Assembly (NCBI GenBank): GCA_965243135.1 | Contig: OZ251539.1 | Location: forward strand, 2,689,812-2,753,811 | Origin: Alphaproteobacteria bacterium | GTDB taxonomy: Bacteria > Pseudomonadota > Alphaproteobacteria > MPNO01 > UBA830 | Direction: 5' to 3' | Length of the DNA stretch: 64,000 nucleotides | Shown here: in pieces, positions 1-64,000 of the stretch | Position numbering within the stretch: the first letter of the stretch is position 1 | Layout of the letters: each line of letters starts with the position of its first letter | The notes under the pieces: model-generated | Database searches by the model: none | The model's input: only the letters and a program-made list of their open reading frames with translations | What the model was told of the DNA's origin: nothing | Made by a program: the position numbers and the translations under genes

Positions 1-581
1 ACGCGGAACGCCTCGCCCGGCACGCCGATCTGACCCGCGACGTGCGAGTCGGCGCGCTTGCCGGCACGACCGGGGAATACCGCCTGCTCGAGCTGACGGG
101 CCTGGTCGATGCCGACGGCGTTCTGATCGCCGGCGCGCGCGTCGATACGCCGAACGGCGCGGTGGTCGCCGACGGCGGCGGGGAGTATTTCGTCAGGGCG
201 GCGGGAGCGTCGCCGAGCCTGGCCGACCGGCGGCGCATCGATCCGCCGTCCGATTCCATGCCTCAAGTGATCTATCTCGGTTCGGAAGCCGGCGAAGCCG
301 AACTCCTCGCGGCCCTGCGCGCCGGCCGGATAGATGCGGTGGCGAGGGGAGAAATCGGAAATCGCGAAGCCGCGTCCGGCGGCGACCTCGCCGTCACGGC
401 TCTCGATTCCAAGGCCGAGCGCGGCGGCTTTGCGCTCGCCGTGAAGGACGCGGCGCTGGTCGCCTGCCTCGACCGCTTCGTCGGCTGGCTGACCGACGGA
501 GGACGCATCGGCTTCGCCGAGTGGCACGAGAACCGGTCGGTCTTCATGTCGCGCGCCGAAAAGTGGAACCGGAGCCGCTGA
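1..581 (+). CDS. periplasmic solute-binding protein (family-3 SBP-like), C-terminal part; 5' end outside window
   Basis: Frame is open from base 3 to the stop at 579-581 (track ORF 42..581). The C-terminal pattern GRIDAVARGE...GGFALAVKD...LDRFVGWL resembles amino-acid-type SBPs. Assignment is from motif memory only. Confidence 0.45.
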   Translation, partial: AERLARHADLTRDVRVGALAGTTGEYRLLELTGLVDADGVLIAGARVDTPNGAVVADGGGEYFVRAAGASPSLADRRRIDPPSDSMPQVIYLGSEAGEAELLAALRAGRIDAVARGEIGNREAASGGDLAVTALDSKAERGGFALAVKDAALVACLDRFVGWLTDGGRIGFAEWHENRSVFMSRAEKWNRSR

Positions 582-612
582 CGGGCCGCCGGAAACGCCG
601 ACCGGCGCGCGC

Positions 613-1833
613 TTATTTTCCGGACATGTTCGCGATTTCCCGGCGGAACCTGTGGCGGAGCGCAAGGCTCCAGGCGAAGGCGGCGAGAATGGCCGCCGCC
701 GCGATCGCCACCGGCCATCGAAACCCGACGAAATCCGAGACGGCTCCCATGATGAACGCGCCGACGGCGGGCGTGCCCAGCCACAGGATGCCGTAGAGGC
801 TGACGACGCGTCCCCGAATCGAGTCCGGGACTTCTGCCTGAACGAGCGATTGCACGATGATTCCGCAGGCGTTGAGCAGGAAGCCCCAGACCACGAAAAC
901 GGCGGCGGCCGCCGCGATGTCGGGCGCGGCGGCGAAAGCGGTCTGCGTGACGAAGAGCAGGAAGAGCGAAGCGATCAGTATGTCGCCGAGACCGCGCAGG
1001 CGGCCGCGGCGCGACAGCCAGATTCCGGACAGCAACGACCCGAACCCGGCGCCGGCCGTCAGCAGCGCGAGGCCGTCGGCGTCCATTCCGAAGACCGCGC
1101 CGGCGAAGCCGGGCAACAGTTCGGCGACGGCGCGGCCGAAGAACGATACGCCGAAAAGGAGCACGAGCAGGGGGCCGATCAGTCGATGTCCGGCGACATG
1201 CCGGACTCCTTCGAGGATTTCCGACGGAACGTCCATGAGGGACTTCTTCCCGGAAATCTGCTGGCGGGCGACGATCAGGTACAGTCCTGCGAGCATCGGA
1301 ACGTAGCTCAGCGCATTGACGACGAACGTCACGCCGACTCCGAAGTAAAGAATGATCGCGGCGGAGATCGCCGGGCCGATCATGCGGGAGCTGTTCCAGA
1401 TGGTCGAATTGATTCCGATGGCGGCGGCGATCTCCCGCCTGTCGACGATGGTGCCGATCAGCGCCTGCCGGAACGGCTGATGAATTCCCTGCAGGGAACC
1501 CTGAATCAACGCGAAGCAGAACAGCCGTTCGATCGTCATCCAGCCGGCAAGGGTGAACAGGGCGAGTCCGGTCGCCTGAAGCATGTGGGCGTACTGGACG
1601 AAGCGCACCGCCTTCAGCCTGTCGACCCGGTCCGCGAACGCCCCCGCGATCGGCGCGACGACGACCGTCGGCGCGAGATCGGCGAAAGCCACCAGGCCCA
1701 GCCAGGTTCCCGAGCCGGTCAGCTCCCAAGCGAACCAGCCGACCGCCATGCGCTGAACCCACGTGCCGATCAGCGACGGAATCGCGCAAATGGTGTAAAT
1801 GCGGTAATTGCGGTTGGCCATCGCGACGGCCAT
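613..1833 (-). CDS. MFS transporter (EntS/MFS_3-like)
   Basis: C-terminal 406 aa of track ORF 613..2913, starting MAVAMANRNYRIYT at the ATG at 1833. It is multi-TM and hydrophobic throughout. The upstream part of the ORF is Arg/Gly-rich junk overlapping the GS-like gene. Confidence 0.8.
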   Translation of the reverse strand: MAVAMANRNYRIYTICAIPSLIGTWVQRMAVGWFAWELTGSGTWLGLVAFADLAPTVVVAPIAGAFADRVDRLKAVRFVQYAHMLQATGLALFTLAGWMTIERLFCFALIQGSLQGIHQPFRQALIGTIVDRREIAAAIGINSTIWNSSRMIGPAISAAIILYFGVGVTFVVNALSYVPMLAGLYLIVARQQISGKKSLMDVPSEILEGVRHVAGHRLIGPLLVLLFGVSFFGRAVAELLPGFAGAVFGMDADGLALLTAGAGFGSLLSGIWLSRRGRLRGLGDILIASLFLLFVTQTAFAAAPDIAAAAAVFVVWGFLLNACGIIVQSLVQAEVPDSIRGRVVSLYGILWLGTPAVGAFIMGAVSDFVGFRWPVAIAAAAILAAFAWSLALRHRFRREIANMSGK

Positions 1834-1895
1834 GCCGCCGAGCCAGGACGGCTTCCCCCGCGCTGCGACGCCCGGCGCGGACCTTCCGCGGCCGG

Positions 1896-3362
1896 CTAGA
1901 AGATTCCGAAGTATTCCCGGTGCTCCCAGTCCGTGACCGTCGACAGGAAACGCGCGATCTCGGCTTGCTTGATGGTGACGATGTAGTCGACAAAGCGGTC
2001 GCCCATCGTTTCCCGAAACAGGCCGCTGTCGCGCAACGCATCGACCGCTTCCATCAAACTGCCCGGCAACGGCTCTCCTTCGGCGTCGTAAGGCGTGTCG
2101 GTGGCGGCGGACGGTTCGAGATCGTTCGCGATGCCGTCCAGGCCCGACAGCAATTGCGACGCGAAATACAGATAGGGATTCGCGGCAGGTTCGCCGACCC
2201 GGTTTTCGATCCGCGATCCCCGGTCGTCGGGAGCGGCGAGGACCCGGATCATGGCGCCGCGATTGTCTTTCGACCAGACCGCGCGGTCCGGCGCCAGCGA
2301 GTGGGGCCGGAACCTTTTGTAGCCGTTGATCGTCGGCGTCGTGAAAACCGAGGCCGCGCGGGCGTGCCGCAGCAGCCCCGCGACGAACCGCCGGCCGGTT
2401 CGCGAAAGCGCCTCGCCGTTTTCCGGCATGAAAGCGTTGGTCCCGGTTTCGCGTTCGAGCAACGACTGGTGAAGATGCCAGCCGCTGGAAAACAAGTTGG
2501 GAAGCCCCGGCCTGCACATGAAGGTCGCGTGCAGCCGGTTGCGCCGCGCGATCTGCTTGACGGCGCTCCGGAACAGCACCATCAGGTCGGCCGACTCCAG
2601 GCCCGCGGCCGGACGAAACGTCGCTTCGACCTGGCACGGCCCGAATTCCACCTCCATCGACCGCAACGGCATGCCCAGTTCGATCAGGTTGCCGCGCAGA
2701 ATTTCCAGCGCGGGGTCGAGTTCGTCCGCCCGCTGCTCGGTGAGGTACTGAAATCCGTGGGCAAGCAGGCCGACATCGGGCGGCGTTCCCGGCTGGGTAG
2801 CGTGTTCGGGCGAAAGCTTCGGATCTTCGAGCATGAACAAATGGAATTCCACCTCGAGTCCCGCGACGTAGTCGTAGCCCGCCTCCGCCGCCCGCCGGAC
2901 GGCGTCGCGGCACAGCGCGCGGGTGGAAAACGGCACGGGCGTCCCGTCGGGGAAGTAGATGTCACACAGCATCCAGCCCGTGGACTGCGCCCATGGCAAC
3001 GTCCTGAACGTCGAAGGGTCGGGAACCATCACGAAGTCGCCGCCGCCGGTCATTTCTTCCATGTCGAATCCGCCCCCGGCGGCGAACACGGGGTAGACCG
3101 TCCTGTGCGACGTGTCCTTGGCGAGCAAGGTGGTCGTCATGGTGCAGCCGTTGCGCATGGCGCCCGCCGCTTCTCCGGCCATCAGCGTCTTGCCGCGGAG
3201 TATTCCATGCTGGTCGGCGAAGGAGAGGCGGACGACGTCGAGTTCGTTGCGCTCGATTCGTTTCAGGACGTCGGCGCCCGCCAGATGGTCGTCGTCGCTC
3301 CAGAGTCCGTGACGTTCGACGAGCCCGTCCCTTCCGCCTTCGATCACAGCGGCGCGGCCCAT
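1896..3362 (-). CDS. glutamine synthetase family protein (GlnA-like gamma-glutamyl ligase)
   Basis: Last 488 aa of track ORF 1896..4430, from MGRAAVIEGG. GS catalytic-domain motifs are present (EVEFGPCQVE, NGYKRF, RIENRVGEPAANPYL). The start overlaps the end of the upstream Rieske gene by 19 nt. Confidence 0.85.
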   Translation of the reverse strand: MGRAAVIEGGRDGLVERHGLWSDDDHLAGADVLKRIERNELDVVRLSFADQHGILRGKTLMAGEAAGAMRNGCTMTTTLLAKDTSHRTVYPVFAAGGGFDMEEMTGGGDFVMVPDPSTFRTLPWAQSTGWMLCDIYFPDGTPVPFSTRALCRDAVRRAAEAGYDYVAGLEVEFHLFMLEDPKLSPEHATQPGTPPDVGLLAHGFQYLTEQRADELDPALEILRGNLIELGMPLRSMEVEFGPCQVEATFRPAAGLESADLMVLFRSAVKQIARRNRLHATFMCRPGLPNLFSSGWHLHQSLLERETGTNAFMPENGEALSRTGRRFVAGLLRHARAASVFTTPTINGYKRFRPHSLAPDRAVWSKDNRGAMIRVLAAPDDRGSRIENRVGEPAANPYLYFASQLLSGLDGIANDLEPSAATDTPYDAEGEPLPGSLMEAVDALRDSGLFRETMGDRFVDYIVTIKQAEIARFLSTVTDWEHREYFGIF

Positions 3363-4612
3363 GCCGACCGTTCGCGCCGGAGCGCTTCGGCGGCCTTCCA
3401 TGCCCGCTCCCAGCCGTTCGCCGGCGCTATCGTATCGATCGCCGCCGGGCCCTTTTCGCCGTTCGGCGGCGGCGGCCCGTCGCCGAGCGCCCGGATCAGC
3501 CTGCGGCGGTAGGCGGCGATGCCCTTGTCCGAAGCGCCGAGATGTTCCTTCGTGCGGTCGTAAATCGGTCCGGGAGCCTCGACCGCCCACTGGTCGTGAA
3601 CGTTGATGTCGAAGCCCATGCCCGTAAAGGTGCGCTCCCGCTGTTCTTCGGGATCGAATCCGTATTCGTTGGACCGGTTCTTGCGGGACCGGTAATCGGG
3701 AAGCGTGTAAAGTTCCAGCCGTTGGGCGCGCATGAGGTCGCGTTTCACTTCGGTCTCGAACGCCGTGAAGATCGCGTACCACCAGCAATGCGTATCGTCG
3801 ACGGGAACATGCCATTGGGTGATGTTCATGTCGTTCGACATGGGAATGACGATGGCGTTGGGGAACAATTGGTTCGTGACGCGCACGTGCAACCGCCCGT
3901 CGCCGATTCTGCGGAGCGCGGTCAATCGGAGGCCGTAGCCGGTATCGTCCACGCGGATTTCGGGGCAGGGATGCTCCCGCAGGAGCCGGGTGACCGGAAC
4001 GTCTTCCGTTTCGTCGCCGAACTGCCGACCGTAGTCCTCTTCCCGATCCTCGAAGAAACGGTGGAGAAACGAGGCATGCGCGGGATCGATTCCCACTTCC
4101 AGGGCCTGCAACCAGTTGCACTCCATGAAGCCCTTGAAGGCGAAGGCGAACGCTTCGGGCGCGGCGAAGCAGTCGAACTCCGGGAGTTCGGGCGGGTCGC
4201 CGTTCCCGAGCCAGGCGAACACGATTCCGTTGCGCTCGACGCAGGGGTAGGCGACATGTCGGATTTTTTCCCGGAATCGGCTGCCCGGCGGTTCGGCCGG
4301 CTGCTCCAAGCACCGGCCTGCGGAATCGAACAGCCAGCCGTGGAACGTGCAGCGCAATCCTCCGTCCTCGAGTCGGCCGTAGCGGAGGTCTGCGCCCCGG
4401 TGCGGGCATCGCCGGCCGACCAGGGCGCATTCGCCGGCTTCGTCGCGGAAGAGGACCAGATCCTCGCCCATAAGCCGCACCGGCTTCACCGGGCGGTCGC
4501 CATCCAGTTCCTCGGTCAACGCCGCCGGTTGCCAGTAGCCGCGCATGAGCGAACCGCAGGCCGTTCCCGGCCCCGTTCGGGTCACCAGTTCGTTGTCTGC
4601 CTTGCTAAGCAT
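3344..4612 (-). CDS. Rieske (2Fe-2S) aromatic-ring-hydroxylating oxygenase, alpha-subunit type
   Basis: Full 422-aa ORF with the Rieske motif CPHRGADL...CTFHGW near the N-terminus and a mononuclear-iron type C-terminal domain. Confidence 0.85.
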   Translation of the reverse strand: MLSKADNELVTRTGPGTACGSLMRGYWQPAALTEELDGDRPVKPVRLMGEDLVLFRDEAGECALVGRRCPHRGADLRYGRLEDGGLRCTFHGWLFDSAGRCLEQPAEPPGSRFREKIRHVAYPCVERNGIVFAWLGNGDPPELPEFDCFAAPEAFAFAFKGFMECNWLQALEVGIDPAHASFLHRFFEDREEDYGRQFGDETEDVPVTRLLREHPCPEIRVDDTGYGLRLTALRRIGDGRLHVRVTNQLFPNAIVIPMSNDMNITQWHVPVDDTHCWWYAIFTAFETEVKRDLMRAQRLELYTLPDYRSRKNRSNEYGFDPEEQRERTFTGMGFDINVHDQWAVEAPGPIYDRTKEHLGASDKGIAAYRRRLIRALGDGPPPPNGEKGPAAIDTIAPANGWERAWKAAEALRRERSAWAAPL

Positions 4613-5100
4613 TCGGGGATTCTAACTGCATACCTCGCCGGATCCAATCCGAGGCGTCCGCGCCTCGCGATTTTCGCCGGGCCGCCCGTCTCGCCGCGCC
4701 GCTGGTCCGAACGCGGTCGCGCCGTCTTGGGAAAGCGCCCGCAGGCGACCGCCTGTTCGACCTTTTCCGCCAATCTTGCGAGCCGTTCGCTTGCGAGGAG
4801 CGCGAACAGGCGGCTGCGGGGAGAGTTCAGGCTTTTCCGGGAGGATTCGCGCCACATCGCCGCGTCGTCCGCAGCCATCGGGCCGCGGCTGCGGGATTTC
4901 AAGCGCGAATCCGAGCGGCGCGGCGAAACGGAAACGGTCGCAGAAGTCGAGATACTCCGTCCGGTCCGCGCGAATATCCTCGACAGCGCTCTTGACCTCG
5001 ACGATCATGAACTCGCCCTCCAGCCCCGAGACGTCACCGCGGCGGCCGTTGGGCGCTCGGTCGGCGTTCCCGGTCCGCGGCGCCGAGCGCGACGAGGGAC
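4582..5100 (-). pseudogene. MmcB-family DNA repair protein remnant (N-terminally truncated, one frameshift)
   Basis: Reading upstream of the ATG at 5008 gives NGRRGDVSGLEGEF-MIVEVKSAVEDIRADRTEYLDFCDRFRFAAP, which is the MmcB core pattern. The C-terminal part (GPMAADDAAMWRESSRKSLNSPRSRLFALLASERLARL) is in another frame (track ORF 4582..4902). No in-frame start exists upstream before the yciI-like gene. Confidence 0.45.
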
Positions 5101-5129
5101 GTGGTTTCGGACGCCGGCCCGGCGAGCGG

Positions 5130-5444
5130 TCAATCGCCCTCCGCGGTGGCGGGCGCCGCCGCCGGATTCCATTGTCCGCGCCGCATTCGCGAAATAACGT
5201 ATCGGCTGAACAATCCGGCCTTGCGGAACGGTTCGTCCGCTGCGAACGCGTCGGCGGCGGCGCGAGACGGGACGTTGACGATCAACAGGCTTCCCGTCCG
5301 CGCGTCGCTGTCGTCGGCAAGCGTCGCGCCGCCCAGGACGAGGATATCCTCGTGCCTGGCGAGATAGTCGAAATGAGCTTGCCGGTTTTCTGCGCGAATG
5401 CGGTTGGCGTCGGGCCCGTCGACGCCATGGATCACGTAAAGCAC
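5130..5444 (-). CDS. YciI family protein
   Basis: 104-aa ORF: MLYVIHGVDGPDANRIRAENRQAHFDYL...GSLLIVNVPSRAAADAFAADEPFRKAGLF. Size and pattern are typical of YciI-like proteins. Confidence 0.8.
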   Translation of the reverse strand: MLYVIHGVDGPDANRIRAENRQAHFDYLARHEDILVLGGATLADDSDARTGSLLIVNVPSRAAADAFAADEPFRKAGLFSRYVISRMRRGQWNPAAAPATAEGD

Positions 5445-5462
5445 GCCGCATCTCCGGGCGCT

Positions 5463-6464
5463 TCAGGCGCCGCGCATGAGCTTCAGGATCTCGGTGGCGG
5501 GAATGCCGTTCTCTTGCCATTCGGCCACGACTTCCCGTTCGAGCTTGGCAAGCATCGACAGCGCCTTGCGCACCTCCGCGTCCGGAAGCCTGACGAGATT
5601 GTGGGCGTCTGAGGCGGCCAGAAAGGCCATGCCCTTGGCGTGTTCGGCATCGTAAATTTTTCCTCCGGTCTCGCCCCAGTTGCTGCCGACCGACTTCTCG
5701 ATGATGTCGCGATGCGCCGGCGACAGCTCGTTCCAGCTTTGCTTGTTCATCACGATGAACATGGGCGAGGAGCCGAACGGGATCCCGCTCGCGAAGTGAC
5801 GGGTCACTTCCTTGATCTTGAAAGTGTGCAGAACCGTCGGGGAGACGAGCACGCCGTCCACGGTTCCCCGGGCGAGGGCGTTGTAGAGCTTGGTGATCGG
5901 CATGGGCACCGGCACGGCGCCGAGGGCCTTGATCGACCGCGCAGACATCTGCGAGGGAGTGCGGAGCTTGAGGCCCTTGAGATCGGCGACCGTCTTGATC
6001 GGCTTGTTCCTGGTCATGATGATCGGCGGATCGATAGCCCAAAGCGCCAGCACCTTGACCTGTTCGTATTCCTTGCGGAGCGCGGGGGACTGGGCGTAGG
6101 CCGCGTTGAGGCGGCGGGTGCCGTCCTGCGCGCTGCCCATGACGTTGGAAAGTTCCACCAGGGTCGTGGCCCGGAACAGTTTCGAAGTGTAGCCCTGCAG
6201 GCCGAAAGAGATGTCGGCGACGCGGTCGAGCGCGCGCTTGAACTGCTTGGCCGGGCCCTTGCCCAGCTTGCCGGCCACGAACAGCTTCACCTGAAGACCG
6301 GCGTTCATCGCGTTGATGTCTTTCGCCCACGGCGAAATCATGCGCGCGTTTACAGGGTGCTTCGGTCCGGTAAACGACGCGACTTTGAGTTCCGCGGCAT
6401 CTGCCTGAGGCACTGCGAGCAGGCCGACTGCCGCGGTCAGAACGAGAGAAGTGCGCTTCATCAT
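5463..6464 (-). CDS. TRAP transporter substrate-binding protein (DctP family)
   Basis: Start MMKRTSLVLTAAVGLLAVPQADA (signal peptide) at 6464, preceded by AGGAGG. The body is DctP-like. It lies adjacent to the DctM and DctQ genes. Confidence 0.85.
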   Translation of the reverse strand: MMKRTSLVLTAAVGLLAVPQADAAELKVASFTGPKHPVNARMISPWAKDINAMNAGLQVKLFVAGKLGKGPAKQFKRALDRVADISFGLQGYTSKLFRATTLVELSNVMGSAQDGTRRLNAAYAQSPALRKEYEQVKVLALWAIDPPIIMTRNKPIKTVADLKGLKLRTPSQMSARSIKALGAVPVPMPITKLYNALARGTVDGVLVSPTVLHTFKIKEVTRHFASGIPFGSSPMFIVMNKQSWNELSPAHRDIIEKSVGSNWGETGGKIYDAEHAKGMAFLAASDAHNLVRLPDAEVRKALSMLAKLEREVVAEWQENGIPATEILKLMRGA

Positions 6465-6844
6465 CAGGGTGTCCTCCTGCCGGTGCGTTATGATCGCGAT
6501 TGTGGAACAGGATTGGCGCGTCGTCAATCTTGAGGCGTCTGCACTGCGCCCTTTTTCGGGGCCGCCGCCCGGACGCGGGCATGTTCCGTCGAGAGAGCGC
6601 CGGGCGGTCGAGCAGCGGTGGAACGGCAATGGACCTGCAGCGTCGCTCCGCCCGCCCGTCGGCAGGGTCGCGAGGACGGCCGATCGTCAGAAAAGAAACG
6701 AATGTCCGGCCGCTGCGCGCAGCACAGCGGACTTGGGCCTGACCGCATCCCGAGCGCAGGCGGTCAGGGGGAAAGCGGTCGAACGACCGCAGCGATCCAC
6801 TGCGCAGTTTTACCGGGCCCGCCGGCGCCTGAGGGCGGGAGCGA

Positions 6845-8158
6845 TCAATCGAAAGATTCGATCATCGTGTTGGGCAGGAACAGGGCCAGCTCGGGGACCG
6901 CCAGAAGAAAAAGCAGGCAAAGGGCCATTGCGATCCAGAACGGGACGATCCCGATGAAGATCTCCTTCAGCGGCACGTCTTCCGCGATGCCCTTCACGAC
7001 GAACACGTTGACGCCCACCGGCGGGCTGATCAGCCCCATCTCGATCACGATCACGACCACGACGCCGAACCAGATGGAGTCGTACCCGAGCTCGACGATC
7101 AGCGGATGCACGATGGGCAGCGTCAACACCAGCATCGCGAAACCCTCGAGGAAGGTTCCCAGAATCATGTAGGCGGCCATGATGATCAGCATGATCGCCG
7201 TGCGCGGAAGCTCCGCGTCGATCAGCAGCGCGGCGAGATCGGAAGGAATTTCCGTCAGCGCCATGAACGGGTTGAAGACGTGCGCGCCGATCAGGATGAA
7301 GAAGGCGAGACCGGTCGTGCGGATCGTCTGCAGCAGGACCCTGGACATCGAATCCGCGTTCACCCGTCTGCGCGTCAGAGCCAGAACGAAGGCCAGCATC
7401 GCGCCGACGGCGGCAGCTTCGGTCGGCGTGAAGACGCCGGTATAGATGCCGCCGATGGTAATCAACACGATAAGGATCATCGGTCCCGCCTGGGCGAGCG
7501 AGGACACCCGTTGACCGCCGGTGGACCGTGGGCCGGCCGGACCGAGACCTGGGTTGATCCGGGTCATTATCGCGATCGAAATCATGAACAGCGTCGTCAG
7601 CAGCAGGCCCGGAACGACTCCCGCGAGAAACAGCCGCCCGATCGATTCCTCGACCAGGATGGCGTAGATGATGAAGCCCGTGCTCGGCGGGATGAGGATG
7701 CCGAGGGTGCCGCCGGCGGCGATGGCTCCGGTCGCGAGGCGGCTGGAGTAATTGTAGCGCCGCATCTCCGGCAGCGCGACGCGGCCCATCGTCACGGCCG
7801 AGGCCACGGACGAGCCCGACAAGGCGGCGAAGCCGGCGCAGGCGGCGATGGTCGCAGAAGCCAGCCCGCCGCGCCAGTGGCCCAGACAGGAATAGGCCGC
7901 CGCGTAGAGGTCGCGGCTCATCCCGGATATCGAGGCGAAATTGCCCATGAGGATGAAGAGCGGAATCACGATGAATTCGTAGTTCGACACGATGACCCAC
8001 GCTTCGTCGGCCAGCGTCGACATCGCCGCGTTCCAGCTGTTGAGCGCCCAGATGCCGGCGACGCCCAACAGCGTCATCACGATCGCCACCGGCATGCGCA
8101 GACCGAGCAGCGCGAACAGGGCGAGCAGCCCCAGGATCCCGACCCAAGTGGGACTCAT
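6845..8158 (-). CDS. TRAP transporter large permease (DctM family)
   Basis: 437-aa polytopic membrane ORF between the DctQ-like and DctP-like genes. Confidence 0.9.
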   Translation of the reverse strand: MSPTWVGILGLLALFALLGLRMPVAIVMTLLGVAGIWALNSWNAAMSTLADEAWVIVSNYEFIVIPLFILMGNFASISGMSRDLYAAAYSCLGHWRGGLASATIAACAGFAALSGSSVASAVTMGRVALPEMRRYNYSSRLATGAIAAGGTLGILIPPSTGFIIYAILVEESIGRLFLAGVVPGLLLTTLFMISIAIMTRINPGLGPAGPRSTGGQRVSSLAQAGPMILIVLITIGGIYTGVFTPTEAAAVGAMLAFVLALTRRRVNADSMSRVLLQTIRTTGLAFFILIGAHVFNPFMALTEIPSDLAALLIDAELPRTAIMLIIMAAYMILGTFLEGFAMLVLTLPIVHPLIVELGYDSIWFGVVVVIVIEMGLISPPVGVNVFVVKGIAEDVPLKEIFIGIVPFWIAMALCLLFLLAVPELALFLPNTMIESFD

Positions 8159-8162
8159 GCGT

Positions 8163-8681
8163 TCATGGCGGCGGCGCGTCTGCCTCGCCGCGCCAGGCGC
8201 GCAGCGCCATCACGAAAAACGTCAGGGCGAATACGGCGCTGCCGGCAATCATGACGGCGATGAACGGGGAGTGCGGGATTTCGATCAATTCCGTCGCTTC
8301 GCCGATTTCCATCGCGTCGCCTAACAGGACGATGCAGCGCCAAGTCAAGAGCGCCACCAGCAGCGAAGAAAGGATCCGCATCGTCACGTCCGTCCAGCGG
8401 GTGAGATTGGGGCGTCCGAGTCCGGAAATCACGTCGACGGCGATATGCCCGCCGGTCCAGCCGCAGTAAGCGAAACCGAGGAACGCCACCGGCACGAGGC
8501 TGACCGAGGCGAGGTCCGTTCCGCCCAGCGGGGGCGCGTTGAAAACGCGGCGCATCAGGACCGAATAGCAGACGAGCGCCATCAGCCACATCAAGGCGAC
8601 GCCTGCGACGATCGCCATCGCCTTGACCGAGCGGTCGAGCGCCTTTTCGGCCCCGGTAAATTCTACGGTATCCCGCTCCAT
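8163..8681 (-). CDS. TRAP transporter small permease (DctQ family)
   Basis: 172-aa ORF with 4 predicted TM segments, ending 4 nt upstream of the DctM gene. Confidence 0.8.
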
Positions 8682-8750
8682 CCCGCTCCCCGCTTCGCCC
8701 GGCGACGGACTTGCCGTCCGGCCGGCAGGGTTCGCGCGCCGTTCGAGAGG

Positions 8751-8827
8751 TGGCGCACCCGACAGGATTCGAACCTGTGACCTCTGGCTTCGGAGGCCAG
8801 CGCTCTATCCGGCTGAGCTACGGGTGC
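8751..8827 (-). tRNA. tRNA-Arg (anticodon CCG)
   Basis: The reverse complement folds as a perfect cloverleaf. Elements are acceptor GCACCCG/CGGGTGC, D arm GCTC/GAGC, anticodon arm CTGGC-CTCCGAA-GCCAG, T arm ACAGG-TTCGAAT-CCTGT, discriminator G and encoded CCA. Confidence 0.93.
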
Positions 8828-9030
8828 GATGCGCCGTTCCGCCGCCATTGATAGCACGGAGCAGGATTCGCGGCAAGCGCTCGCGCGAGGAAGCGACGCC
8901 CAGCACCTGCGGCTCTCCGCCGATTTCCTTCCGTTTCGGCGTTCTTGCGCGGGCATTCCCAGATGGGGAAGGCGGTTCGCGGTCGCAGTTCCGACGGCGT
9001 CCCGCAACGGGACGCCGCCCGGACCGCCCT

Positions 9031-9300
9031 CTACTCCTTGGCGCGTTCGATGATCACCCTGCCCCGTCCGCGCCGAATGTGGTAACCGCCGCGCGGAATT
9101 CGCAACTTGCCTTCTTCGACCATAGGCGTGAGGGCGGCGGTGAGCACCGCGACGCCCGGGTCCTCGGGAGCCTCTTTGCTCTGCTGCCCCATCCATTTCC
9201 CGAACGCGTCGTCGGCGATATCCGGTCCGAGCGATTTCCTCAGAGCGGTGAGTTTACGTAGCTGACCTTTCGTCAGTTGGCTTTCGTCGAAGCTTGTCAT
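9031..9300 (-). CDS. small hypothetical protein (89 aa)
   Basis: ORF MTSFDESQLTKGQLRKLTALRKSLGP... with a GAGG-type RBS (ggaaagaggatcgATG). Amino-acid composition is ordinary. No family recognised. Confidence 0.5.
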   Translation of the reverse strand: MTSFDESQLTKGQLRKLTALRKSLGPDIADDAFGKWMGQQSKEAPEDPGVAVLTAALTPMVEEGKLRIPRGGYHIRRGRGRVIIERAKE

Positions 9301-10296
9301 CGATCCTCTTTCCATTGTTTATGTCCCCGAGGGGACGAACGCAACGACGCGAATCTAGTGCAATCCGGAGTCGAAAGTCAACGGGCGTTTCGAATCTTTA
9401 TCGGGAATTTTTTCGGCAGAGAAGCGACGCATCGGCGGCGAACGGCCGGGCGAGGCCCAATCGCCGCTCGTCCGTTCTACGCGCCGACGGGCAGTTGCGA
9501 GACGGAAACCGAATCGGAACAGGCGTTCGCGACTCCGGCCCGCAACCGCTGCGGCGTGGAAAATCGTCGCCGTCCATCGTGGAACGCAGGCGCGAATCGA
9601 CATTGGTTCGGCATTGGCTCAAACGGGCGAACGCTTTCCGGATTTTCGCTTGCAGTCGTCCGTTAAGCGGTCTCCTCGCGCCTCCGCCGTAGCCGCCTCG
9701 GTTCGTTCGTCCGAACGTCGCTTTGTCTTCCGATGCATGCAAGCGTACAGGGCGCAATCTCCATGCGTTCGGAGGCATTGTTCCTGGCGGAAAAGGCGTT
9801 CGTTCCGTCAGCAACGAAACGTCGTTGTATTTTCGTCGGATCGCAAGAATTTGCGCGAAAAGCGACGGCTTCTCCCCTCTGCGGTCGGCGAAGCCACCGA
9901 ATCCGCGTCGATCCGGAGCTCGTTCGAGCTGCCGGGGATTTTCTGGAACGCTCGCCGCAGCCGCCGTTTTCGGCTCGAGCCTGCCGTCCGCGCCGCTGTC
10001 CCCGGAAAACGAGCGCTACGTTGCCAAGAACTGCGCGACGGACGGCCGTTGGCCGACAATCCCGACAGCCATTTCGAACGCGGCGGGCCGAATTTTTTTG
10101 CGCGTTGCGGCGCGACGCGCCGGCATTTCGTTGCGCGACGAAGCGCGGGCCTCGGGCTTCGCGCGTTCGGCGTTCGAACCGCGCGCATTCGAAGCAGGGC
10201 TTCGGCGGACGACTTCCCGTCGGCATTCCGCGCAGTTGCGGTCGGAGAGAGGCGAACTTCCCGAAAGCGGCCGGCCCGCGGCGCGCAGGGAAACTC

Positions 10297-11436
10297 TTAG
10301 CCGCGAACGGAAGGGGGAGTTTCGCGAATGCTTTCGCGCGACTCCGATCTCAAGCGTTGCCGCGCGGACCGATGCCCGCGCCCCGCGGTGATTCGCGCGC
10401 CGGCCCCGAAGAGCGGAGCGAGAAACGGAAGATCCACAAGGCCCGGTCGCCGGGCGGCGCCGGATTTCGATCGAAGCGACATCGCCGCCGGGGCGTCCGA
10501 GCCAGAGGGCAACGGGGCCGCGGAGTCCGCGATCCAGGCCGCTATGTCGTCGAGCGCGACCTGCGCGTTCAGGTCGCGCAACAGCATGTGCCAGCCGTCC
10601 CGGTAAAGGACGACCCGGGCGTGCGCCCTGCGGAACAAGGCGAGCGCGGGTTCCGGAGGGACGAGTTCGTCCCGCGCGCCGAAAAGGACCAGCGACGGCA
10701 ACCGCGGCGCGGCGGCGAGGGCCGCATCCATTGCGTTCACCAATCCCTCGACGGCGTCGATCCGCGTCCGCTTGACGATCAGCGGATCGCGGCCGAGCGC
10801 GCGCAGCATTCCGACGTTGTCGGACGCCTGCACGTTCAACCCTTCGGCGGTGAGCGGATACCAGGGGATGGTCCGAGCCGTCAACCAGAGAGCCGCGCTC
10901 GCGAAGAAGCCGAGCCGGCGCCGGCCGCGCAGCGCCGGAGCGACGAGAACGAGCCCGTCCGCCCGCAGCGTCGGCGCCGCAATCATGGCGATCGCTCCGC
11001 CCATGCTCTCGCCCAGCACGTAGACCGGAATGCCGGGATGGCGGGTCCGGACGAGATCGAGGGCGGCGGCGGCGTCCGCCGCCATGGTCTTGTGACCGGC
11101 CCAGATGCCACGGTGCGGCGCTTCGCCGAACCCGCGCTGATCGTACGCGTAGGTGGCGATGCGCTTTTTCGTCCAGTATTCTCCGGGTCGTTCGAAGGCG
11201 CGGGAATAATCGTTGAAGCCGTGGAGCGCAAGGATGACGGCGCGCGGCCGCCGGTCCGGCATCCAGCGCCTCAGCGGAAGGACCGCGCCGTCCGCGGCGA
11301 CGATCCGGTCGTCTTTCAGTTGCGGCGGCGAGAGGAAGGGGCCGGCCGGCTCGACGCGAGGAGCGCACGCGCCGAGCGCCAGCGCGCCGCAAAGCGCCGC
11401 GAAAATCGTCGGCAGGGGCGGTTGCCTTACCGGCAC
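10297..11436 (-). CDS. alpha/beta hydrolase (lysophospholipase/monoglyceride-lipase-like), probable lipoprotein
   Basis: GTG start. Lipobox LALGAC near the N-terminus, HGFNDY oxyanion region and nucleophile elbow GESMGG. The C-terminal tail of about 60 aa looks low-complexity. Confidence 0.75.
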   Translation of the reverse strand: MPVRQPPLPTIFAALCGALALGACAPRVEPAGPFLSPPQLKDDRIVAADGAVLPLRRWMPDRRPRAVILALHGFNDYSRAFERPGEYWTKKRIATYAYDQRGFGEAPHRGIWAGHKTMAADAAAALDLVRTRHPGIPVYVLGESMGGAIAMIAAPTLRADGLVLVAPALRGRRRLGFFASAALWLTARTIPWYPLTAEGLNVQASDNVGMLRALGRDPLIVKRTRIDAVEGLVNAMDAALAAAPRLPSLVLFGARDELVPPEPALALFRRAHARVVLYRDGWHMLLRDLNAQVALDDIAAWIADSAAPLPSGSDAPAAMSLRSKSGAARRPGLVDLPFLAPLFGAGARITAGRGHRSARQRLRSESRESIRETPPSVRG

Positions 11437-11514
11437 GTTCGACTATCATTTCCCGCCGCGCCGGCTTTCCCGGGCGGGCGGGAAACGCGCTTGCAGGCTG
11501 CGGAGAAACGGAAA

Positions 11515-11676
11515 ATGCTGTTGCCGCCCGATATCGTCGAGGTCGAGACGACGGAAGTGTCCTGCGACGGCGGGGAACTCGGACATCCGAAAGTGTATCT
11601 GGCCCTGCAGGACGGCGAGGTCGAATGCCCGTACTGCGACCGCAAGTTCGTTCTCAAGCCGCGTTCCGCCCCCTGA
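11515..11676 (+). CDS. zinc-finger (zf-CHCC type) domain protein, 53 aa
   Basis: MLLPPDIVEVETTEVSCDGGELGHPKVYLALQDGEVECPYCDRKFVLK matches the small CHCC zinc-finger protein pattern. It is the tail of spurious track ORF 9733..11676. Confidence 0.7.
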   Translation: MLLPPDIVEVETTEVSCDGGELGHPKVYLALQDGEVECPYCDRKFVLKPRSAP

Positions 11677-11689
11677 CGGGCCGGCCGCC

Positions 11690-12226
11690 TCAGACCGGCG
11701 CCAGCACCATCACCATCTGACGGCCTTCCATTTTCGGAAACTGCTCGATCCTGCTCGTTCCGTCGAGGTCGCTTCGCACCCGGTCCAGAACGGCGAGGCC
11801 GCGCTCCTGGTGCGCCATCTCCCGGCCTCGAAAGCGCATCGTCACCTTCACCTTGTCGCCGTCGTCGAGAAACTTCCTCATGAACCGCATCTTGATTTCG
11901 TAGTCGTGATCGTCGATTCCGGGCCGAAGCTTGATTTCCTTGACCTCTATCGTCTTCTGCTTTTTGCGGGCTTCGTTCTTCTTCTTCTGCTCCTCGTATT
12001 TGAACTTTCCGTAATCCATGATCTTGCAGACCGGCGGAGCGGCTCCGCCGGCGACGACGACGAGGTCCATGCCTGCATGCGACGCGTAATCGAGCGCTTC
12101 GCTTCGGGAGACAACGCCGATTTGCTGGCCGTCGGCGCCGATCAGACGCACCTCGGTCGCCTGGATCGTTTCGTTCACGGGCCGCTCGTCCCGCACGGGC
12201 GGCGCCATCATTGGAGGTCTTGCGAT
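11690..12226 (-). CDS. infC: translation initiation factor IF-3
   Basis: Tail of track ORF 11690..12409: [15 protein letters not shown]...[16 protein letters not shown]...[16 protein letters not shown]. The likely start is the non-ATG codon ATC at 12226, with AAGGAG 7 nt upstream. The first ATG, at 12211, has no SD. Confidence 0.85.
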
Positions 12227-12281
12227 GGATTTTCTCCTTTGCTCGTTTGTCTTTCCGGTCCGGCTCGTTCCGCCGTCGGCG

Positions 12282-14198
12282 TCATGGTGAACGGCATCCG
12301 TCCGCAAGTCTAGCCACAGCCTCTTCGAGCGCAAGAACTTCCTGTTCCTTGCCGCCGAGGCTGCGCAGCGCGACCCTGCGGTTCTCCACCTCGCGCCGGC
12401 CGACCACAAGAATGGCGGGCACCTTGGCGAGGCTGTGCTCGCGCACCTTGTAGTTGATCTTTTCGTTGCGAACGTCGAGTTCCGCCCGAACGCCTGCGCC
12501 CTCCAGCGCGCTCCGGACTTCCTCGGCCCAGGCGTCGGCGTCCGACGTTATCGTCGCCACGACGGCCTGAACCGGCGCCAGCCACATCGGCAGGCGCCCG
12601 GCGTAGTGCTCGACCAGGATGCCGATGAAGCGTTCGAACGAGCCCAGAATCGCCCGGTGAAGCATGACCGGGCGGTGCTTCCTTCCGTCCTCGCCGACAT
12701 AGGCGGCGTCCAGCCGCTCCGGCAGCACGAAATCGACCTGCAGCGTGCCGCACTGCCAGTCCCGCCCGATCGCGTCGCGCAGCACGAATTCCAGCTTGGG
12801 GCCGTAGAACGCGCCCTCGCCCGGGTTCGGCTCGTAGTCGAGGCCGGTCGCCTCGACGGCCTCCACGAGCGCCGCTTCGGCGCGGCTCCAGACCGCGTCG
12901 TCGCCCGCCCGCACCGGCGGACGGTCGGCGAACTTCACCGCCACGTCGGAGAACCCGAAATCGGCGTAGACGCTCGTCAGCAGTTCGCAGAACGCCGCCG
13001 TTTCGGACGTGATCTGGTCCGCCGTGCAGAAGATGTGCGCGTCGTCCTGGGTGAAGGCCCGCACCCGCATCAACCCGTGCAGCGCCCCCGAAGGCTCGTA
13101 GCGATGGCACGAGCCGAACTCCGCCATGCGCAGCGGCAGGTCGCGGTAGCTGGTGATGCCCTGGCGGAATATCTGCACGTGGCCCGGACAGTTCATCGGC
13201 TTCAGCGCCAGAATCCGGTCGTCGTCGGTTTCCGCGGTGAACATGTGCTCGCGGAACTTGTCCCAATGGCCGGACGCTTCCCAGAGCCCGCGGTCGATGA
13301 GCTGCGGCGTCTTCACCTCGACGTAGCCGGCTTTCTCGAGGCGCTTCCGGACGTAGGACTCGAGCGCGCGGTACAGCGTCCAGCCCTTGGGATGCCAGAA
13401 GACGCTGCCGACGGCCTCCTCCTGGAAATGATACAGCTCCATCTCGCGGCCCAGCCGCCGGTGGTCGCGCTTTTCCGCCTCCTCGAGCCGTTCGAGATGC
13501 GCGGCCAGTTCCTTTCCGTCCCGCCACGCGGTGCCGTAGACCCTCTGCAGCATTTCGTTGCGGGAGTCTCCGCGCCAATAAGCGCCCGCCACGCGCAGCA
13601 GCTTGAAGCCGCCGCCGACGTGGCCGGTGGACGGAAGGTGCGGCCCGCGGCACAGGTCGAACCACTCCCCCTGCCGGTAGATCGAAACGGTTTCGCCGGC
13701 CGGGAGGTCGCGGACGATCTGCGCCTTGTAGCTCTCGCCGAGGCCTTCGAAGAGGCGGATCGCCGCCTCCCGGTCCATCTCCTCGCGCGCGAACGCTTCG
13801 TCGCGGCCGACGATTTCGCGCATCCCGGCCTCGATCTTTTCGAGATCGTCGGTCGTGAACGGCGCGTCGCGCGCGAAATCGTAATAGAAACCGTTTTCGA
13901 TCGCCGGGCCGATGGTCACCTGCGTGCCGGGGTAGAGGCGTTGCACGGCTTCCGCCATGACGTGCGCCGCGTCGTGCCGGATCAGTTCCAGCGCTTCGTC
14001 GGACTTGCGGGTTACGATCTCGACGGCGGCGTCGCGATCGATCGGCCGGGCGAGATCGCGGATTTCTCCGTCGATCCTGACGGCGATCGCCGCCTTCGCC
14101 AGGCCGGGTCCGATATCGGCCGCGAGTTCCGCTCCGGTCACCGCGTGGCCGAAGCGGCGTACGCTGCCGTCCGGCAGGGTGATGTTCACGCCGTCCAT
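12282..14198 (-). CDS. thrS: threonine--tRNA ligase
   Basis: 638 aa from [19 protein letters not shown], editing and class-II core motifs are present ([32 protein letters not shown]), plus an anticodon-binding end. Confidence 0.95.
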
Positions 14199-14323
14199 GT
14201 TCCGTTCGCCAGATTCCAGAATTCGACTGCCGCCGCGCCGGGCGTTTAACGCAATCCCGCCGTCGCGGCAACCTCGGCGCCGCGGTCCGCCGCCGGTTCC
14301 GGCGGCGGCGAGCGGACGTTCCG

Positions 14324-15457
14324 TCATGCTTCGAGAAGTTCGCGGTAAACTGACATCGTCCGGTCGCACATCAGGGTTTTCGTGAAGTTCTTCTCTATAT
14401 GGTCGCGCGTGCGCCGGGCGTTGGCGACCCTCTCTTCGGGCGTCATCGCCAGCGCCTCGCGCAGCGCGCGCGCGAGCGACGCCGGTTCGCGGGCCGGGAC
14501 GAGCCAGCCGTTCTCGCCGTCGATCACCGTCTCCCGCAGGCCGCCGAGGTCGGTCACGATGACGGGACGGCCCATCGCCTGCGCCTCGACGGAGACGCGG
14601 CCGAACGGTTCCGGTTCGACGGGAGCGAAAACCACGGCGTCGGCCAGCATGTAGGCGGCGGCCATGTCGCGGCAGGGCTCGGTCAGGCGCACGATCCCCT
14701 CCAGCCCGTTCCGCCGGATCTGCGCCCGGAGTTTCTTCCGGTAACGCGGGCTGCCGTGGTCCGCGCCGACGAGCAGTATGCGGTAGTTCGGATGATCGAG
14801 CTGGCGGGCGGCCTCGACGAGGACGCTGTATCCCTTGCGTCGGCTCGGCCGGCCGGGCGACATGATGACGTACGCGTCGTCCGGCAGGCACCACTCCCGC
14901 GCCAGCTGGACGATGCGCTCCTGCGACACCGCGTGAGGATCGAAGATGTCGGTGTCGACGCCGCGAGGGATGGTCCGCAGCCGGTCCGCCGGAACGCCGT
15001 AGACTTCCGACACGTGGCGTCTCGTGAATTCGGATACGGCGATGACGAGATCGCCGCTCGCCATGACGCTGTTGTACGGCTTCTTCAACGGGTAGCCGCC
15101 GCCGTAAAGCCCGTGGAAGGTGGTGACGAAGGAAACGCCCTGGCTCCGCGCGGCCGCGCGGGCGCTCCAGGCGGGCGCGCGGCTTCGGGCGTGCACGATA
15201 TCGATTTCGTAGTGGCGGATGATCCTTTCGATGAGCGCCACGTTGCGCCGCATCGTCCAGGGGTTCTTCGAGCACAGCGGCGCCGTTACGTGAATCCCGC
15301 CCGCCCGCTCGACGTCCTTGGTCATGGTGCCGCCGGCCGAGGCGACGACCGCTTTCCATCCCTCGGCCGCCAAGGCCGCGGTGATTTCGACGGTGCCGCG
15401 TTCGACGCCGCCGAATTCCAGACGGGGCAGCACCTGCAGAACGGTGGGAACTTTCAC
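14324..15457 (-). CDS. glycosyltransferase family 4 (GT-B, GT1-type)
   Basis: GTG start at 15457 with GGAG 7 nt upstream. Sequence [22 protein letters not shown]... with the C-terminal motif [29 protein letters not shown]. Confidence 0.85.
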
Positions 15458-15515
15458 CGTTCGCTCCTCGATAGTATTACTGACGATGGACGCGTCCAAC
15501 GAAGGCCGACGCCCG

Positions 15516-16292
15516 ATGAACTCGGACAGCGAACCTCGACCGGGGATACTATCACGCAACGGCGCGACAATCGCGTACCGGCGGATCGACGGCGCGACTC
15601 CCGGAGTCGTGTTTCTCGGCGGCTTCATGTCGGACATGCAGGGAACCAAGGCCCTGGCGCTGGAACGCCATTGCCGGGCGGCGGGCCGCGCCTTTCTGCG
15701 CTTCGACTACCAGGGGCACGGCGAGTCCTCGGGCGAGTTCGCCGACGGCACGATCGGAGTCTGGACGGACGACGCCCTGGCGGCGCTCGACCGCTGCACC
15801 TCCGGCCGGCAAATACTGGTGGGATCGTCGATGGGCGGATGGATCATGCTGCTGGCGGCTCTCGCCAGGCCGCGCCGCGTGGCCGGGCTGGTGGGCGTGG
15901 CGGCCGCGCCGGATTTCACGGAGGACCTGTTGTGGGAACGCCTCGACGACGCGCGCCGCGAGGAGCTGGCCGTCGAGGGAATCTGCATGATGCCGGGCGG
16001 CGGCGAGCCCGTCACCATGAAGCTTGTCGAGGACGGAAGGAAGCGCCTGCTTCTGCGGCGGCCGATACCGCTGCGCTGCCCGGTCCGCCTGCTTCACGGC
16101 ATGCGGGACGAGGACGTGCCGTGGACGACGTCGATCCGCCTGGCGGAGCGGCTGCTTTCCGACGACGCGCGGGTCGTCCTCGTCAAGGACGGCGATCACC
16201 GGCTTTCGCGCGACGGGGATATCGGTTGCCTGACGGGCGCGGTCGACGAACTCGCGGGCAGGCCCGCGATGGCCCGCAGCCCGGCGCGATAG
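15516..16292 (+). CDS. alpha/beta hydrolase
   Basis: MNSDSEPRPG...VVFLGGFMSDMQGTKA...FDYQGHGESSG...LVGSSMGGW...DGDHRL. An alternative start is the ATG at 15486. Confidence 0.8.
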   Translation: MNSDSEPRPGILSRNGATIAYRRIDGATPGVVFLGGFMSDMQGTKALALERHCRAAGRAFLRFDYQGHGESSGEFADGTIGVWTDDALAALDRCTSGRQILVGSSMGGWIMLLAALARPRRVAGLVGVAAAPDFTEDLLWERLDDARREELAVEGICMMPGGGEPVTMKLVEDGRKRLLLRRPIPLRCPVRLLHGMRDEDVPWTTSIRLAERLLSDDARVVLVKDGDHRLSRDGDIGCLTGAVDELAGRPAMARSPAR

Positions 16293-17116
16293 TCGGGGAA
16301 GGCCAGCTCCACGCCCAGTTCTTCCTTCGTCCGGCCGTTGCGGACCCGTCGATTGTCCGCCCAGAAGGTTCGCGCCCGGGGCGACAACTCCGCGTCGGAG
16401 AACGCGATCAGGGGCGGCGGCTCCACGCCGAGAAGTTCGCAGGCGTAAGCGACGACCTCCGCCGGCTCCGCCGGTTCGTCGTCGCAGACGTTGTAGATGC
16501 CGCCCGCCTCCGGCCTCGCGATGGACGCCTCGAGCACCGTCGCGATATCCTCCACGTGTATGCGGGAAAAATAGTGCCCCGGCTTGTCGATGCGCCGCGC
16601 CGTGCCGTCGCGGATCCGGTCGAAGGCGGACCGGCCGGGTCCGTAGATCCCCGCGAGGCGAAAGACCTGCACGGCTACGCCCCGTTCCTCGCCCCATTGC
16701 AGCCAGGCGCGTTCCGCCGCGACCCGCCTCGCGCTGCGCTCGCTGCCGGGGCGGGTTTCCGAGGTTTCGTCGACCCATCCGCCGCCCCGGTCGCCGTAGA
16801 CTCCCGTGGTCGACAGATATCCCGCCCATTCGACGGTCCGCGGCAAATCCGCGGCGTGTCGCCGCAGGACCGGGTCCCCTTCCGCGTCGGGCGGAACGGA
16901 CGACAGCAGATGCGTGGTCCCGGCGAGCGCTTGCGGGCGATCCATGGGCGCCGTCCCGTCGAACAGCGCCGCTTCCATGCCGAGGGCGCCGAGCGCGGCG
17001 CGCCTGCGGGCGCTCCGGCAGGTGCCGGAGATCCGCCACTTGCGGGCGTTCAGCCGGCGGCTCAACGCCATGGCGGCATAGCCGAGGCCGAAGCAGAACA
17101 GCTTCCGGCGCCGCAC
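16196..17116 (-). CDS. SDR-family NAD(P)-binding epimerase/dehydratase-like protein
   Basis: GTG start at 17116. Rossmann N-terminus KLFCFGLGYAA, then LSTTGVYGD...RLAGIYGPGR. The 3' end overlaps the convergent hydrolase gene by about 97 nt, so the last ~25 aa are uncertain. Confidence 0.7.
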   Translation of the reverse strand: MRRRKLFCFGLGYAAMALSRRLNARKWRISGTCRSARRRAALGALGMEAALFDGTAPMDRPQALAGTTHLLSSVPPDAEGDPVLRRHAADLPRTVEWAGYLSTTGVYGDRGGGWVDETSETRPGSERSARRVAAERAWLQWGEERGVAVQVFRLAGIYGPGRSAFDRIRDGTARRIDKPGHYFSRIHVEDIATVLEASIARPEAGGIYNVCDDEPAEPAEVVAYACELLGVEPPPLIAFSDAELSPRARTFWADNRRVRNGRTKEELGVELAFPDYRAGLRAIAGLPASSSTAPVRQPISPSRESR

Positions 17117-17145
17117 GGCCGCGGTTCCCGTCGCGGCGGACCGCC

Positions 17146-19461
17146 TTACGGCCGGGCGGCGCGGATCGCCTGCCACACTCTGAGGGGCGTAAGCGGCATT
17201 TCCGCGTCGGTCACGCCGAGCCCCGAGAGCGCGTCGACGACGGCGTTGACCACCGCCGCGGTCGCGCCGACCGTGCCGGATTCTCCGCCGCCCTTCACGC
17301 CGAGCGGATTGGTCCGGCAAGCCGCCGCGAAATCCCGCGTCTCGATCATCGGCAGGTCGTCGGCCCGCGGCATGCAGTAGTCCATGAACGAGCCGGCGAG
17401 GAGCTGGCCTTCGGAATCGTAGGTCACGTCCTCCATGAGGGCCTGGCCGACTCCCTGCGCCACTCCGCCGTGAACCTGGCCGGCGAGCAGCAGAGGGTTG
17501 ATCACCTCGCCGGAATCGTTGACCGCCACGTGGCGAATCAGTTCGACGGCGCCGGTGTCGGGGTCGATTTCCACTTCCGCGAAGTGGGTTCCGTTGGGCC
17601 AGTTGGGACCGCTCTCCGGCGTCCAGGCACCTTCCGCCGAAAGTCCGACGCCGAGCTCCGCCGGCCAGCCCATGGGCATGAAGGTCTGGGCCGCGAGTTC
17701 GCAGATGTGAATCGACCGGTCGGTGCCGGCGACCTTGAGCGCGCCTTCTTCGAACTCGATGTCTTCGGCGGCCGCCTCCAGCAGGTGGGCGGCGATCTTC
17801 TTCGCTTTTTCGACGATCGCGTCGGCCGCGGCCCGCAAGGCGGAACCGCCGATCGACATGGAGCGGGATCCGTAGGTGCCGCGTCCGAAGGTCACCGCGT
17901 CGGTGTCGCCCTGGACCAGGCGGACGCGGTCGAACGGGACGCCCAGCCATTCATGGATCATTTGCGCGTAGGAGGTCCGGTGGCCCTGCCCGTGGCTGAA
18001 GGTGCCGGCCGCGACGGTCACGCCGCCGGTCTCGTCGAAGCGGATCTCCATCCGGTCGTTGAAGGGCGCCGCGAAATCGATGAAGGAGCAGACGCCGAGG
18101 CCGCGAAGCCGGCCCCGCGCGGCGGCCTCCTCCCTGCGGGCGGCGAAGCCGGCCGCGTCCGCGACGCCGGCGGCGTGGGCGGCGAGCGCCGGAAAATCGC
18201 CCGAGTCGATCACGGTCGGCACCGGCGTCGCGTACGGCATCTTCTCCGGGGAGACGTAATTGCGCCTGCGCAGCTCGATCGGATCCGCGCCGAGCTCGTC
18301 GGCCGCCATGTCGAGCAGGCGTTCCACGACGTAGATCGCTTCGGGCCGCCCTGCGCCCCGATAGGGGCCGGTCCAGGCCGTATGGCTGAACACCGCGCGG
18401 ATGTGGACGTGCATCGCCTGAAAATCGTAGACGTTGGGATAGACCATGGCGCCGATGCAGGCGGACACCGGCGCCGATGCGGACAGATACGCGCCGAGGC
18501 CGTAATCGGCGCGCACCCGCAGCCCGAGAATCCGCCCGTCGCCGTCGAGCGCCAGTTCGCCCAGACAGTCGGCGTCGCGTCCGTGGGTGTCGCTGACCAG
18601 CGATTCGGACCGGTCGGCCGTCCACTTGACCGGCCGCCGCAGCCGTCTTGCCGCCCAGGCGCACAGGGCGTCTTCGGGGAAGACGTTGTTCTTCATGCCG
18701 AAGCCGCCTCCCACGTCGGGGCAGACGATGCGAAACGAACCCGCCGGGACGCCGAAGATTTCCGCGAAGACGGGGCGGTGCTGGTGGGGTCCCTGGCTGG
18801 ACATCCAGATCGTGAAGCTGTCCTGTCCGGGATGATATTCGGCGAGGGTCGCCCGCGGTTCCATCGCGTTGGCGGAGATGCGGTTGTTGCGCAGGCGCGC
18901 CTTGACGACGTGCCGGGCGGAAGCGAACGCGGCTTCCGCGGCGTCGCGGTCGCCGAGCTCCATGTCGAACCACAGATTGCCGGGCGCGTCGTCCCACACG
19001 AGGGGCGCGCCTTCGACCGCAGCGTCGCGCGTGGAGCCTGCCGCGGGCAGAATTTCGTAGTCGACTTCGATCGCCTCCGCGGCGTTCCGCGCCTGCGCCA
19101 GAGTCTCGGCGACGACGAAGGCGACCGGATCGCCCACGCACCGCACCCGGTCCCGGGCGAGGATCGGATGCGCCGGCGTGTAGGTCGCGGGGCCGCCGAA
19201 AGCCATCGGCGGCACGTGGCAACCGATGTCGCGGAGACCGTCGGCCTCGACGTCCCGGCCCGCGAGAACCGCGAGCGCGCCGGGCATGCGCGCGGCGGCG
19301 TCGGTGTCGACTCCGTTCACGCGGGCATGGGAATGGGGCGATCGCAAGACGTAGCCCACGGCCTGCCGCGGCAGGTCGATGTCGTCGACGTAGCGGCCGC
19401 CGCCTCTCAGAAGCCGCGGATCCTCCGTTCTCGGAACGGGCTGGCCGATGCCGAATTTCAT
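17146..19461 (-). CDS. xanthine dehydrogenase/CoxL-family molybdopterin-binding subunit
   Basis: 771 aa from MKFGIGQPVPRTEDPRLL. Motifs GGGFG, TGPYRGAGRPEA and a C-terminal GESGTVGA. No FAD or 2Fe-2S subunit genes are adjacent. Confidence 0.9.
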   Translation of the reverse strand: MKFGIGQPVPRTEDPRLLRGGGRYVDDIDLPRQAVGYVLRSPHSHARVNGVDTDAAARMPGALAVLAGRDVEADGLRDIGCHVPPMAFGGPATYTPAHPILARDRVRCVGDPVAFVVAETLAQARNAAEAIEVDYEILPAAGSTRDAAVEGAPLVWDDAPGNLWFDMELGDRDAAEAAFASARHVVKARLRNNRISANAMEPRATLAEYHPGQDSFTIWMSSQGPHQHRPVFAEIFGVPAGSFRIVCPDVGGGFGMKNNVFPEDALCAWAARRLRRPVKWTADRSESLVSDTHGRDADCLGELALDGDGRILGLRVRADYGLGAYLSASAPVSACIGAMVYPNVYDFQAMHVHIRAVFSHTAWTGPYRGAGRPEAIYVVERLLDMAADELGADPIELRRRNYVSPEKMPYATPVPTVIDSGDFPALAAHAAGVADAAGFAARREEAAARGRLRGLGVCSFIDFAAPFNDRMEIRFDETGGVTVAAGTFSHGQGHRTSYAQMIHEWLGVPFDRVRLVQGDTDAVTFGRGTYGSRSMSIGGSALRAAADAIVEKAKKIAAHLLEAAAEDIEFEEGALKVAGTDRSIHICELAAQTFMPMGWPAELGVGLSAEGAWTPESGPNWPNGTHFAEVEIDPDTGAVELIRHVAVNDSGEVINPLLLAGQVHGGVAQGVGQALMEDVTYDSEGQLLAGSFMDYCMPRADDLPMIETRDFAAACRTNPLGVKGGGESGTVGATAAVVNAVVDALSGLGVTDAEMPLTPLRVWQAIRAARP

Positions 19462-19617
19462 GGACGCCTCCCCGGCGGGCAGTATTGCGGTTTCCGGATA
19501 TTCGTTCATATATGCGGGCGTGTCGAGGGCGAGGCCGGCCGCGGAAACCCGGCGGCGCGCGGGGCGCCGGCTCCGTTCGCTGGACTTCGCCCGCCGCCCC
19601 GCCATATTGCGCACGCC

Positions 19618-20454
19618 ATGGAACTGCCTTTCAGAAAGATGCACGGGCTCGGAAACGACTTCGTGGTGATCGACGCGCGTCCGGGGGAGCCGTGGGCCGG
19701 ATTCGCCGTCGATTCCGCCTGGGCGGCCGCCGTCGCCGATCGCCATACCGGCGTCGGATGCGATCAGCTGGTCGCGATGGAAGAATCACCCGGCGGGCGC
19801 GAAGACGTCTTCATGCGAATCTGGAACGCCGACGGCGGCGAGGCGGGCGCCTGCGGCAACGCGGCCCGCTGCGTCGGGGCGCTGCTGATGGACGAGCGGG
19901 GCGCCGACGCCGTCCGCATCCGGACCGTCGCCGGCGCGCTGTCGGTCGCGCGCGCCGCCCGCGGCATGGTCGCGGTCGACATGGGCGCGCCGCGATTCTC
20001 GTGGGACCGGATACCGCTGAGCGGGCGGGCCGACACCCTGCACCTGAACCTCGGGCGCGGCCCGCTTTCCGATCCGGCGGCGGCCAGCATGGGCAATCCG
20101 CACGCGACCTTCTTCGTCGACGAGGTCGAAGCGATTCCGCTCGCCGAGATCGGGCCGGCGCTCGAGATCGATCCTCTTTTTCCCGAAGGCGCCAACATCG
20201 GCGTCGCCCGCATCGACGACGCCGACCGGATGCGCCTGCGGGTCTGGGAGCGCGGCGCCGGCGTCACGCTCGCTTGCGGCACGGCGGCCTGCGCCGCGGT
20301 CGCGAACGCCTGGCGCCGCGGCCTCGCCGGACGCGGCGTGACCGTCGCCATGGACGGAGGATCGCTGCGGATCGACTGGCGGGAGGACGACCGGATCCTC
20401 ATGACGGGGCCGGCGGAGACGAGCTTCCACGGACTGCTCGAGACGGGATCCTGA
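19618..20454 (+). CDS. dapF: diaminopimelate epimerase
   Basis: MELPFRKMHGLGNDFVVID...GACGNAARC...LACGTAACA, including both catalytic Cys motifs. It is the tail of track ORF 17470..20454. Confidence 0.9.
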   Translation: MELPFRKMHGLGNDFVVIDARPGEPWAGFAVDSAWAAAVADRHTGVGCDQLVAMEESPGGREDVFMRIWNADGGEAGACGNAARCVGALLMDERGADAVRIRTVAGALSVARAARGMVAVDMGAPRFSWDRIPLSGRADTLHLNLGRGPLSDPAAASMGNPHATFFVDEVEAIPLAEIGPALEIDPLFPEGANIGVARIDDADRMRLRVWERGAGVTLACGTAACAAVANAWRRGLAGRGVTVAMDGGSLRIDWREDDRILMTGPAETSFHGLLETGS

Positions 20455-20456
20455 TC

Positions 20457-21707
20457 GTGGACGCTCCCCGGATTCTCACTTTCGGATGCCGGCTGAACAG
20501 CTTCGAATCCGAGGTCATGCGCGAGCAGGCGGCGGCCGCCGGCGTGTCGAACGCGATTATCGTCAACGGCTGCGCGGTCACCGCCGAGGCCGAGCGGCAG
20601 GTGCGGCAGGCGATCCGCCGCGCCAGGCGGCGGCATCCGGAGGCGCGCATCGTCGTCACCGGTTGCGGCGCTCAGATCGCTCCCGAAAAATACGCCGCGA
20701 TGGAGGAGGTCGACCGGGTGGCGGGCAACGCCGAGAAGGTCGATGCCGATTTCTGGGCGGGGTTGGCGGAGGCGCCGCGCGTGTCGGTCGGCGACATCAT
20801 GGCCGCGCGCGAGACGGCGTCCCACATGGTCGCCGGCTTCGAAGGCAGGACGCGCGCTTTCGTCGAGATACAGCAGGGGTGCGATCACCGGTGCACTTTC
20901 TGCGTCATACCGTTCGGGCGCGGCGCGAGCCGCTCGTCGGCGCCGGGCGCGATCGTCGAGCAGGCGCGCCGCCTCGTCGCCGGAGGGTGCAGGGAAATCG
21001 TGCTGACCGGGGTCGACATAACGGATTACGGAAAGGACCTGCCGGGGGCGCCGACGCTGGGCGGGCTGGTTCGCCGGCTGCTGAAGCTGGTTCCCGGCCT
21101 GCCCCGGCTCAGGCTGAGCTCGATCGACCCGGCGGAGGCCGACGAGGACCTGTACGGCGCGATCGCTTCCGAACCCAGGTTGATGCCGCATCTTCACCTG
21201 AGCGCGCAGTCGGGCGACGACACGATCCTGAAGCGCATGAAGCGTCGGCATCTCCGCGCGGACATCGAAAACTTCGTCGCGCGCGCGCGGCGCCTCCGTC
21301 CCGACTCGGCGTTCGGCGCCGATCTCATCGCGGGCTTTCCCACCGAGACCGAGGAAGCCTTTCGCAACACGCTGTCCCTGGTGGAGGATTGCGAACTGAC
21401 ATGGCTGCACGTCTTTCCCTATTCCGAGCGTTCCGGGACGCCGGCGGCTCGAATGCCTCAGGTGCCGGGCGAGGCGAGGAAGGCGCGGGCGGCTCTTCTG
21501 CGGGCGGCCGGGGCGCGGCAGGCGCGGCGGTTTCTCGACGCACGCGTCGGCGGAACGGCCGACGTGCTGGTCGAGCGCGAGGGAGAAGGACGCTCGCCCC
21601 AGTTCGCCGTCGTGCGGCTCGAGGACGGGGCGGCGGCCGGCGTCATCGTTTCGGCGCGCATGCTGCGGCGCGACGGCGAAACCCTGTTGGCCCGGAAGGC
21701 GGCATGA
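20457..21707 (+). CDS. mtaB: tRNA methylthiotransferase MtaB (radical SAM, MiaB-like)
   Basis: GTG start 2 nt after the dapF stop. N-terminal FGCRLNSFESE and the radical-SAM motif CDHRCTFCVIP. Confidence 0.85.
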   Translation: MDAPRILTFGCRLNSFESEVMREQAAAAGVSNAIIVNGCAVTAEAERQVRQAIRRARRRHPEARIVVTGCGAQIAPEKYAAMEEVDRVAGNAEKVDADFWAGLAEAPRVSVGDIMAARETASHMVAGFEGRTRAFVEIQQGCDHRCTFCVIPFGRGASRSSAPGAIVEQARRLVAGGCREIVLTGVDITDYGKDLPGAPTLGGLVRRLLKLVPGLPRLRLSSIDPAEADEDLYGAIASEPRLMPHLHLSAQSGDDTILKRMKRRHLRADIENFVARARRLRPDSAFGADLIAGFPTETEEAFRNTLSLVEDCELTWLHVFPYSERSGTPAARMPQVPGEARKARAALLRAAGARQARRFLDARVGGTADVLVEREGEGRSPQFAVVRLEDGAAAGVIVSARMLRRDGETLLARKAA

Positions 21708-22639
21708 GCGACCGGCAGAAGGGAAGATGGTTCTCCCGTCTCCGCGACGGGTTGCGGCGCTCGTCGTCCCGGCTGTCCGACGGCATCGGCGCCATTTTCG
21801 CCGGGGGCAGGCTCGACGCCTCGACGCTGGAGGAACTGGAAGAGTTGTTGATCGCATCCGATCTCGGCGTCGCGACCGCGGCCAGGCTTTCGGCGTCGTT
21901 GGCGAAAACGCGCTTCGACGGGGAGGTTTCCGCGGACGAGGTCCGCGAGGCGATGGCGGACGAAATCGCCCGGATCCTCGAGCCGGTCGCCGTGCCGCTG
22001 GCGGCCGACCCCGCTCATCGGCCGCACGTCGTTCTCGTCGCGGGGGTGAACGGTTCGGGCAAGACGACCACCATCGGCAAGCTCGGGAAGCGTTTCGCGG
22101 AAGAGGGCAAGTCGGTCATGTTCGCGGCCGGCGACACGTTCCGGGCAGCCGCGATCGAACAGCTCCGGATCTGGGGCGAGCGGGCGGGCGCCCCGGTCGT
22201 CGCGAGAGATCCCGGGTCCGACGCGGCGAGTCTCGCCTTCGAGGCGGTGGACGCCGCCCGCGAGGCGGGGAGCGACGTATTGATCGTCGATACCGCGGGC
22301 CGGCTGCAGAACCGCGACGACCTTATGCAGCAGTTGCGGAAGATGGTGCGCGTGATCCGGAAGCAGGACGCGACGGCGCCCCACGATTGTCTGCTGGTGC
22401 TCGACGCCACGGTCGGACAGAACGCGCATTCGCAGGTGGAGACCTTCCGCGCTATGTGCGATCTAACGGGTCTCGTGGTGACCAAGCTGGACGGTTCCGC
22501 ACGGGGGGGCGCGCTCGTGGCTTTGGCGGAGAAGTTCGGCCTGCCCGTCCACGCCGTCGGGGTGGGCGAAGGGGAGGACGATCTCCGGCCGTTCGAGGCC
22601 CGGGCGTTCGCGCGCAGCCTGATGGGAATCGCGGACTGA
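21704..22639 (+). CDS. ftsY: signal recognition particle receptor FtsY
   Basis: The ATG overlaps the mtaB stop (ATGA). Motifs GVNGSGKTTTIGKL, DTAGRL and TKLDGSARGG. Confidence 0.92.
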   Translation: MSDRQKGRWFSRLRDGLRRSSSRLSDGIGAIFAGGRLDASTLEELEELLIASDLGVATAARLSASLAKTRFDGEVSADEVREAMADEIARILEPVAVPLAADPAHRPHVVLVAGVNGSGKTTTIGKLGKRFAEEGKSVMFAAGDTFRAAAIEQLRIWGERAGAPVVARDPGSDAASLAFEAVDAAREAGSDVLIVDTAGRLQNRDDLMQQLRKMVRVIRKQDATAPHDCLLVLDATVGQNAHSQVETFRAMCDLTGLVVTKLDGSARGGALVALAEKFGLPVHAVGVGEGEDDLRPFEARAFARSLMGIAD

Positions 22640-23086
22640 CGGCGTTCGGGGAGCGGCAAGAATTCGCGCCCTCGCAGTCGAACGGTCGACAAGTATTTGA
22701 TGGGAGACGACCAAGGACGTATGAATGCGAAGCGCTCCGGGCATACGGTTCATGGACATGAGGGCCAAGCCGTGGTGTCTGGCGCGCAAGGGAGGCGGGC
22801 ACCACGGTGCGGTCGGTCGGCGACAATGAGGCGGACAATGAGCGGTTCGTCATGCGGACAATGATCGCTTGCCTTAAGGCTAGCGTTACCTATAGGAAGT
22901 TCGACCGGGATGCGAACAATAGAAGGTGCCGCTACGCGCCCGGCGAGAAGCTCGCTTTGACATACGAGCCGTATTCAGTACGCTTGCGCTGCGTGTTGGC
23001 AGCGCTTCGCCTTCCGTCGACCGAAGCGCGGGCGACCCGGTCAATCGTCACGCACGGCTTCGGCATTGTGCGAAGAGGGCTCTAAC

Positions 23087-23779
23087 ATGCGGATCGAGCC
23101 GGAGATCGATGGGATTAATATCGTTTTGGTCGGCGATTTCAATCCGACTGTGTTCACGCCGGCGTGGTTCGCGCTGCATGAATTCCTGCCGAAGCCCGCC
23201 GCGGACGGCGCAAAGGTGGATACCATCCATCCGCAGTTAACGGTTTTTTCCTTCGATTGGCTCCGCTTGCAGGTCGGAACGGATCGCTTTGTCGCTGAAA
23301 CCGTGCAGGCACCCTATATTCGTGTATGCGACTTCGTCGGGCGCGTATTTACGGAACGCCCGGGTCAATCGTCGCTCAGGGCACTCGGAATCAACCGCGG
23401 CGTTCATTTTCGGGTGCGGGATCGCGCCGATATGGATCGCATCGGCAGAACTCTGGCGCCGGTGAAACCTTGGGGCTCTTGGGGACGAGGTCTCGAACCC
23501 GGCGGCGGGCATGGCGGCATGGCATCGCTTACAATGTCGCAAGTCAAAATCGAAGGAAGGCCATCCGACGACCGGATCAACGTTAGAGTGGAACCGTCTG
23601 ATCTAATTACTGGTCAAGGACGCGCCGGGATTCGCGTGCATGTCAACGATCATTATACAACGAGCGATACGGGTCCTGGAGCCAGTGAACGTTTGTTGAC
23701 AATTATCAAGAGCGGTTTCGATGGCTCCTTGGCGCAAAGCGGCGAAATCGTCGATCATGTCATGTCCTTGGCAGAATGA
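23087..23779 (+). CDS. hypothetical protein (230 aa), first gene of a 3-gene cassette
   Basis: ATG at 23087 (MRIEPEIDGINIVLVGDFNPTVFTPAWF...). Composition is ordinary. It ends 15 nt before the next ORF. No family confidently recognised. Confidence 0.5.
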   Translation: MRIEPEIDGINIVLVGDFNPTVFTPAWFALHEFLPKPAADGAKVDTIHPQLTVFSFDWLRLQVGTDRFVAETVQAPYIRVCDFVGRVFTERPGQSSLRALGINRGVHFRVRDRADMDRIGRTLAPVKPWGSWGRGLEPGGGHGGMASLTMSQVKIEGRPSDDRINVRVEPSDLITGQGRAGIRVHVNDHYTTSDTGPGASERLLTIIKSGFDGSLAQSGEIVDHVMSLAE

Positions 23780-23794
23780 CAGGAAATCCGGTCG

Positions 23795-24394
23795 ATGCAT
23801 CAGGCAGATCTCTCCACCGCAATGTCGCAAGCCAATAGGTCCGAGACGCGCGATAGTTTCGACTCGGAAATCGCGCATGAGGATATCGTTCGGCGTGCGG
23901 TGGCAAGGTTCGATCTCGAGTTCAGGCGCGGGATCGACGCTACCCAGGGAACCAGCACGCACCAGGCCAACGCGAGTTCCCGATCGCCTGTTACCGACCG
24001 TAGGCAGGTCGACCTTTCCCGAATCGTGGATTTGCCGAGATTGCCGGTTCGGCGAATGCCCGCGACGCGGTTTCATGCCCTGCAGGAGTGGGAGGGCTAT
24101 GTCGTCGAGATCGGCGGCAAGGAATTCACGGCGCGGCTGACCGACATCACGGCCGGAGCGTCGTATGAGCAGGAAGAAGCGATTATCCCCCTTTCGGAGG
24201 TCTCGGACGGCGATGCCGAGAAGATGCGCGAGGGGAGCGTCTTCCGCTGGGTGATCGGTTACGAACGCTCTGCCTCCGGAACCAAGAAGCGCGTTTCCCA
24301 GATCGTGTTTCGCGACCTTCCGGCGATCACCGAGGCCGACCTGCGAGCCGGCAAAGCGTGGGCACGGGAGACGATGCGGTCGTTCGGGTTGTGA
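23795..24394 (+). CDS. hypothetical protein (199 aa), second gene of cassette
   Basis: ORF with AGGAAA upstream. The C-terminal half (WEGYVVEIGGKEFTARLTDITAG...VFRWVIGYERS) looks globular. Its stop overlaps the GTG of the next gene (GTGA). Confidence 0.45.
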   Translation: MHQADLSTAMSQANRSETRDSFDSEIAHEDIVRRAVARFDLEFRRGIDATQGTSTHQANASSRSPVTDRRQVDLSRIVDLPRLPVRRMPATRFHALQEWEGYVVEIGGKEFTARLTDITAGASYEQEEAIIPLSEVSDGDAEKMREGSVFRWVIGYERSASGTKKRVSQIVFRDLPAITEADLRAGKAWARETMRSFGL

Positions 24395-25466
24395 CGGCGG
24401 CGGAAACGCTTCCGGGACATGACGAGATCGAACTTGCGCTTTTCGGCCCGGGGTACGGCGAGAGCGTCGTCATGCATATCGGCGACGGTGAATGGGTGGT
24501 CGTCGACTCCCGCATCGACAAGGACGGCAGACCGAACGCTCTGACCTATCTGGAGAACCTCGGCCTCGATCCGGCCGAAGTTGTCGTTCTGATCGTGGCG
24601 ACTCACTGGCACGACGACCATATCCGCGGGATGGAGCGCGTGGTCGAGGCACAGGGCCCGCTTTTGTTGCTCGGCTGCGCTAGGTCTCCAGGAATTTCTT
24701 TCCATTGTCGGCGCTCTCGAAGACCGCAGCTTTTCCGGTTTCGGTTCCGGGGTTCGGGAACTTCACGGCGTCTTCACCCGACTTCGCGGAGCGGCGTCGA
24801 GGCCGACGTTCGCCCTCGCCAACCAACGCGTTCCCATGCGCAACGAGTGCGAGATCTGGTCCCTCTCGCCCGACAGCGGAGTCTTCCAGAATTTCCTGAA
24901 ATCTATCGACGGTCTCGTGCCCGGCACCGGTCAAACCAAGGCTCGACTTCCCGGCCCGACGCCCAACGAGGCGGCGGTCGCGCTCTGGGTCGAGGTCCAA
25001 GACATCGCGGTATTGCTTGGGGCGGACTTGGAGAAGTCGGGCTGGACAGTCATTTTGCGAAGCAAGGAGCGTCCTGTCGGCAAGGCGTCGGCGTTCAAGG
25101 TCCCGCATCACGGATCCGCGAACGCCGACGAACGGGAGGTATGGACGCGAATGTTGGAGTCGGCTCCCTTCGCCGTGCTTGCGCCTTGGCGCAGAGGCGG
25201 CCATGCCCTTCCGGGCGAGAACGACGCGCAGCGCATTCTTTCGCGCACAGGGAATGCCTACGCGACCGCGAAAGACAGCCGACGTGCGCCCAGGCGCCGG
25301 GAAAGAATGGTCGAGCGGAGCATCCGGGAGTCCGGCCTCCAACTTCGAGAGCTGGCGATGTCCCCCGGCTGGCTTAGGTTACGGCGGCCGCTCCACCCAA
25401 AGGCGCAATGGTACAGTCGAGAAGTTTGGGACCGCGTGCCATCTCAAGGACTTCGCTGCGCCGTAG
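24391..25466 (+). pseudogene. MBL-fold metallo-hydrolase (ComEC-type beta-lactamase domain) with two apparent frameshifts
   Basis: The HxHxDH motif (THWHDDH) is in frame 1 (track ORF 24358..25377). The continuation FCCSAALGLQEFLS...KVPHHGSANAD is in frame 2 (open upstream of track ORF 24836..25801), with the shift near 24650-24661. A natural-looking end, TVEKFGTACHLKDFAAP-stop, is in frame 0 at 25466, with that shift near 25400. Confidence 0.6.
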
Positions 25467-25844
25467 CCGACCGCGACGGCGGGCGTCCGACAAAGCCCGC
25501 GCAAGTCGGCCCGATCAAGCGCGGCCGCCGATCGTCGAACCCGAGTCCGAAAGCGCGAGGAGACTTCATTTCCGGCGACCATCGCACTTCCGAAGGAGCG
25601 CGGCGGCCGTTGACGCCCTCGCGGGCGGGTGCTGTCCTCGCAGCTGTCTACGGACGCGGAGGTTTCCGTTCGCGCTCTGGCTTCATGGGGAGCCCGCGGG
25701 TAATCAACGGAGAAGCGAAGTCGCGAAACAAGACCGGCAAAATCATCGGCCGCGCCCACGATTGCGGCGATTGCAAACGGTTTGCGCTTTCGCCGATATA
25801 GGGCGGCTCGACGCCGCTGTCATCACGAACAACGGAAACGCGAA

Positions 25845-26888
25845 ATGACCGAATCCAGACGATCTTTTCTCGGCAGCGGCGTTGCCGCGGCGCTGGGAGC
25901 CTCCGCGTTGGCCGCGTCGGCGGCGCATGGCCGCCCGACGATTCGCTGGCGCCTTCAGACCTATGCGAATCCGGCCCTTGCGGAACATGTCGTCAAGCCC
26001 GCGGTGGACGCTTTCAACCGGGCCGCCAACGGCGAAATGGAGATCGAGCTCTTTTTCGCCGACCAGCTCGCGCCCGCAAGCGAGCTTTTCGAGGCGTTGC
26101 GGAACGGCACGGTCGACATCGCGCAATCCGACGACGATTCGATCGCCGCTCCGACCGACGTATCCGTGTTCGGAGGCTATTTTCCGCTTGCCCTGCGATA
26201 CAGCCTCGACGTGCCCGTCCTGTTCAGCCGCTACGGGCTCGGCGAAATCTGGGATGCCGCCTACGCTGAAGTCGGCGGCGTCAAATGGCTGTCGGCGGGC
26301 GCGTGGGACCCGTGCCATTTCGCGACAAGGAAACCGATCCGGCGGCTGGCCGATCTGGAGGGCAAACGCATTTTCACCTTTCCGACCGCCGGACGCTTTC
26401 TCCGGAGATTCGGGGTAGTCCCCGTCACGCTGCCATGGGACGAAGTGGGATCGGCGATGCGGAACGGGGCGCTCGACGGCATCGCGTGGTCGGGAATCAC
26501 GGAGAACTACACGGTCGGCTGGGCGGACGTGACCGAATACTTCCTCACGAACAACATCTCGGGGGCCTGGATCGGCCATTTTTTCGCGAACGAGGATCGC
26601 TGGAACGCCCTTCCTGAGCACCTCAAAACGTTGTGGCGTCTGGCGATGGATTCGTCCCATTATTACCGTCAGCACTGGTACTGGGGCGGCGAGGCCGATC
26701 TCAGGACTCGGGGATCCAGAATGCAACTCACCTCCATTCCGGCCGAGGAATGGGCCACGGTCGAAGCCGAGGCCGACCGGTTCTGGGACGAGATTGCGGC
26801 AGTCAGTCCGCGTGCGAGGCAAGTGGTCGAGATTTTCCGGCAATACAACGCCATCATGGCGAAAGCGGGCCAACCTTACCGCTGTTAG
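25845..26888 (+). CDS. TRAP-type substrate-binding protein with Tat-like signal; orphan (no adjacent permeases)
   Basis: MTESRRSFLGSGVAAALGASALAASAAHG twin-arginine signal followed by a DctP-like body. It is the tail of track ORF 25782..26888. Confidence 0.8.
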   Translation: MTESRRSFLGSGVAAALGASALAASAAHGRPTIRWRLQTYANPALAEHVVKPAVDAFNRAANGEMEIELFFADQLAPASELFEALRNGTVDIAQSDDDSIAAPTDVSVFGGYFPLALRYSLDVPVLFSRYGLGEIWDAAYAEVGGVKWLSAGAWDPCHFATRKPIRRLADLEGKRIFTFPTAGRFLRRFGVVPVTLPWDEVGSAMRNGALDGIAWSGITENYTVGWADVTEYFLTNNISGAWIGHFFANEDRWNALPEHLKTLWRLAMDSSHYYRQHWYWGGEADLRTRGSRMQLTSIPAEEWATVEAEADRFWDEIAAVSPRARQVVEIFRQYNAIMAKAGQPYRC

Positions 26889-27334
26889 TTCGGCGGCTTT
26901 TTCCGCTCTTGTGCCGGCTCGCCGCGCTTCTGCCCGGCGCGCCGAGGAAAGGAGAAAACTGATCGTATGCGCCAACTCTTTGTCCGTCGCGCAGCCGACT
27001 TCGAGTCGGGGCTGCCCGCCTGCGAGGTTGGCGAGATCCTGCCGGCCCCTGCCGCCCGGCTGCGTTCTCCTTGCGGCGAATTGACTCGCCAGCCCCCCAA
27101 CGGCGGAAACTGCCGGTCGTCTGCGTTGCGCTTCCGACCTCGTAGGGGGTATATGATCGCCAAGATTTTCGTAGACCTTTCCGGGAGCTTCGGTACTGTC
27201 TGGCTCGGGAAAATTTTCTCGCTTCGCGGCAGTTCGTCCATTGGCGATGACGCCTCCTCTGCGGCTACCCGCGAATGCTGTCCGTCTTGGCGGGAATTGA
27301 CGTAATCTTGGCGCATGCGCTTGAGGAAGAGGCC

Positions 27335-30300
27335 ATGGAACCGCCTCCACGGGCAGTTTACGACGACCCTGCACGCCACTGGGACTTCTTGACCCGGCCC
27401 TCGGACGACGACTTCGAAGGTCAGCACTTCGACCGCAAGGAGGCTGGCCAAAGGACGAGCGAAGCTCGGAGACTCGAAAAGCAACTGAAACGACTCCGGG
27501 ATGGTATCGCCGAAACGGTTTCCGCCTTCGCCAACAGCAATGTCGAGGGCGGCCTCCTCGTGATCGGAATCGCTTCCAACGGCGCCGTCGAAGGCGTCAA
27601 CCATCTGACGGAGCGGCAGAAGAACAGCCTCACCGACATTGGGAGCCTGCTCCACTTTCAGGCGGCCGAAGCGAAGCTTCACGTATGCACGGACTCAGCT
27701 GGCCAAAGCAACGCCATCTGTCTGATCTATACCCCCTATGCGGACAGCGGCATCTGCGAAACGCCGGGATCTGCACCGAAAGCGTGGGAGCGACGCGGCC
27801 CCCAGAACGTGCCCGTTACGCTGGAGATGCGAGAGCGGCTCAGAGACAGGAAAAATCTTTCGAATTTCGAAAATGCGTTCTGTTGCCCCTATGACCCAAC
27901 CGATCTCTCGAATGACGTTCTTGCGGAGTTCCGCAAGGTGTTTCTCCCGGAAGCGGTTAAGGACTTCTCGGACGAACGGCTGCTTTATGAGGCGGGGGCG
28001 CTGATCCGCAGGGATGGAGAATACTGGTTTACGAATGCCGGGCTTCTGTTCTTCGGATCGAATCCGCAACGGGTGCTTCCTGCATCGCACGTCCGCTTGT
28101 TGCGATTCGGAGCGATCTCTGGGGATTTCGCTAAGCGCGGGCTGCCTACATTCGACCAGAAGTTTACGGGCCCGGTAACGAAGCAGATCCGCGAAGCGAG
28201 GACGTTCTTCAGAGAATCCGCGTTCTTCAAGCGATATCAAAAGCGTCGGGAGGCAGGCGGCTTCGCCGAGGAACCCGAGTTTCCGCCCACCGTCATCGAC
28301 GAGGCCATAGTGAACGCCGTGGCGCATCGGGACTATCGGACCGCCATACCGATCGAATGCGAAGCCTACGCGGATGCCTTCGTCGTCAAGAACCCAGGCC
28401 GGATGACGCAACGTGACGCCGATCTTCCATCCCGTTTCTCGTTGGCGGATGTCGTGCTCGACTCGATGCCTAGGAATCCCAAGATTTTGGAGTGGTTGAA
28501 GCTGATGCGGGATCCCCGCGGCGCAGCGTACGTACAAGCCATCAGCGAAGGCACGAAGCAGATGGTCACGGCCATGGAAGATCTCGGATTGCCCGCTCCT
28601 TCATTCCGCCTGGCCTCGAACGAGACATTGATCAAGATCGAAAGCAAAGCTGAAGAACGCGAAGCCGCTATCCTGGCCGCGAACGAAGACAAGCCAACGG
28701 AATTCTGCAATCTGTTTCTCCTGAGGTTTCGACAGCAAGGAAATCCGGTCGGGTACGATGCCTTCGGCTCGCGGTATGGAGAGATCGTCAAGACGCTGCG
28801 CGACGCTCTCAAGGGAAACGGATGGCATATCGACAGGGATGGATTCAGCAGGATATTGGCGCATAGAAAAGGCATGGAGCTTGAAGCGCCGGAAGACGTG
28901 AGATCCATTTTGCGTTTCTATCCAGCGTACGAATTCCAGATTCGAGAGTATCATCGGCGCTATTATTTGTGCATCGACTATAAATGCTTGGCTCTCAACG
29001 TAAGGAAGCTCTCCGTTGCGAGACAACGACTCGCCCGAACCGATCTGGAAGGCCGACGTTGCATCGCGGAGAAGCACGGATGGAGGGAAGGCCGTCTGTC
29101 TGAATTCGGCGACGAATTCGCGCAAGTCCGGTTCTTTGATACCGAAACGGAAGAGTCCGTTTCCGTCGATAAAGTTATTCCCAATGTCTCCAATGCGATG
29201 TTGGAAACCATGCTGAAGAAGGAAGGATCCTCGTTCGATTTCTCTGCTGCGCTCCGAAAGCACAGTTTGGTCACGAGGTCGAACGCCGCGAAGGAACGGG
29301 CGGAGAGAACGCTGACTATGGCGAATCATATTGCGGATACGGTGTTTCCATTGCGACATTGCGACCTCGACATAGACGTCGTTTCCGATCCGGTTCGACT
29401 TTCTGAACGAAAAGGATCTTCGAAAGGCGAAATGTTCGTTCGACGCTTGCCGGAGCCGGAGGCGGAGTTTCGGCAACGCGAGCTGTCGCGAGATATCCGG
29501 ACCGGAATCACGAAGTACGGTGCATATGACGATCAACCGCAGCGGATCGAGCTGATTCCCGTTTGCACGAATTCGATGCGAAAGGGAATGGAAAAATTGA
29601 TCGGTCGCTTGGTAGGGGGACGGCATAGATACCGTGGATCCGAACGCACTTTTGCGGCGGAGTTCTCGTATTCGACGATCGTCTCCGTGGATCGCGTCGA
29701 AAATATCCGGGGAGAAATCGAACGTCTGCTGGACCGGCGGCCAAAAGGCCACGCCGACGCACGGTCCCTCTTTCTCGTTTACGCTCCGGAAGAGGGCTAT
29801 TCACGCGATGACCATACGGCGCCATATTTCGCCAACAAGAGACTGTTGCTGGAAAGAGGCGCGCCCTGTCAGATGGTTGATACGCCGACACTTGAGAACG
29901 CCGATTGGAAGGACCTGAATCTGGCCTTGAACATCTGCGCCAAATGCGGCGTTCGACCCTGGGTCTTGCCCGATAGAATCCCGGAAGCGGATTTTTTCGT
30001 GGGACTGTCCTATACGCAATCCGAAGACGGTCGGCGAATCATGGGTTTTTCCAACGTATTCAACAGCTACGGCAGGTGGGAGTTCTATCGCGGAAATGCC
30101 TCGTATTTTGATTTCGAGGATCGAAGCGTTCGGCTTGCCGGTTTGATTGAATCAACGTTAGAAAGACTCGAATCCCGACTGTCTTCGACTCCTCGTGTGG
30201 TGTTCCAATACTCCGCAAGGCTTTCGCGGCTTGACCGGATGGCGATTCTCAGGGCAGCCCGCAAGATTCGTCCGGAAGGAATTTATTCTTTCGTCTGGAT

Positions 30301-30697
30301 TAACTCCCATCACAATATACGATTCTATGACAGTCGTCCAGACACGGACGGAAGTCTTCGCCGGGGCAGCTACGTTGAGGCGGGCGCGAATAAGATATAC
30401 CTGTCGACAACCGGTTACAATCCGTATCGCCGGGCCATGGGAACGCCGAAACCGCTAGAAGTCTCTGCTTTTGTCGACCGACCGGACAGCGACGGCCACC
30501 AACCTGATCTTCGGATATTGGCCTTGCAGGTTTTGAGTCTCACTAAGCTGAATTGGGCTTCCACGGATGCGTTTTGCGGGGAGCCGATCACGCTCAAGTA
30601 CGCCAGAGACATAGCCTATTTGACGGCCGCTTTCCTGCGCCAATCGGAGCCGTTCAACCTTCATCCTTCTCTGGAGACGACGCCATGGTTCATTTAG
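27335..30697 (+). CDS. Schlafen/AlbA_2 + HATPase_c_4 module fused to a long-type, catalytically inactive prokaryotic Argonaute (MID-PIWI)
   Basis: Track ORF 27275..30697. The likely start is the ATG at 27335 after GAGGAAGAGG. ORF residue numbering is used below.
- AlbA_2: FEGQHFDRKEAG...VSAFANSNVEGGLLVIGIASNGAVEGV (res ~45-185).
- HATPase_c_4: IDEAIVNAVAHRDYRT...VVKNPG...PRNPKILEWL...SEGTKQM (res ~335-447).
- Ago N/L1/PAZ-like/L2 region: res ~478-745.
- MID pocket residues: Y851..K855 (YFANK), Q866 (CQMV), K890 (NICAKCGVRPWVL).
- PIWI: FFVGLSYTQ, VVFQYSARL, PITLKYARDIAYL. Confidence 0.8.
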   Translation: MEPPPRAVYDDPARHWDFLTRPSDDDFEGQHFDRKEAGQRTSEARRLEKQLKRLRDGIAETVSAFANSNVEGGLLVIGIASNGAVEGVNHLTERQKNSLTDIGSLLHFQAAEAKLHVCTDSAGQSNAICLIYTPYADSGICETPGSAPKAWERRGPQNVPVTLEMRERLRDRKNLSNFENAFCCPYDPTDLSNDVLAEFRKVFLPEAVKDFSDERLLYEAGALIRRDGEYWFTNAGLLFFGSNPQRVLPASHVRLLRFGAISGDFAKRGLPTFDQKFTGPVTKQIREARTFFRESAFFKRYQKRREAGGFAEEPEFPPTVIDEAIVNAVAHRDYRTAIPIECEAYADAFVVKNPGRMTQRDADLPSRFSLADVVLDSMPRNPKILEWLKLMRDPRGAAYVQAISEGTKQMVTAMEDLGLPAPSFRLASNETLIKIESKAEEREAAILAANEDKPTEFCNLFLLRFRQQGNPVGYDAFGSRYGEIVKTLRDALKGNGWHIDRDGFSRILAHRKGMELEAPEDVRSILRFYPAYEFQIREYHRRYYLCIDYKCLALNVRKLSVARQRLARTDLEGRRCIAEKHGWREGRLSEFGDEFAQVRFFDTETEESVSVDKVIPNVSNAMLETMLKKEGSSFDFSAALRKHSLVTRSNAAKERAERTLTMANHIADTVFPLRHCDLDIDVVSDPVRLSERKGSSKGEMFVRRLPEPEAEFRQRELSRDIRTGITKYGAYDDQPQRIELIPVCTNSMRKGMEKLIGRLVGGRHRYRGSERTFAAEFSYSTIVSVDRVENIRGEIERLLDRRPKGHADARSLFLVYAPEEGYSRDDHTAPYFANKRLLLERGAPCQMVDTPTLENADWKDLNLALNICAKCGVRPWVLPDRIPEADFFVGLSYTQSEDGRRIMGFSNVFNSYGRWEFYRGNASYFDFEDRSVRLAGLIESTLERLESRLSSTPRVVFQYSARLSRLDRMAILRAARKIRPEGIYSFVWINSHHNIRFYDSRPDTDGSLRRGSYVEAGANKIYLSTTGYNPYRRAMGTPKPLEVSAFVDRPDSDGHQPDLRILALQVLSLTKLNWASTDAFCGEPITLKYARDIAYLTAAFLRQSEPFNLHPSLETTPWFI

Positions 30698-30949
30698 CGA
30701 GTTCGAGGCCCGGATCAAGTCGGTGGTCCGGCTTTCAGACGGCGAATCGAAAATTTCACGCCTCCTGACATCGCGTAAATCCAACTCCGGCGACCGTTTC
30801 CTTCCCGACGCCGCGCTGCGACCTCGCCAGTATTGCGCGGATCCACCTGTTGCGGCGCAGGCGCCCGAACCTTCGGCGACGGAAGCCGCGCGCCGCGTCG
30901 GCGTGAACGCAAGCTTTGCGGCAGGCGCTCCCGGCTTTCCGTGCTGCAG

Positions 30950-31657
30950 CTACGCGCCGCTCCCTATGGCGACCGCGTTCTTGTGAACGTCGTCGTACAT
31001 CAGATGCTGGATTTCGAGCATCTGGCGAACGGTCTTGAGCACGAGCGTGCGCTCGTCCTCCGTGCGAGCGAACTGGTCGAGAAGCTTTCGGCCGACATCG
31101 GAATGCTCTTCGTCCGCACTGTCGTGGATCACCCAGTAGGCGACCTCTTCGTCGCTCAAACCGAACTGTTCCTGGAGATTGCGAGCGATCTTGACGTACA
31201 GTCCGGGTATCGCCGCCTCGCCCGCCAGCATGTGCGCGGCGACGCCTTCCAGGAAGCTTTTCGAGCAGATTTGGGTGAAATAAGCCTGAAACGCCACTAC
31301 GCCGGCGCAATACGGGGGATCGTACATTTGTTCCGGCGTCAGCCCCATGCCCCTCGCGTAATCGAGATAGAGCCGGTGGTGCGAGACTCCGTTTGACATC
31401 AGGCGCCCGGTCGCCTCTTCGAAGGCCACTTCGGCGATCAACTCGCGCCAAGCCGGATCGGGACAGATCACGTAGAGATTGCCGTGATAGTTGTGATTGT
31501 GGAGCGGTATGCCGCCATGCTGCTGACAGATGTAGCGCGACTGCTCCAGATTCCACCTGCCCTCGACCATGCCGGTCCAGAGCGGATGTCCATACATCGG
31601 CAGTTCCCCGTGGATTTCCGAAATCCGATCGAGCACGCCCTGCGTCGTCAATGTCAT
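30950..31657 (-). CDS. heme-oxygenase-like (TenA/PqqC-type) iron-containing redox enzyme family protein
   Basis: Start MTLTTQGVLDRISE at 31657 after AGGAGA. An all-helical protein of 235 aa with spaced H/E/D residues (HNHNYHG, AFEEATG, HMLAGEAA, DSADEEH). Family call is from memory. Confidence 0.65.
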   Translation of the reverse strand: MTLTTQGVLDRISEIHGELPMYGHPLWTGMVEGRWNLEQSRYICQQHGGIPLHNHNYHGNLYVICPDPAWRELIAEVAFEEATGRLMSNGVSHHRLYLDYARGMGLTPEQMYDPPYCAGVVAFQAYFTQICSKSFLEGVAAHMLAGEAAIPGLYVKIARNLQEQFGLSDEEVAYWVIHDSADEEHSDVGRKLLDQFARTEDERTLVLKTVRQMLEIQHLMYDDVHKNAVAIGSGA

Positions 31658-32401
31658 CGTGCGTCTCCTGGCAGACCGAAAGCGCATTGAACATATCCTT
31701 CGGCCGCAAACCGGTCGAGCGCCCGGCGTGGCAGCGCCGCCTTGCATGGGTTGCAGGCGTCAGGATCGGACGCGGTCCTTGTTCCGACGCCGGAGTCGCG
31801 TCTTCCGCAGAGCATAGTCCGCACGGCTGCGGAGCGGAAACAAATCGCGATCCTGAAGCTCGGCGTGGAAAACTGTCGACGGTCGGCACGGCTGGATCAA
31901 TTGCGCTTTGGTCCCTTGCGTCTCTTCGGGACACCATCCTCCGGCAGACCGGTTCTTGCCGCTTCTCCACCTCGCGAAGCGCACTCTCCGGTGCCAGGCG
32001 AAGCTTCTCGACCTTCGGAAGTCTCCGGAGCGCCGCTGTCGGCGCCCTCCCCGACCGGCGTCGTCTCGGGCGTCGCAGGCTGAATGTGCGGCCGCCATGG
32101 CGGCCGCGAGAAAAAGGCGTCCGGAAGAGCGATTCGCTAAACCCTGTTCACGCTCCGCGAGCGAACGGCCTACGCCGGGTCCTCTGGTTTCCGTCTTTGA
32201 AACGCGCTCGACTTGAACTTCTTGAATCGCAGGTCCATCGCCTCGTCCGAACGAGCTGGCGGCCCGCAAGACGCGGCGGATCTCTCGATGCGAACGCTTT
32301 TTCAGAAAAGACGGAAAACGCGATCTCGTCGCAAGTCAATCGATCACGCGGAAATCGTCGAAAACCATGAAGCCATGCAAAAGTAAACGCCGTTGGGAGG
32401 A

Positions 32402-33253
32402 TCAAAGGCTGCGGGCGTGGACGCGCTTCAGGAAGTCGATCACCTGGCCGTTGAAACGGTCCGCGTGTTCGATGTTCGGGCAGTGTCCGCAGTTTTCGTA
32501 GACATGATGCTCGTTGTCGGGGATGCGCTCGGCCAGTTCGTGGGAATAGCCCTGACTGCGCAACGGATCGTTGGCGCCGGCGACGATCAGAACCGGTACC
32601 GCGACGTTCTCGTAGACCGTGTCGTCCGGCACGCCGAAACCCTGTTTCGCGCCTTCGTTCCGCTCCTGGCGCTTGAGACGCGGCGCGGACGCGCATTCCC
32701 AGGCGCCCGGCAGCAGCGCCATTTCCTGGCGCTTCGCCACGTACGCGTCGTCGTCGCCCCATTTGGGGTCGTCGAGCATGGCGTGAAGGAGTGCCCGCAT
32801 CGCTTCCGCGGTTCCGTCGTACGCGAGCAACGTCTTCCGCTCCTCCGTCAGCGGCGTGAACCCGCCGCCCGAACACAGCACGGCCGACCGCACCGGCAAA
32901 ATCGGCGGCGGGTCGGCGATGATCCGCGCAAGATTGGATCCGCCCATGGAATTTCCCACGAAATCCGCCTCGGAGATCCCGAGCTCCTCGAAGAAACGTT
33001 GCATGTGGCGGTATACGCGCCCGCGCGGGTCGGCGAAATCGAACACCTTGTCCGTGCGCCCGAACCCGAGCCAGTCCGGCGCGACGACGTGGAAATGCTC
33101 GGCGAGCGCCGGGACGGCGAACTCCCAGCTGATTTCGGCGCAGCCGCCGAATTCGCCGGAATGCAGCAAGGCCACCGTCGGCGCGCCGGGGTCGCCCGCC
33201 TCCAGATAGTGAGTGTTGACGCCGTCGACGGCGACGTATTTCGATTCGATCAT
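32402..33253 (-). CDS. alpha/beta hydrolase (meta-cleavage-product hydrolase-like)
   Basis: MIESKYVAVDGVNTHYLEAGD...LLHSGEFGG...FVGNSMGG...CGHCPNIE. Confidence 0.8.
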   Translation of the reverse strand: MIESKYVAVDGVNTHYLEAGDPGAPTVALLHSGEFGGCAEISWEFAVPALAEHFHVVAPDWLGFGRTDKVFDFADPRGRVYRHMQRFFEELGISEADFVGNSMGGSNLARIIADPPPILPVRSAVLCSGGGFTPLTEERKTLLAYDGTAEAMRALLHAMLDDPKWGDDDAYVAKRQEMALLPGAWECASAPRLKRQERNEGAKQGFGVPDDTVYENVAVPVLIVAGANDPLRSQGYSHELAERIPDNEHHVYENCGHCPNIEHADRFNGQVIDFLKRVHARSL

Positions 33254-33272
33254 CTCCGGCTCTCCCGACGGT

Positions 33273-34502
33273 TCAGCGCACGAAATCGACGGCGAGGCCG
33301 TCCGCATGATCGGGCGGCGACTCGCGCTTTTCCGCCGTCTCCTCGGGACTCCACGCATCCGCGAGTTCGCGGAGGCGCGGGTACACCTCGCGTTCGTAGA
33401 GCGTCATCGACCGCAGGACTCTTTCGGTCGAAAGGTGGCCGGCTTGTCCCATCATCAGCATGTGGCCGAAACCGCCGGAATGCTCCCAGAACGACCTGAT
33501 CTGCCGGTACACCTGGTCGGGCGTTCCCGCGAAGACGTTGCCGCGGCGCATGTGCTCCCCGAGATCGGCGCTGTAGGCGGCGCCGGTTCCGGATACGTGG
33601 GCGCCGCGCATGATGTTGGCGGCGAGCTTCGGCGGGTGGTAGCCGGGAGGGTTCCTCCAAGGCTCCGAGACCTTGTTGGCCTGCATGTACCACATCAAAT
33701 GGTTGGCTCCGTCCTCGGCTTCGCGTTCGCTGTCGCCGACATAGACGAGCGCGCAATAGGCCAGCCGGTCGAGCGGCGCGTGTTCGCGATGATGCCTGAG
33801 GTAATTCGCGCGGTAGGCGTCGAAAATCGGACGGATTCGCGAATAGCCGGCAAGAAAGACGGCGCCGACATGCCCGTGCCGGGCCACGGGATCGGTGCTG
33901 GCGGCGCTGCCCATCGTGATCCATACGGGAGGATGCGGCTGCTGCCACGGGCGCGGCCAGACGTTCACCTGGCGGTGACTGTACCACCTGCCCTCGAAAC
34001 TGAACGGACCGTCATGCGTGGTCCACGCCTTCAGGATCAGGTCGTGCGCTTCCCACAGCCGTTCCGACCCCCGGTACGGAAGGACGTTGGCGGCGGCCGC
34101 CTCGTAGGGCACGCTGCGGACGAAGCCGCATTCGAGCCGCCCCTTGGAGATGACGTCGATCATCGCCATTTCTTCCGCGACGCGGACCGGCTGGTTGCGA
34201 TTGGGCAGGGGGTTGCCGAGGATCAGGAGCCGGGAGCGGCCGGTCTGCCGCGCGAGGATGCCGAGCATTATGGGCGCGGCCGGAACCATGCAGGTCGCCG
34301 TCTGGTGATGTTCGTTCACCATGATCTCCAGCCCCAGCTCGTCGGCGGCGCACCAGAGGTCGAGATATTCGTTGTAAAGACGGCTGGCATTCTGCGGGTC
34401 GCAGAGCGCGTTGGGCAAATCGACCCGGATCGAAGCGTAGGAATCGGGATCCGGCAGGTCGGGATAGCAGTCCTCCGTGAAGAACCAGGTCTTGAGGCTC
34501 AT
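33273..34502 (-). CDS. LLM-class flavin-dependent oxidoreductase (luciferase-like monooxygenase), paralog 1
   Basis: Full 409-aa ORF. It aligns by eye along its full length with the 34521..35750 product (shared blocks NEHHQTATCMVPAAPIMLGILARQT, RLECGFVRSVPYEAAAAN, VNVWPRPWQQPHPP). Confidence 0.85.
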   Translation of the reverse strand: MSLKTWFFTEDCYPDLPDPDSYASIRVDLPNALCDPQNASRLYNEYLDLWCAADELGLEIMVNEHHQTATCMVPAAPIMLGILARQTGRSRLLILGNPLPNRNQPVRVAEEMAMIDVISKGRLECGFVRSVPYEAAAANVLPYRGSERLWEAHDLILKAWTTHDGPFSFEGRWYSHRQVNVWPRPWQQPHPPVWITMGSAASTDPVARHGHVGAVFLAGYSRIRPIFDAYRANYLRHHREHAPLDRLAYCALVYVGDSEREAEDGANHLMWYMQANKVSEPWRNPPGYHPPKLAANIMRGAHVSGTGAAYSADLGEHMRRGNVFAGTPDQVYRQIRSFWEHSGGFGHMLMMGQAGHLSTERVLRSMTLYEREVYPRLRELADAWSPEETAEKRESPPDHADGLAVDFVR

Positions 34503-34520
34503 GCGTTCGCGGCCCGCGAA

Positions 34521-35750
34521 TCAGCGAACGAATTCGACGCCGAAGGTGCCGAGGTCAGCGCTCTGCCTTGCCGGCATCGCCGCGCTGCGTTCGGCGACTT
34601 CGGCGGGGTCGCTGGTCGCGGTCAACTCGCGGAGGCGAGGATACACTTCGTTACTGTACAGCTTCATCGACTTCAGCGCATCGTCGTCGGAGAGGAAGCC
34701 TGCCTGGCCCATGAGCATCATGTGTCCGAAGCCGCCGGAATACTCCCAGAACGCCTTGATCTGCTCGTAGACTTGATCCGGGGTGCCGGCGAACACGTTG
34801 CCGCGGGCCATCTGCTGTTCGAGCGTCGGATTGACCGGCACGCCCGAGCCGGTGACGCCGCGCATGACCGCGGCGGAAACGGCTGGGGGGTGATAGCCGG
34901 GCGGATTGCTCCATTCCGGCGGCACTTTGTTGGCCTCCATGTACCAAAGCAGTTTGCGCGCGCCGTCTTCCGCCTCGCGTTCGTTCTCTCCGACGTAGCA
35001 CAGCGCCAGATAAGCGAGGCGGTCGAACGGAGCCTGGCCGCCGTGAGCGCGCGACCAGGCGTCGCGATAACCGCCGAATATCTCCCTGATCTTGGGATAG
35101 CCGGCGAGAAAGACGGCGCCGACGTGACGATGCTCGGCGACCGGCACCGCCGTGCGGGCGCTTCCCATGGTGATCCAGATCGGCGGATGCGGCTGCTGCC
35201 ACGGGCGCGGCCATACGTTGACTTGGCGGTGATGGTACCAGCGTCCCTCGAAGTTGAACGGACCGTCATGGGTGGTCCACGCCTTGACGATCAGGTCATG
35301 CGCTTCCCAGAGCCGTTCCGTACCCTTGTACGGCAGGATGTTCGCGGCGGCGGCCTCGTACGGGACGCTGCGCACGAAACCGCATTCCAGGCGGCCTTTC
35401 GAAATCACGTCGACCATCGCCATTTCCTCCGCGACGCGAACCGGCTGGTTGCGGTTGGGCAGAGGGTTGCCGAGAATCAGCAGGCGCGCCCGGCTGGTCT
35501 GGCGGGCGAGTATTCCGAGCATGATAGGGGCCGCCGGAACCATGCAGGTCGCCGTCTGGTGATGCTCGTTGAGCATGATCTCGAGGCCGATCTCGTCGCA
35601 GGCGCACCAGAGGTCGAGGTAGCGGTTGTAGAGCTCGCTCGCCTTCCGCGGGTCGCAATGAACGTTCGGCAGATCGACGCGGATCGACCGGTAGGCGCTC
35701 TGATCCGGCAGATAGGGATAGCAGTCCTCGGTGAACCACCACGATTTCAT
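34521..35750 (-). CDS. LLM-class flavin-dependent oxidoreductase, paralog 2
   Basis: Start MKSWWFTEDCYPYL at 35750, overlapping the stop of the upstream hydrolase gene (ATGA). 409 aa, a close paralog of 33273..34502. Confidence 0.85.
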   Translation of the reverse strand: MKSWWFTEDCYPYLPDQSAYRSIRVDLPNVHCDPRKASELYNRYLDLWCACDEIGLEIMLNEHHQTATCMVPAAPIMLGILARQTSRARLLILGNPLPNRNQPVRVAEEMAMVDVISKGRLECGFVRSVPYEAAAANILPYKGTERLWEAHDLIVKAWTTHDGPFNFEGRWYHHRQVNVWPRPWQQPHPPIWITMGSARTAVPVAEHRHVGAVFLAGYPKIREIFGGYRDAWSRAHGGQAPFDRLAYLALCYVGENEREAEDGARKLLWYMEANKVPPEWSNPPGYHPPAVSAAVMRGVTGSGVPVNPTLEQQMARGNVFAGTPDQVYEQIKAFWEYSGGFGHMMLMGQAGFLSDDDALKSMKLYSNEVYPRLRELTATSDPAEVAERSAAMPARQSADLGTFGVEFVR

Positions 35751-36514
35751 GGCCCCGGCCCTTCGGTCGCGAACGCCAGCACGGCATCGACGAACGCGCC
35801 GGGGCGCTCCATCTGGGGCGCATGGCCGGCATTTTCGATCACCGTCAGGCCGGCACCGTCGATCATCTTCGAGAACGCGCGCCCGTAGTCGACGGACACG
35901 ATGCCGTCGCTGGCCCCCCATATGAAATGAGTCGGAATGTCGATGCGATGCAGCCGCTGCGGCAGCTTCGGGTTGTGCATGTACGGATCCCACGTGTACA
36001 CGCCGAGCGCCGTGCGGTTGGCCGCGATCTCCTCGACCCGCTCGTCCGGCAGCCGCGCGAGGTCGGGGGCCAGCGACGCGTCGTGAAACATGAGCTCCGC
36101 CAGCTTTTCGGCCGGCGCCGCGAAGACGTCCGCGATGTCGCGGACGTCGCGACCGGAGACCTTGACGCCGACGGAATCGACCAGAATCAGTTTCGAGAGG
36201 CGTTCCGTCGTCATTACGGCGAGTTCGAGAGCGATCCAGCCGCCCATGGAAAAGCCCATCAGGACGGCGTCCCTCAGATCGAGTTCCTCCAGCAGGTCGA
36301 GATAGAGAAACGCCAGATCGTCGATGCAGTCGAACTGGTCCGGAATCCGGCTGCCCGCGAAGCCGGGATGGGTGGGAGCGACAATCTCGAATTTTTCGGC
36401 AAGCCGGTCGGCGAACGGCATGTCGGCGATCGGTCCGCCGCCTCCGTGCAGCGCGACCAGGGGCCGACCCGAGCCCTTGCGCGCAACCTCCACGTCGAGT
36501 CCCTGCAGTCTCAT
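35747..36514 (-). CDS. alpha/beta hydrolase
   Basis: MRLQGLDVEVARKGSGRPLVALHGGGG...GFSMGGW...NAGHAPQMERP. It is the tail of track ORF 35747..36583. Confidence 0.8.
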   Translation of the reverse strand: MRLQGLDVEVARKGSGRPLVALHGGGGPIADMPFADRLAEKFEIVAPTHPGFAGSRIPDQFDCIDDLAFLYLDLLEELDLRDAVLMGFSMGGWIALELAVMTTERLSKLILVDSVGVKVSGRDVRDIADVFAAPAEKLAELMFHDASLAPDLARLPDERVEEIAANRTALGVYTWDPYMHNPKLPQRLHRIDIPTHFIWGASDGIVSVDYGRAFSKMIDGAGLTVIENAGHAPQMERPGAFVDAVLAFATEGPGP

Positions 36515-36746
36515 GCCCGTTGTTCCATCCTTCGCCTCTCGCCGGTTGCGCCGCACATTACTTTTCCGCCGGCCGGTTGGCAATCCGCGCGGGAGAGAGG
36601 CGGCGTCGCGGATTCCGGGCGACGACGAAGGGGCGGACGAACCTTGGCAGATCCTTGCCGCCAGGCGGCCGCGGGGCAGGCGTCGGCGACTGCGAATCGG
36701 CGGCCGCGCGCATCGCGAAGCGCCGGCCGCCCTGAACGCGGCGCGG

Positions 36747-38375
36747 TCATTGCACCCAGTAATCCGAGGAAGGATCGCCTTTGACGGTTTCTTCGGGCGA
36801 CCACTCGCCGATGATCAGGCCTTTCCTGCGGGCGCCGCCGGTGCGTTTGCGGACCGCCTCCTCCGATATCGAGATACGGGTGCGGCGCTTGCGCAGCCAC
36901 GCGAAAATCCGTTCGTGCATCTCGGCGCGGACATCCGCGTGGTCGGGACTGCTTCCAAGGTCGCGAAATTCTTCGGGATCGGTCTCTAGATCGAAGAGCT
37001 GCGGCCGATAGCCTTCGTACAGGATGTATTTCCAGCGGTCGGTGCGCGCCATAAACGCCCGCGCATCCGCAGGTTCGATGCCCAGGTAGCTGCGCGCGGG
37101 CTTGAACGCGAAGTCGCTTTCCGAGAAGACGGCGTCGCGCCATTCGCCGTTCCGCCCGCTTCGCAGCGCCGGAAGAAGGGACCGCCCCTCCAGCACGTGG
37201 CCAGCGTCTTTCCAGCCGCCGAAGAGGTCGAGGAAGGTCGGGATCAGGTCGATCGATTCGACGAACAGATCGTTCCGGGTTCCCCGCGTTCCGTCGGCCG
37301 CCGAATCCGGATCGTAGACGACGAGCGGTATCCTGACCGAACAATCGTGGAACATCTCCTTCTCGCCGAGCCAGTGATCGCCGAGGTAGTCGCCATGGTC
37401 CGAAGTGAAGACGATCAAGGTATCGTCCATCCTGCCGCTCGCTTCCAGCCATTCGAACAGGATTCCCAGCTGATCGTCGATCTGCTTGATCAGCCCCATG
37501 TACGCCGGGACGACGTTCGCGCGCACCTCGTCCATGGCGAAGCTGCGGCTTTCCGGATGCTTCATGTGCGCCGCGATCACCGGGTGGGGATCGTCCAGTT
37601 CCGTTCGCGACCGCACGGCGGGCAGGATCTGGTTTCGTCCGTACGCGGCGTGATACGGCGCCGGCGCGACGTAGGGCCAGTGCGGCTTGATGTAAGAAAG
37701 ATGCAGCAGGAACGGCGCGTCGCCCTGTCGTTCCATGAACTCGATCGCGCGGCGGGTCATGTAGGGCGTTTCGGAATCCTCTTCCCTGATTCGCGCCGGC
37801 AGGTGGTTGTTTCCGAGATACCAGCCGGACAGGATTTCGCCGTCGGGGCCCTCCGCCGAGTTCGCCCAGTCGTGCCACGGGTTGTCGCCATCGTAGCCTT
37901 TCGACCTCAGGTAGCGGTTGTAAGCGTAATCGGGATCGACGACCGCGTCAGGCCACAGGCCGTCGTCGCGTTCGACGGGTTCCAGCCCGCACTGGGAGGC
38001 GAGTCCGCCGAGACTCGAGGCCGGATCCACGCCCAGCCTCTTCATGCCGTCGCGGTCGGGGGCCATGTGGGTCTTGCCGACGAGGGCGCAACGCAGGCCG
38101 CGCGGCCGCATCCAGTCTCCTATATTCGGTTGCCCGACGGACAGCGGAACGTCGTTCCAGGTGGCGCCGTGGCTGAACATGTAGCGTCCGGTCAGGAACG
38201 ACATGCGCGACGGACCGCAAAGGGGGGACTGAACGTAGGTTTGCGTAAAGTTGACGCCGCTTGCCGCCAGCCTGTCGACGTTCGGCGTTTCCAGGTGCGG
38301 ATGCCCGTTGCAGGAGAGGTAGTCCCAGCGCAACTGGTCGCACATGATGAACAGAATGTTTCGTACCTTGCCCAT
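36747..38375 (-). CDS. sulfatase-family hydrolase (alkaline-phosphatase superfamily)
   Basis: MGKVRNILFIMCDQLRWD... with the formylglycine-type motif CGPSRMSFLTGR and a later SDHGDYLGDH. Confidence 0.85.
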   Translation of the reverse strand: MGKVRNILFIMCDQLRWDYLSCNGHPHLETPNVDRLAASGVNFTQTYVQSPLCGPSRMSFLTGRYMFSHGATWNDVPLSVGQPNIGDWMRPRGLRCALVGKTHMAPDRDGMKRLGVDPASSLGGLASQCGLEPVERDDGLWPDAVVDPDYAYNRYLRSKGYDGDNPWHDWANSAEGPDGEILSGWYLGNNHLPARIREEDSETPYMTRRAIEFMERQGDAPFLLHLSYIKPHWPYVAPAPYHAAYGRNQILPAVRSRTELDDPHPVIAAHMKHPESRSFAMDEVRANVVPAYMGLIKQIDDQLGILFEWLEASGRMDDTLIVFTSDHGDYLGDHWLGEKEMFHDCSVRIPLVVYDPDSAADGTRGTRNDLFVESIDLIPTFLDLFGGWKDAGHVLEGRSLLPALRSGRNGEWRDAVFSESDFAFKPARSYLGIEPADARAFMARTDRWKYILYEGYRPQLFDLETDPEEFRDLGSSPDHADVRAEMHERIFAWLRKRRTRISISEEAVRKRTGGARRKGLIIGEWSPEETVKGDPSSDYWVQ

Positions 38376-38498
38376 GTCTGCGTTTCGCTCCGGTTGTTCC
38401 GTCTGTTTGATAGCACGGCGAGCGGCTCGCCGCCCGCGCGCGGGAATGCGCAAAGGCCGTCGCGCGGCGCGTCCCGCCCGCCCCTTTCGGACAGGGGT

Positions 38499-39653
38499 TC
38501 AAACGGGCAGGGCCAGGATCCGCTTCGCCACGATGTTGCGCTGGATTTCGCTCGAACCGCCGTAAATCGTGGCGCGGCGGACCTGGAGGAAAAGCGGCGC
38601 CACCTCGACGGGCCCGTCTTCGGTTTCGACCGAACGCGCGGCTTCGCCGCCGGCGGCGTCGAGCAGCAGATCGGCGACGCGCTGCAGCAGCTCGGTGCCC
38701 GCGATTTTCAGGATCGAGGATTCGTGTCCGAGCGAGCGTTGCGCATTCGCGATTTCGGCCGCGTGCGCGAACATCGCCGCGAAGGCGACGGTTTCGATTT
38801 CGATCGCGGCGAGCCGTTCCCGAAACCCGGCGTCGTCCGCGGCGCCGGTCGCGCGGGCGACTTTTCCGACGCGCCGCAGCGCGTCGTAGAGAAGTCGCGG
38901 ATTCGCCGTCGCCAACCGTTCGCGGACGAGCAGAGCGTTGGCGACGCGCCAGCCGTCGTGCAGTTCGCCGACCACGTTCTCCAGCGGCACGCGCACGTCG
39001 TCGAGAAACACTTCGGCGAACTCCTCGTCTCCCGCGATGGTGCGGATGGGACGAACCTCGATCCCCGGCGTCTTCATGTCGATCAGCACGAAACTGATCC
39101 CGGCCTGCTTGCGCGACGCGCCGGGATCGGTGCGCACCAGCGCGAACATCCAGTGCGAATGCTGAGCCCATGTGGTCCATATCTTGGAGCCGTTGACGAC
39201 AAGGCGGTCGCCGACGATTTCGGCGCGGGTTCTGAGGCTGGCGAGATCCGATCCCGAGCCGGGCTCGGAATAACCCTGGCACCAGATAGCTTCACCGGCG
39301 ACGATGGGGGGCAGGAATCGCTCTTTTTGCGCCTCGGCGCCGAAGGTCATGAGAATCGGCCCGATATGATTGACGCCCTGTCCGGAAAGTTCCGGCGCAC
39401 CGGCGCGCGCGAGTTCTTCGGCGAGGATGATCTGCTCGTTCAGCGTCGCGTCCGCGCCGCCGTAGCGCCGAGGCCAGTGCGGAGCGAGCAATCCCTTGGC
39501 GCCGAGCTGCCGTTGCCACCGCATCGCGCGTTCGAACGGCGGCCTGGTGGACCAGCCGCGGAGATCGTCGGGCAACGTCGCGCCGATCCAGGCGCGCACT
39601 TCGGCCCGGAACGCCTTTTCCGCGGGGGTGTCCTTGCGAAAACCGATGACCAT
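38499..39653 (-). CDS. acyl-CoA dehydrogenase family protein
   Basis: Full 384-aa ORF. ACAD pattern: CQGYSEPGSGSDLASLRT, NGSKIWTT and a C-terminal IYGGSSEIQRNIVA. Confidence 0.9.
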   Translation of the reverse strand: MVIGFRKDTPAEKAFRAEVRAWIGATLPDDLRGWSTRPPFERAMRWQRQLGAKGLLAPHWPRRYGGADATLNEQIILAEELARAGAPELSGQGVNHIGPILMTFGAEAQKERFLPPIVAGEAIWCQGYSEPGSGSDLASLRTRAEIVGDRLVVNGSKIWTTWAQHSHWMFALVRTDPGASRKQAGISFVLIDMKTPGIEVRPIRTIAGDEEFAEVFLDDVRVPLENVVGELHDGWRVANALLVRERLATANPRLLYDALRRVGKVARATGAADDAGFRERLAAIEIETVAFAAMFAHAAEIANAQRSLGHESSILKIAGTELLQRVADLLLDAAGGEAARSVETEDGPVEVAPLFLQVRRATIYGGSSEIQRNIVAKRILALPV

Positions 39654-39793
39654 GCGGGCAGATTATCGGTTTGCGCCCGCCGTGCACAGGCCCGGCGAAG
39701 AACGGAAACGGACAAGGACCGCCCGCGCGAGACGAGCTGTCCGGTTGCCCGTCGCCGCGCCCTCCGGTATGCGTGCAGCGAGGGAGAACGGCG

Positions 39794-40954
39794 ATGAAGC
39801 GCGGCGACGGGCGAATTCTGACCACCCATGTCGGCAGCCTGCCGAGACCGGGGCGGCTGATCGAAACGATGATCGCGGAGGATCGGGGCGTCGCCATCGA
39901 TCGCGAGGCTCGCGACGCCGAGCTGAGGGCGGCGGTCGACGAGGTCGTCGCTCGCCAAGTCTCGACGGGGATAGACATCGTCGACGACGGCGAATTCTCG
40001 AAACGGGGTTTTTCCGTTTACGCCAACGAACGGCTGGCGGGCTACGAAATTCGGCCGAAGCGGAGGGGCATCCCGTGGGCCGGCTCGCGCGAGGCGCTGG
40101 CGTTTCCGGAGTTCTACGAGGCCGCGCTGCCTCGCGGTTCGGCGCCGCGAGCGGAGGAGGCGGTCTGCACGGGTCCGGTTTCGTACAAGGGGCAGGCCCA
40201 GCTTGCGCGGGACATTGCGAACCTGCGGGCGGCCGTCGACGCTCACGGGGCGGAAGAAGCGTTCGTTCCCGCGATCTCGCCGGTCGACGTCGCGGGCAAC
40301 CAGAAGAACGAGCATTACGCGACATCGGAAGACTTTCTTTACGCGGTCGCCGACGCCATGAGGGAAGAATACCGAGCCATCGTGGATGCGGGGTTTGTCC
40401 TGCAGATCGACGATCCGCATCTGGTAACCCACTACGTCAAGACTCCGGGCCTGGAACTGACCGATTACCGCAAATGGGCGGAAGCGCAGGTGGAAGCGAT
40501 AAACTATTCCCTCGACGGCATTCCCGAAGAGCGGGTTCGCTATCATACCTGCTACGGAATCAACATGGGGCCGAGGGTTCACGAGGTGGAACTCGGCTGG
40601 GTCCTGGATATCGTGCTCCGGGTCAGGGCCGGAAGCTATTCGTTCGAAGCGGCCAATCCGCGCCACGAACACGAATGGCGGCTGTGGGAGAACGCGCGCT
40701 TGCCGGACGGCAAGGCGCTGATTCCCGGAGTGATCACCCATTCGTCGGTGCTCGTCGAACATCCGGAACTCGTGGCCGAGCGCATCCGGCGCTTTGCCGG
40801 GCTGGTCGGCCGGGACAACGTGATCGCGGGCGGCGATTGCGGGTTCGGGACCCAGGCCAGCGCCGAGCCGGAGATCGATCCCGCCATCGTCTGGGCGAAA
40901 CTGGAGGCTCTGGCCGAAGGAGCTCGCATCGCCACTTCCGATCTGTGGCCGTAG
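39794..40954 (+). CDS. cobalamin-independent methionine synthase II family protein (MetE C-terminal-domain-like)
   Basis: ATG at 39794 after GAGGGAGAA. MKRGDGRILTTHVGSLPRP...HTCYGINMG...GGDCGFG. Confidence 0.85.
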   Translation: MKRGDGRILTTHVGSLPRPGRLIETMIAEDRGVAIDREARDAELRAAVDEVVARQVSTGIDIVDDGEFSKRGFSVYANERLAGYEIRPKRRGIPWAGSREALAFPEFYEAALPRGSAPRAEEAVCTGPVSYKGQAQLARDIANLRAAVDAHGAEEAFVPAISPVDVAGNQKNEHYATSEDFLYAVADAMREEYRAIVDAGFVLQIDDPHLVTHYVKTPGLELTDYRKWAEAQVEAINYSLDGIPEERVRYHTCYGINMGPRVHEVELGWVLDIVLRVRAGSYSFEAANPRHEHEWRLWENARLPDGKALIPGVITHSSVLVEHPELVAERIRRFAGLVGRDNVIAGGDCGFGTQASAEPEIDPAIVWAKLEALAEGARIATSDLWP

Positions 40955-41103
40955 GCTGAACGGCGCCCGTGGGGAGATGGGCCATGCGCAACCAGGCCGC
41001 CGGCCGCGAATGAACTCTTTCGCGAATCGAAGACTTCGCGGCGGCGCTCGCCGTTCGAGAATTCCAGAACGCGACGCCGAGATCCGCCCCGTATCGCGTC
41101 GTT

Positions 41104-41323
41104 TTCAATGCGCGCCGTTCGAACCCGGAAAGGTTATGTCGCGCGCGGCGCAAGGTTCGGGTGCACCGCACTCAGAGTCGCATGCTGCCGGGCGGACATG
41201 CTTTCGTACTGACTTCAATGCGCGCCGTTCGAACCCGGAAAGGTTATGTCGCGCGCGGCGCAAGGTTCGGGTGCACCGCACTCAGAGTCGCATGCTGCCG
41301 GGCGGACATGCTTTCGTACTGAC
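41104..41323. repeat. perfect 110-bp tandem duplication (2 copies)
   Basis: 41104..41213 and 41214..41323 read identically (ttcaatgcgcgccgttcgaacccggaaaggttatgtcgcgcgcggcgcaagg...ctttcgtactgac). The region is intergenic. Confidence 0.9.
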
Positions 41324-41543
41324 GGTCGGCCGTCCGCACGGCCCTCGCGGACTTGTCGGCGGACGGAGTGCCGGTCGCCGAGCGGACGGCAAAGAATCGG
41401 CGCGGCGCGAACGCTTCTCGCTTCGGCGGCGACGGTCTTTTCCATGTCGTGATATCGAGCGAATCGTCGGCAGCGATTCTTCCGGCGGGTCTCGGGTAAG
41501 AATCCCAACTCCGCGGCCGAGCGTTTTCGCGGGTCCGCCCGCT

Positions 41544-41912
41544 TCAGCGGCGCTTGTCGAAAAACGCGAAAAGTTCCTCGGAGGTCCGACTGACGGCGAC
41601 GTGGGCCGTCGCTTCCTGAAACCGTTCGGGGTCGACGATGCCGTCGAGCATGGATTTCAAGCGTTCTCCCGCTTCGTCGCCGAACCGTTCGGCCGCAAGC
41701 CTGGCCATGAGTTCGCGGTTCAAAGCCATGGACGCCTCGGCCCTTGCGTCGGACGCCTCGGCTCTTGCGTCGAACGCCTCGGCCCTTTCCACGGCCGCGT
41801 CGGCTCTTGCGTCGGCCGCAAGCGCCCTTTCCACGGCCGCATCGTAATGTTGAGCGAATCCGGTCATCGATCCTTCAAGTGCAGTCTCTGGCAAGAAGTT
41901 CCACGGCCCCAA
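41544..41912 (-). CDS. free-standing copy (C) of the Rpn C-terminal helical module
   Basis: 122-aa ORF (TTG start). An internal ATG (MTGFAQHYD) at 41867 has GAAGGA upstream. It ends ...ERLKSMLDGIVDPERFQEATAHVAVSRTSEELFAFFDKRR, nearly identical to the C-terminus of the 42241..43740 protein. Confidence 0.5.
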   Translation of the reverse strand: MGPWNFLPETALEGSMTGFAQHYDAAVERALAADARADAAVERAEAFDARAEASDARAEASMALNRELMARLAAERFGDEAGERLKSMLDGIVDPERFQEATAHVAVSRTSEELFAFFDKRR

Positions 41913-41923
41913 AATCGCCCGCT

Positions 41924-42229
41924 TCAGCGGCGCTTGTCGAAAAACGCGAAAAGTTCATCGGAGGTCAGACTGTCGGCGACATGCGCCGTCGCTTCCTGAA
42001 ATCGTTCGGGGTCGACGATGCCGTCGAGCATGGATTTCAAGCGTTCTCCCGCTTCGGCGCCGAACCTTTCGGCCGCAAGCTTGGCCACGAGTTCGCGGCT
42101 CAAAGCCACGGCCGCGTCGGCCCTCGCGTCGGACGCAAGCGCCCTTTCCACGGCCGCATCGTAATGTTGAGCGAATCCGGTCATCGATCCTTCAAGTGCA
42201 GTCTCTGGCAAGAAGTTCCACGGCCCCAA
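41924..42229 (-). CDS. free-standing copy (B) of the Rpn C-terminal helical module
   Basis: 101-aa ORF (TTG start; internal ATG at 42184 with GAAGGA upstream). The last 40 aa differ from the parent C-terminus by one residue (M for V). Confidence 0.5.
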   Translation of the reverse strand: MGPWNFLPETALEGSMTGFAQHYDAAVERALASDARADAAVALSRELVAKLAAERFGAEAGERLKSMLDGIVDPERFQEATAHVADSLTSDELFAFFDKRR

Positions 42230-42240
42230 AATCGCCCGCT

Positions 42241-43740
42241 TCAGCGGCGCTTGTCGAAAAACGCGAAAAGTTCATCGGAGGTCAGACTGTCGGCGACATG
42301 CGCCGTCGCTTCCTGAAATCGTTCGGGGTCGACGATGCCGTCGAGCACGGATTTCAAGCGTTCTCCCGCTTCGGTGCCGAACCTTTCGGCCGCTAGCTTG
42401 GCCACGAGTTCGCGGTTCAAAGCCATGGACGCCTCGGCCCTCGCGTCGGACGCCTCGGCCCTCGCGTCGGACGCAAGTGCCCTTTCCACGGCCGCATCGT
42501 AATGTTGAGCGAATCCGGTCATCAGTATCGATCCTTCAAGTGCAGTCTCAGGGAACCATTCTGACCCGAGCGCCGTCATTGTCAACAGAAGATGGCGCAA
42601 CGGTTCGTCCACCGGCAGAAGCCTGTCAAGCTCCTCGCAGGCGCGCAACGTGTCGGCGGGGTCGCCTTGATGCAGCCGGAAATAAGCCGCCGCGGGATTG
42701 TCTTGGTACGCGGAATAGTCCATCCGTTGGACGTCGTGCACCACATACCGCGCCGGCGTTCTGTAGGGCTCGAGGAAGGCATGCTTCGGCGGAGCTATCA
42801 GCCTTTCCGCGTCGTCGGCTGCATTCCAGGCGTCGGCTCCCGTGTGGACGACGACCGGAACGGTGAACGGAACCCGGTCGTCGGCATCCAGGAGATCCTT
42901 GTGGTTCCGTCGGATGGTTCTTGTGAGTTCGATCCGGTAGGACGCCATCCGTTCCGCCATAGCGCGGTCGACAGCGGATTGGAACTCGACGATGAAGGAA
43001 AGCGGCTCTGAGTCCTGCGGTTCGAGGACCAAGATCATATCGCTGCGGAGGGCACGGCTGAGCGAGTGGGACACGAGTTCCCCGTCGATGCGTCGAATGG
43101 CCGCGTCTTCCGGCACCAGATCGGCCGGCAGGACAGTCCGCAGCAGGCCCCGCGCCATTACGGGATACCCGAAAACGAACCGGGCTATCGCGTCGTGCGG
43201 ATAACGTCCCGGCCTGCCCAGCATCCGCAGCGGGGTCCGGTCTCGCGGGTCCTTGAGAGCAGGGTTCCCGCCGCATCCGACCAAAGCGACGAACGCGGCG
43301 TAGTTCTCGTTGCGGGCGGCGTAGTGAAGCGGCGAGAACCCCCGATTGTCCGCGGCGTCGAGACCGGCGCCCGCCGCGGCCAGAGCCTCGATGGCGGCCG
43401 CATTCCCGTCGCGGGCAGCGTAGTGAAGCGCCGTTCGCCCGTTCCGGTCCCCGGCGTCGAGGCCGGCGCCCGCCGCGGCCAGAGCCTCGATGGCGGCCGC
43501 GTTCCCGTAGCGAGCGGCGTAGTGAAGCGCCGTTCGCCCGTTCCGGTCCCCGGCGTCGAGGCCGGCGCCCGCCGCGGCCAAGGAAGCGATGTGCGCCGCG
43601 CCCTTTTTCGGGACCCTGGCGGCGTAATGGAGAAGGGTCCGGCCCTTTCGGTCTTTCGGGTTGTTGTGCCGACGGAACAATTCGACGATGAATTCTGGGG
43701 ACCCCGTCCTGACGGCGGCGGCGAGCTGTCGTTTCTTCAT
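42241..43740 (-). CDS. ankyrin-repeat protein fused to an Rpn-family (YhgA-like, PD-(D/E)XK) recombination-promoting nuclease/putative transposase
   Basis: Start MKKRQLAAAV at 43740. About four ankyrin repeats (GRTLLHYAAR..., GRTALHYAARYGNAAAIEALAAAGAGLDA x2, GFSPLHYAARNEN). The Rpn core follows: HDAIARFVFGYP...LRSDMILVLE...SFIVEFQSAVDRAMAERMASY...VPVVVHTGADAW...YVVHDVQRMD, then a helical C-terminus. Confidence 0.75.
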   Translation of the reverse strand: MKKRQLAAAVRTGSPEFIVELFRRHNNPKDRKGRTLLHYAARVPKKGAAHIASLAAAGAGLDAGDRNGRTALHYAARYGNAAAIEALAAAGAGLDAGDRNGRTALHYAARDGNAAAIEALAAAGAGLDAADNRGFSPLHYAARNENYAAFVALVGCGGNPALKDPRDRTPLRMLGRPGRYPHDAIARFVFGYPVMARGLLRTVLPADLVPEDAAIRRIDGELVSHSLSRALRSDMILVLEPQDSEPLSFIVEFQSAVDRAMAERMASYRIELTRTIRRNHKDLLDADDRVPFTVPVVVHTGADAWNAADDAERLIAPPKHAFLEPYRTPARYVVHDVQRMDYSAYQDNPAAAYFRLHQGDPADTLRACEELDRLLPVDEPLRHLLLTMTALGSEWFPETALEGSILMTGFAQHYDAAVERALASDARAEASDARAEASMALNRELVAKLAAERFGTEAGERLKSVLDGIVDPERFQEATAHVADSLTSDELFAFFDKRR

Positions 43741-44243
43741 TCTTCCGATCCCTGCTTGCGACTGTCGTGCGCTCAATGTTTCCGAACTCCGTTTCCGCCC
43801 CTGAGAAGCGGACCGCGGACCGCCGCCGAGGCGCGGCCCGCAGGCTTCGTCGCAGCCGAACGCCGGACATCGTCCGTCCGGCAAGGCTGCGGCTGCGTTC
43901 GCCTTAATGCCATGAAACGGCGGAACCGTCAAGGGGGAAATTCGCCGACGAAGCATCGAGGGTTCGGCGGCGCCGGAAGACGCGTTCCGGCATTCCCGGC
44001 GGTTCCGACGACGACGGATTCTTTCGAAGCGCGCTGGCGTCCCGCGAAAATCCCGCGTTCCCGCCGTTCGGGTCGTCTCCGCTCGCCCTTCGGAGACGCT
44101 TGCCTGGACGCCGCGCAGCCGGCCTGAACCGGAAAGATCGTCCGGCGCCCTGACGCCGCGACCGCGTTCCGCAGGCTTGACAGCCGTTTCCAGGGGGCGT
44201 AAACGTCGGGCCGACGAGGGCCCAATTTTTCGAGATCCGCAAG

Positions 44244-44534
44244 ATGTCCAGACGCTGCTCGATGACGGGAAAAGGCGTGATGACCGGCAACAATGTCAGT
44301 CACGCGCACAACAAGACGCGCCGGCGCTTTCTGCCCAACCTCCAGAACACGTCGCTCCTGTCCGATGCGCTCGGCCGCGTGGTCAGGCTCAAGCTTTCCG
44401 TGCGCGCCATTCGCGCGATCGAGCACAAGGGGGGACTCGACGCCTATCTTCTGGCGACGCCCGACAGGCGGCTGCCGGAGGAGGCTCGCGCTCTGAAGCG
44501 CAAGATAAGGAAGGCGTCGGCAGTCGCCGGCTGA
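44244..44534 (+). CDS. rpmB: 50S ribosomal protein L28
   Basis: [34 protein letters not shown] is the canonical L28 N-terminus. Confidence 0.95.
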
Positions 44535-44564
44535 GGGTTCGCCGCTCCACCCGAAGAAACGGCC

Positions 44565-44597
44565 GCCGGAACTCCGCGCGCAGCGCCTCCGGCTTTT
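44565..44597 (+). terminator. possible intrinsic terminator after rpmB
   Basis: GCCGGA (44565-44570) pairs with TCCGGC (44588-44593) and is followed by TTTT. The loop is long (17 nt), so the call is weak. Confidence 0.3.
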
Positions 44598-44618
44598 CAG
44601 GAACGCTTGGGCAGCGCC

Positions 44619-46472
44619 CTACGCGGCGCGCCGCCGCCGGCGCAGCGTTTCCGCTTCCTCGTCGAATAGTTCCGCAAGGCTGTCGAGCATCGTGCCGCCG
44701 AGTTGCTCGGCATCCACGATCGTCACGGCGCGGGTGTAGTAACGGGTGACGTCATGGCCGATGCCGATCGCCGTAAGCTCCGCTTCGGGACGTTCCTCGA
44801 TCATGGCGATCACGTCCCTCAGGTGCTTTTCGAGATAGGTCCCGGAATTGACCGACAGCGTGGAATCGTCGACCGGCGCGCCGTCCGAAATCACCATCAG
44901 GATCTTTCGCTGTTCCGCGCGCGCCAGCAGGCGTCCGTGGGCCCACAGCAGAGCTTCGCCGTCGATGTTTTCCTTGAGCAAGCCTTCGCGCAGCATCAGG
45001 CCGAGCGACTTGCGCGCCCGGCGCCACGGCGCGTCGGCCGCCTTGTAGACGATGTGGCGCAGGTCGTTGAGCCGTCCGGGATTGGCCGGCTTGCCGTCGG
45101 CGAGCCAGCGCTCCCGCGCCTGTCCGCCTTTCCACGCCCGAGTCGTGAAGCCGAGAATCTCCACCTTGACGCCGCAACGTTCCAGCGTGCGCGCGAGGAT
45201 GTCGGCGCTCATGGCGGCGACCGTGATCGGGCGGCCGCGCATCGACCCCGAATTGTCGATCAGCAGGCTTACGACGGTATCGCGAAACTCCGTTTGCTTT
45301 TCGACCTTGTAGGAAAGAGGGTGAAGCGGATTCGTGATCACTCGGGACAACCTTCCCGCGTCGAGCAGCCCTTCCTCCAGGTCGAACTGCCATGAGCGCG
45401 ATTGCTGGGCGAGAAGCCGGCGTTGCAACCGGTTGGCGAGGCGTCCGATGACGCCTTGCAAGCTGGAGAGCTGTTGGTCGAGATGATTGCGCAGCCGGGT
45501 CAATTCGTCCGGATCGCAAAGGTCTTCCGCGCCGACGACCTCGTCGAAATCGACGAGGTAGGGACGGTACGGCGGTTGGCGCGGCTGGTCGGAAAGGCCG
45601 TCCGGACGGCGTTGACGCTCCGACCGGTCGCCGTCCTCGTCGCCGGTGCCGGGCATCATTTCCTCCTGCCCTTGCTCCGACATCGATTCGTCGCCTTCCT
45701 CCGCGTCCGCATCCTCCATGTCGGCGCTTTCCGATCCGGCCATCTCGGCGGAAACGCCTTCCGAGTCGTCCGCTTCCGAATCCTCGGAGTCCTGGTCTTC
45801 GGCGCGCTCGCCTTCTTCTCCCTCTTCCCGTTCGGTCGCTTCGGCGTCCTCGTCGATGAGGTCGAGGTCCGCGAGAAGCTCGTTCAGCGCGTCGGCGTAG
45901 GCCTGCTGGTCGGCGACGGCATCGCAGAGCCGTTCGAAACCGAGGTCGATCTTGTCCGTGATCCAGTCGCGCCATAGCCCGACGAGCTGCCGTCCGCCGT
46001 CGGGCAGTTCTTCGCCGGTGAGCGCTTCCCGCACCATCAGACCGAGAGCCTCCGACAGGGGCGCGTCCTCGCGCACGTTGACTCGCGTGTAGCCGAAGGC
46101 GTCGCATCGATCCTCGAGCGCCGTTCGCAGGTTTTCGGCGACGCCTGCCATCATGCGCGCTCCGAGCGCTTCCACGCGGACGCGTTCGAGGGATTCGAAG
46201 ACGTTGCGCGCGTTTTCGCTCCTCGGCGCGCGGGTCGCATGGAGATCTTCGTCGTGATATCTGAGGCGCAAGGCCATGGCGTCGGCTTCGCCGCGCAGGG
46301 AAGCTTTCTCGCGGTCCGTGAAGTCGCGCGACGGCATCGGAAGGCGCGCCTGGTTGTCGATCAGCCGGGCCTCCGAACCGTAGGCAAGCGTGACATCCTC
46401 CCGGCCGGCGATGGCGCGCATGGCCGCCGCGGTCACGCGGCGGAATTCCTCGGCGGGCTGATTGTCGCTCAT
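44619..46472 (-). CDS. cobT: cobaltochelatase subunit CobT
   Basis: Full 617-aa ORF with an acidic central linker and a C-terminal vWA-like domain ([14 protein letters not shown]...). It lies directly downstream of cobS. Confidence 0.9.
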
Positions 46473-46479
46473 CCGGTGT

Positions 46480-47478
46480 TCAGGCCGCCGTCTGCACCTG
46501 CTTCAGTTCGGGAAGATCTTCGCCGAAGCAACGCTGATAGTATTCGGCGACCGTCGCCCGTTCGAGCTCGTCGCACTTGTTCAGGAACGTCATTCGGAAT
46601 CCGGTCGCGATGTCTCCGAAGATGTCGGTGTTCTCCGCCCAGGTGATCACCGTCCGGGGCGACATGACCGTCGAAATGTCCCCGGCCATGAAGCCCGCCC
46701 GCGAGAGGTCGGCGACCCGCACCATCGAATCGATCATCCTGCGGCCGTTCTCGTCGTCGAACTGCGGCGTCTTGGACAGCACGATCGCAACCTCCTCCTC
46801 GTGCGGGAGGTAGTTCAGCGTCGTCACCAGGTTCCAGCGGTCGAGTTGCCCCTGATTGATCTGTTGGGTGCCGTGGTAAAGGCCGGTCGTATCGCCCAGC
46901 CCGACGGTGTTCGCGGTCGCGAGCAGCCGGAAGGCGGGATGCGGCCGCAGGACCCTGTTCTGGTCGAGCAGCGTCATCCTGCCGTCGGTTTCGAGGACGC
47001 GCTGGATGACGAACATCACGTCCGGGCGTCCGGCGTCGTATTCGTCGAAGACCAGCGCGACGGGATGCTGCAGCGCCCAGGGAAGTATTCCGTCGCGGAA
47101 TTCGGTTACCTGCTTGCCGTCGCGGATCACGATCGCATCCTTGCCGATCAGGTCGATCCGGCTGATGTGGCTGTCGAGATTGACGCGCACGCAGGGCCAG
47201 TTGAGTCGGGCCGCCACCTGTTCGATATGGGTCGATTTTCCGGTGCCGTGATAGCCCTGTATCAGCAGCCGCCGATTGTGGGCGAAGGCGACGAGGATCG
47301 CCAGCGTCGTATCGCGATCGAAGCAATAGGTCGGGTCCATGTCCGGAACGTATTCCGTCGCCCGCCGGAAAGCGGGCACCTCCATGTCCATGTCGATGTC
47401 GAAGACCCTGCGCGCGGATACGGTCTTATCCGGCCTGTCGATTTCGCTGATGTCAGCACTCTGTTTTGCGGAAGCCAT
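46480..47478 (-). CDS. cobS: cobaltochelatase subunit CobS (AAA+ MoxR-type)
   Basis: Full 332-aa ORF with Walker [10 protein letters not shown] and [12 protein letters not shown]. Confidence 0.93.
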
Positions 47479-47516
47479 TCTGTTCCCCGAACGAAGACGC
47501 GGAGGAGCGCGCCGCG

Positions 47517-48020
47517 CTATCGGCTGCCGTTCCTCAAAGTCGCATAGGCGCGATTGACGGACTTTAACCGTTCTTCGGCCCTCTTGTCGCCCCCGTTCGC
47601 GTCGGGGTGCAGTTTTTTGGCGAGAAGCCTATAGCGCCGGCTGACTTCGCCGCGGTCGACCGGCGGTTCGAGGCCCAGCGTCGCGAGCGCCCGGCGCTCG
47701 GCATCGGGCGTCGCGGCGGGAGGCGCGTCCCGGCCGAGCGCGTCGAACGGGTCCCGGAACGGTTCGAAGCGCGGCGGGCGGTCGCCGAGCGGCCATGTCG
47801 GGCGGTTCCAGACGGTATCGTCCTTGATTTGGGCTTCCACCGCATGGCGATCCATGCCCGCGCAGTAGTCCCATGCGGCGTTGTATTCGCGAACGTGCTT
47901 CAGGCAGAAGCTATGGAATTCGCCCGGTCGCCGCGGCGAAACGGGCGCGCGAAATTTTCCGGCGTCGCCGCAGTCGGGATGGTCGCACGGGCCGTCCTCG
48001 TCTCGCATGTCGCTTCGCAT
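47517..48020 (-). CDS. J-domain protein (C-terminal DnaJ domain)
   Basis: [18 protein letters not shown]...[10 protein letters not shown]... with a C-terminal J domain ([16 protein letters not shown]) carrying the HPD motif. The start is uncertain because no clear SD is present. Confidence 0.7.
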
Positions 48021-48501
48021 AACCGGCGGAGTATGGAGGCTGCGCCCGCGGCCCGCAAGGAGCCGCGGATCATCTCGCGGACGCGGAACGAGACGAGCCG
48101 ACGGCAGCTCGCCGGCGCCTCCGGGACCGGTTCGCCGGAGCGCGTCGCCGCGCCGTTCGGCCGGCAGCCGAAGGAACCGGGCGGCCGAACGCTCCTTCGG
48201 CGCGGCGAGCGGAAGCACGGCGCCAGCCCTGGCCGGCGAATCGTCCAGGACGACAAGACGATCTCGCCGCCGGGCCGCGCGGCGGTTTCGACCGGGAAAT
48301 CCGCCGTTTTCCACGCGCGACAGAGGACGTTCCCGGCCTGCGAAAGCCGTCTTCGGGAGCTTGTGAACGGCAAAGGGCCCCGAACCCGTTGAGGCGAAGA
48401 AGTTCGCATCGTATGATCTCCCGCCGACGAACGGCAGGCGTCGCCGGTCAATCCGCGCGAACGGGAACCTGCGGTCAACGGATTTTCGCTGCGGAGCGCG
48501 A

Positions 48502-48768
48502 ATGACGGTAGCCGAAACCATAAGGAAAAAACTGACGGGGGCCTTCGCGCCGACCCGGCTCGAAATCGTCGACGAATCGCACATGCATGCCGGACATGCG
48601 GGCGCGCGTCCCGAGGGGGAGACTCATTTCCGCGTCGAAATCGCGTCCGAGGCGTTCCGGGGCCGATCGCGCATCGATCGTCAGCGCATGATTCACGACG
48701 TTCTCGGCGAAGAACTGGCCGGTCCCGTTCACGCGCTCTCGGTGTCGGCGGCGCCGCCGGAGACCTGA
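48502..48768 (+). CDS. bolA: BolA family protein
   Basis: 88-aa ORF: LEIVDESHMHAGHAG...FRVEIASEAFRGRSRIDRQRMIHDVL. Confidence 0.85.
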   Translation: MTVAETIRKKLTGAFAPTRLEIVDESHMHAGHAGARPEGETHFRVEIASEAFRGRSRIDRQRMIHDVLGEELAGPVHALSVSAAPPET

Positions 48769-49102
48769 ACGTCCGCGACCGTCAGGGGCGGCCCCGCGAC
48801 GGGCGCTTCCGGCCGATGCCTTCCAGTTTTCGGAACGAGGGAAGCAGCGCCGGACGCCGCGCGTGGGGCTCGCCACGGCCTCCGCTGCCCGCACGACGAA
48901 GTCGCCGGCGAGGCGCAGCCGCATGCCGCGCAGCGGTTCGCCCGGCTTCGCCTCGCCCCGAAGTCGTCGAGGAACGGCTTCACGTCCGCAAGGCGGCCGG
49001 CGCGTCCCGGAGTCCGTCCGCGCGCCGGAAACTGCAGCGCCCCATGGCGCGGGCCGGCTTTCGCTCCGGTTCGGAGAGGGACATTCGCGATTTCCCGTTT
49101 CG

Positions 49103-50383
49103 TCATGCGCCGCCGGGCGCGCCGTCGCCGGTCTTCATCGGCTTCATCCGGATCTGCGTGATCCGGTTGCGCTGGCGCCTGACGATTTCCAGCCGGAAGC
49201 CGTGAAAATGGAAGATTTGCCCGGCCTGGGGGATGATCCGCGCTTCGTGGATCACCAGGCCGGCGATGGTCGCGGCCTCCTGATCCGGGAGGTTCCAGCC
49301 GAAGCGGCGGTTGAGGTCGCGCACCGTGACGCCGCCCGAAACCAGGCAGCTTCCGTCGCGCTGGGGGCGGACGCCCACCGGCGCGACGTCGTGCTCGTCG
49401 GAGATCTCGCCGACGATTTCCTCCAGGATGTCTTCGAGCGTCACCACGCCCATGAGGGCCCCGTATTCGTCGACCACCAGCGCGAAATGCTCGCGCCGCT
49501 GCCGGAACGCCTGCAGCTGGTCCAGCAGGTTCGTCGAATCGGGAACGAACCATGGCGGCGTCAGGATGCTCTCGACTTCGATGTCGCCGGCTTCGCCCGA
49601 ACGGGCGTGGAGCTCCCGCAGCAGCGCCTTGGCGTGCAGGACGCCGGCTATGTTGTCGGGAGAGTCCCGCCACAGCGGGATCCTGGTGAACTGACTCTCG
49701 AGCGCCCGTTCGACGATCGCGCCGGCCGGCTGCGACGCGTCGATCATGAAGACGTCGCGGCGGTGTTGCATGATCATGCTGACGTCGACGTCCCGCAGGT
49801 CCAGAACGCTGTGGAGCATCGCCGTGACGCCGCTCGCCGGATGCAGTTCGATCGCGCCCCTGAGCTCCTCCAGCGTCGCGTTCATGTCGCGGCCCTCCGC
49901 GCGCCGGACCCCCAGCAGGAATTCGCAGGCGCGAAGCGCCCACTGTATCGCCGACATCACGGGGGTCAGCACCCGGACCAGCATCCGGAAGGTCGGGGCG
50001 ACGAGCAACGCGACCCTGTCGGGGTTGCGGAACGCGTAGGTCTTGGGCAGCAGTTCGCCGAATATCAGCACGAGCAGCGTCATTGACAGGGTCGCGTAGA
50101 CGACGCCGGTTTCTCCGGCCACGCCGATAAGGAGGCTGGTCGCGAGCGCCGAGGCGAGGATGTTGACGAGGTTGTTGCCGAGAAGAATGGCGCCGATCAT
50201 TCGGTCCTGTTCTTCCCGCAGCCGGTTCACCAGCCGCGCCCTCCGGTCGCCTTTCACCTCGAGTTGATGCATGCGCGGCCGCGACGCCGCGGTCAGCGCA
50301 GTCTCGGATCCCGAAAAGAAGGCGGAGAGAACGAGCAGCACCAGGATGCCGGCGAGGGTCGCGAGCAGGGGGTAATCCGTCAA
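49103..50383 (-). CDS. hemolysin-family membrane protein (DUF21-CBS pair-CorC_HlyC; TlyC/CorB-like)
   Basis: The TTG start overlaps the aroB stop (TTGA). LSAFFSGSETALTA, a CBS region, then the CorC_HlyC end. It is the tail of track ORF 49103..51379. Confidence 0.85.
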   Translation of the reverse strand: MTDYPLLATLAGILVLLVLSAFFSGSETALTAASRPRMHQLEVKGDRRARLVNRLREEQDRMIGAILLGNNLVNILASALATSLLIGVAGETGVVYATLSMTLLVLIFGELLPKTYAFRNPDRVALLVAPTFRMLVRVLTPVMSAIQWALRACEFLLGVRRAEGRDMNATLEELRGAIELHPASGVTAMLHSVLDLRDVDVSMIMQHRRDVFMIDASQPAGAIVERALESQFTRIPLWRDSPDNIAGVLHAKALLRELHARSGEAGDIEVESILTPPWFVPDSTNLLDQLQAFRQRREHFALVVDEYGALMGVVTLEDILEEIVGEISDEHDVAPVGVRPQRDGSCLVSGGVTVRDLNRRFGWNLPDQEAATIAGLVIHEARIIPQAGQIFHFHGFRLEIVRRQRNRITQIRMKPMKTGDGAPGGA

Positions 50384-51510
50384 CGCAGGTTTCCCGCGTT
50401 CGGGAGGGCGGCCTCGATCGCGCGCCGGACGGCCTCCGGGTCGGCCTGGGGGGCGACGAAGGCGTCGCCTACGGCACGCGCCAGGACGAAGGCGATCCGC
50501 CCGTCCCGGACTTTCTTGTCCCGGCTCATGCGCCGGATGAGCGCATCGGGGTCGCAGCGGCGGCCCGCCGGCAGGGCGACGGGCAATCCGACCGTCTCGA
50601 AATGCCGGCGGACGCGGGCCACTTCGGCGTACGCGCACAGGCCGAGCGCCGCCGAGAGCTCGAAAGCCATGACCATGCCGACGGCGACCGCCTCGCCGTG
50701 GAGCATCCGGTACCCGGATTCCGCTTCGATGGCGTGGCCGAAGGTATGGCCGAAGTTCAGGAGCGTTCGCGCGCCCGCTTCGCGTTCGTCCCTTCCGACG
50801 ACGTCCGCCTTCACGGCGCAGCTGGCGCGGACGGCATGGCGGCGCGCCGGGCCGTTCTCGGCGACGACCTGGGCGCCGTTGCGTTCGAGCCAGGCGAAGA
50901 ATCCCGGATCGCGGATCAGGCCGTATTTGACCACTTCGGCGTAGCCGGCGAGGAGGTGCGGTCGCGGCAGCGTGTCGAGCATCGCCGTGTCCGCGAGGAC
51001 GAGCCTCGGTTGGTGGAACGCGCCCAGGAGATTCTTGCCGTGGCGCGTATTCACGCCGGTCTTGCCGCCTACCGAACTGTCGACCTGCGACAGCAGGGTC
51101 GTTGGAATCTGGACGAAGTTCAGGCCGCGCAGGATCATGCTGGCGGCGAAACCGGCGATGTCGCCGACGACGCCGCCGCCGAGGGCGATCAGGACCGAGG
51201 AGCGTTCCGGCGCGGAATCGAGCGCCGCGGTCGCGACGCGTTCCACCGTTTCCAGGCTTTTGGTCCGTTCTCCCGGAGGCAGGACTATGGAGGCCGGCCG
51301 GACTCCCGCTTCGGACAACGCCTTCCGGACGCTTTCGAGATGCAGTCCGGCGACCGTTTCGTCGGTGACGATCCAGCACGGGCGCGATCCGGCGAGGTCC
51401 CTGACGCGGGCGGCGCCGCTGCCGCCGGGCGCGGCCACGCCGTCGCCGATGACGATTTCGTAGGACCGTTTCCCGAGTTCGACCCGGAGACTCTCTTCCT
51501 TCCGCTTCAT
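50380..51510 (-). CDS. aroB: 3-dehydroquinate synthase
   Basis: Start MKRKEESLRVELG at 51510, overlapping the aroK stop (ATGA). Motifs GGGVVGDIAGFAA, VDSSVGGKTG and NFGHTFGHA. Confidence 0.9.
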   Translation of the reverse strand: MKRKEESLRVELGKRSYEIVIGDGVAAPGGSGAARVRDLAGSRPCWIVTDETVAGLHLESVRKALSEAGVRPASIVLPPGERTKSLETVERVATAALDSAPERSSVLIALGGGVVGDIAGFAASMILRGLNFVQIPTTLLSQVDSSVGGKTGVNTRHGKNLLGAFHQPRLVLADTAMLDTLPRPHLLAGYAEVVKYGLIRDPGFFAWLERNGAQVVAENGPARRHAVRASCAVKADVVGRDEREAGARTLLNFGHTFGHAIEAESGYRMLHGEAVAVGMVMAFELSAALGLCAYAEVARVRRHFETVGLPVALPAGRRCDPDALIRRMSRDKKVRDGRIAFVLARAVGDAFVAPQADPEAVRRAIEAALPNAGNLR

Positions 51511-52058
51511 GCCGGCTGCGGTCCTTCGAAACAGCGCTGCAGCGCGCGCAGCACGGCGCGGGCGGCGGCGTCGGCCGATCGGTCGCCGGAGGCGACCGTC
51601 AGATCCGCCTCGGCATAGAACGGGTAGCGTTCCGCGATCAGGCGTTCCATGACTTGGCGCCGGTCCCCCATGTTCAGCAGCGGCCGGTCGCTGCGTCGCG
51701 AAACGCGTTCGAGGAGGACTTCGAGATCGGCCTTCAGCCACACGGAAACGCCGTTCAGGCGGACGTTGCGCCGGGTCTCCGCGTCCGCGAACGCGCCGCC
51801 GCCGGTCGCGATCACGGCGTTCCGCCGCTTCATCAGCCGGGCGATCACCCGCCGCTCGCCGTCGCGAAACGCCGGTTCGCCGTATTTCGCGAAGATGTCC
51901 TCGATCGAGCAATTGGCCGCCGCTTCTATCTCCCTGTCGGCATCGATGAATTCGCGGTCGAGCAGGGCCGCCAGCCGCTGTCCGACGGTCGTCTTTCCCG
52001 CTCCCATCAGACCGACCAGAACGATGGGCTTTTCAGCATACTGCAGGGCGACTGTCAT
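51507..52058 (-). CDS. aroK: shikimate kinase
   Basis: Full 183-aa ORF with Walker A GLMGAGKTTVG. Confidence 0.9.
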   Translation of the reverse strand: MTVALQYAEKPIVLVGLMGAGKTTVGQRLAALLDREFIDADREIEAAANCSIEDIFAKYGEPAFRDGERRVIARLMKRRNAVIATGGGAFADAETRRNVRLNGVSVWLKADLEVLLERVSRRSDRPLLNMGDRRQVMERLIAERYPFYAEADLTVASGDRSADAAARAVLRALQRCFEGPQPA

Positions 52059-52502
52059 TGGAAGATTCGCTTAAGCCCAAGGCGTTCTCGCCGTCGGAAT
52101 TTCCGGGAGGCGGCCGCCTTGCGCGGGGCCGGCCACCGGGGTTCGCCCGGTCGCGCTTCCACCTCCGCAGCCGGATCTCGGGCCACGCGCCCCGGGACGA
52201 CCCGCGCACGGAAGGAAAAAGCGTTGTCCTCGGGCGGATCCTCCACCTTCAGCCGGCGCGCGTCAACGGGAAAATAGCGCTGCCGCAGCTGGAAGTCCGG
52301 CATATTTCGGAAAGATCCCTTCCGAGCGCGGCCGGCCAAAACGGCTCGCCGTCGCGAACGACGATCGGCAACATTGCCGCCGCCGCCATCTTCGCGCCGC
52401 CGCGGACGAACTTCCCGTACGACGCCGACGTGCAGGAAGCGCGGGATCGTCTCCCGGTCGACGCTCGACTGGAACTCCAGCGGCGGAAGCGCTTCGCCCT
52501 GG
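52055..52502 (-). pseudogene. Rpn-family (YhgA-like) nuclease gene, distal fragment downstream of the CRISPR array; frameshifted and truncated
   Basis: Track ORF 52055..52609 reads ...RVRLRAEDGQGEALPPLEFQSSVDRETIPRFLHVG, matching the parent family core xEFQSxVDR. The next block, SYGKFVRGGAKMAAAAMLPIVVRDGEPFW, is in another frame. Reading then returns to the first frame (LRQRYFPVDARRLKVEDPPEDNAF). The stop overlaps the aroK ATG. Confidence 0.6.
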
Positions 52503-53140
52503 CCGTCTTCCGCGCGCAGGCGGACGCGCCCTGGAAGGGATGCGCGACCAGATGGCGGACGCCCCGTCTTCCGCGCGCAGGCGGACGCGCCGCTGGCCGA
52601 CAAGCGCACTTTTCCGGCGATGGACCGTCTTCCGCGCGCAGGCGGACGTGCCGTCTAAAACGTGTTGAGAGAAAATTCCCTCAACCCGTCTTCCGCGCGC
52701 AGGCGGACGTGCCCCCGGCATCCGATCCGCCCGGTGGGCCGGACCGCCGTCTTCCGCGCGCAGGCGGACGTGCCCCCGATCGGCGGCCGCGCATGGCATG
52801 TGATCACCCGTCTTCCGCGCGCAGGCGGACGTGCCCTGTTCGCGGTCGAGGCCATCGCCCAGCACGAGCCGTCTTCCGCGCGCAGGCGGACGTGCCTGAA
52901 TCCCATACTTTTTGCAAGATTGTACGCAACCGTCTTCCGCGCGCAGGCGGACGCGCCGGCGCCTCGCGCAATGTCCGCGTGGGACACGCGCCGTCTTCCG
53001 CGCGCAGGCGGACGTGCCTGAATCCCATACTTTTTGCAAGATTGTACGCAACCGTCTTCCGCGCGCAGGCGGACGCGCCAGCCCCGGTCCCGTCGGCATT
53101 GCGCGGATCATCCCGTCTTCCGCGCGCAGGCGGACGCGCC
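52503..53140. CRISPR. CRISPR array: 11 repeats of 28 nt (CCGTCTTCCGCGCGCAGGCGGACGYGCC), 10 spacers of 33 nt, period exactly 61 bp (type I-E-like geometry)
   Basis: Repeat starts are 52503, 52564, 52625, 52686, 52747, 52808, 52869, 52930, 52991, 53052 and 53113. The repeat has an internal palindrome TCCGC-n6-GCGGA. Position 24 (Y) is C in repeats 1, 2, 8, 10 and 11, and T in repeats 3-7 and 9. Spacers are unique except spacer 7 = spacer 9. Confidence 0.9.
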
Positions 53141-53364
53141 AGACCATGTCGGCGCGGCTCTGCCGCAGGTCGTTGTCGACGAACCGCGGCGGGGGATCGC
53201 GGCAGGGAAGTCCGGTTCTCCGCCGAAGTCCGCCCGAAGGAAGCCGTGCGCCAGGTCGGCCACGGACCGTGGGTTGTCGAAAAGCGTTTGCATGGCGTCG
53301 TCGCAGATGTCGCGAACCAGACCGGCTCCCGTCCGGCGAGCCTCGCGGCGGCTTCTTTCTTCAT
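53141..53364 (-). pseudogene. Rpn-family nuclease gene, proximal (N-terminal) fragment upstream of the CRISPR array; frameshifted
   Basis: One minus-strand frame reads GLVRDICDDAMQTLFDNPRSVADLAHGFLRADFGGEPDFPAAIP. After a C5 run, the next frame reads PPRFVDNDLRQSRADMVW and runs straight into repeat 11. This matches the Rpn N-terminal pattern (HDxxFKxxF...P...FxDxDLRxxxxDxxW). The possible original ATG is at 53364; the start is uncertain. Confidence 0.55.
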
Positions 53365-53468
53365 GCGTAAAGCGAAGGCAGCGCGGACGCGCCCCAAAAT
53401 CGCCATAATCTGCGACGATGGTGCGGCCGTCGTCAAGCGCGGCGGACCGCGCGAATTGGGAGCGTCGG

Positions 53469-53609
53469 ATGAAAACGTTGCACATTGCCGTCTTGGCGGG
53501 CGCCTTGCTGGTTCTGGGAGGAGGAGCTGCGTTGCTTGCCGTTTGGGACATCCCCGCCCCATCCGCCGAGGTCGAAAGAATCATTCCGAATGACCGCTTT
53601 CCTCGCTGA
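53469..53609 (+). CDS. small membrane protein (46 aa), hypothetical
   Basis: MKTLHIAVLAGALLVLGGGAALLAVWDIPAPSAEVERIIPNDRFPR has a single TM helix. It overlaps the next gene start by 20 nt. Support is weak. Confidence 0.35.
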   Translation: MKTLHIAVLAGALLVLGGGAALLAVWDIPAPSAEVERIIPNDRFPR

Positions 53610-55332
53610 TCGCCGGCCGCGGATGATCGCCGGCCTGCTGGCCGCGGCGATTTCCTTCGGAGCTGCGGCGCAGCCCGTCGAACTTCGGCGGCCGACTCCC
53701 GACGAGGCCCGTCCCGCGCCGCCGACGCCTCCGCCGGTCGAATCGTCCGGCGAGGAAGCCGGAGCTTCCCGGCCCGCGGACGAGATCGTTTTCGATACGC
53801 TGGACCCGATCGATCCCGATACCTTCGGACTGATCGGCGCGAATCAGGACGGTTTCGGCGTCGACGTCTGGCAGGGAGCGGACTGGCAAACCGTCAGCGG
53901 GCTGATGTCGCAAATCCCGGCGCTCACGACATCGGCCACGATGCGGGCGCTCGCCTCCCGGCTGCTCCTGTCCCGAGCTTTCGTGCCCGCGGGCAAGCCG
54001 GCGAACGCAAGTTTCGTCGGGCTGCGCGTCGAACGGCTTCTGGACATGGCCATGATCGAGGAGGCGCTCGCCCTGTTGAAGGCGGTTCCGGTCCAGCGGC
54101 GCGATGCGACGTTCTCGAAGGTCGAAGTCGAGACGCTCTTCTTCGACAACAGGAATGCGGAGGCATGCGCGCGGGTCGAGGAGGTCGCCGGAAGATTCGC
54201 CGACGTGTACTGGAATCAGGCGCAGGCCTTCTGCGTCGCTCTCGGAGGCGATCAGGCGCGCACCGCGCTCATCGCCGAACTGCTCCGCGAACGGGAGGAA
54301 GAAATAGAGCCGGCGTTCTTCACCGCGCTGGAATCGCTCGCCGGGTTGGAGGTCTCCGAGGTCGAGTCGCTCGACGCGCCCGGCGGACTGCTTCTCTCCA
54401 TGATGCGCGCCGCCGGCCTGAAGCTGCCCGGGCCGCTGGCGAAGAGCGCCGATCCGGCGATTCTCCGTTGGGTCGCGAGGTCGCCGAACGCCGATCTCGA
54501 GGTTCGCCTCGCGGCGGCCGAAAAAGCGCTGGGCGCACATGTTCTCGCGCCCGCCGACGTAACGCGGGCGTATCGGGGCATACGATTTACCGACGAGGAA
54601 CTGGCCAATCCGGTCTCGCGAGCCGAAGCGGACTGGGGACCGCGAGGCCGGGCGCTTCTTATGCGTGCGGCGTCAGCGCAGAGTTCTCCGCTCGCCAAGG
54701 CCGAACTGTTGAGGCGCGCATGGCAGATCGGGCGCGAGCGAGGCGGATACGGCGTGATGGCACGGATGGGCGCTTCGGAGGTTTCGGGCATAACGCCGTC
54801 ATCGGAACTGACGTGGTTCGCGGAGGACGCGGCTCGCGCCTTGTTCGGCGCGGGCCGCATCGCCGAGGCAATGGCCTGGTACGGCGCCGTGGCGGGACCG
54901 AGCGCAGCCCTGGACGAGGCGCGGAACGCGGAGGCCGGCCTGTGGCCGCTCGCGGTGCTGGCCGACAGCGAGACGCCCTTCGATCCCGACCGGTTGACGC
55001 AGTGGTACGCCGACCTGCGGCAATCGGCGCCCGACGAAGCCCGCGGCAGGGCTCTGACCTTGTTCGGACTGCTGGAGGCCGCCGGCCGGAACGTTCCGTG
55101 GCGGACGCTGCTGGACGCGCCGACGGTCGGAAGCGGGACGGATCGGGCATGGGCGCGCAGCCTCGCGGCCGCGGCGGAGGAGGGCCGGATCGGCGAGACC
55201 GTTCTGCTCTCGGCCGTCTTGGCCGGCGCCGGCGCGGGCCCGCCGGAGCTTGCGACCGCGCTCCGACGCGTCGGGCTCGAGGAGGAAGGACGGCGCCTGG
55301 CACTGGAAATCGCCGTCGCGGCCGGGTTGTGA
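53590..55332 (+). CDS. secreted hypothetical protein (580 aa) upstream of xerD
   Basis: MTAFLADRRPRMIAGLLAAAISFGAAAQP signal-like N-terminus, a Pro-rich linker, then a helical Ala/Leu-rich body. Its stop overlaps the xerD GTG (GTGA). Confidence 0.7.
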   Translation: MTAFLADRRPRMIAGLLAAAISFGAAAQPVELRRPTPDEARPAPPTPPPVESSGEEAGASRPADEIVFDTLDPIDPDTFGLIGANQDGFGVDVWQGADWQTVSGLMSQIPALTTSATMRALASRLLLSRAFVPAGKPANASFVGLRVERLLDMAMIEEALALLKAVPVQRRDATFSKVEVETLFFDNRNAEACARVEEVAGRFADVYWNQAQAFCVALGGDQARTALIAELLREREEEIEPAFFTALESLAGLEVSEVESLDAPGGLLLSMMRAAGLKLPGPLAKSADPAILRWVARSPNADLEVRLAAAEKALGAHVLAPADVTRAYRGIRFTDEELANPVSRAEADWGPRGRALLMRAASAQSSPLAKAELLRRAWQIGRERGGYGVMARMGASEVSGITPSSELTWFAEDAARALFGAGRIAEAMAWYGAVAGPSAALDEARNAEAGLWPLAVLADSETPFDPDRLTQWYADLRQSAPDEARGRALTLFGLLEAAGRNVPWRTLLDAPTVGSGTDRAWARSLAAAAEEGRIGETVLLSAVLAGAGAGPPELATALRRVGLEEEGRRLALEIAVAAGL

Positions 55333-56246
55333 CGGCGAGCGGCGGGCAGTCCGCAAGGCTGCTGGAGGTCTTTCTGGAAATGATGACGGCGGAGCGCGGA
55401 GCCGCGGCCAACACCTGCGCCGCCTATCGAGGCGATATCGAACAATATCTGGAGCATCTGCGAGGATCGGGCGTCGACGCGCTGACGGCCGACACCTCCC
55501 ACGTGCGCTCGGCGATCGACGGTTTCGCCGGATACGCCGCGCGCACGCAGGCGCGCAAGCTTTCCGCGCTGCGCCGGTTTCACCGGTTCCTGGTCGTCGA
55601 GGGCTACCGGGACGACGATCCGACTTCGACGGTGGACGGTCCGCGACGCGGGCTGTCCCTGCCCAAGGCGCTGAGTTTCGAGGAGGTGGAGGGGCTGCTC
55701 GCGGCGGCGCGCGCGGTCGAGGGCTGGCGCGGCGCGCGTCTGGTAGCGCTGCTGGAGATCCTGTACGCGACGGGGCTGCGGGTTTCGGAACTCGTGGGGC
55801 TTCGGCGCGGGTCGCTGTCGCGCGCCGGACGGATCGCGACAGTGCGGGGCAAGGGCGGAAAGGAACGCATGGTTCCTCTGGGCGGGCCCGCGCGCGACGC
55901 CGTCGAGGCGTGGTTGCCGCTGCGCGAGGAGCAGCTCGGCGAAGCGGCGAAGGGGAACAAGTGGCTTTTTCCCTCGCGTTCCGCCGCCGGCCATTTGACG
56001 CGCGACCGTTTCGCCAAGCTGTTGCAGGAGGCGGCCGTTTCCGCGGGCATTGACGCGTCGCGCGTTTCGCCGCATGTTCTGCGCCATTCCTTCGCGACCC
56101 ATCTGCTCGCGAACGGAGCCGACCTCCGAAGCGTGCAACAAATGCTCGGTCATGCCGATATCTCCACGACCCAGATCTACACCCATGTTCTCGACGAACG
56201 GCTCCGGGCGCTGGTCCGCGACGTCCATCCGCTCTCGGGCATCTGA
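55329..56246 (+). CDS. xerD: site-specific tyrosine recombinase XerD
   Basis: GTG start. LEVFLEMMTAERGAAANT...LEILYATGLRVSELVGL...HVLRHSFATHLL...LGHADISTTQIYTHV, with the R..HxxR..Y catalytic pattern. Confidence 0.9.
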   Translation: MTASGGQSARLLEVFLEMMTAERGAAANTCAAYRGDIEQYLEHLRGSGVDALTADTSHVRSAIDGFAGYAARTQARKLSALRRFHRFLVVEGYRDDDPTSTVDGPRRGLSLPKALSFEEVEGLLAAARAVEGWRGARLVALLEILYATGLRVSELVGLRRGSLSRAGRIATVRGKGGKERMVPLGGPARDAVEAWLPLREEQLGEAAKGNKWLFPSRSAAGHLTRDRFAKLLQEAAVSAGIDASRVSPHVLRHSFATHLLANGADLRSVQQMLGHADISTTQIYTHVLDERLRALVRDVHPLSGI

Positions 56247-56274
56247 TCCGGCGTGACCGGGCGGAGCGTCGTCC

Positions 56275-57240
56275 TTGGCAGAAACTCACGCCTTTCTTGA
56301 ATTCGAGAAGCCGATCGCGGAGCTCGAGGGCAAGATTCAGGAGTTGCGGCACCTCAGCGACGACAGCGGGATTCGGATCGCCGACGAGGTGGAGCGGTTG
56401 CAGAACCGGGTCGATCGACTGCTGGTCCAGACTTACGCTAGGCTAACTCCGTGGCAGAAGGTTCAGGTGGCCCGGCATCCCGGGCGTCCGCACTGTCTCG
56501 ATTACATCGGCGCGCTGATCGGCGAGTTCACGCCGCTGGCGGGCGATCGCGCCTACGGCGAGGATCAGGCGGTCGTCGGCGGCCTCGGGCGATTTCACGG
56601 CCGGTCGGTGGTCGTTCTCGGCCACGAGAAGGGCGCCGACACCGATTCGCGGATACGGCACAATTTCGGGATGGCGCGGCCGGAGGGGTATCGCAAGGCG
56701 CAGCGCCTGATGCGGCTCGCGGATCGTTTCGGGCTTCCGGTGATCACCTTCGTCGACACGGCCGGCGCCTATCCGGGCGTCGGCGCCGAGGAGCGCGGCC
56801 AGGCGGAGGCGATCGCGCGTTCGATCGAGACCGGGCTCGATTTAAGGGTGCCGGTGGTCGGCGCGGTCATCGGCGAGGGCGGTTCGGGGGGGGCCATCGC
56901 CATTGCGGTGGCCAACCGCGTGCTGATGCTCGAGCATGCAGTCTATTCGGTGATTTCTCCCGAGGGATGCGCGTCGATCCTGTGGCGCGACGCGAGTCAC
57001 GCGACCGAGGCGGCGAACGCGCTCAAGCTCACCGCGCAGGACATGCTGGAGCTGGGCGTCATCGACGCGATCATTCCCGAGCCGGTCGGCGCGGCGCATC
57101 GCGACGGCAAGGCGGCGATCGAAGCGACGGGCCGCGCGATTTCGGACAGCCTAGATGCGTTGCGCGGCCTCGAGGGCGATGCATTGCGGCGGCAGCGGCG
57201 CGAGAAATTCATGCAAGTAGGGGAGCGTCCGGACAATTGA
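56275..57240 (+). CDS. accA: acetyl-CoA carboxylase carboxyltransferase subunit alpha
   Basis: Full 321-aa ORF (TTG start): [18 protein letters not shown]...RHPGRP...[10 protein letters not shown]...GEGGSGGA. Confidence 0.95.
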
Positions 57241-58681
57241 CGGACGTTCGGAGGAAAGCGCGTCCGGGCGGACGGCATAAGGCGGCGGAATTCGCCGTTG
57301 CGGAAAGGCTTTCGGCTTCAGGCGGCCTCGCAACCCGCCGACGTCGCGCTCCGCCGCCGGCGCGGGTCGCCGTGTCCGCGCAGCCCGGCCTTGCCATCCT
57401 CGCGAGCCTCCCCTCTCGTCCCGATCCTCGTCGCAAATCACCGCCCGGCGCAGCGCAACGACCCGCTTACCCAAGCTCGAAATCGGCGAACGCCCCCCCG
57501 TTCGGCCCCTTCCTTGACGAAAGCTGTCCCCGAACGCCTTGGCGGTCGCGGCCCCTTTCTCGACGATGGACGCGAAAGCTCGCACCGCTTCGGCGGCCAC
57601 CGGGGAGAACTTCGACAGGGACAAACCGTTCGAAGATCGCGAGACTGACATGAGTTGCGGTTTGGAGCCAACATTCCGCCGCGCGCCAGGAGCATTCTTT
57701 TTTCGTCCTCCGGCCCCGCGTCAAAGCCCGGAACGGCGTTTTGCCACGAAATCGCTGGCCTTGAAGCGTCGCAGCCCGCACTCGAGTTGAAAATCAATAG
57801 TTGTTTCCGGTTTGGCAATACAAGCGCTCGCTACCCGGGGGACGAAAAAATTTCGTCCGGGACCGGACACGGGATCCTTCGCCCCTCATGCCGGATTTTT
57901 GCTGCGACCGACGGACGAAGGGCTTTGCCGCCGGCAACGGCTCTCCGGCGGCGGGACGAGACGTTGCGGCAACGGGACGAGGCGCGCCAAGAGGCGTCGC
58001 GCGTAGGCAAGTCGGCAGACGACGTTCCCAAAAACGCGACGCGTGCGGGCCGAGGCGGCGCGCAACGAGCCGAAACGCCTGAAGTCGGCCTCTTCGGCGA
58101 ACGAGCTTGTGCGGGCCGCCCATGGCGAAGCCGAGGGAGCGCCTCGACGAACGCGGCAACGCCCGCGGCGCGCAAGCTTGACAAGAGCGGGCGCGCCCGA
58201 CGCGCGGGAGAGCGGCGCGGAACGAAAAGCCCGGCGGGGGCGGCAGCCCGGGTCGTCGTCGCGCGGACGCGCTTGCCGGGCTCCTGGGGAACGCCGCCGT
58301 CCGCGGCGGGCCTTTCCGCGAGGGCGGCCGCGGTTTCTGTCGCAAGCGAGAGCGGCCGCGGCCAGAGCGACGCGGCGCAAGCGCCGCCATGACCGGAGAA
58401 GCAGCGAGAACCAGGTCCCGGCGCGGTACAGCGAGGACAGCCGCACGCCGGGGCGATGAGATGCGGCGGCAGAACGGCCAACCCAGCCGTCGTTCCGGAG
58501 ACCGAGAGGATCCCCGCCGCACCCGCCGGCTGCAGGCCTCGCACGGAAGCGAAAGCGCGAAGCGGTTTGCAGAGCATGGACTTTTTGGGCATATCCTTGT
58601 CGAACGAGTCAACATTCCCGATACGAAGTTGCCTTTGACAAGAAGTTCCGTCCGGCGGCGGCACGCGAAGAAAGTTCGGCC

Positions 58682-59545
58682 ATGACAGGCGAGTTGCGGG
58701 CGGCGCGCGGCGATGCAAGCGGAGGTCCGGCGGCCTACGGCGGGACGGAAGCCGTTCCGTCGCAGGCCGCGCTGGCGTTCGCCGACATCGTCGACGGCGC
58801 GCGCGCATGGCATCTGTGGAGCATGCTCGGCTGGCAGGACATACGCCAGCGCTACCGCCGCTCGAAGCTCGGGCCTTTCTGGCTCACCATCAGCATGGGC
58901 GCGCTGGTAGGCGGTCTCGGCGTATTGTACGCTGGGTTGTTCAAGGTCGAGGTCGCGGACTATTTGCCCTTCATTGCGGTCGGTTTCATCGTCTGGAGTT
59001 TGATTTCCGGGCTTATCGTCGAGGGTTGCGACGCGTTCATCCGCGCCGAGAGCATCATAAAGCAGGTCGGGCTGCCCTTGTCGGTGCACGTGTACCGGGT
59101 GGTGTGGCGGAGCGCGATCATCTTCGCCCACAACGCCGTCATTTACGTCGTCGTCGCGGTCATTTTCTCCATCCGGCCGGGCTGGACTTGTCTTCTCGCT
59201 CTTCCGGGACTTGCGCTGGTGTGCCTGAACGGCGTCTGGCTGGGGCTGCTGTTCGGCCTTGTGTCGGCCCGCTTCCGCGACGTTCCGCAGATCGTGGCCA
59301 GCGTCGTTCAGATCGCCTTCTTTCTTACGCCGATCATCTGGAAGCCCGAACTGCTGCCCGGCCGCGCGCTCGTGCTGGACGCCAATCCGTTCTACCACTT
59401 CCTGGAGTTGGTGCGGGGGCCGGCGCTGGGGCAGGCGCCGGAACCCATCTCCTGGATCGCGGTTCTGGGCATCACCGTCTGCGGTTGGGCGGCGACGCTG
59501 GCCATGTACCGCGCCTACCGCTGGCGGGTCGCGTATTGGGTATGA
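58682..59545 (+). CDS. ABC-2 type polysaccharide/O-antigen export permease (Wzm/KpsM-like)
   Basis: 287-aa polytopic ORF: WQDIRQRYRRSKLGPFWLTISM... Its stop overlaps the ATG of the ATPase gene (ATGA). Confidence 0.85.
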   Translation: MTGELRAARGDASGGPAAYGGTEAVPSQAALAFADIVDGARAWHLWSMLGWQDIRQRYRRSKLGPFWLTISMGALVGGLGVLYAGLFKVEVADYLPFIAVGFIVWSLISGLIVEGCDAFIRAESIIKQVGLPLSVHVYRVVWRSAIIFAHNAVIYVVVAVIFSIRPGWTCLLALPGLALVCLNGVWLGLLFGLVSARFRDVPQIVASVVQIAFFLTPIIWKPELLPGRALVLDANPFYHFLELVRGPALGQAPEPISWIAVLGITVCGWAATLAMYRAYRWRVAYWV

Positions 59546-60306
59546 ACGCCGAAATCAGCCTCCGGCTCGACGCCGTGACCGTGGATTTTCCCGTTTACGG
59601 CGCGGACAGCCGCTCGCTCAAGAACAATCTCCTGCGCCGGAGCACGGGCGGGCGGATAGGTCGGGACGCCGCGCAGCGGCTTTCGGTGCGCGCTCTCGAA
59701 GACGTGAAGTTCGCGCTTGCTCACGGCGACCGCGTCGGGCTGGTCGGCGCGAACGGCGCGGGCAAGACGACGCTGCTACGGGTGCTCGCGGGAGTCTATC
59801 AGCCGACGTTGGGGCGCGTGGACCGCCGGGGACGAGTGGCCGCGCTGTTCAATCTGTCGCTCGGCATCGATCCTTATTCGACGGGATACGAGAACATCAC
59901 GGCGCGCGGAATGTTCCTCGGGCTCATGCCCTCGGAAATCCGCGAGCGGACCGCCGAGATAGCGGAGTTCACCGAGCTCGGCGACTATCTGGCGATGCCG
60001 GTGCACACCTACTCGACCGGCATGCAGTTGCGACTGGCGTTTGCGGTGTGCACCTGCATCAAGCCCGAGATTCTGCTGATGGACGAGTGGATCGGGGTGG
60101 GCGACGCGGCCTTCGTCAAGAAGGCGGAGCGGCGGCTGGAAGAATTCGTGGGGCGGGCGGGGATCCTCGTGCTGGCTTCGCACAACGCCGCCTTGCTCGA
60201 GCGCGTCTGCACAAGGGGTATACTGTTGGAAGCTGGACGGGTGCAGGCGTTTGGACCTATCGACGAGGTGCTGCGGGATTTCAGAGCGGGGATTCGTCAG
60301 TCCTAG
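59542..60306 (+). CDS. polysaccharide/O-antigen export ABC transporter ATP-binding protein (Wzt/KpsT-like)
   Basis: 254 aa with Walker A GANGAGKTTLL, signature YSTGMQLRL and Walker B ILLMDEW. It is the tail of track ORF 58807..60306. Confidence 0.9.
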   Translation: MNAEISLRLDAVTVDFPVYGADSRSLKNNLLRRSTGGRIGRDAAQRLSVRALEDVKFALAHGDRVGLVGANGAGKTTLLRVLAGVYQPTLGRVDRRGRVAALFNLSLGIDPYSTGYENITARGMFLGLMPSEIRERTAEIAEFTELGDYLAMPVHTYSTGMQLRLAFAVCTCIKPEILLMDEWIGVGDAAFVKKAERRLEEFVGRAGILVLASHNAALLERVCTRGILLEAGRVQAFGPIDEVLRDFRAGIRQS

Positions 60307-60329
60307 CCCGGATATCTCACCACAACTGG

Positions 60330-61880
60330 TTGCCTCCGATTCGCAGTATATAAAATCAAGCTACTATACGACCTGCGAAAGGAAACCCCACAGACTGTAA
60401 ACCGTTGCAACTTGAGTTTCAACGCCTCGGAAGCCGCGGGTGTACGTCAATTTCTTGAGATTTGCATTGACGCCAAGGAGGGCCTAGATTTTCTGTATGT
60501 ACTAATGCGCCATGTCCACGTCCCAAGACTTGGAAACCCTTCTGCAACATCGCGCCGACGTTCTCCGTCAGTTGTCCGAAGATCTTCGCCAAGGATCCCT
60601 CACCGCCCAATACCGCAAGCAAACCCGGTTGCCATTGCGCAGAGGGACCGGGGCATGGGCCGTACCTTCAACTGACCCGAAAGGTGAAGGGCAAGACGCG
60701 ATGCAGGTCCGCTGCCGCGGAAGTCGTGGGCAGGAGTACAAGCAGTTTCGCGAGCTGGTCCAGCAATTGGTAAGCGCATGCGATGCGCGATTGGACCGTT
60801 CTCGCGGCGACGAAGTAAAAAAAGCCTTCGAGGCCGTCGTCGCGGCGGAAGCGTCGTCCGAGATAAACCGCCTGGTCGGGGACGGTGTGACGGACGACAT
60901 GGAGGCTGTCGAAACCGCGGCGAAGCGAGCGGAGATCGGCGCCCGTGCCGTCGCCAAGCGGTTCAACCATTCCGACCACGTTGGACATCGCATGCGCGTC
61001 GTGTGGAGGAGAAGCCCACGGGCCGGCGCCCGAAAACCTTCACAACGGCGTTGGACGAAGTTCGACCGGACATACTACCGCTGCAACGCTTGCAACACCG
61101 GGATCTGCCCACGGGACCGGGCGATGGAAAAAACCTCCCCCGCCGCCACGCGCATGGTCGGGTTCGCAGCTTCGCAATGGCCAGTAGGAAGGAGTTGGCG
61201 GGGCTGAAGGTCGACCCCAAGATGGTCGAACGCGCCGCCGAGGCTCTCGGCACCGAAGAGGATGAACGCCAGAGGGTCGAGGTCGAACCGCCGTCCGGGC
61301 CGACCATGTATGTCGGCATGGACGGCACCGGGGTGCCGGCCAGGCAAGCAACCGGACGGTTCTTCCAAGACTCGCGAGGCCAAACTCGTCACCGTGTGGA
61401 CGGCCGAAAAACAAAACGAAGGGACACCCGAACAGGGTTCGGCTCCGTCGGCATCGCCGCTACCACCGACAAGGAACTGTCGCCTTTCGCTCAACGAGTC
61501 GAGCGCGAAGCGCGCCGTCGCGGCTTCCACGACGCCGAGCGACGCGTGGTCCTGGGGGGCGCTCTGGGAACATCGCCGACGAACTGTTCCCCGACGCCAC
61601 CCTTGTTCCATGCGAAACAGCACCTGTGGAGCAGGGCGAAGGAGATCTACGGTGACGGAGATCTTGCGGAAGCATGGGCAAAAAAGCAGTGCGACGCCCT
61701 CGAAGACGGTCAGGTCGACAAGGTCATCGCGGCTCTCCGCAAGCACGGCGCCGCAGGCTACCTGGAACGGAACCGCGCGCGCATGCAGTACGCAAAGTTC
61801 CGTGCGCAGGGTTTGTCCTCCGGCGTCGTCGAGGCCGGTTGCAAGAGAACGGTCGGCAACCGTCTGAAACGGGGGCGGTG
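60330..61880 (+). mobile_element. decayed ISKra4-family insertion sequence remnant (DUF6788-like ORF plus multiply frameshifted transposase)
   Basis: A lower-GC left edge is followed by three elements. First is a small-protein region (MSTSQDLETLL...GSLTAQYRK, then in another frame KPGCHCAEGPGHGPYLQLTRKVKGKT). Second are transposase blocks scattered over three frames: CASCGGEA, YYRCNACNTGICPRD, MYVGMDGTGVP, GKQPDGSSKTREAKLVTVWTAE, REARRRGF, LFHAKQHLW, MQYAKFRAQGL, GVVEAGCKRTVGNRLKRG.WTVRGAN. Family assignment is from memory of ISKra4 transposase motifs. Terminal inverted repeats were not identified. Confidence 0.55.
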
Positions 61881-62505
61881 GACCGTTCGCGGCGCGAACA
61901 GCCGCTCGCTCAAGAACAAACTCCCGCGCCGGAGCACGGGCGGGCAGCCGGAGCGCCGCGCGGCGGCTTTCGCCGCACGCGCTCGAAGACACGAAGTTCG
62001 CGCTTGCGCACGGCGACCGCGCTGATCGGCGCGAACGGCGCGAGCAAGACGACGACGCCGCTCGCGGGAATCTACCGGCCGGCTCCGGGGCACACGGACC
62101 GCCGGGGAAGGGCGGCCGCGCCGTTTACCGCTCGGCCCTTACGGGAAACGTCACGGCGTGCGGAATCTTCCTCGGGACCATGCCTCCGGAAATCCGCGAA
62201 CGAACTGCCGAGGAGTTCATCGAGCCCGGCGACTGCGAGGCCGGCGCACCGGTCCGCGACCGGCGTTCGCGGCGCGTGCCTGCGCCCGAGATTCCGCCGA
62301 TGGACGAGCGGGGTCGGCGACGCGGCCTTCGTCAAGAAGGCGGAGCGGCGGCTGGAGGAGGGGCGGGCGGGGCTCCTCGCGCCGGCTTCGCGCAACGCCG
62401 CCTCGCTTGAGCGGACCCGCGCAACGGGTATACTCTTGGCGGGCGGACGGGCGCGGGCGTTCGGACCTGAGGCGCCGCGGGACATCGGGGTTGCTTCAGT
62501 CCCAA
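61875..62505 (+). pseudogene. decayed partial duplicate of the ABC ATPase gene (59542..60306), lacking its first ~50 nt
   Basis: From ggcgcgaacagccgctcgctcaagaacaaactcc onward the DNA is collinear with 59597..60300 of the intact gene. It carries many substitutions and deletions (Walker A region gcgaacggcgcgagcaagacgacg; ...ttcgtcaagaaggcggagcggcggctgga...). No intact reading frame remains. Confidence 0.7.
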
Positions 62506-62686
62506 AGTTCCGGCATTTCTTCGAAGCCGTTCGTTTGCGTCTATGTCGAGACAGTCCATGCCTTTTGGAGAATCCAGGAAAGCGGCCGCCGCGTGCGCGG
62601 GCCTGCGCAAGGGCGGTCCGCGCGCCAAAGGGCCAATCTTCCCGTCAAGGGCAGGAAACTCACCGTCCTGCGGACGAGCCTGAAAG

Positions 62687-63706
62687 ATGAAGGTTTTGGT
62701 GACCGGCGCCGGCGGATACATCGGCACCACCCTTGTTCCCCGCTTGATCGCGGCAGACCACGACGTCAAGGCCGTGGACAGGTTCTTCTTCGGGCGGCAT
62801 CTCCTGCCGGAGGCGGAACGGCTTGAAATCCTGGCCGAAGACAACCGCAAGCTGACCCGCGAGCATTTCGAGGGCGTCGACGCGGTGATCGACCTCGCCG
62901 CCATCTCCAACGACCCGTCGGGCGAGTTGTTTCAGGAGGCGACCTGGGAGATCAACCGGGATTCGCGGGTGCGAAACGCCCGCATGGCCAAGGAAGCGGG
63001 CGCGCGCCGATACATTTTGCCGTCGTCGTGCAGCATCTACGGTTTTCAGGAAGAGGGCGTCGTCGCCGACGAAACCAGCGGCACGAATCCGCTTACCGTA
63101 TACGCCCGCGCCAACGAAATGGCGGAAAAGGGCGTGTTGCCGCTTGCCGACGAAGACTTTTGCGTGGTCGTGCTGCGTCAAGCGACGGTCTACGGCCTTT
63201 CGCCGCGCATGCGGTTCGACCTCGCCATCAACGGCATGACCTTCGGCGCCTGGAAGACGGGCCGGTTGCCGCTCATGCGCGACGGCGCGCAATGGCGGCC
63301 CATGGTCCACGTGCGCGATACGGCTCGCGCGCAGACGTTCATGCTCGAAGCCGACCCCGAGAAGGTGAACGGCCGGATTTTCAACGTCGGTTCCGCCGCC
63401 AACGTCTACCAGATCGGTCCGCTCGGCGAGCTGGTCGCCCGGCGCGTCCCAAGGAAAGTGGAGATCGAATGGTACGGCGACCCCGACCGGCGAAGCTACA
63501 GGGTCGCGTTCGATCGGATCGAAGCGCTCGGCTGGCGCGCCGAAGCGACCGCCGAGGACGGCGTCGCCGAGATCTGCGAGGCGCTGGAGGCGGGAACCGT
63601 CGACAAGACCGTGCAGACCGTGACTCTCGACTGGTACAAGGAGCTGGCGCGCTGGCATCGAGTCATCCGCGAGGTCGAGATGTACGGAGGCATCGTCGAG
63701 ATATGA
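62687..63706 (+). CDS. NAD-dependent epimerase/dehydratase (extended SDR)
   Basis: Full 339-aa ORF: MKVLVTGAGGYIGTTLV...SSCSIYG...YARANEMAEK (GxxGxxG and YxxxK). Confidence 0.85.
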   Translation: MKVLVTGAGGYIGTTLVPRLIAADHDVKAVDRFFFGRHLLPEAERLEILAEDNRKLTREHFEGVDAVIDLAAISNDPSGELFQEATWEINRDSRVRNARMAKEAGARRYILPSSCSIYGFQEEGVVADETSGTNPLTVYARANEMAEKGVLPLADEDFCVVVLRQATVYGLSPRMRFDLAINGMTFGAWKTGRLPLMRDGAQWRPMVHVRDTARAQTFMLEADPEKVNGRIFNVGSAANVYQIGPLGELVARRVPRKVEIEWYGDPDRRSYRVAFDRIEALGWRAEATAEDGVAEICEALEAGTVDKTVQTVTLDWYKELARWHRVIREVEMYGGIVEI

Positions 63707-64000
63707 AGGCGCTGCTGCTGGGGCCGAACGGGCAGTTCGGGCACGACATCCGGCGCGCTCACATGGAGGCCGGAGAGCCGTTCGAGCTCGCTCCGCTGGC
63801 GCGGGACCGACTCGACGCGTCGTCGCCGCGGGCGGTGGAACGCGCGCTCGGCGAGCTCGAGTTCGACGCTCTCGTCAATTGCACCGGATATCACAAGACG
63901 GACGAGGTCGAGGACAACGCCAACCTGGGCTTCAGCGTCAACGCGCATGCGGTGCATGCGATGGCGCGGGCGTGCGCCGCCGAGCGCGCCGTGTTCGTCC
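63703..64000 (+). CDS. dTDP-4-dehydrorhamnose reductase-like (RmlD-type SDR), 5' part; continues beyond window
   Basis: The ATG overlaps the upstream stop (ATGA). Own translation: MKALLLGPNGQFGHDIRRAH...DALVNCTGYHKTDEVEDNANLGFSVNAHAVHAMARACAAERAVFV. The frame is open to the window end. Confidence 0.65.
   Translation, partial: MKALLLGPNGQFGHDIRRAHMEAGEPFELAPLARDRLDASSPRAVERALGELEFDALVNCTGYHKTDEVEDNANLGFSVNAHAVHAMARACAAERAVFV

What the first reader, a model, noticed from the sequence alone, without database searches (positions are those of the whole stretch)
27335..30697. Single-polypeptide Schlafen/AlbA_2-HATPase_c_4::long pAgo fusion with dead PIWI but intact MID pocket
One 1120-aa ORF joins two modules. 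Residues are numbered on the track ORF.

- **N-terminal module.** A COG2865-type module. It contains an AlbA_2/Schlafen-like domain (VSAFANSNVEGGLLVIGIASNGAVEGV) and HATPase_c_4 (EAIVNAVAHRDYRT..VVKNPG..PRNPKILEWL..SEGTKQM).
- **C-terminal module.** About 660 aa with Argonaute organisation: an N/L1/PAZ-like/L2 region (about res 478-745), MID, and PIWI.
- **MID pocket.** The four 5'-end-binding residues are present in canonical spacing (Y851-x3-K855, Q866, K890 in NICAKCGVRPWVL).
- **PIWI catalytic sites.** The DEDX positions appear replaced: GLSY instead of G.D., QYSAR instead of .RDG., and KYARD instead of YA[HD].

The nuclease activity is therefore presumably lost. The fused Schlafen-type ATPase/RNase-like module is the obvious candidate effector, by analogy with SIR2, TIR and nuclease partners of inactive pAgos.

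No partner gene is adjacent, and the gene sits in an island that looks lower in GC. Schlafen-type domains have, as far as I recall, been listed among pAgo-associated domains in comparative surveys. I know of no characterised system with this fused architecture.
Basis: partly seen in the sequence, partly recalled or inferred. Interest (0 to 1): 0.85.

Follow-up and report, generated by a model that had tools for sequence, protein, structure and literature searches.

The report
Schlafen-Argonaute fusion defence gene (SLFN-pAgo)

Summary
Window 27335-30697 (+) is one intact 1120-aa ORF. It contains an N-terminal Schlafen/AlbA_2 domain, a GHKL ATPase (HATPase_c_4), and a long-B-type Argonaute core. 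The MID 5'-end pocket is intact (Y831, K835, Q846, K870). The PIWI domain lacks the catalytic aspartates (S892, S960, R1091).

The fusion is not an assembly artefact:
- More than 120 protein clusters and 68 genomic loci carry the same single ORF.
- dN/dS is 0.07-0.22 in every domain.
- No partner gene is conserved next to it.

The novelty claim fails. PADLOC-DB (2023) has a full-length model for this architecture (1584.6 bits). Ryazansky et al. 2018 listed Schlafen-fused long-B pAgos. A bioRxiv preprint of 30 May 2026 (Kuzmenko et al.) names the family SLFN-pAgo and characterises RzAgo of Runella zeae. In RzAgo, RNA guides with a 5'-A load the protein into inactive filaments. Complementary target DNA breaks up the filaments. 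ATP-driven tetramers then cleave tRNA and abort infection.

The window protein is 39-41% identical to RzAgo over its full length. It keeps every residue tested there except D72; the RzAgo D72A mutant protected better than wild type.

Verdict: already known, an uncharacterised orthologue. Interest is low.

The parts
27335..30697 (+). SLFN-pAgo gene, 1120 codons plus stop. It is a single ORF.
   Evidence: ORF and translation. PADLOC PDLC02394 matches full length at 1584.6 bits. 120 listed homologues are 52-100% identical, nearly all full length. dN/dS is 0.10-0.14 overall against L001, L002 and L003.
27335..27844 (+). Schlafen/AlbA_2 nuclease domain, residues about 1-170. It carries E28-x4-D33-x-K35 and the SAFAN box S63-N67.
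   Evidence: Pfam PF04326 E 2.3e-8. The model of residues 1-460 (pLDDT 82; 85-95 over the first 170 residues) matches SLFN13, SLFN14, SLFN11, SLFN12 and SLFN5 nuclease domains at E 4e-5 to 1e-3. In 68 members, E28 is kept in 61, D/E33 in 63 and K35 in 64. D33 aligns to RzAgo D32, the catalytic residue mutated in the preprint.
27845..28699 (+). Linker region plus GHKL (Bergerat-fold) ATPase, residues about 171-455. Pfam HATPase_c_4 covers 340-431. Key residues are E323-x3-N327, G355 and E405-G406-T407.
   Evidence: Pfam PF13749 at 25.4 bits against a cut-off of 26. E323, N327, G355, E405, G406 and T407 are invariant in 68/68. E323 and N327 align to RzAgo E314 and N318, which bind the ATP gamma-phosphate and Mg. 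Foldseek matches 3lmm (a COG2865-type AlbA_2 plus HATPase_c_4 protein) at E 1e-16. Matches to histidine-kinase CA and PDK domains are weak.
28700..29569 (+). Argonaute L1-PAZ-L2 region, residues about 456-745. A canonical N domain is probably absent. Boundaries are approximate.
   Evidence: The full model aligns over about 800 columns to RsAgo (TM 0.60 on the target). PADLOC pAgo_II model PDLC02379 matches residues 488-1119 to its positions 81-723 of 724. The global alignment to RzAgo (1111 aa) has 1088 aligned positions, so there is no room for an extra domain. RzAgo cryo-EM shows no N domain.
29570..29989 (+). MID domain, residues about 746-885. The 5'-end pocket is Y831, K835, Q846, K870.
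   Evidence: phmmer and profile alignments to RsAgo and AaAgo. All four residues are invariant in 68/68. Y831 and K835 align to RzAgo Y828 and K832.
29990..30694 (+). PIWI domain without the catalytic tetrad, residues about 886-1120. The tetrad positions are S892, E928, S960 and R1091. Y1095 aligns to RzAgo Y1086, a contact for the 5'-adenine.
   Evidence: AaAgo alignment: D502 to S892, E541 to E928, D571 to S960, D683 to R1091. In the family these positions are S in 67/68, S/T/A, and mostly G/R/K. Model confidence is low for residues 890-927 and 1073-1107.
26879..27334 (+). Upstream intergenic region. A terminator-like hairpin sits at the end of the DctP gene, followed by about 440 bp that presumably hold the gene's own promoter and the RBS GAGGAAGAGG.
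   Evidence: Hairpin at 26879-26896 followed by a T run. Sequence. No sigma-70 consensus site was found here, so the promoter is inferred, not shown.

Best explanation
The gene encodes a member of the SLFN-pAgo family. This is a stand-alone, single-protein abortive-infection defence system, acquired by horizontal transfer.

**Proposed mechanism, by homology to RzAgo.**
1. The long-B Argonaute core loads small RNA guides of about 18-23 nt with a 5'-adenine into the MID pocket (Y831, K835, Q846, K870, with Y1095).
2. Guide-loaded protein polymerises head-to-tail into helical filaments. The filaments keep the Schlafen domains apart and inactive.
3. Pairing of the guide with complementary invader DNA straightens the duplex and breaks the filament.
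4. [quoted passage not shown]
5. The Schlafen nuclease (E28, D33, K35) cleaves tRNA. Translation stops and the infection aborts.

The PIWI domain does not cut anything.

**Shown here:** the architecture, the conservation of every functional residue named above, the folds, purifying selection, and the absence of a partner gene.

**Inferred from RzAgo (39-41% identity):** guide and target type, filament and tetramer states, tRNA as substrate, and anti-phage activity.
For: **Architecture and homology.**
- Full-length match to a dedicated PADLOC pAgo model.
- 39% to 41% identity over the whole length to the Runella zeae locus L079. The inferred RzAgo numbering reproduces all published residue types: D32, K34, E314, N318, Y828, Y1086.

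**Residue map.** RzAgo D32 aligns to D33, K34 to K35, E314 to E323, N318 to N327, Y828 to Y831, K832 to K835, and Y1086 to Y1095.

**Conservation.**
- GHKL and MID residues are invariant in 68/68.
- The PIWI aspartates are replaced in all 68.

**Folds.**
- The Argonaute core matches RsAgo by Foldseek at E 1.3e-27.
- The family profile matches the long-B EcAgo at E 1.5e-19 and RsAgo at E 1.6e-13.
- The N-terminal module matches 3lmm and the mammalian SLFN nuclease domains.

**Selection and context.**
- dN/dS is 0.07-0.22 in all five segments.
- No neighbour family recurs in more than 12 of 81 loci. The identified families that recur most often are type I R-M subunits and DNA methylases.
- Low GC and no homology in the flanks to any relative's locus indicate horizontal transfer.

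**Experimental basis for the mechanism.** bioRxiv 10.64898/2026.05.29.728809.
Against: - Nothing here tests function. Identity to the only characterised member is about 40%.
- The experimental source is a single, not yet peer-reviewed preprint.
- Two SLFN pocket residues differ from RzAgo. The window has E28 where RzAgo has H27. It has A80-S81-N82 where RzAgo has D72. The D72A mutant protects better than wild type, so regulation could differ.
- RzAgo's basic patch K46/K47 aligns to R55/D56.
- The gene sits among metabolic and housekeeping genes, not in a recognisable defence island.
- The AF2 model has low confidence in parts of PIWI.
- HATPase_c_4 scores 0.6 bits below Pfam's cut-off.
Confidence: 0.85

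Rival explanations
1. It has the SLFN-pAgo architecture but a different output or input. For example, it might use DNA guides or RNA targets, cleave rRNA or mRNA rather than tRNA, or be regulated without filaments.
For: Identity to RzAgo is only about 40%. The SLFN pocket differs: E28 against H27, and no counterpart of D72. The basic patch K46/K47 is not conserved. The PIWI sensor loop (RzAgo 891-903) is 3 residues shorter. Mammalian SLFNs differ in whether they cut tRNA or rRNA.
Against: The residues that read the 5'-adenine (Y831, Y1095) and the MID pocket are conserved, and the pocket is invariant across the family. The GHKL catalytic residues are invariant. The closest solved cores, RsAgo and EcAgo, are long-B pAgos. 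The RsAgo structures are complexes of guide RNA with target DNA.
Confidence: 0.1
2. It is a non-nuclease regulator. The AlbA_2/Schlafen module would act as a DNA-binding domain, as annotated in 2018 and by automated pipelines ('predicted HTH transcriptional regulator', 'putative DNA binding domain-containing protein'). The pAgo would tether it to nucleic acids for silencing without cleavage.
For: Source annotations. Ryazansky 2018 called the fused Schlafen domain DNA-binding. RsAgo represses plasmid expression without cutting (established knowledge, not tested here).
Against: The nuclease motif E-x4-D-x-K and the SAFAN box are conserved under purifying selection. The fold matches the SLFN nuclease lobes. 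RzAgo D32A loses both tRNA cleavage and defence.
Confidence: 0.03
3. It is a decaying or silent horizontally acquired gene with no current function in this genome, or a fusion produced by an assembly or frameshift artefact.
For: The gene has atypical GC and an isolated position among metabolic genes. No sigma-70-like promoter was found upstream. Some relatives are disrupted: an IS3-type insertion in L034 and frameshifts in L010, L055 and L073.
Against: The reading frame of 1120 codons is uninterrupted and all functional residues are intact. dN/dS is 0.07-0.22. The same single ORF occurs in 68 loci across many phyla. This excludes an artefactual fusion.
Confidence: 0.02

Closest known systems
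SLFN-pAgo family, type member RzAgo (Runella zeae, WP_028663822.1). Source: Kuzmenko et al., bioRxiv 10.64898/2026.05.29.728809, 30 May 2026.
   Same: - Same domain order: SLFN, GHKL ATPase, L1-PAZ-L2-MID-PIWI.
- Same length class: 1120 aa, within the published range of 1071-1187.
- 39-41% identity end to end.
- It keeps the SLFN catalytic D/K, the GHKL E-x3-N, the MID Y/K/Q/K pocket and both 5'-A-contacting tyrosines.
- The PIWI is dead and there is no conserved partner gene.
   Different: - E28 instead of H27. This is closer to the family and mammalian consensus.
- No acidic counterpart of D72.
- The K46/K47 patch is not conserved.
- The PIWI beta1-beta2 loop is shorter.
- The host is a high-GC genome (about 66% GC). 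The closest relatives are in Gammaproteobacteria MAGs rather than Bacteroidota.
- It is not in a defence island.
Long-B pAgos with separate effectors: RsAgo (5awh, 6d8p) and EcAgo of the E. coli BPAN system (23wq; PMC13535254, PMC10620215).
   Same: - These are the closest solved Argonaute cores by sequence profile (E 1.5e-19 and 1.6e-13) and by fold (E 1.3e-27).
- Both have an inactive PIWI and a YK-type MID pocket.
- Both are sensors that rely on another module as effector.
   Different: - Here the effector is fused N-terminally rather than encoded by a neighbouring gene.
- An N domain is probably missing.
- The Argonaute part is only about 19% identical to RsAgo.
COG2865-type 'Schlatpase' proteins (AlbA_2 plus HATPase_c_4), for example DIP2311 of Corynebacterium diphtheriae (3lmm).
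   Same: The N-terminal 450 residues match 3lmm over about 434 columns (Foldseek E 1e-16). The family profile hits 3lmm at E 1e-4.
   Different: Those proteins end in an HTH or nothing. Here the C-terminal partner is a complete Argonaute core.
Mammalian Schlafen tRNases/rRNases (SLFN11, SLFN13, SLFN14, SLFN12, SLFN5) and bacterial Schlafen defence proteins (Perez Taboada 2026; Cash, PMC13462974).
   Same: They share the nuclease-lobe fold, the E-x4-(D/E)-x-K motif and the SAFAN box. In each case a Schlafen RNase is used as an immune effector.
   Different: - This protein has only one lobe. In RzAgo the second lobe is supplied by dimerisation.
- The ATPase is GHKL, not an SF1 helicase.
- The sensor is a guide-loaded Argonaute, not an Ig-like or Csx15 domain.
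Short pAgo systems ([18 protein letters not shown]), including the SIR2-Schlafen-APAZ partners (og_40 of Ryazansky 2018).
   Same: They use the same logic: a dead pAgo sensor activates a toxic effector and causes abortive infection.
   Different: Those systems lack PAZ and need an APAZ partner. This protein has a PAZ-containing long core and no APAZ partner. Short pAgo structures score lower: profile E 1e-10 against 1.5e-19 for EcAgo and 1.6e-13 for RsAgo.

Membership tests
SLFN-pAgo (Kuzmenko et al. 2026) | N-terminal Schlafen/AlbA_2 domain (PF04326) with the E(x)4(D/E)xK nuclease motif and the SAFAN box | tested here: met
   PF04326 E 2.3e-8 over residues 28-160. E28-GQHF-D33-R-K35 and S63-A-F-A-N67 are in the sequence and conserved in 61-64 of 68 members. 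The fold matches SLFN13, SLFN11 and SLFN14.
SLFN-pAgo (Kuzmenko et al. 2026) | GHKL ATPase domain (PF13749) with the Mg/gamma-phosphate residues (RzAgo E314, N318) | tested here: met
   PF13749 scores 25.4 bits, 0.6 bits below the cut-off of 26. E323 and N327 align to E314 and N318 and are invariant in 68/68, as are G355 and E405-G406-T407. The fold matches 3lmm at E 1e-16 and histidine-kinase CA/PDK domains weakly.
SLFN-pAgo (Kuzmenko et al. 2026) | Extra-long single polypeptide (1071-1187 aa) with a C-terminal PAZ-MID-PIWI core | tested here: met
   1120 aa in one ORF. PADLOC PDLC02394 matches residues 3-1120 to model positions 2-1121. Foldseek aligns about 800 columns to RsAgo.
SLFN-pAgo (Kuzmenko et al. 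2026) | PIWI lacks the DEDX catalytic tetrad | tested here: met
   Aligned to AaAgo: D502 to S892, D571 to S960, D683 to R1091. Only the glutamate-finger position stays acidic (E928).
SLFN-pAgo (Kuzmenko et al. 2026) | [quoted passage not shown] | tested here: inconclusive
   Only about 290 residues lie between the GHKL and MID domains. The alignment to RzAgo is nearly gap-free (1088 of 1111 positions). PADLOC pAgo_II model positions 1-80 are unmatched. I made no residue-level structural superposition.
SLFN-pAgo (Kuzmenko et al. 2026) | Belongs to the monophyletic SLFN-pAgo group inside long-B pAgos | tested here: inconclusive
   Full-length homology to RzAgo (39-41%) and to 80 genomic loci. 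The best solved relatives are the long-B EcAgo and RsAgo. I built no MID-PIWI tree with long-A and short outgroups.
SLFN-pAgo (Kuzmenko et al. 2026) | RNA guide with 5'-A, DNA target, guide-induced filament, ATP-driven tetramer, target-activated tRNA cleavage, phage defence | not testable with these tools
   Only the residues involved could be checked: Y831, K835, Y1095, E323, N327 and D33 are all conserved.
SLFN-pAgo (Kuzmenko et al. 2026) | No obligatory partner gene (autonomous system) | tested here: met
   I clustered flanking ORFs within 6 kb of the gene across 81 loci. No family occurs in more than 12 loci. The identified families that recur most often are type I R-M subunits and DNA methylases. 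The window's neighbours are DctP, a CADD/haem-oxygenase-like enzyme, a hydrolase and monooxygenases.
Long-B pAgo | Long (PAZ-containing) pAgo with inactive PIWI and a guide 5'-end-binding MID motif | tested here: met
   MID Y831, K835, Q846 and K870 are invariant. The top structural and profile hits are RsAgo and EcAgo.
Short pAgo systems ([18 protein letters not shown]) | MID-PIWI only, with an APAZ-effector partner encoded in the same operon or fused | tested here: not met
   A region of about 290 aa (L1-PAZ-L2) precedes MID and aligns with full-length Agos. No adjacent partner gene exists. Short pAgo chains score lower than long-B chains.
Catalytically active long-A pAgo | Intact DEDX tetrad in PIWI | tested here: not met
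   S892, S960 and R1091 occupy the three D/H positions.

The most novel reading that the evidence does not exclude
This subclade is the window protein with its 63-81% identical relatives in Gammaproteobacteria, Longimicrobiales, Binatia and Planctomycetota MAGs. It might be a functionally distinct SLFN-pAgo variant. It has the canonical mammalian-type E-x4-D-x-K site but lacks the acidic residue equivalent to RzAgo D72. Loss of that residue increases protection in RzAgo. The window copy also sits outside any defence island. Such a variant might therefore be intrinsically more active or restrained differently, or it might use another substrate or guide source than RzAgo.
Probability: 0.12. Interest if true: 0.4.

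Novelty: already known. Interest (0 to 1): 0.22.

Why it matters
It matters little as a discovery. The architecture was catalogued in 2018, has had its own detection model in PADLOC-DB v2.0.0 (2023), and was dissected mechanistically in a May 2026 preprint.

It has modest value in three ways:
- **Independent confirmation of conservation.** In 68 genomic copies from many phyla, the family keeps the guide pocket and the ATPase residues invariant and never has PIWI aspartates.
- **A larger family than reported.** I found at least 120 protein clusters and 140 confirmed stretches in species-representative genomes. The preprint reports 78 proteins.
- **A high-GC orthologue for comparison.** Its Schlafen pocket differs from RzAgo at two positions. 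It could be used to test how general the filament-to-tetramer mechanism is.

Tried and rejected
- **Assembly or frameshift artefact: rejected.** The same single ORF is found in 68 loci.
- **Hidden partner gene or operon: none found.** I clustered flanking ORFs from 81 loci. No family occurs in more than 12 loci, and the window shares no flanking gene with any relative.
- **Integration scars: none convincing.** I looked for direct and inverted repeats around the gene. There are only short imperfect repeats inside the neighbouring genes, which I take as chance.
- **tRNA gene at the boundary: none.** The only tRNA is at 8751-8827.
- **Defence genes in the low-GC stretch 22.7-25.8 kb: none credible.** PADLOC gives only weak LmuA-model hits. 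These are explained by a metallo-beta-lactamase fold.
- **Source organism: not identified.** The protein is in NCBI and ENA on a 6.1-Mb contig, but it carries no name or accession. The exact-match contig look-up returned nothing. The window's own genome is not among the species representatives; the best hit there is 81% identical.
- **Solved RzAgo structure: none** in the PDB sequence copy or the PDB structure library searched.
- **Promoter: not found.** There is no sigma-70 consensus site upstream.
- **Deliberately not run.** I did not run the 1.84-billion-representative search or the metagenome scan, because the answer did not depend on them.

Full report

Yes. A single open reading frame runs from 27275 to 30697 on the + strand.
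- It is preceded by GAGGAAGAGG.
- DNA homology to the closest relative L001 begins there.
- The family consensus begins MxxPSPR there.

The product is 1120 aa. All residue numbers below use this 1120-aa numbering.

**2. Domains**

*N-terminal module*
- Pfam finds SLFN_AlbA_2 at residues 28-160 (E 2.3e-8, above the cut-off).
- Pfam finds HATPase_c_4 at 340-431 with 25.4 bits against a cut-off of 26.
- NCBIfam gives only a weak Argonaute hit.
- An AF2 model of residues 1-460 (pLDDT 82) matches these, in order:
  - 3lmm, a COG2865-type AlbA_2 plus HATPase_c_4 protein, at E 1e-16.
  - The nuclease domains of SLFN13, SLFN14, SLFN11, SLFN12 and SLFN5, at E 4e-5 to 1e-3.
  - Histidine-kinase CA and PDK/BCKDK domains, weakly.

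*Argonaute part*
- PADLOC-DB holds a 1121-position model called pAgo (PDLC02394). It matches residues 3-1120 with 1584.6 bits. Other pAgo models match the C-terminal 400-630 residues.
- Against PDB sequences, the protein alone hits RsAgo, a long-B pAgo, at E 1.3e-10 over residues 820-1119.
- A 32-sequence family profile hits EcAgo at E 1.5e-19 and RsAgo at E 1.6e-13. These rank ahead of long-A and short pAgos. EcAgo is the long-B pAgo of the E. coli BPAN system.
- An AF2 model of the whole protein has mean pLDDT 76, with low confidence in parts of PIWI. Foldseek gives RsAgo as best hit: E 1.3e-27, about 800 aligned columns, TM 0.60 on the target. Eukaryotic and long-A Agos follow.

**3. Functional residues**

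*MID and PIWI*

| Feature | Window residue(s) | Evidence |
|---|---|---|
| MID 5'-end pocket | Y831-x3-K835, Q846, K870 | Invariant in 68/68 genomic family members |
| PIWI first Asp (AaAgo D502) | S892 |; S in 67 of 68, A in RzAgo |
| PIWI glutamate finger (AaAgo E541) | E928 |, E541 located by my residue count; mostly acidic in the family |
| PIWI second Asp (AaAgo D571) | S960 |; S/T/A in the family |
| PIWI last D/H (AaAgo D683) | R1091 |; mostly G/R/K in the family |

With both metal-binding aspartates and the last D/H gone, PIWI cannot be a nuclease. The family never has aspartates at these positions.

*Schlafen and GHKL*
- The Schlafen motif E28-x4-D33-x-K35 and the SAFAN box (63-67) are present. 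They are kept in 61-64 of 68 members.
- The GHKL residues E323-x3-N327, G355 and E405-G406-T407 are invariant in 68/68.

**4. Is the fusion genuine and functional?**

- The protein search returned 461 hits. The 120 listed are 52-100% identical and nearly all are full length.
- A scan of one genome per species found 140 confirmed stretches. Eighty loci were kept, from Gammaproteobacteria, Acidobacteriota, Planctomycetota, Poribacteria, Cyanobacteria, Bacteroidota, Chloroflexota and others, plus one Nitrososphaera MAG.
- In 67 of these loci, plus the window (68 sequences in all), the gene is one ORF of 1050-1210 codons.
- A few copies are broken: L034 by an IS3-type insertion, and L010, L055 and L073 by frameshifts.
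- Against the three closest relatives, dN/dS is 0.07-0.22 in each of five segments: SLFN, GHKL, L1-PAZ-L2, MID and PIWI. All domains are therefore under purifying selection.

**5. Genomic context**

*Composition*
- The gene has GC 0.55-0.58 in a genome of about 0.66.
- Its GC3 is 0.64, against 0.69-0.86 for the neighbouring ORFs.

*Neighbours*

| Gene | Coordinates |
|---|---|
| Xanthine-dehydrogenase-type molybdoenzyme | 17149-19746 (-) |
| FtsY | 20486-22636 (+) |
| TRAP DctP | 25782-26885 (+) |
| CADD/haem-oxygenase-like enzyme | 30953-31747 (-) |
| Alpha/beta hydrolase | 32405-33358 (-) |
| Luciferase-like monooxygenase | 33276-34502 (-) |
| Luciferase-like monooxygenase | 34524-35993 (-) |

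*Transfer and partners*
- Homology to all 80 related loci is confined to the gene itself.
- No flanking protein is shared with any related locus, apart from one weak 26%-identity match between luciferase-like proteins.
- Across 81 loci, no flanking family occurs in more than 12. The identified families that recur most often are type I R-M subunits and DNA methylases.
- The gene therefore moves as a single-gene unit and needs no partner.
- In this genome it is not inside a recognisable defence island.
- I found no integration scars or adjacent tRNA.

**6. What is known**

- Ryazansky et al. 2018 already recorded long-B pAgos fused at the N terminus to a Schlafen/AlbA_2 domain. They called it DNA-binding.
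- PADLOC-DB v2.0.0 (2023) has a model of the full architecture.
- A bioRxiv preprint of 30 May 2026 (10.64898/2026.05.29.728809) defines this group as SLFN-pAgos. It reports 78 proteins of 1071-1187 aa in 16 phyla, within the long-B clade. They carry SLFN plus a GHKL ATPase (the 'Schlatpase' supradomain), have no PIWI tetrad and have no conserved partner.

The preprint reports the following for RzAgo of Runella zeae:
- It binds RNA guides of about 18-23 nt with a 5'-A and recognises ssDNA targets.
- It has no N domain. Guide loading makes helical filaments.
- Target DNA disassembles the filaments.
- The tetramer pairs SLFN domains into a mammalian-like nuclease. This cleaves tRNA only with guide, target and ATP together. 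D32A abolishes the cleavage.
- It protects Flavobacterium johnsoniae against jumbo phages. D32A and E314A severely diminish protection. D72A enhances it.

A search for the family's names found no other paper. Two 2026 papers on bacterial Schlafens do not treat this fusion.

**7. Relation of the window protein to RzAgo**

The Runella zeae locus was recovered as L079. Its product is 1111 aa from the ATG at 9998. With that start, the residue types at all published positions are reproduced. It is 39-41% identical to the window protein, with 1088 aligned positions.

| RzAgo | Window protein |
|---|---|
| D32 | D33 |
| K34 | K35 |
| E314 | E323 |
| N318 | N327 |
| Y828 | Y831 |
| K832 | K835 |
| Y1086 | Y1095 |

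Differences:
- RzAgo has H27 where the window protein and 61 of 68 members have E (E28).
- RzAgo D72 lies in a one-residue insertion unique to RzAgo among the 68. The window protein has A80-S81-N82 there.
- K46/K47 align to R55/D56.
- The PIWI beta1-beta2 loop is 3 residues shorter.

**8. Verdict**

It is a dead-PIWI long pAgo sensor fused to a Schlafen effector.

The most likely mechanism is the RzAgo mechanism, transferred by homology. Architecture, residues, folds and selection are shown here. Guides, targets, oligomeric switching, tRNA cleavage and defence are inferred.

The thing is already known. This copy is an uncharacterised orthologue with small differences in the active-site neighbourhood. 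Interest is low.

Noticed in passing
window 24358-25801 (+): A metallo-beta-lactamase-fold gene appears split over two reading frames. ORF 24358-25377 carries the N-terminal Lactamase_B motif region (PF00753, E 2e-6, residues 31-100). ORF 24836-25801 is in another frame and has gene-like GC3. It weakly matches the C-terminal part of the same PADLOC 'LmuA' model (positions 212-287 of 345) and the ComEC MBL region. This is probably a frameshifted pseudogene or a sequencing error.
   Followed up: partly
window about 22700-24700: This low-GC stretch (0.60-0.62) lies between ftsY and the MBL-like gene. Its ORFs (23066-23779 +, 23795-24394 +, 24259-24705 -) have no Pfam, NCBIfam or PADLOC match. It may be part of the same or another horizontally acquired patch.
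   Followed up: partly
L053 10001-11224 and L077 10001-11245 (Candidatus Poribacteria): A stand-alone SLFN_AlbA_2 plus HATPase_c_4 ('Schlatpase') gene lies directly upstream of a complete SLFN-pAgo gene. It matches window residues 3-432. Pfam was checked for L053 only. This echoes the module exchange in Poribacteria described in the preprint.
   Followed up: partly
L034 10252-11862 (Acidobacteriota MAG OZ246889.1): The SLFN-pAgo gene is interrupted after about residue 92 by a 1.6-kb insertion. The insertion encodes an IS3-type transposase (rve plus HTH_21). This is a naturally inactivated copy.
   Followed up: yes
L042, L045, L049, L056 (Nostocales): These family members are about 1190-1200 aa. 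Their N-terminal 230 residues or so do not match the window's SLFN domain by tblastn. In L042, the one checked, they still score as PF04326 (E 1e-9). This may be the second SLFN clade that the preprint says is shared with NACHT proteins.
   Followed up: partly
L010, L055, L073: The SLFN-pAgo reading frame is split by frameshifts in these MAG contigs. These are either pseudogenes or long-read assembly errors.
   Followed up: no
window 20486-22636 (+): FtsY has an unusually long N-terminal region of about 430 aa before the SRP54 N and G domains. A 697-aa ORF on the opposite strand (19764-21857) has no family match and is probably spurious.
   Followed up: no

Follow-up and report, generated by a model that had tools for sequence, protein, structure and literature searches.

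A candidate RpnL-RpnS-RpnSs locus with an ankyrin-Rpn fusion gene and a tandem array of tail genes in an alphaproteobacterium

In the Rpn systems of Escherichia coli, the C-terminal region contains an internal start from which a small protein (RpnS) is translated that neutralises the toxic full-length product (RpnL), and a plasmid-borne Rpn has been reported to defend against phage (Zhong et al., 2023, PMC10400941). RpnS proteins contain a hypervariable number of repeats of a 4-residue unit, the first of them 8-20 residues past the Met at which translation begins, and RpnCS no longer neutralises RpnCL once a single repeat is added to it. Free-standing downstream versions, termed RpnSs, have also been described, namely ypaA after rpnE, the product of which is made in E. 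coli, and rpnCSs after rpnC; they cluster with their own parent (PMC10400941). Tandem arrays of whole rpn genes exist as well, according to the figure cited in the text of the same work (SI Fig. S1B). We have analyzed a 64,000-nucleotide stretch of DNA from an uncultured alphaproteobacterium, referred to here as the window, for which an original prediction had invoked the internal-start antitoxin and its link to phage defence, in agreement with that publication, and had proposed that the tail module of an ankyrin-Rpn gene was released as separate genes and amplified, altering toxin:antitoxin dosage. We consider it probable, at roughly 70%, that the locus is an Rpn-type toxin/intragenic-antitoxin system of the RpnL-RpnS-RpnSs kind whose tails are arranged as a tandem array. 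All features with coordinates below lie on the minus strand.

The ankyrin-Rpn parent gene and its tail

The parent gene (42241-43740, 499 aa), equivalent to RpnL, was read from the ATG that aligns with the MKKRQL start of its homologues and, as had been predicted, it combines ankyrin repeats, a YhgA/Rpn core and a helical C-terminus. Its ankyrin domain (aa 1-175, 43216-43740; Pfam Ank_2, 2.9e-25) consists of an N-cap and four repeats, modelled by AF2 with pLDDT >90 and paired helices. A 99-nt tandem repeat in this region (43348-43580; Tandem Repeats Finder period 99, 2.4 copies, 95% matches, two repeat families) is, judged from its sequence, a recent gain of two ankyrin repeats, and none of the 19 aligned homologues with an ankyrin domain has the 66 aa concerned.

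The YhgA/Rpn PD-(D/E)XK nuclease core (aa 181-344, 42709-43200) matched PF04754 (Transposase_31) with an E-value of 9.8e-12 and 45.3 bits, the cut-off being 21. The parent shares this core with RpnA-E and RpnP2 of E. coli, along with the catalytic residues: D11, D63, E82 and Q84 of RpnA, the roles of which are described (PMC5350276), correspond in the alignment to D183, D234, E252 and Q254, the three acidic residues being invariant among homologues and Q254 nearly so. One difference is seen further along the domain, in its second half, where the parent has QDNP in place of the PDDE(I) of the E. coli Rpn proteins. The PDDE motif is identical among the K-12 paralogues and is not catalytic, since a D165A mutant is hyperactive (PMC5350276). 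TIGR01784, an NCBIfam Rpn subfamily, gave 24 bits with the parent, below its cut-off of 52.1, and every plasmid gene matched by tblastn bears the annotation "Rpn family recombination-promoting nuclease". The parent can be assigned from these comparisons as an Rpn-family PD-(D/E)XK nuclease fused to ankyrin repeats. The family itself is characterised by DNA endonuclease activity that depends on Mg and by toxicity when overexpressed. A transposase or insertion sequence reading was rejected, there being no inverted repeats around the gene; the argument that Rpn proteins are not transposases has been made previously (Zhong et al., 2023, PMC10400941). The neighbours of the locus are housekeeping genes (MetE-like, rpmB, cobT/cobS), with no defence island.

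The fusion was found in around 20 homologues, all of them in uncultured alphaproteobacterial assemblies. No relative appeared in scans of genome contigs, either with a single protein or with an alignment, or of JGI metagenomes, and tblastn against phages gave no match. Searching the PDB by sequence, whether with the whole parent, with the portion outside its ankyrin domain or with the tail profile, returned only ankyrin or chance matches, and the match to the PADLOC defence library was limited to the ankyrin part. The ankyrin N-terminus had been pointed out as non-standard for an Rpn protein, and this holds: it sets the window parent apart from E. coli RpnL, Zhong et al. (2023) make no mention of ankyrin, and no paper describing the fusion was found in a literature search. 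It represents a new feature relative to the described Rpn systems.

The equivalent of RpnS is formed by the last 93 residues of the parent (42241-42522), counted from an internal ATG whose Met is nearly invariant across 21 aligned homologues. The stretch encoding ALEG, which precedes this Met, is Shine-Dalgarno (SD)-like; in the window a GAAGGA motif (42532-42537) lies 9 nt before the ATG, and a purine-rich SD-like motif is present 8-11 nt 5' of the internal ATG in all parents examined, so that the tail would have an in-frame internal SD and ATG as in E. coli RpnL/RpnS. Also like the E. coli genes, the parent has a site resembling a promoter ahead of the internal start, a sigma-70-like match (TTGACA-16-CAGAAT, 42558-42585) located within the parent and outside the duplicated unit described below. 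One such site was found for 0.4 expected, and it has an equivalent in a related locus (L001); it is a consensus match only, confounded by coding constraint. The tail was predicted by AF2 to be helical, a short bundle coming after one long helix; the RpnS fold comprises a long first helix and a compact, dimerising helical bundle. Fold searches with the model of the tail retrieved only generic helical bundles. A run of 21-nt repeats (42427-42483; TRF period 21), encoding the 7-residue unit ASDARAE, gives the tail a variable short repeat that falls, as in E. coli, 8-20 residues past the Met and in the predicted long first helix; its unit is of 7 aa (21 nt) rather than 4 aa (12 nt). With its internal Met, SD-like stretch, variable repeat and predicted helical structure, the tail appears to bear the hallmarks of RpnS, a likeness to E. 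coli RpnL/RpnS that is drawn at the level of sequence.

Of the profiles named in the original prediction, PF04754 and Ank gave matches with the parent, but a match to PF14261 (DUF4351) was missing from all 26 tails at E <= 10. A profile built from the tails retrieved proteins of the DUF4351 type, together with one PF04754 protein that has such a tail. Among the distant relatives, P0138, P0140, P0143 and P0144 are multi-module proteins. Three of the proteins found in this way (P0139, P0140 and P0146) scored 24-26 bits on PF14261, with P0139 reaching the PF14261 cut-off, and hhalign of the tail profile with P0139 gave a probability of 96%. The candidate link between these tails and PF14261, the family of the RpnSs/DUF4351 small proteins, is thus only transitive, through these distant relatives of the module, and the tail of E. 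coli RpnA has no detectable similarity to the tail profile in hhalign.

Free-standing tail copies in the window and in related loci

The last 93 codons of the parent, plus 30 nt that include GAAGGA, recur twice downstream as intact open reading frames. Tandem Repeats Finder reported the array with period 317, 2.1 copies, 97% matches and a score of 1260 (41789-42453), in agreement with the predicted double repetition of the tail in open frames of 122 and 101 aa, both of which are counted from TTG codons. Following the parent, a 56-nt spacer (42185-42240, GAAGGA at 42188-42193), the last 30 nt of which derive from parent coding sequence, leads to copy B (41924-42184), an RpnSs-like gene of 86 aa from its ATG and 101 aa from the TTG at 42229. 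A second 56-nt spacer (41868-41923, GAAGGA at 41871-41876) separates it from copy A (41544-41867), also RpnSs-like, with 107 aa from the ATG and 122 aa from the TTG at 41912. The two spacers are 100% identical, which bears out the novel junction noted for the repeated copies (B and C in the original labelling). Copy A is identical to protein P0101 and copy B is called as protein P0106 on a 6.1-Mb NCBI contig, and both copies end in FAFFDKRR-stop. Ignoring gaps, identity is 97.9% between the parent tail and copy B, 94.4% between the parent tail and copy A, and 95.2% between copies B and A. Their differences in length are due to the 21-nt (7-aa) repeat units, which in copy A (41730-41844; TRF periods 21 and 42) amount to five heptads. 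Last in the array comes a decayed unit (~41437-41543, ~100 nt aligned) that retains a longer version of the spacer and the start of the tail, out of frame, and that corresponds to the predicted degenerate copy.

These tail genes belong to a known kind, since RpnSs were already described by Zhong et al. (2023); the modules are indeed present as separate frames, but their release is not new. As with RpnSs, each is a separate frame directly 3' of the parent, on the same strand, and closer to the tail of its own parent than to any other (94-98%, versus pS of 0.3-0.5 to the tails of other loci). What distinguishes them from the single-copy RpnSs of rpnE and rpnC is their occurrence as two or three tandem copies with a decayed unit at the end of the array, the difference in repeat number between every copy and its parent, spacers of 56-112 nt compared with 12 nt for ypaA, and the lack of a direct PF14261 match. 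In comparison with the arrays of whole rpn genes, as far as these are presented in the text citing SI Fig. S1B, the array would likewise arise by tandem direct duplication and not transposition, with the tail module alone being amplified here and not the nuclease gene.

The tails follow a rule of 72+7n residues. Parent tails of the MTGFA type span 72 to 121 residues, and among 28 free-standing proteins the tails measure 72, 79, 86, 93, 100, 107 or 114 residues, with one exception of 99. The paralogues P0005 and P0008 have tails of 121 and 103, respectively. The number of heptads ranges from 0 to 7, and the variable region opens ~13-17 residues after the internal Met. A full-length parent gene is present in six loci, and in four of them two or three intact tail genes lie downstream: in the window a parent tail of 93 is accompanied by copies of 86 and 107, in L001 a tail of 100 by copies of 79, 86 and 93, in L002 a tail of 114 by copies of 86 and 93, and in L005, where the parent is frameshifted, a tail of 86 by copies of 93 and 107. 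The other two (L003 and L004) have a full-length parent gene and no array. In L002 and L004 the surroundings include toxin-antitoxin (TA), AbiE, IS and integrase genes. In each of the four array loci n differs among all copies and never equals that of the parent, a pattern of all-distinct lengths that is suggestive and only marginal when compared with random draws (permutation test, P = 0.055). Arrays of two or three RpnSs copies and a variable repeat of 7 rather than 4 residues are new features of these loci.

History of the array and competing readings

Serial duplication, as originally proposed, is too simple an account of the array. Copy B is a mosaic in which some sites resemble the parent and others copy A, and while the inner spacers are identical, the terminal remnants have diverged and are homologous between loci, the decayed unit of the window (FLPET..FARYHD) corresponding to a remnant at ~7450-7590 in L001. 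The patchwork nature of the copies points to gene conversion and, together with the shared terminal unit, argues for an old array homogenised by recombination. The sequence shows unequal homologous recombination between tails as the source of the tandem array, which in the window comprises two tail genes followed by the decayed unit. The ribosome-binding site is retained in each unit within ~30 nt of preceding sequence, gene conversion holds the array similar to the parent, and rapid changes in the copy number of the 21-nt repeat in helix 1 result in 72+7n tails that differ from copy to copy. Other recent tandem duplications in the window are the 99-nt ankyrin repeat and a 110-bp perfect repeat, for which no Rfam match, unusual fold or further copy was found.

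The extra tails could also be neutral by-products, functionless copies generated when a repeat-rich, recombination-prone 3' end was duplicated by unequal crossing-over; their intact look would then reflect only their youth and repeated overwriting by parent tail sequence. The low divergence between copies (pS 0.02-0.10) and their patchwork structure are in keeping with this, as are the two of six loci without an array and the other duplications in the window. The units contain no promoter-like site, and in the window the predicted ATG and GAAGGA are conserved in both copies, but with a spacing of 3 nt instead of the 9 nt of the parent, owing to a 6-nt deletion, which is poor for SD-led initiation. 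On the other hand, arrays recur at four loci that are ~0.3-0.5 apart in pS, and all nine complete units are intact, each with an SD-like motif and an ATG, whereas the truncated terminal units did decay. The intact set includes the free-standing units of L002 and L005, whose upstream sequence is unlike that of the parent and yet contains GGAAAGGGGA 10 nt from the ATG. Nonsynonymous changes are below neutral expectation (pN/pS 0.3-0.6 between loci and ~0.5 within loci), and the analogous ypaA product is made in E. coli. Overall we regard neutral by-products as unlikely, while noting that the intactness of the copies could be passive, through gene conversion from a selected parent tail, and that in copies this young the absence of frameshifts says little.

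In silent-cassette variation loci such as pilE/pilS of Neisseria, an expressed gene is accompanied by partial copies with conserved flanks around a variable block. An array of mainly silent or weakly expressed cassettes, from which recombination would swap repeat number into the parent and so change the pairing code of RpnL and RpnS jointly, seems to us very unlikely. Like pilS, the tail copies are partial, lie downstream of the parent and carry evidence of gene conversion; all units have the heptad block between common conserved flanks of ~80 nt on the 5' side and ~175 nt on the 3' side, and the close loci L002 and L005 (tail-core pS 0.04) differ in repeat number at every position (114/86/93 against 86/93/107). 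However, not one tail swap was directly reconstructed, slippage in the 21-nt repeats could by itself alter repeat number, and, while a silent cassette needs neither SD nor ATG, every unit retains both, along with a full reading frame, which pilS copies do not share; here, moreover, the block varies in repeat number and not in sequence. An assembly artefact, with one tail mis-assembled into several, is extremely improbable, for although short-read assembly can go wrong at tandem repeats of this size and similarity (317-380 nt, 94-98% identity), the copies differ by 6-17 substitutions and in-frame 21-nt blocks, the sequence comes from one 6.1-Mb contig, and related contigs, whose "ptg" names suggest hifiasm long-read assembly, independently show the same architecture.

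Proposed function and significance

In the RpnL-RpnS-RpnSs reading that we favour, the parent would act as a PD-(D/E)XK DNA endonuclease with an N-terminal ankyrin domain, and its last 93 residues would also be made alone from the internal SD and ATG, a production to which the internal promoter-like site may contribute. The helical RpnS would bind the same tail within RpnL through the long first helix and keep the nuclease inactive. The free-standing units have no promoter-like site. Their transcription probably proceeds together with that of the parent or from its internal promoter. The predicted change in dosage is doubtful, because in E. coli neutralisation is lost when repeat numbers differ by one, and no copy has the repeat number of its parent; the 3-nt spacing also speaks against it. 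Given that pairing in E. coli needs equal repeat numbers, the copies are more likely to be alternative pairing variants than an extra dose. One role for them could be to buffer RpnL proteins of other, paralogous loci, another to provide ready tails to be moved by recombination into the parent. A bolder version, which we consider quite unlikely, would make the locus a diversification device for a defence nuclease, where a heptad ladder of tail cassettes is shuffled into the expressed gene, resetting the toxin-antitoxin length lock so as to escape phage mimics or insulate paralogues, with the ankyrin domain sensing phage or host proteins and the shuffling possibly stimulated by the Rpn nuclease itself.

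Rpn systems are widespread, and the family described here bears on what triggers them and on why their tails vary in repeat number. A toxin tail next to two or three free tails that differ from it by whole heptads, all within one locus, constitutes a natural experiment, so that a matrix of co-expression or binding assays could test the repeat-number pairing code outside E. coli and could also reveal any role of the mismatched copies. The patchwork copies and decayed end units show that a tail gene downstream of its parent need not be young and can have been homogenised, which qualifies the published inference that such genes originated independently from each parent (PMC10400941). Finally, the ankyrin fusion adds a protein-binding domain to the nuclease, and this domain may be the missing Rpn sensor.

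The parent gene and its tail

The parent ORF (499 aa, 43740..42241, minus strand) was taken to start at the MKKRQL Met, matching all homologues, although the longest ORF extends upstream to 43956. Ankyrin repeats occupy aa 1-175 (Pfam Ank_2, 2.9e-25) and are followed at aa 181-344 by a match to PF04754 (Transposase_31, YhgA-like; 45.3 bits, cut-off 21). D183, D234, E252 and Q254 align with D11, D63, E82 and Q84 of E. coli RpnA, whose mutation abolishes activity (PMC5350276); an alignment of 21 family members shows no variation at the three acidic residues and almost none at Q254. The PDDE motif of E. coli Rpn proteins is not kept in the parent, where QDNP stands in its place. The ankyrin fusion is a difference from E. 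coli Rpn; no paper describing such a fusion was found in the literature, and the text of Zhong et al. is silent on ankyrin. The ankyrin domain of the parent is two repeats (66 aa) longer than in all 19 ankyrin-bearing homologues aligned (43348-43580, minus strand), an expansion that is recent, because its cause is a tandem repeat of period 99 nt whose copies match at 95%. The locus is flanked by housekeeping genes, a MetE-like gene and rpmB-cobT-cobS. Upstream of the parent, positions 43809-43928 share 72% identity over 124 nt with positions 4843-4960 of L001, a related locus on another contig, upstream of its own parent, possibly a promoter or leader common to both loci.

In E. coli, Rpn proteins' variable C-terminal tail is also translated alone from an internal start, as RpnS, which binds the toxic full-length RpnL nuclease and blocks it (Zhong et al. 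2023, PMC10400941). The long first helix of RpnS holds 4-aa repeats, variable in number and starting 8-20 residues past the Met; one repeat added to RpnCS leaves RpnCL no longer neutralised, unless RpnCL has the same extra repeat, and phage protection by a plasmid-borne Rpn has been described (PMC10400941). The family assignment and the RpnL/RpnS biology in the original prediction proved right, given the PF04754 match and the work of Zhong et al. At the sequence level the ankyrin-Rpn family has features matching those of E. coli Rpn. The internal Met is nearly invariant among the 21 aligned members, the codons of a conserved ALEG peptide before it form a GAAGG-type Shine-Dalgarno (SD) motif 8-11 nt upstream in every parent, and a variable repeat, with a unit of 7 residues here versus 4 in E. 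coli, starts about 13-17 residues past it. A candidate sigma-70-like match (TTGACA-16-CAGAAT, 42585..42558) upstream of the internal start, with an equivalent site in L001, is confounded with coding constraint. AlphaFold2 models give one long helix and then three short ones for the tail (pLDDT 76), and a 50-residue helix (H405-454) in the full-length parent.

None of the tails tested matched PF14261, the E. coli RpnA tail had no similarity to the ankyrin-Rpn tail profile, and fold searches with the tail model returned generic helical bundles only. A search of 1.84 billion representatives with the tail profile gave 40 proteins, among them P0155, a PF04754 protein ending in the tail module, and P0139, P0140 and P0146, whose PF14261 scores of 24-26 bits lie around the cut-off of 25. 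Such matches, together with an hhalign probability of 96% between the profile and P0139, argue that the tail is a divergent DUF4351-like module. Free-standing RpnS proteins are annotated under DUF4351 (Zhong et al., PMC10400941). Several distant tail relatives (P0138, P0140, P0143 and P0144, also P0139, P0142 and P0145) have two or three in-frame tandem DUF4351-like modules, each preceded by EGREQG-type 4-aa repeats, so that tandem amplification of RpnS-like modules seems to have occurred in other lineages, fused in one ORF.

The tail array and its recurrence

The last 93 codons of the parent, with the 30 nt preceding them, recur head to tail downstream (Tandem Repeats Finder: period 317, 97% matches, score 1260). 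Copy B (42184..41924, minus strand, 86 aa from the ATG) is followed by copy A (41867..41544, minus strand, 107 aa from the ATG) and, downstream of the latter, by a decayed unit at about 41437-41543; the description of two ORFs and then a decayed unit in the original prediction was accurate. The two 56-nt spacers are identical to each other, and they become homologous to the parent from TTCCC.GAGAC onwards, which is 30 nt ahead of the ATG; therefore the ribosome-binding site was duplicated along. Identity without gaps is 97.9% between parent and copy B, 94.4% between parent and copy A and 95.2% between the copies, and length differences are all multiples of 21 nt within the 7-aa repeat (ASDARAE-like), save one 6-nt deletion. 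A perfect 110-bp tandem duplication (41104-41323, two copies, 100% identical) is located between the decayed end of the array and the MetE-like gene; it matches nothing in Rfam, its folding energy is unremarkable, and the window and related loci hold no further copy.

A search with the parent returned about 20 ankyrin-Rpn proteins without names (41-72% identity), all from ENA, NCBI or Logan assemblies, and a search with copy A returned 26 free-standing proteins, 61 to 146 aa long. In almost every one of the latter the start coincides with MTGFAQHYD or lies no more than two residues from it, the exceptions being P0112, with a longer N-terminal extension, and P0126, with a truncated N-terminus. 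P0101 and P0106, identical to copies A and B respectively, lie on one 6.1-Mb NCBI contig, together with at least two more ankyrin-Rpn paralogues of the same genome, P0005 (121-aa tail) and P0008 (103-aa tail), and at least three more free-standing tail proteins, P0108 (114 aa), P0121 (72 aa) and P0125 (80 aa); P0132 (72 aa) is likewise listed there.

Intact parents are followed by free-standing tails in the window (parent tail 93 aa; then 86 and 107 aa and a remnant), in L001 (100 aa; then 79, 86 and 93 aa and a remnant) and in L002 (114 aa; then 86 and 93 aa). L005 has the same arrangement (86 aa; then 93 and 107 aa) behind a full-length parent (4300-5516) frameshifted near codon 85-91. Intact parents without free-standing tails are found in L003 and L004 (both 93 aa) and in L006, of a second clade with a different tail (132 aa), while L007 keeps only a 5'-truncated parent remnant (5893-6303, last ~140 codons, 100-aa tail, no free-standing tails) adjoining transposase genes. 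In L004 a phage-integrase gene overlaps the parent's end (6250-7170), and the settings of L004, L005 and L007 are mobile and IS-rich, in contrast to the window locus. The window CobS is 94% identical to a protein of the L002 contig and 84% to its nearest named relative, from a Rhodospirillaceae MAG, which makes the host an alphaproteobacterium without a cultured representative. The 'ptg' names of the L001, L002 and L005 contigs suggest hifiasm long-read assemblies. Recurrence of the architecture in related loci makes chance or an assembly artefact very unlikely.

Repeat number and upkeep of the array

Tails with an MTGFA-type head have 72+7n residues counted from the Met: 72, 93, 100, 114 and 121 in parents, and 72, 79, 86, 93, 100, 107 and 114 among 28 free-standing proteins, with one exception of 99 aa. 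The divergent MAGFA-type tails of P0007 and P0008 (103 aa) fall outside this series. In all four arrays every copy differs in length and none matches its own parent; equal lengths would be the natural expectation for copies otherwise 94-100% identical, although against random draws from the pooled lengths the pattern is only marginal (P = 0.055). Although L002 and L005 are closely related (tail-core pS 0.04), no position has the same length in both (114/86/93 versus 86/93/107), and therefore repeat number turns over fast.

Copy B agrees with copy A at an upstream substitution, the 6-nt deletion and several core sites, and with the parent at further informative sites, including the whole last 140 nt, a patchwork that indicates repeated gene conversion or unequal exchange and not one clean duplication. 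L001 has three inner spacers that are 100% identical and a terminal one (82%) that precedes a decayed tail start. The L001 and window remnants are alike, and both are nearer to L003/L004-type parent sequence (ccgaagccgcgc.ggaag) than to the present tails of their own loci; therefore the array predates the divergence of these loci. By this pattern of identities, homogenisation with the parent reaches the inner units, whereas those at the end escape it and decay. This qualifies the published view (PMC10400941) that the downstream copies had separate origins, each from its own parent, since concerted evolution would give the same clustering of copies with their parent.

Possible roles of the free-standing copies

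That the module can be set free as its own gene is not new: free-standing downstream copies (RpnSs) have already been described, ypaA after rpnE and rpnCSs after rpnC; the ypaA product was detected and the copies cluster with their own parent (Zhong et al., PMC10400941). In E. coli, ypaA lies 12 nt downstream of rpnE. What stands of the separate genes in the original prediction is that the module is separate and amplified, with two or three copies here against one in E. coli.

Whether these ORFs are functional can be argued both ways. All nine complete units in the four loci are intact, with the same ATG and stop and an SD-like motif, and decay is seen in truncated units. Comparisons within loci give a pN/pS of about 0.5 and those between loci 0.3-0.6, and the E. 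coli analogue is expressed (PMC10400941). In L002 and L005 the sequence upstream of the units is unrelated to parent coding sequence, yet it holds GGAAAGGGGA 10 nt from the ATG. However, the copies are of recent origin, and their reading frames could be preserved by gene conversion from a parent tail under selection, with no selection on the copies. No promoter-like site was found within the units, so read-through from the parent or its internal promoter would be needed; in the window and in L002 the coding strand has no terminator-like site between units, and the scan of L001 gave only a 5-bp stem inside the coding sequence of each tail. Both window copies lack ATACTG (codons Ile-Leu) between GAAGGA and the ATG (42185-42193 and 41868-41876, minus strand), leaving 3 nt against 9 nt in the parent; spacing is 9-10 nt in all units of L001, L002 and L005. 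A 3-nt spacing is unfavourable for SD-led initiation.

Read from sequence, the locus joins an Rpn-type nuclease whose catalytic residues are intact, a signal for an internal start and an amplified, recombining tail with a ladder of heptad numbers. By analogy with E. coli, the tail protein would use the long helix to bind the full-length protein at its tail, keeping the nuclease off until a trigger (a phage factor or changed conditions) released it. The original prediction that tail copies change toxin:antitoxin dosage is doubtful, as repeat mismatch abolishes pairing in E. coli and the copies are thus unlikely to be a simple extra dose. A heptad insertion should preserve coiled-coil register, which a 4-aa insertion does not, and the E. 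coli pairing rule may therefore not transfer. Instead of extra dose, the copies could be alternative pairing variants for RpnL paralogues in the same genome, where at least three parents occur (with tails of 93, 121 and 103 aa), or a stock of tails that recombination moves into the parent, or by-products. The main interest of the locus is that it offers a compact natural setting in which to test whether repeat number encodes pairing and what the added ankyrin domain does.

Follow-up and report, generated by a model that had tools for sequence, protein, structure and literature searches.

How does a CRISPR array come to lie inside a protein-coding gene, and from what is its repeat made? The question is raised by a 64-kb stretch of alphaproteobacterial DNA (hereafter the window, meaning the whole stretch analysed), in which an array splits a gene of the Rpn family, the recombination-promoting nucleases. 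The origin of CRISPR arrays and of their repeats is still debated from indirect evidence. Off-target integration is a known route of array birth (Nivala 2018; Shmakov 2020, through PMC7054753 and PMC13142298). Neo-CRISPR arrays formed by off-target Cas1-Cas2 integration were described in E. coli (Nivala, Shipman & Church 2018, Nat Microbiol 3:310; bioRxiv 10.1101/148544, PMC7054753), in work which, by the account in the preprint and in PMC7054753, over-expressed Cas1-Cas2 in the laboratory and offered only “circumstantial evidence” from two other species. Off-target spacer acquisition also figures as one of three proposed origins of isolated arrays (Shmakov 2020, CRISPR J 3:535, as cited in PMC13142298). 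The initial annotation of the window had read the locus as an array embedded in-frame in an Rpn gene, with a repeat made of native coding sequence reiterated in type I-E geometry; here we report a follow-up of this reading.

An 11-repeat array splits a dead Rpn gene

The array (Table 1) is built on a 28-nt repeat unit, CCGTCTTCCGCGCGCAGGCGGACG[C/T]GCC, whose core TTCCGCGCGCAGGCGGACG was found in 11 identical copies spaced every 61 bp from 52508 to 53136, where 0.33 copies were expected by chance and none of 100 shuffles reached 11. All window spacers (10/10) are 33 nt long, and since spacers 7 and 9 are the same while the others differ, nine are distinct; both the extent of the array and its spacer count were thus recovered as first annotated. 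The locus has the general make-up of a CRISPR array (3 or more near-identical repeats, 23-47 bp long and evenly spaced, with unique spacers of uniform length). The C and T variants of the repeat form a mosaic, and polarised growth at a leader end does not account for this mosaic from either end of the array.

Table 1. Features of the array locus in the window (positions counted from the first letter of the window)
Feature	Position	Strand	Remarks
aroK (shikimate kinase)	51507..52058	-	conserved neighbour; served to find related strains
Remnant tail and junction to aroK	52059..52143	-	
Rpn pseudogene, middle part after the repeat	52144..52502	-	frameshifted
CRISPR array	52503..53140	+	11 x 28-nt repeat, 10 x 33-nt spacers, 61-bp period
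Repeat 1	52503..52530	+	C variant, the ancestral gene sequence
Repeats 3-7 and their spacers	52625..52896	+	position 25 of these repeats is the derived T
Spacer 7	52897..52929	+	TGAATCCCATACTTTTTGCAAGATTGTACGCAA; 36% GC; same as spacer 9
Repeat 9	52991-53018		T at position 25, as in repeats 3-7
Spacer 9	53019-53051		sequence of spacer 7
Repeat 11	53113..53140	+	C variant; on the minus strand, in frame after ...DLRQSRADMV
Rpn (Transposase_31) pseudogene, 5' part	53141..53320	-	matches codons 1-61 of the intact gene
Flank abutting repeat 11, 32 nt	53141..53172	-	
Conserved 615-aa ORF	53485..55332	+	other neighbour of the Rpn site; no family match

On the minus strand, the translation running into repeat 11 reads ...PPPRFVDNDLRQSRADMVWRVRLRAEDG and that at repeat 1 reads RVRLRAEDGQGEALPPLEFQSSVDRETIPRFL, i.e. 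RVRLRAEDG followed by QGEALPPLEFQS. Given the frame in which repeat 11 is entered and that in which repeat 1 is left, collapsing the array to a single repeat yields a continuous frame, and to this extent the claim of an in-frame array stood. The gene itself is a pseudogene rather than an in-frame gene, because the array adds 610 bp (not divisible by 3) and because further frameshifts, a lost start codon and a C-terminal deletion have accumulated: the start codon has changed from ATG to CTG at 53320, a 13-bp insertion shifts the frame of the 5' part, and about 700 bp of Rpn C-terminal coding region, present at the related loci L002 and L011, are deleted from the window. The ATG at 53364 corresponds to 5' UTR in the intact homologue.

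Despite this damage, the residues of the nuclease core are still legible in the window copy (RADMV..., LEFQS), the middle part of which keeps the catalytic E-F-Q-S motif (around 52477) and the LPIVV.DG..W segment; an intact ORF with the D...E-x-Q core is absent from the window and present in L011. A reconstruction from the window and L001 matched the Pfam family Transposase_31 (PF04754) with 30.8 bits (E-value 2.7e-7, cut-off 21), which bears out the proposal that the flanks are two halves of one Rpn-family gene. An earlier and cruder reconstruction gave 18 bits against the same profile, and the flanks taken separately gave no match. The nuclease paralog annotated in the window (42241-43956) was considered as a model of the ancestral sequence and rejected as too distant: it is an ankyrin-Transposase_31 fusion without repeat-like sequence, and its close likeness to the split gene had been overstated (BLASTP E-value 0.08).

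The repeat is native Rpn coding sequence

Locus L011, on a 730-kb contig, carries an intact 366-aa Rpn ORF beside aroK in synteny with the window (flank identity of 93% on the aroK side and 89% on the far side), and this ORF contains the exact 28-mer once. It matched Transposase_31 with 76.8 bits (E-value 2.2e-21) over residues 6-180, an unbroken match that takes in residues 62-71, those encoded by the repeat. The NCBIfam RpnA model aligned with residues 6-131 (E-value 5.9e-12), with scores below the cut-offs of both the RpnA equivalog (NF007361; 45.6 bits versus 583) and the TIGR01784 Rpn subfamily (26.3 bits versus 52.1). The L011-type subfamily is accordingly a relative, not an RpnA equivalog, and belongs to the same family as the E. 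coli RpnA-type proteins (YhgA-like, Transposase_31). The intact copy shows the D...E-x-Q core and C-terminal EQGR repeats of the family, whereas the window copy is a truncated and frameshifted pseudogene split by the array. A sequence search of the PDB with the intact Rpn protein as query gave no match.

Read in the Rpn frame, the repeat gives WRVRLRAEDG, and no motif of the subfamily is more conserved. Relatives of this Rpn subfamily number 4,040. In an alignment of 148 relatives (representatives of clusters at 50% identity), D59 is conserved in 146/148 sequences and W62 in 148/148, followed by R63 (125), R65 (110), V64 (92) and R67 (73), and not one of the 148 aligned relatives bears an array signature. 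The query for the protein search of the representative library was an alignment of P0002 and P0001. At the nucleotide level, the exact 28-mer occurs as a single, spacer-free copy at the same reading-frame position in L011 and in L002-L005, the state for which the initial annotation had proposed to check orthologous Rpn genes. The repeat is therefore native Rpn coding sequence, as had been proposed: the duplicated unit is the sequence native to the site, and the unexpanded single-copy state exists.

The longest stretch over which the window matches the intact L011 gene at every position (100% identity) is a 61-nt run formed by the 28-mer and the 32-nt flank abutting repeat 11; identity over the remaining pseudogene is only about 83% (about 17% decayed). 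Differences between pseudogene and intact gene are spread almost evenly over the codon positions (36/34/25), which fits neutral decay.

States of the aroK-adjacent site in related strains

Using aroK as the conserved neighbour, we retrieved related loci in several states; the source samples comprise the PANK22-1 series, SRR17504027/8, SRR18249439/57 and ERZ25068248/400. The site is empty in L009, L010 and L016-18. Flank identity between these loci and the window is about 86-91%, and the 615-aa ORF adjoins aroK in them; the distant relatives are those without an Rpn gene at the site, and the array-bearing ones are closer to the window. Besides the intact gene of L011, the gene in L002-L004 is frameshifted and holds one 28-mer. 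The single-copy states lie on two long contigs (730 kb and 248 kb) and on three short-read contigs. Relatives show both single-copy and empty-site states.

Arrays were found in three strains: L006 has 2 repeats (1 spacer), L001 has 3 (2 spacers) and the window has 11 (10 spacers); the counts for L001 and L006 are lower bounds, because these loci, like L003 and L004, are short metagenome contigs. L006 starts with 30 nt of unrelated sequence. All 13 spacers across the three strains are 33 nt long and 12 are distinct, none being common to two strains, although the flanks of the array-bearing strains are 95-98% identical. Spacers thus vary between strains while repeat and flanks stay constant, and wherever an array was found, the gene is dead. 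The window holds a real, strain-variable CRISPR array within a dead Rpn nuclease gene.

Geometry and repeat resemble those of type I-E systems

Each of the 13 units seen (13/13) combines a 28-bp duplication with a 33-bp insert, summing to 61 bp; this is type I-E geometry (repeats of 28/29 bp, spacers of 32/33 bp, period of 61 bp), as the initial annotation had stated. Among 72,556 plasmids, the best match was an array adjacent to casA-E on a Streptomyces plasmid (pRLB1-9.2 of Streptomyces sp. RLB1-9, repeat GTCCTCCCCGCGCAGGCGGGGGTGAGCCG), which has the same 61-bp period and, like the window repeat, a central GC-rich palindrome. The plus strand of the window repeat is identical to this repeat at 20/26 positions (13/28 for the minus strand), which gives the array its orientation; at least 20 identities were reached in 3 of 20,000 shuffles, a significance that is inflated because the comparator was picked as the best search match. 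Best aligned, the canonical repeat and the duplicated unit are 2 nt out of register, their boundaries differing by 1-2 nt, and the derived T variant is one base nearer to the canonical I-E repeat.

Canonical I-E arrays have a 7-bp stem, adjacent cas genes and an AT-rich leader, whereas the window repeat forms a 5-bp stem (-8.7 to -10.4 kcal/mol, not better than shuffles, versus -15.5 for the canonical repeat) and the window array has neither adjacent cas genes nor an AT-rich leader. We found no cas gene by tblastn with I-E Cas3 and CasA-E in the 64-kb window or in the retrieved flanks, and Pfam assigned none of a further 28 window ORFs (for the most part the largest ones) to a cas family. An AT-rich leader or sigma-70-like promoter was detected on neither strand, both flanks being GC-rich former coding sequence, and Rfam returned no CRISPR-DR family for the repeat at gathering or permissive thresholds. 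Spacers of the E. coli I-E system carry a PAM-derived G at one end, a feature that is not universal among I-E systems; the 13 spacers have no conserved base at either end. Taken together, the 28 + 33 geometry and the likeness of the repeat point to ectopic integration by type I-E Cas1-Cas2.

Proposed birth of the array and alternative origins

We consider the array probably to be a natural neo-CRISPR array that arose by ectopic, type I-E-like Cas1-Cas2 integration in the Rpn gene. By this account, a Transposase_31-type Rpn gene would have entered between the 615-aa gene and aroK, bringing in its motif D-M-V-W-R-V-R-L-R-A-E-D-G a 28-bp, GC-rich, centrally palindromic sequence that may have been similar enough to an I-E repeat to serve as an ectopic target. 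The integrase, which we infer from sequence features to be type I-E Cas1-Cas2, would be encoded elsewhere or since lost. At each event it would make staggered cuts 28 bp apart and insert a 33-bp prespacer, with gap repair duplicating the 28-mer, and repeated events would give 1, 2 or 10 spacers depending on the strain. The gene, dead in the array-bearing lineages, would then have decayed neutrally; its death may have preceded the first insertion or resulted from it. If Cas1-Cas2 was the agent, the array-bearing lineages should hold, or recently have lost, a type I-E locus whose canonical repeat is close to GTCTTCCGCGCGCAGGCGGACGTG.

A canonical array might instead have moved from beside its cas genes into the Rpn gene by recombination or on a mobile element, the fit of the frame being coincidental. 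Isolated arrays do often stem from transfer or cas loss (Shmakov 2020, as cited in PMC13142298), and the site upstream of aroK is prone to rearrangement, with empty, Rpn-bearing and other states seen. Such a move is nonetheless highly improbable, and we regard it as effectively refuted: the exact sequence stands once and spacer-free in the intact ORF and in four other copies, it encodes the top motif of the family (with its invariant W in relatives free of arrays), and the Pfam alignment is continuous across the residues concerned. Nor did any of the collections searched contain a cas-adjacent array sharing the repeat or the flanks (shared flanks being, for the initial annotation, a sign of relocation): the 24-nt repeat core had no match in GTDB species-representative genomes or JGI metagenomes (collections without this lineage), a search of 5.8 billion proteins with the array translated on both strands gave back the window's own ORF and nothing else, and a genome scan of GTDB guided by the Rpn alignment matched 165 pattern stretches, none of them from a relative (the lineage is absent there).

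An origin without Cas proteins, whether by slippage or tandem duplication, by another integrase or transposase, or by Rpn acting on its own gene, appears very unlikely to us. It would agree with the lack of nearby cas genes, with the recombination-promoting activity of Rpn proteins and with the one duplicated spacer; slippage, however, cannot yield 12 distinct and unrelated inserts of 33 nt, each lying between exact 28-bp duplications. This fixed product is that of I-E Cas1-Cas2, and the canonical Streptomyces array has the same 61-bp period. To our knowledge, no transposase or Rpn activity yields a 28-bp duplication with a 33-bp insert. The chance that the array is an assembly artefact, or that the single-repeat states are collapsed assemblies, we hold to be negligible. 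Four of the loci (L001, L003, L004 and L006) are short metagenome contigs, one with the unrelated start noted above, but the window is part of a 6.1-Mb contig, the single-copy states recur on two long and three short-read contigs, and L001 and L006, from independent samples, show the same repeat and junction with different spacers, which also speaks against the misassembly that the initial annotation had wanted to exclude.

Relation to known neo-CRISPR and isolated arrays

Integration by Cas1-Cas2 would align the locus with the E. coli neo-CRISPR arrays, in which likewise a genomic non-CRISPR sequence is turned into the first repeat, each event adds a repeat-length duplication and a spacer-length insert, and reuse of the site leaves an array remote from cas genes. 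The window array differs in being natural, in having up to 10 spacers and in lying inside a protein-coding motif; the gene as it was before insertion, whole and holding a single copy, can still be seen in a sister lineage, and the integrase is putative. Like isolated arrays, the window array has no cas genes for tens of kb around it. For most isolated arrays, a cas-adjacent array with the same repeat reportedly exists in the same genome or in a related one. The window repeat, in contrast, is demonstrably a piece of a gene, and a partner cas-adjacent array was not found in the collections searched.

The locus preserves a natural series, from no gene through an intact gene with one future repeat to arrays of 1, 2 and 10 spacers, and this series, together with a repeat made of coding sequence, makes array birth directly testable. 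The window array is thus an unusually well-documented natural case of off-target array birth, and on its sequence it appears to show, in clean form, how a CRISPR array can arise naturally from ordinary DNA. It also indicates a cost, in that ectopic integration can ruin a defence-type nuclease gene, or settle in one already dead.

Present activity of the locus

An array of this origin might by now be a working immune locus, transcribed, processed by a Cas6e encoded elsewhere, served by Cascade in trans and still gaining spacers, a prospect that we find possible though doubtful. The lack of shared spacers despite near-identical flanks implies recent spacer turnover, the 28-mer and its adjoining 32 nt have stayed unchanged amid a decaying pseudogene, the derived T variant is one base nearer to the canonical repeat, and isolated arrays are able to act in trans (PMC13142298). 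A wider reading, which we judge unlikely, would join these points: a living, leaderless locus served by a I-E system in trans, growing in a non-polarised manner and drifting to the canonical repeat, with the WRVR motif as a recurrent seed. Non-polarised integration at any repeat would account for both the C/T mosaic and the absence of shared spacers. If this held, the coding motif for WRVR(L/F)R, which thousands of Rpn genes have conserved, could seed new I-E arrays in GC-rich genomes and would offer a concrete natural route from coding DNA to CRISPR repeats.

Against present activity stand the absence of a detectable promoter or leader, the weak and non-canonical hairpin of the repeat, the lack of cas genes in the 64 kb, and the spacer searches: the whole array as query gave no protospacer in phage and plasmid collections, six spacer cores had no match in IMG/VR, and comparison of the spacers with the window and all retrieved loci gave no self-target. 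Because no protospacer was found, the spacers yield no PAM and no proof of foreign origin. The sole meaningful match of the array in the phage and plasmid collections was the repeat-to-repeat likeness to Streptomyces I-E arrays.

Structure of the array and of the surrounding Rpn pseudogene

The 11-repeat array with a 61-bp period proposed in the initial annotation was confirmed: its 19-nt repeat core occurs 11 times with 0 mismatches, against 0.33 occurrences expected by chance, and was absent from the remainder of the 64 kb window. The repeat unit (28 nt) reads CCGTCTTCCGCGCGCAGGCGGACG[C/T]GCC on the + strand, with position 25 being C, the base of the ancestral gene, in R1, R2, R8, R10 and R11, and the derived T in R3-R7 and R9 (repeats R and spacers S are numbered along the + strand). 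Nine of the 10 spacers are distinct; S7 and S9 are identical and AT-rich (36% GC versus 66% for the window), each copy sitting between one T repeat and one C repeat. The 615-aa ORF beside the array was found in all related loci and had no match in Pfam or NCBIfam.

Features of the window discussed in the text
Feature	Position	Strand	Description
CRISPR array	52503-53140	+	11 repeats of 28 nt, 10 spacers of 33 nt, spacing exactly 61 bp
aroK	51507-52058	-	Array neighbour on one side
Conserved 615-aa ORF	53485-55332	+	Array neighbour on the other side, followed by xerD and accA
Run identical to the intact Rpn gene	53113-53172 plus 1 nt (collapsed coordinates), region 53141-53201		61 nt, including the 32-nt 5' flank (53141-53172)
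Ankyrin-Rpn fusion gene	42241-43956	-	571 aa
Tandem repeats at or near the fusion gene	41104-41323, 41730-42483, 43348-43580
tRNA gene	8754-8827	-	Single gene

Minus-strand translation of the right flank gives ...FDNPRSVADLAHGFLRADFGGE.. and then ..PPPRFVDNDLRQSRADMV, entering R11 as WRVRLRAEDG; R1 reads RVRLRAEDG followed by QGEALPPLEFQSSVDRETIPRFL. The two flanks taken separately gave no score against Pfam Transposase_31, the domain of the Rpn family, and a first reconstruction reached 18 bits, below the cut-off of 21; a better reconstruction, using a related strain as a guide, scored 30.8 bits (E 2.7e-7), which upholds the attribution of the flanks to an Rpn gene. The further claim that the array lies in frame inside this gene held in part: R11 and R1 do run on from the flank peptides, but the 610 bp added by the array are not a multiple of three and the window copy is clearly a pseudogene. 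Its start codon now reads CTG, several indels besides a 13-bp insertion disrupt the frame, and the C-terminal part of the coding region has lost ~700 bp. Differences from the intact gene of the related locus L011 (divergence ~17%) are spread evenly over the codon positions (36/34/25), a pattern indicating neutral decay.

Origin of the repeat in Rpn coding sequence

The protein encoded by the intact L011 gene matched Transposase_31 with 76.8 bits (E 2.2e-21) over residues 6-180, crossing the repeat-encoded residues 62-71. Residues 6-131 also aligned with the RpnA model (E 5.9e-12), but the protein is not an RpnA equivalog by the score of that model. A profile search against 1.84 billion representative proteins yielded 4,040 relatives, the best 148 of which were aligned with the L011 protein. 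Among these best 148 of 4,040, residues D59 (146/148), W62 (148/148), R63 (125/148), V64 (92/148), R65 (110/148) and R67 (73/148) were conserved, and a variable turn separates the repeat-encoded segment from an invariant E-F-Q-S. The repeat is therefore normal coding sequence under strong constraint, part of the nuclease core, and not a CRISPR repeat that strayed into the gene. The 61-residue periodicity expected of an array-spanning ORF was absent from the collected proteins, the 148 relatives included, and was displayed solely by the positive control, the window's own array ORF (P0169).

With the exact 28-mer present in the intact L011 ORF and the WRVR motif conserved in the 148 relatives, the earlier reading of the repeat as native Rpn coding sequence stands, and we are nearly certain that the array grew from it. 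That the ancestral sequence encoded a conserved protein motif is beyond reasonable doubt.

States of the aroK site in related genomes

We retrieved 17 related loci from independent metagenome assemblies using an exact look-up of the aroK protein, a homologue search with the reconstructed Rpn protein and a look-up of further members of the aroK cluster.

States found in related genomes
State	Loci	Flank identity to the window
No Rpn gene, 582/585-aa gene abutting aroK	L009, L010, L016-L018	About 86-91%
Intact 366-aa Rpn ORF, exact 28-mer once, reading ...DLRQSRADMVWRVRLRAEDGEVDVFLLLEFQSSVDRE...	L011 (730-kb contig)	93% (aroK side), 89% (far side)
Frameshifted Rpn gene, one 28-mer	L002 (248 kb), L003, L004	93-94% (L002)
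Second Rpn gene copy elsewhere in the genome, exact 28-mer once	L005	Not applicable
Window-type truncated pseudogene, 2 repeats and 1 spacer	L006	94.8%
Window-type truncated pseudogene, 3 repeats and 2 spacers	L001	97.8%

Relatives thus preserve a series at one chromosomal site, from the pre-insertion state through the minimal to the expanded array, and, as had been expected, the intact, frameshifted and second-copy genes of relatives carry the 28-mer once and no spacers.

The junction just upstream of aroK (...CGAATCTTCC-ATG) exists in at least three states, namely empty (L009 3867-4001, L010, L016-L018), occupied by the Rpn cassette, or occupied by unrelated sequence (L019 1-100), and resembles a hot spot for insertion or rearrangement at which the Rpn gene is accessory. 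Lineages with a full-length Rpn gene have an extra 2.26 kb between it and the conserved 578/585-aa gene (L011 264-2617, L002 7727-9984), holding a 328-aa ORF on the opposite strand that matched neither Pfam nor NCBIfam; the window lineage lacks this segment. The second copy in L005 (3954-5980), 96% identical to the gene of L002, lies in a different genomic context, with its C-terminal region partially repeated in two tandem copies behind it; long-read coverage of this contig is 1x, so that sequencing errors may account for some of the frameshifts. The Logan contig L006 begins with 30 AT-rich nt (TGTCTAGAAAAAAATGTAGCTAATCGGAAG) that bear no relation to the Rpn 5' flank of the window and L001, and that stem either from an artefact at the contig end or from another rearrangement beside the array. 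By the sample names of L001, L003, L004, L009 and L012-L018, most related contigs belong to one metagenome series, PANK22-1 (SAMN1229xxxx); the other sources are SRR17504027/8, SRR18249439/57 and ERZ25068248/400. The window's lineage was absent from GTDB representatives and JGI metagenomes.

Probable mechanism of array formation

All 13 spacers of the three array-bearing strains (window, L001 and L006) are exactly 33 nt long, and none is common to two strains. Slippage is excluded as their source, since the 12 different inserts are unrelated yet constant in length, and every one lies between exact duplicates that are constant in length too. Type I-E Cas1-Cas2 yields just such products, in which 28 bp are duplicated around a 33-bp insert. 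The best array match among 72,556 plasmids was a canonical array (repeat GTCCTCCCCGCGCAGGCGGGGGTGAGCCG) on a Streptomyces plasmid, located immediately 3' of casA-casE and with the same 61-bp period. Its repeat matches the + strand repeat of the window at 20/26 positions for the T variant and 19 for the ancestral C variant (13/28 for the minus strand), so that the derived T is one base nearer the canonical I-E repeat; 3/20,000 shuffles reached 20 matches, a generous figure given that the comparator was itself the best match of a search. The likeness to type I-E repeats noted in the initial annotation shows in this match; the repeat hairpin, however, has a 5-bp stem no more stable than that of shuffled sequence, as compared with 7 bp and -15.5 kcal/mol for the canonical I-E repeat. 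The duplicated unit has a central palindrome, offset from the canonical register by no more than 1-2 nt, as a ruler-type choice of two cut sites would give. Geometry, repeat match and palindrome together suggest that a type I-E-like integrase took the Rpn gene segment as an ectopic target, repeatedly, and we regard a type I-E-like Cas1-Cas2 as the probable maker of the array, in support of the interpretation given in the initial annotation.

No cas genes were found in the window, 64 kb of a 6.1-Mb contig, or in the retrieved flanks, and tblastn with I-E Cas3 and CasA-E queries gave no match. Pfam searches of 28 further window ORFs (mostly the largest) returned no cas family; all the matches were to genes of housekeeping or metabolism, among them thrS, TRAP transporters, cobS/cobT, a sulfatase and accA. 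Translations of the window array, used as queries, retrieved no other array whose repeat peptides were similar.

History of the array

The window, L001 and L006 have the same truncations and several frameshifts in common, which means that their common ancestor already had the dead gene and very likely an array. The absence of common spacers is then explained by turnover of all spacers, or by a collapse to one repeat and renewed expansion; independent array births on the same dead gene could also have occurred.

A 61-nt run composed of the 28-mer, 1 base after it and 32 nt 5' of it (gene orientation) is 100% identical to the intact L011 gene, against ~83% for the rest of the pseudogene (chance probability ~1e-3 by our own estimate). 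Continued use as a repeat would be a natural reason for conservation of the 28-mer; that of the 32-nt flank, which has three or four changes in L006, could be due to luck, to gene conversion with intact paralogues as donors, or to a role resembling that of a leader. The C/T mosaic and the duplicated spacer do not follow from growth that is strictly polarised, whichever end is taken as the growing one. Speculatively, both would fit a leaderless array that takes up spacers at its internal repeats, or one that recombines with other arrays.

Signs of function

It is doubtful that the array functions today. No spacer match was found in phages or plasmids, in IMG/VR contigs, or in the window and the related loci, so that the spacers give neither a PAM nor direct proof of a foreign origin. 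No AT-rich leader was found at the array, nor a promoter-like site on either strand; the putative promoter region 5' of the intact gene falls within the 2.26 kb lost from the window lineage.

Comparison with known neo-CRISPR arrays

Array birth by off-target integration is already known as a kind. Over-expressed Cas1-Cas2 in E. coli integrated off target to give "neo-CRISPR" arrays, the evidence for two other species being circumstantial only (Nivala et al., 2018, as described in bioRxiv 10.1101/148544 and PMC7054753). Off-target spacer acquisition is one of three origins proposed for isolated arrays (Shmakov et al., 2020, cited in PMC13142298), and de novo generation has been invoked in favour of a convergent origin of repeats (PMC6546382). 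New here are a natural, multi-spacer case whose ancestral sequence is identified as conserved-motif coding sequence, and the presence of pre-insertion, minimal and expanded states in related genomes.

Other features of the window

The gene at 42241-43956, previously taken as an intact paralogue and guide, proved unsuitable: it encodes at least three ankyrin repeats fused to a Transposase_31 domain (Pfam E 1.3e-11), its similarity is remote, and the WRVR motif and a repeat-like 28-mer are absent from it. Its ankyrin region contains an internal 99-bp repeat, and 3'-downstream lie tandem duplications of 110 bp and 317 bp, with copies 100% and 97% identical. At the gathering threshold, Rfam matched nothing in the window except the tRNA gene.
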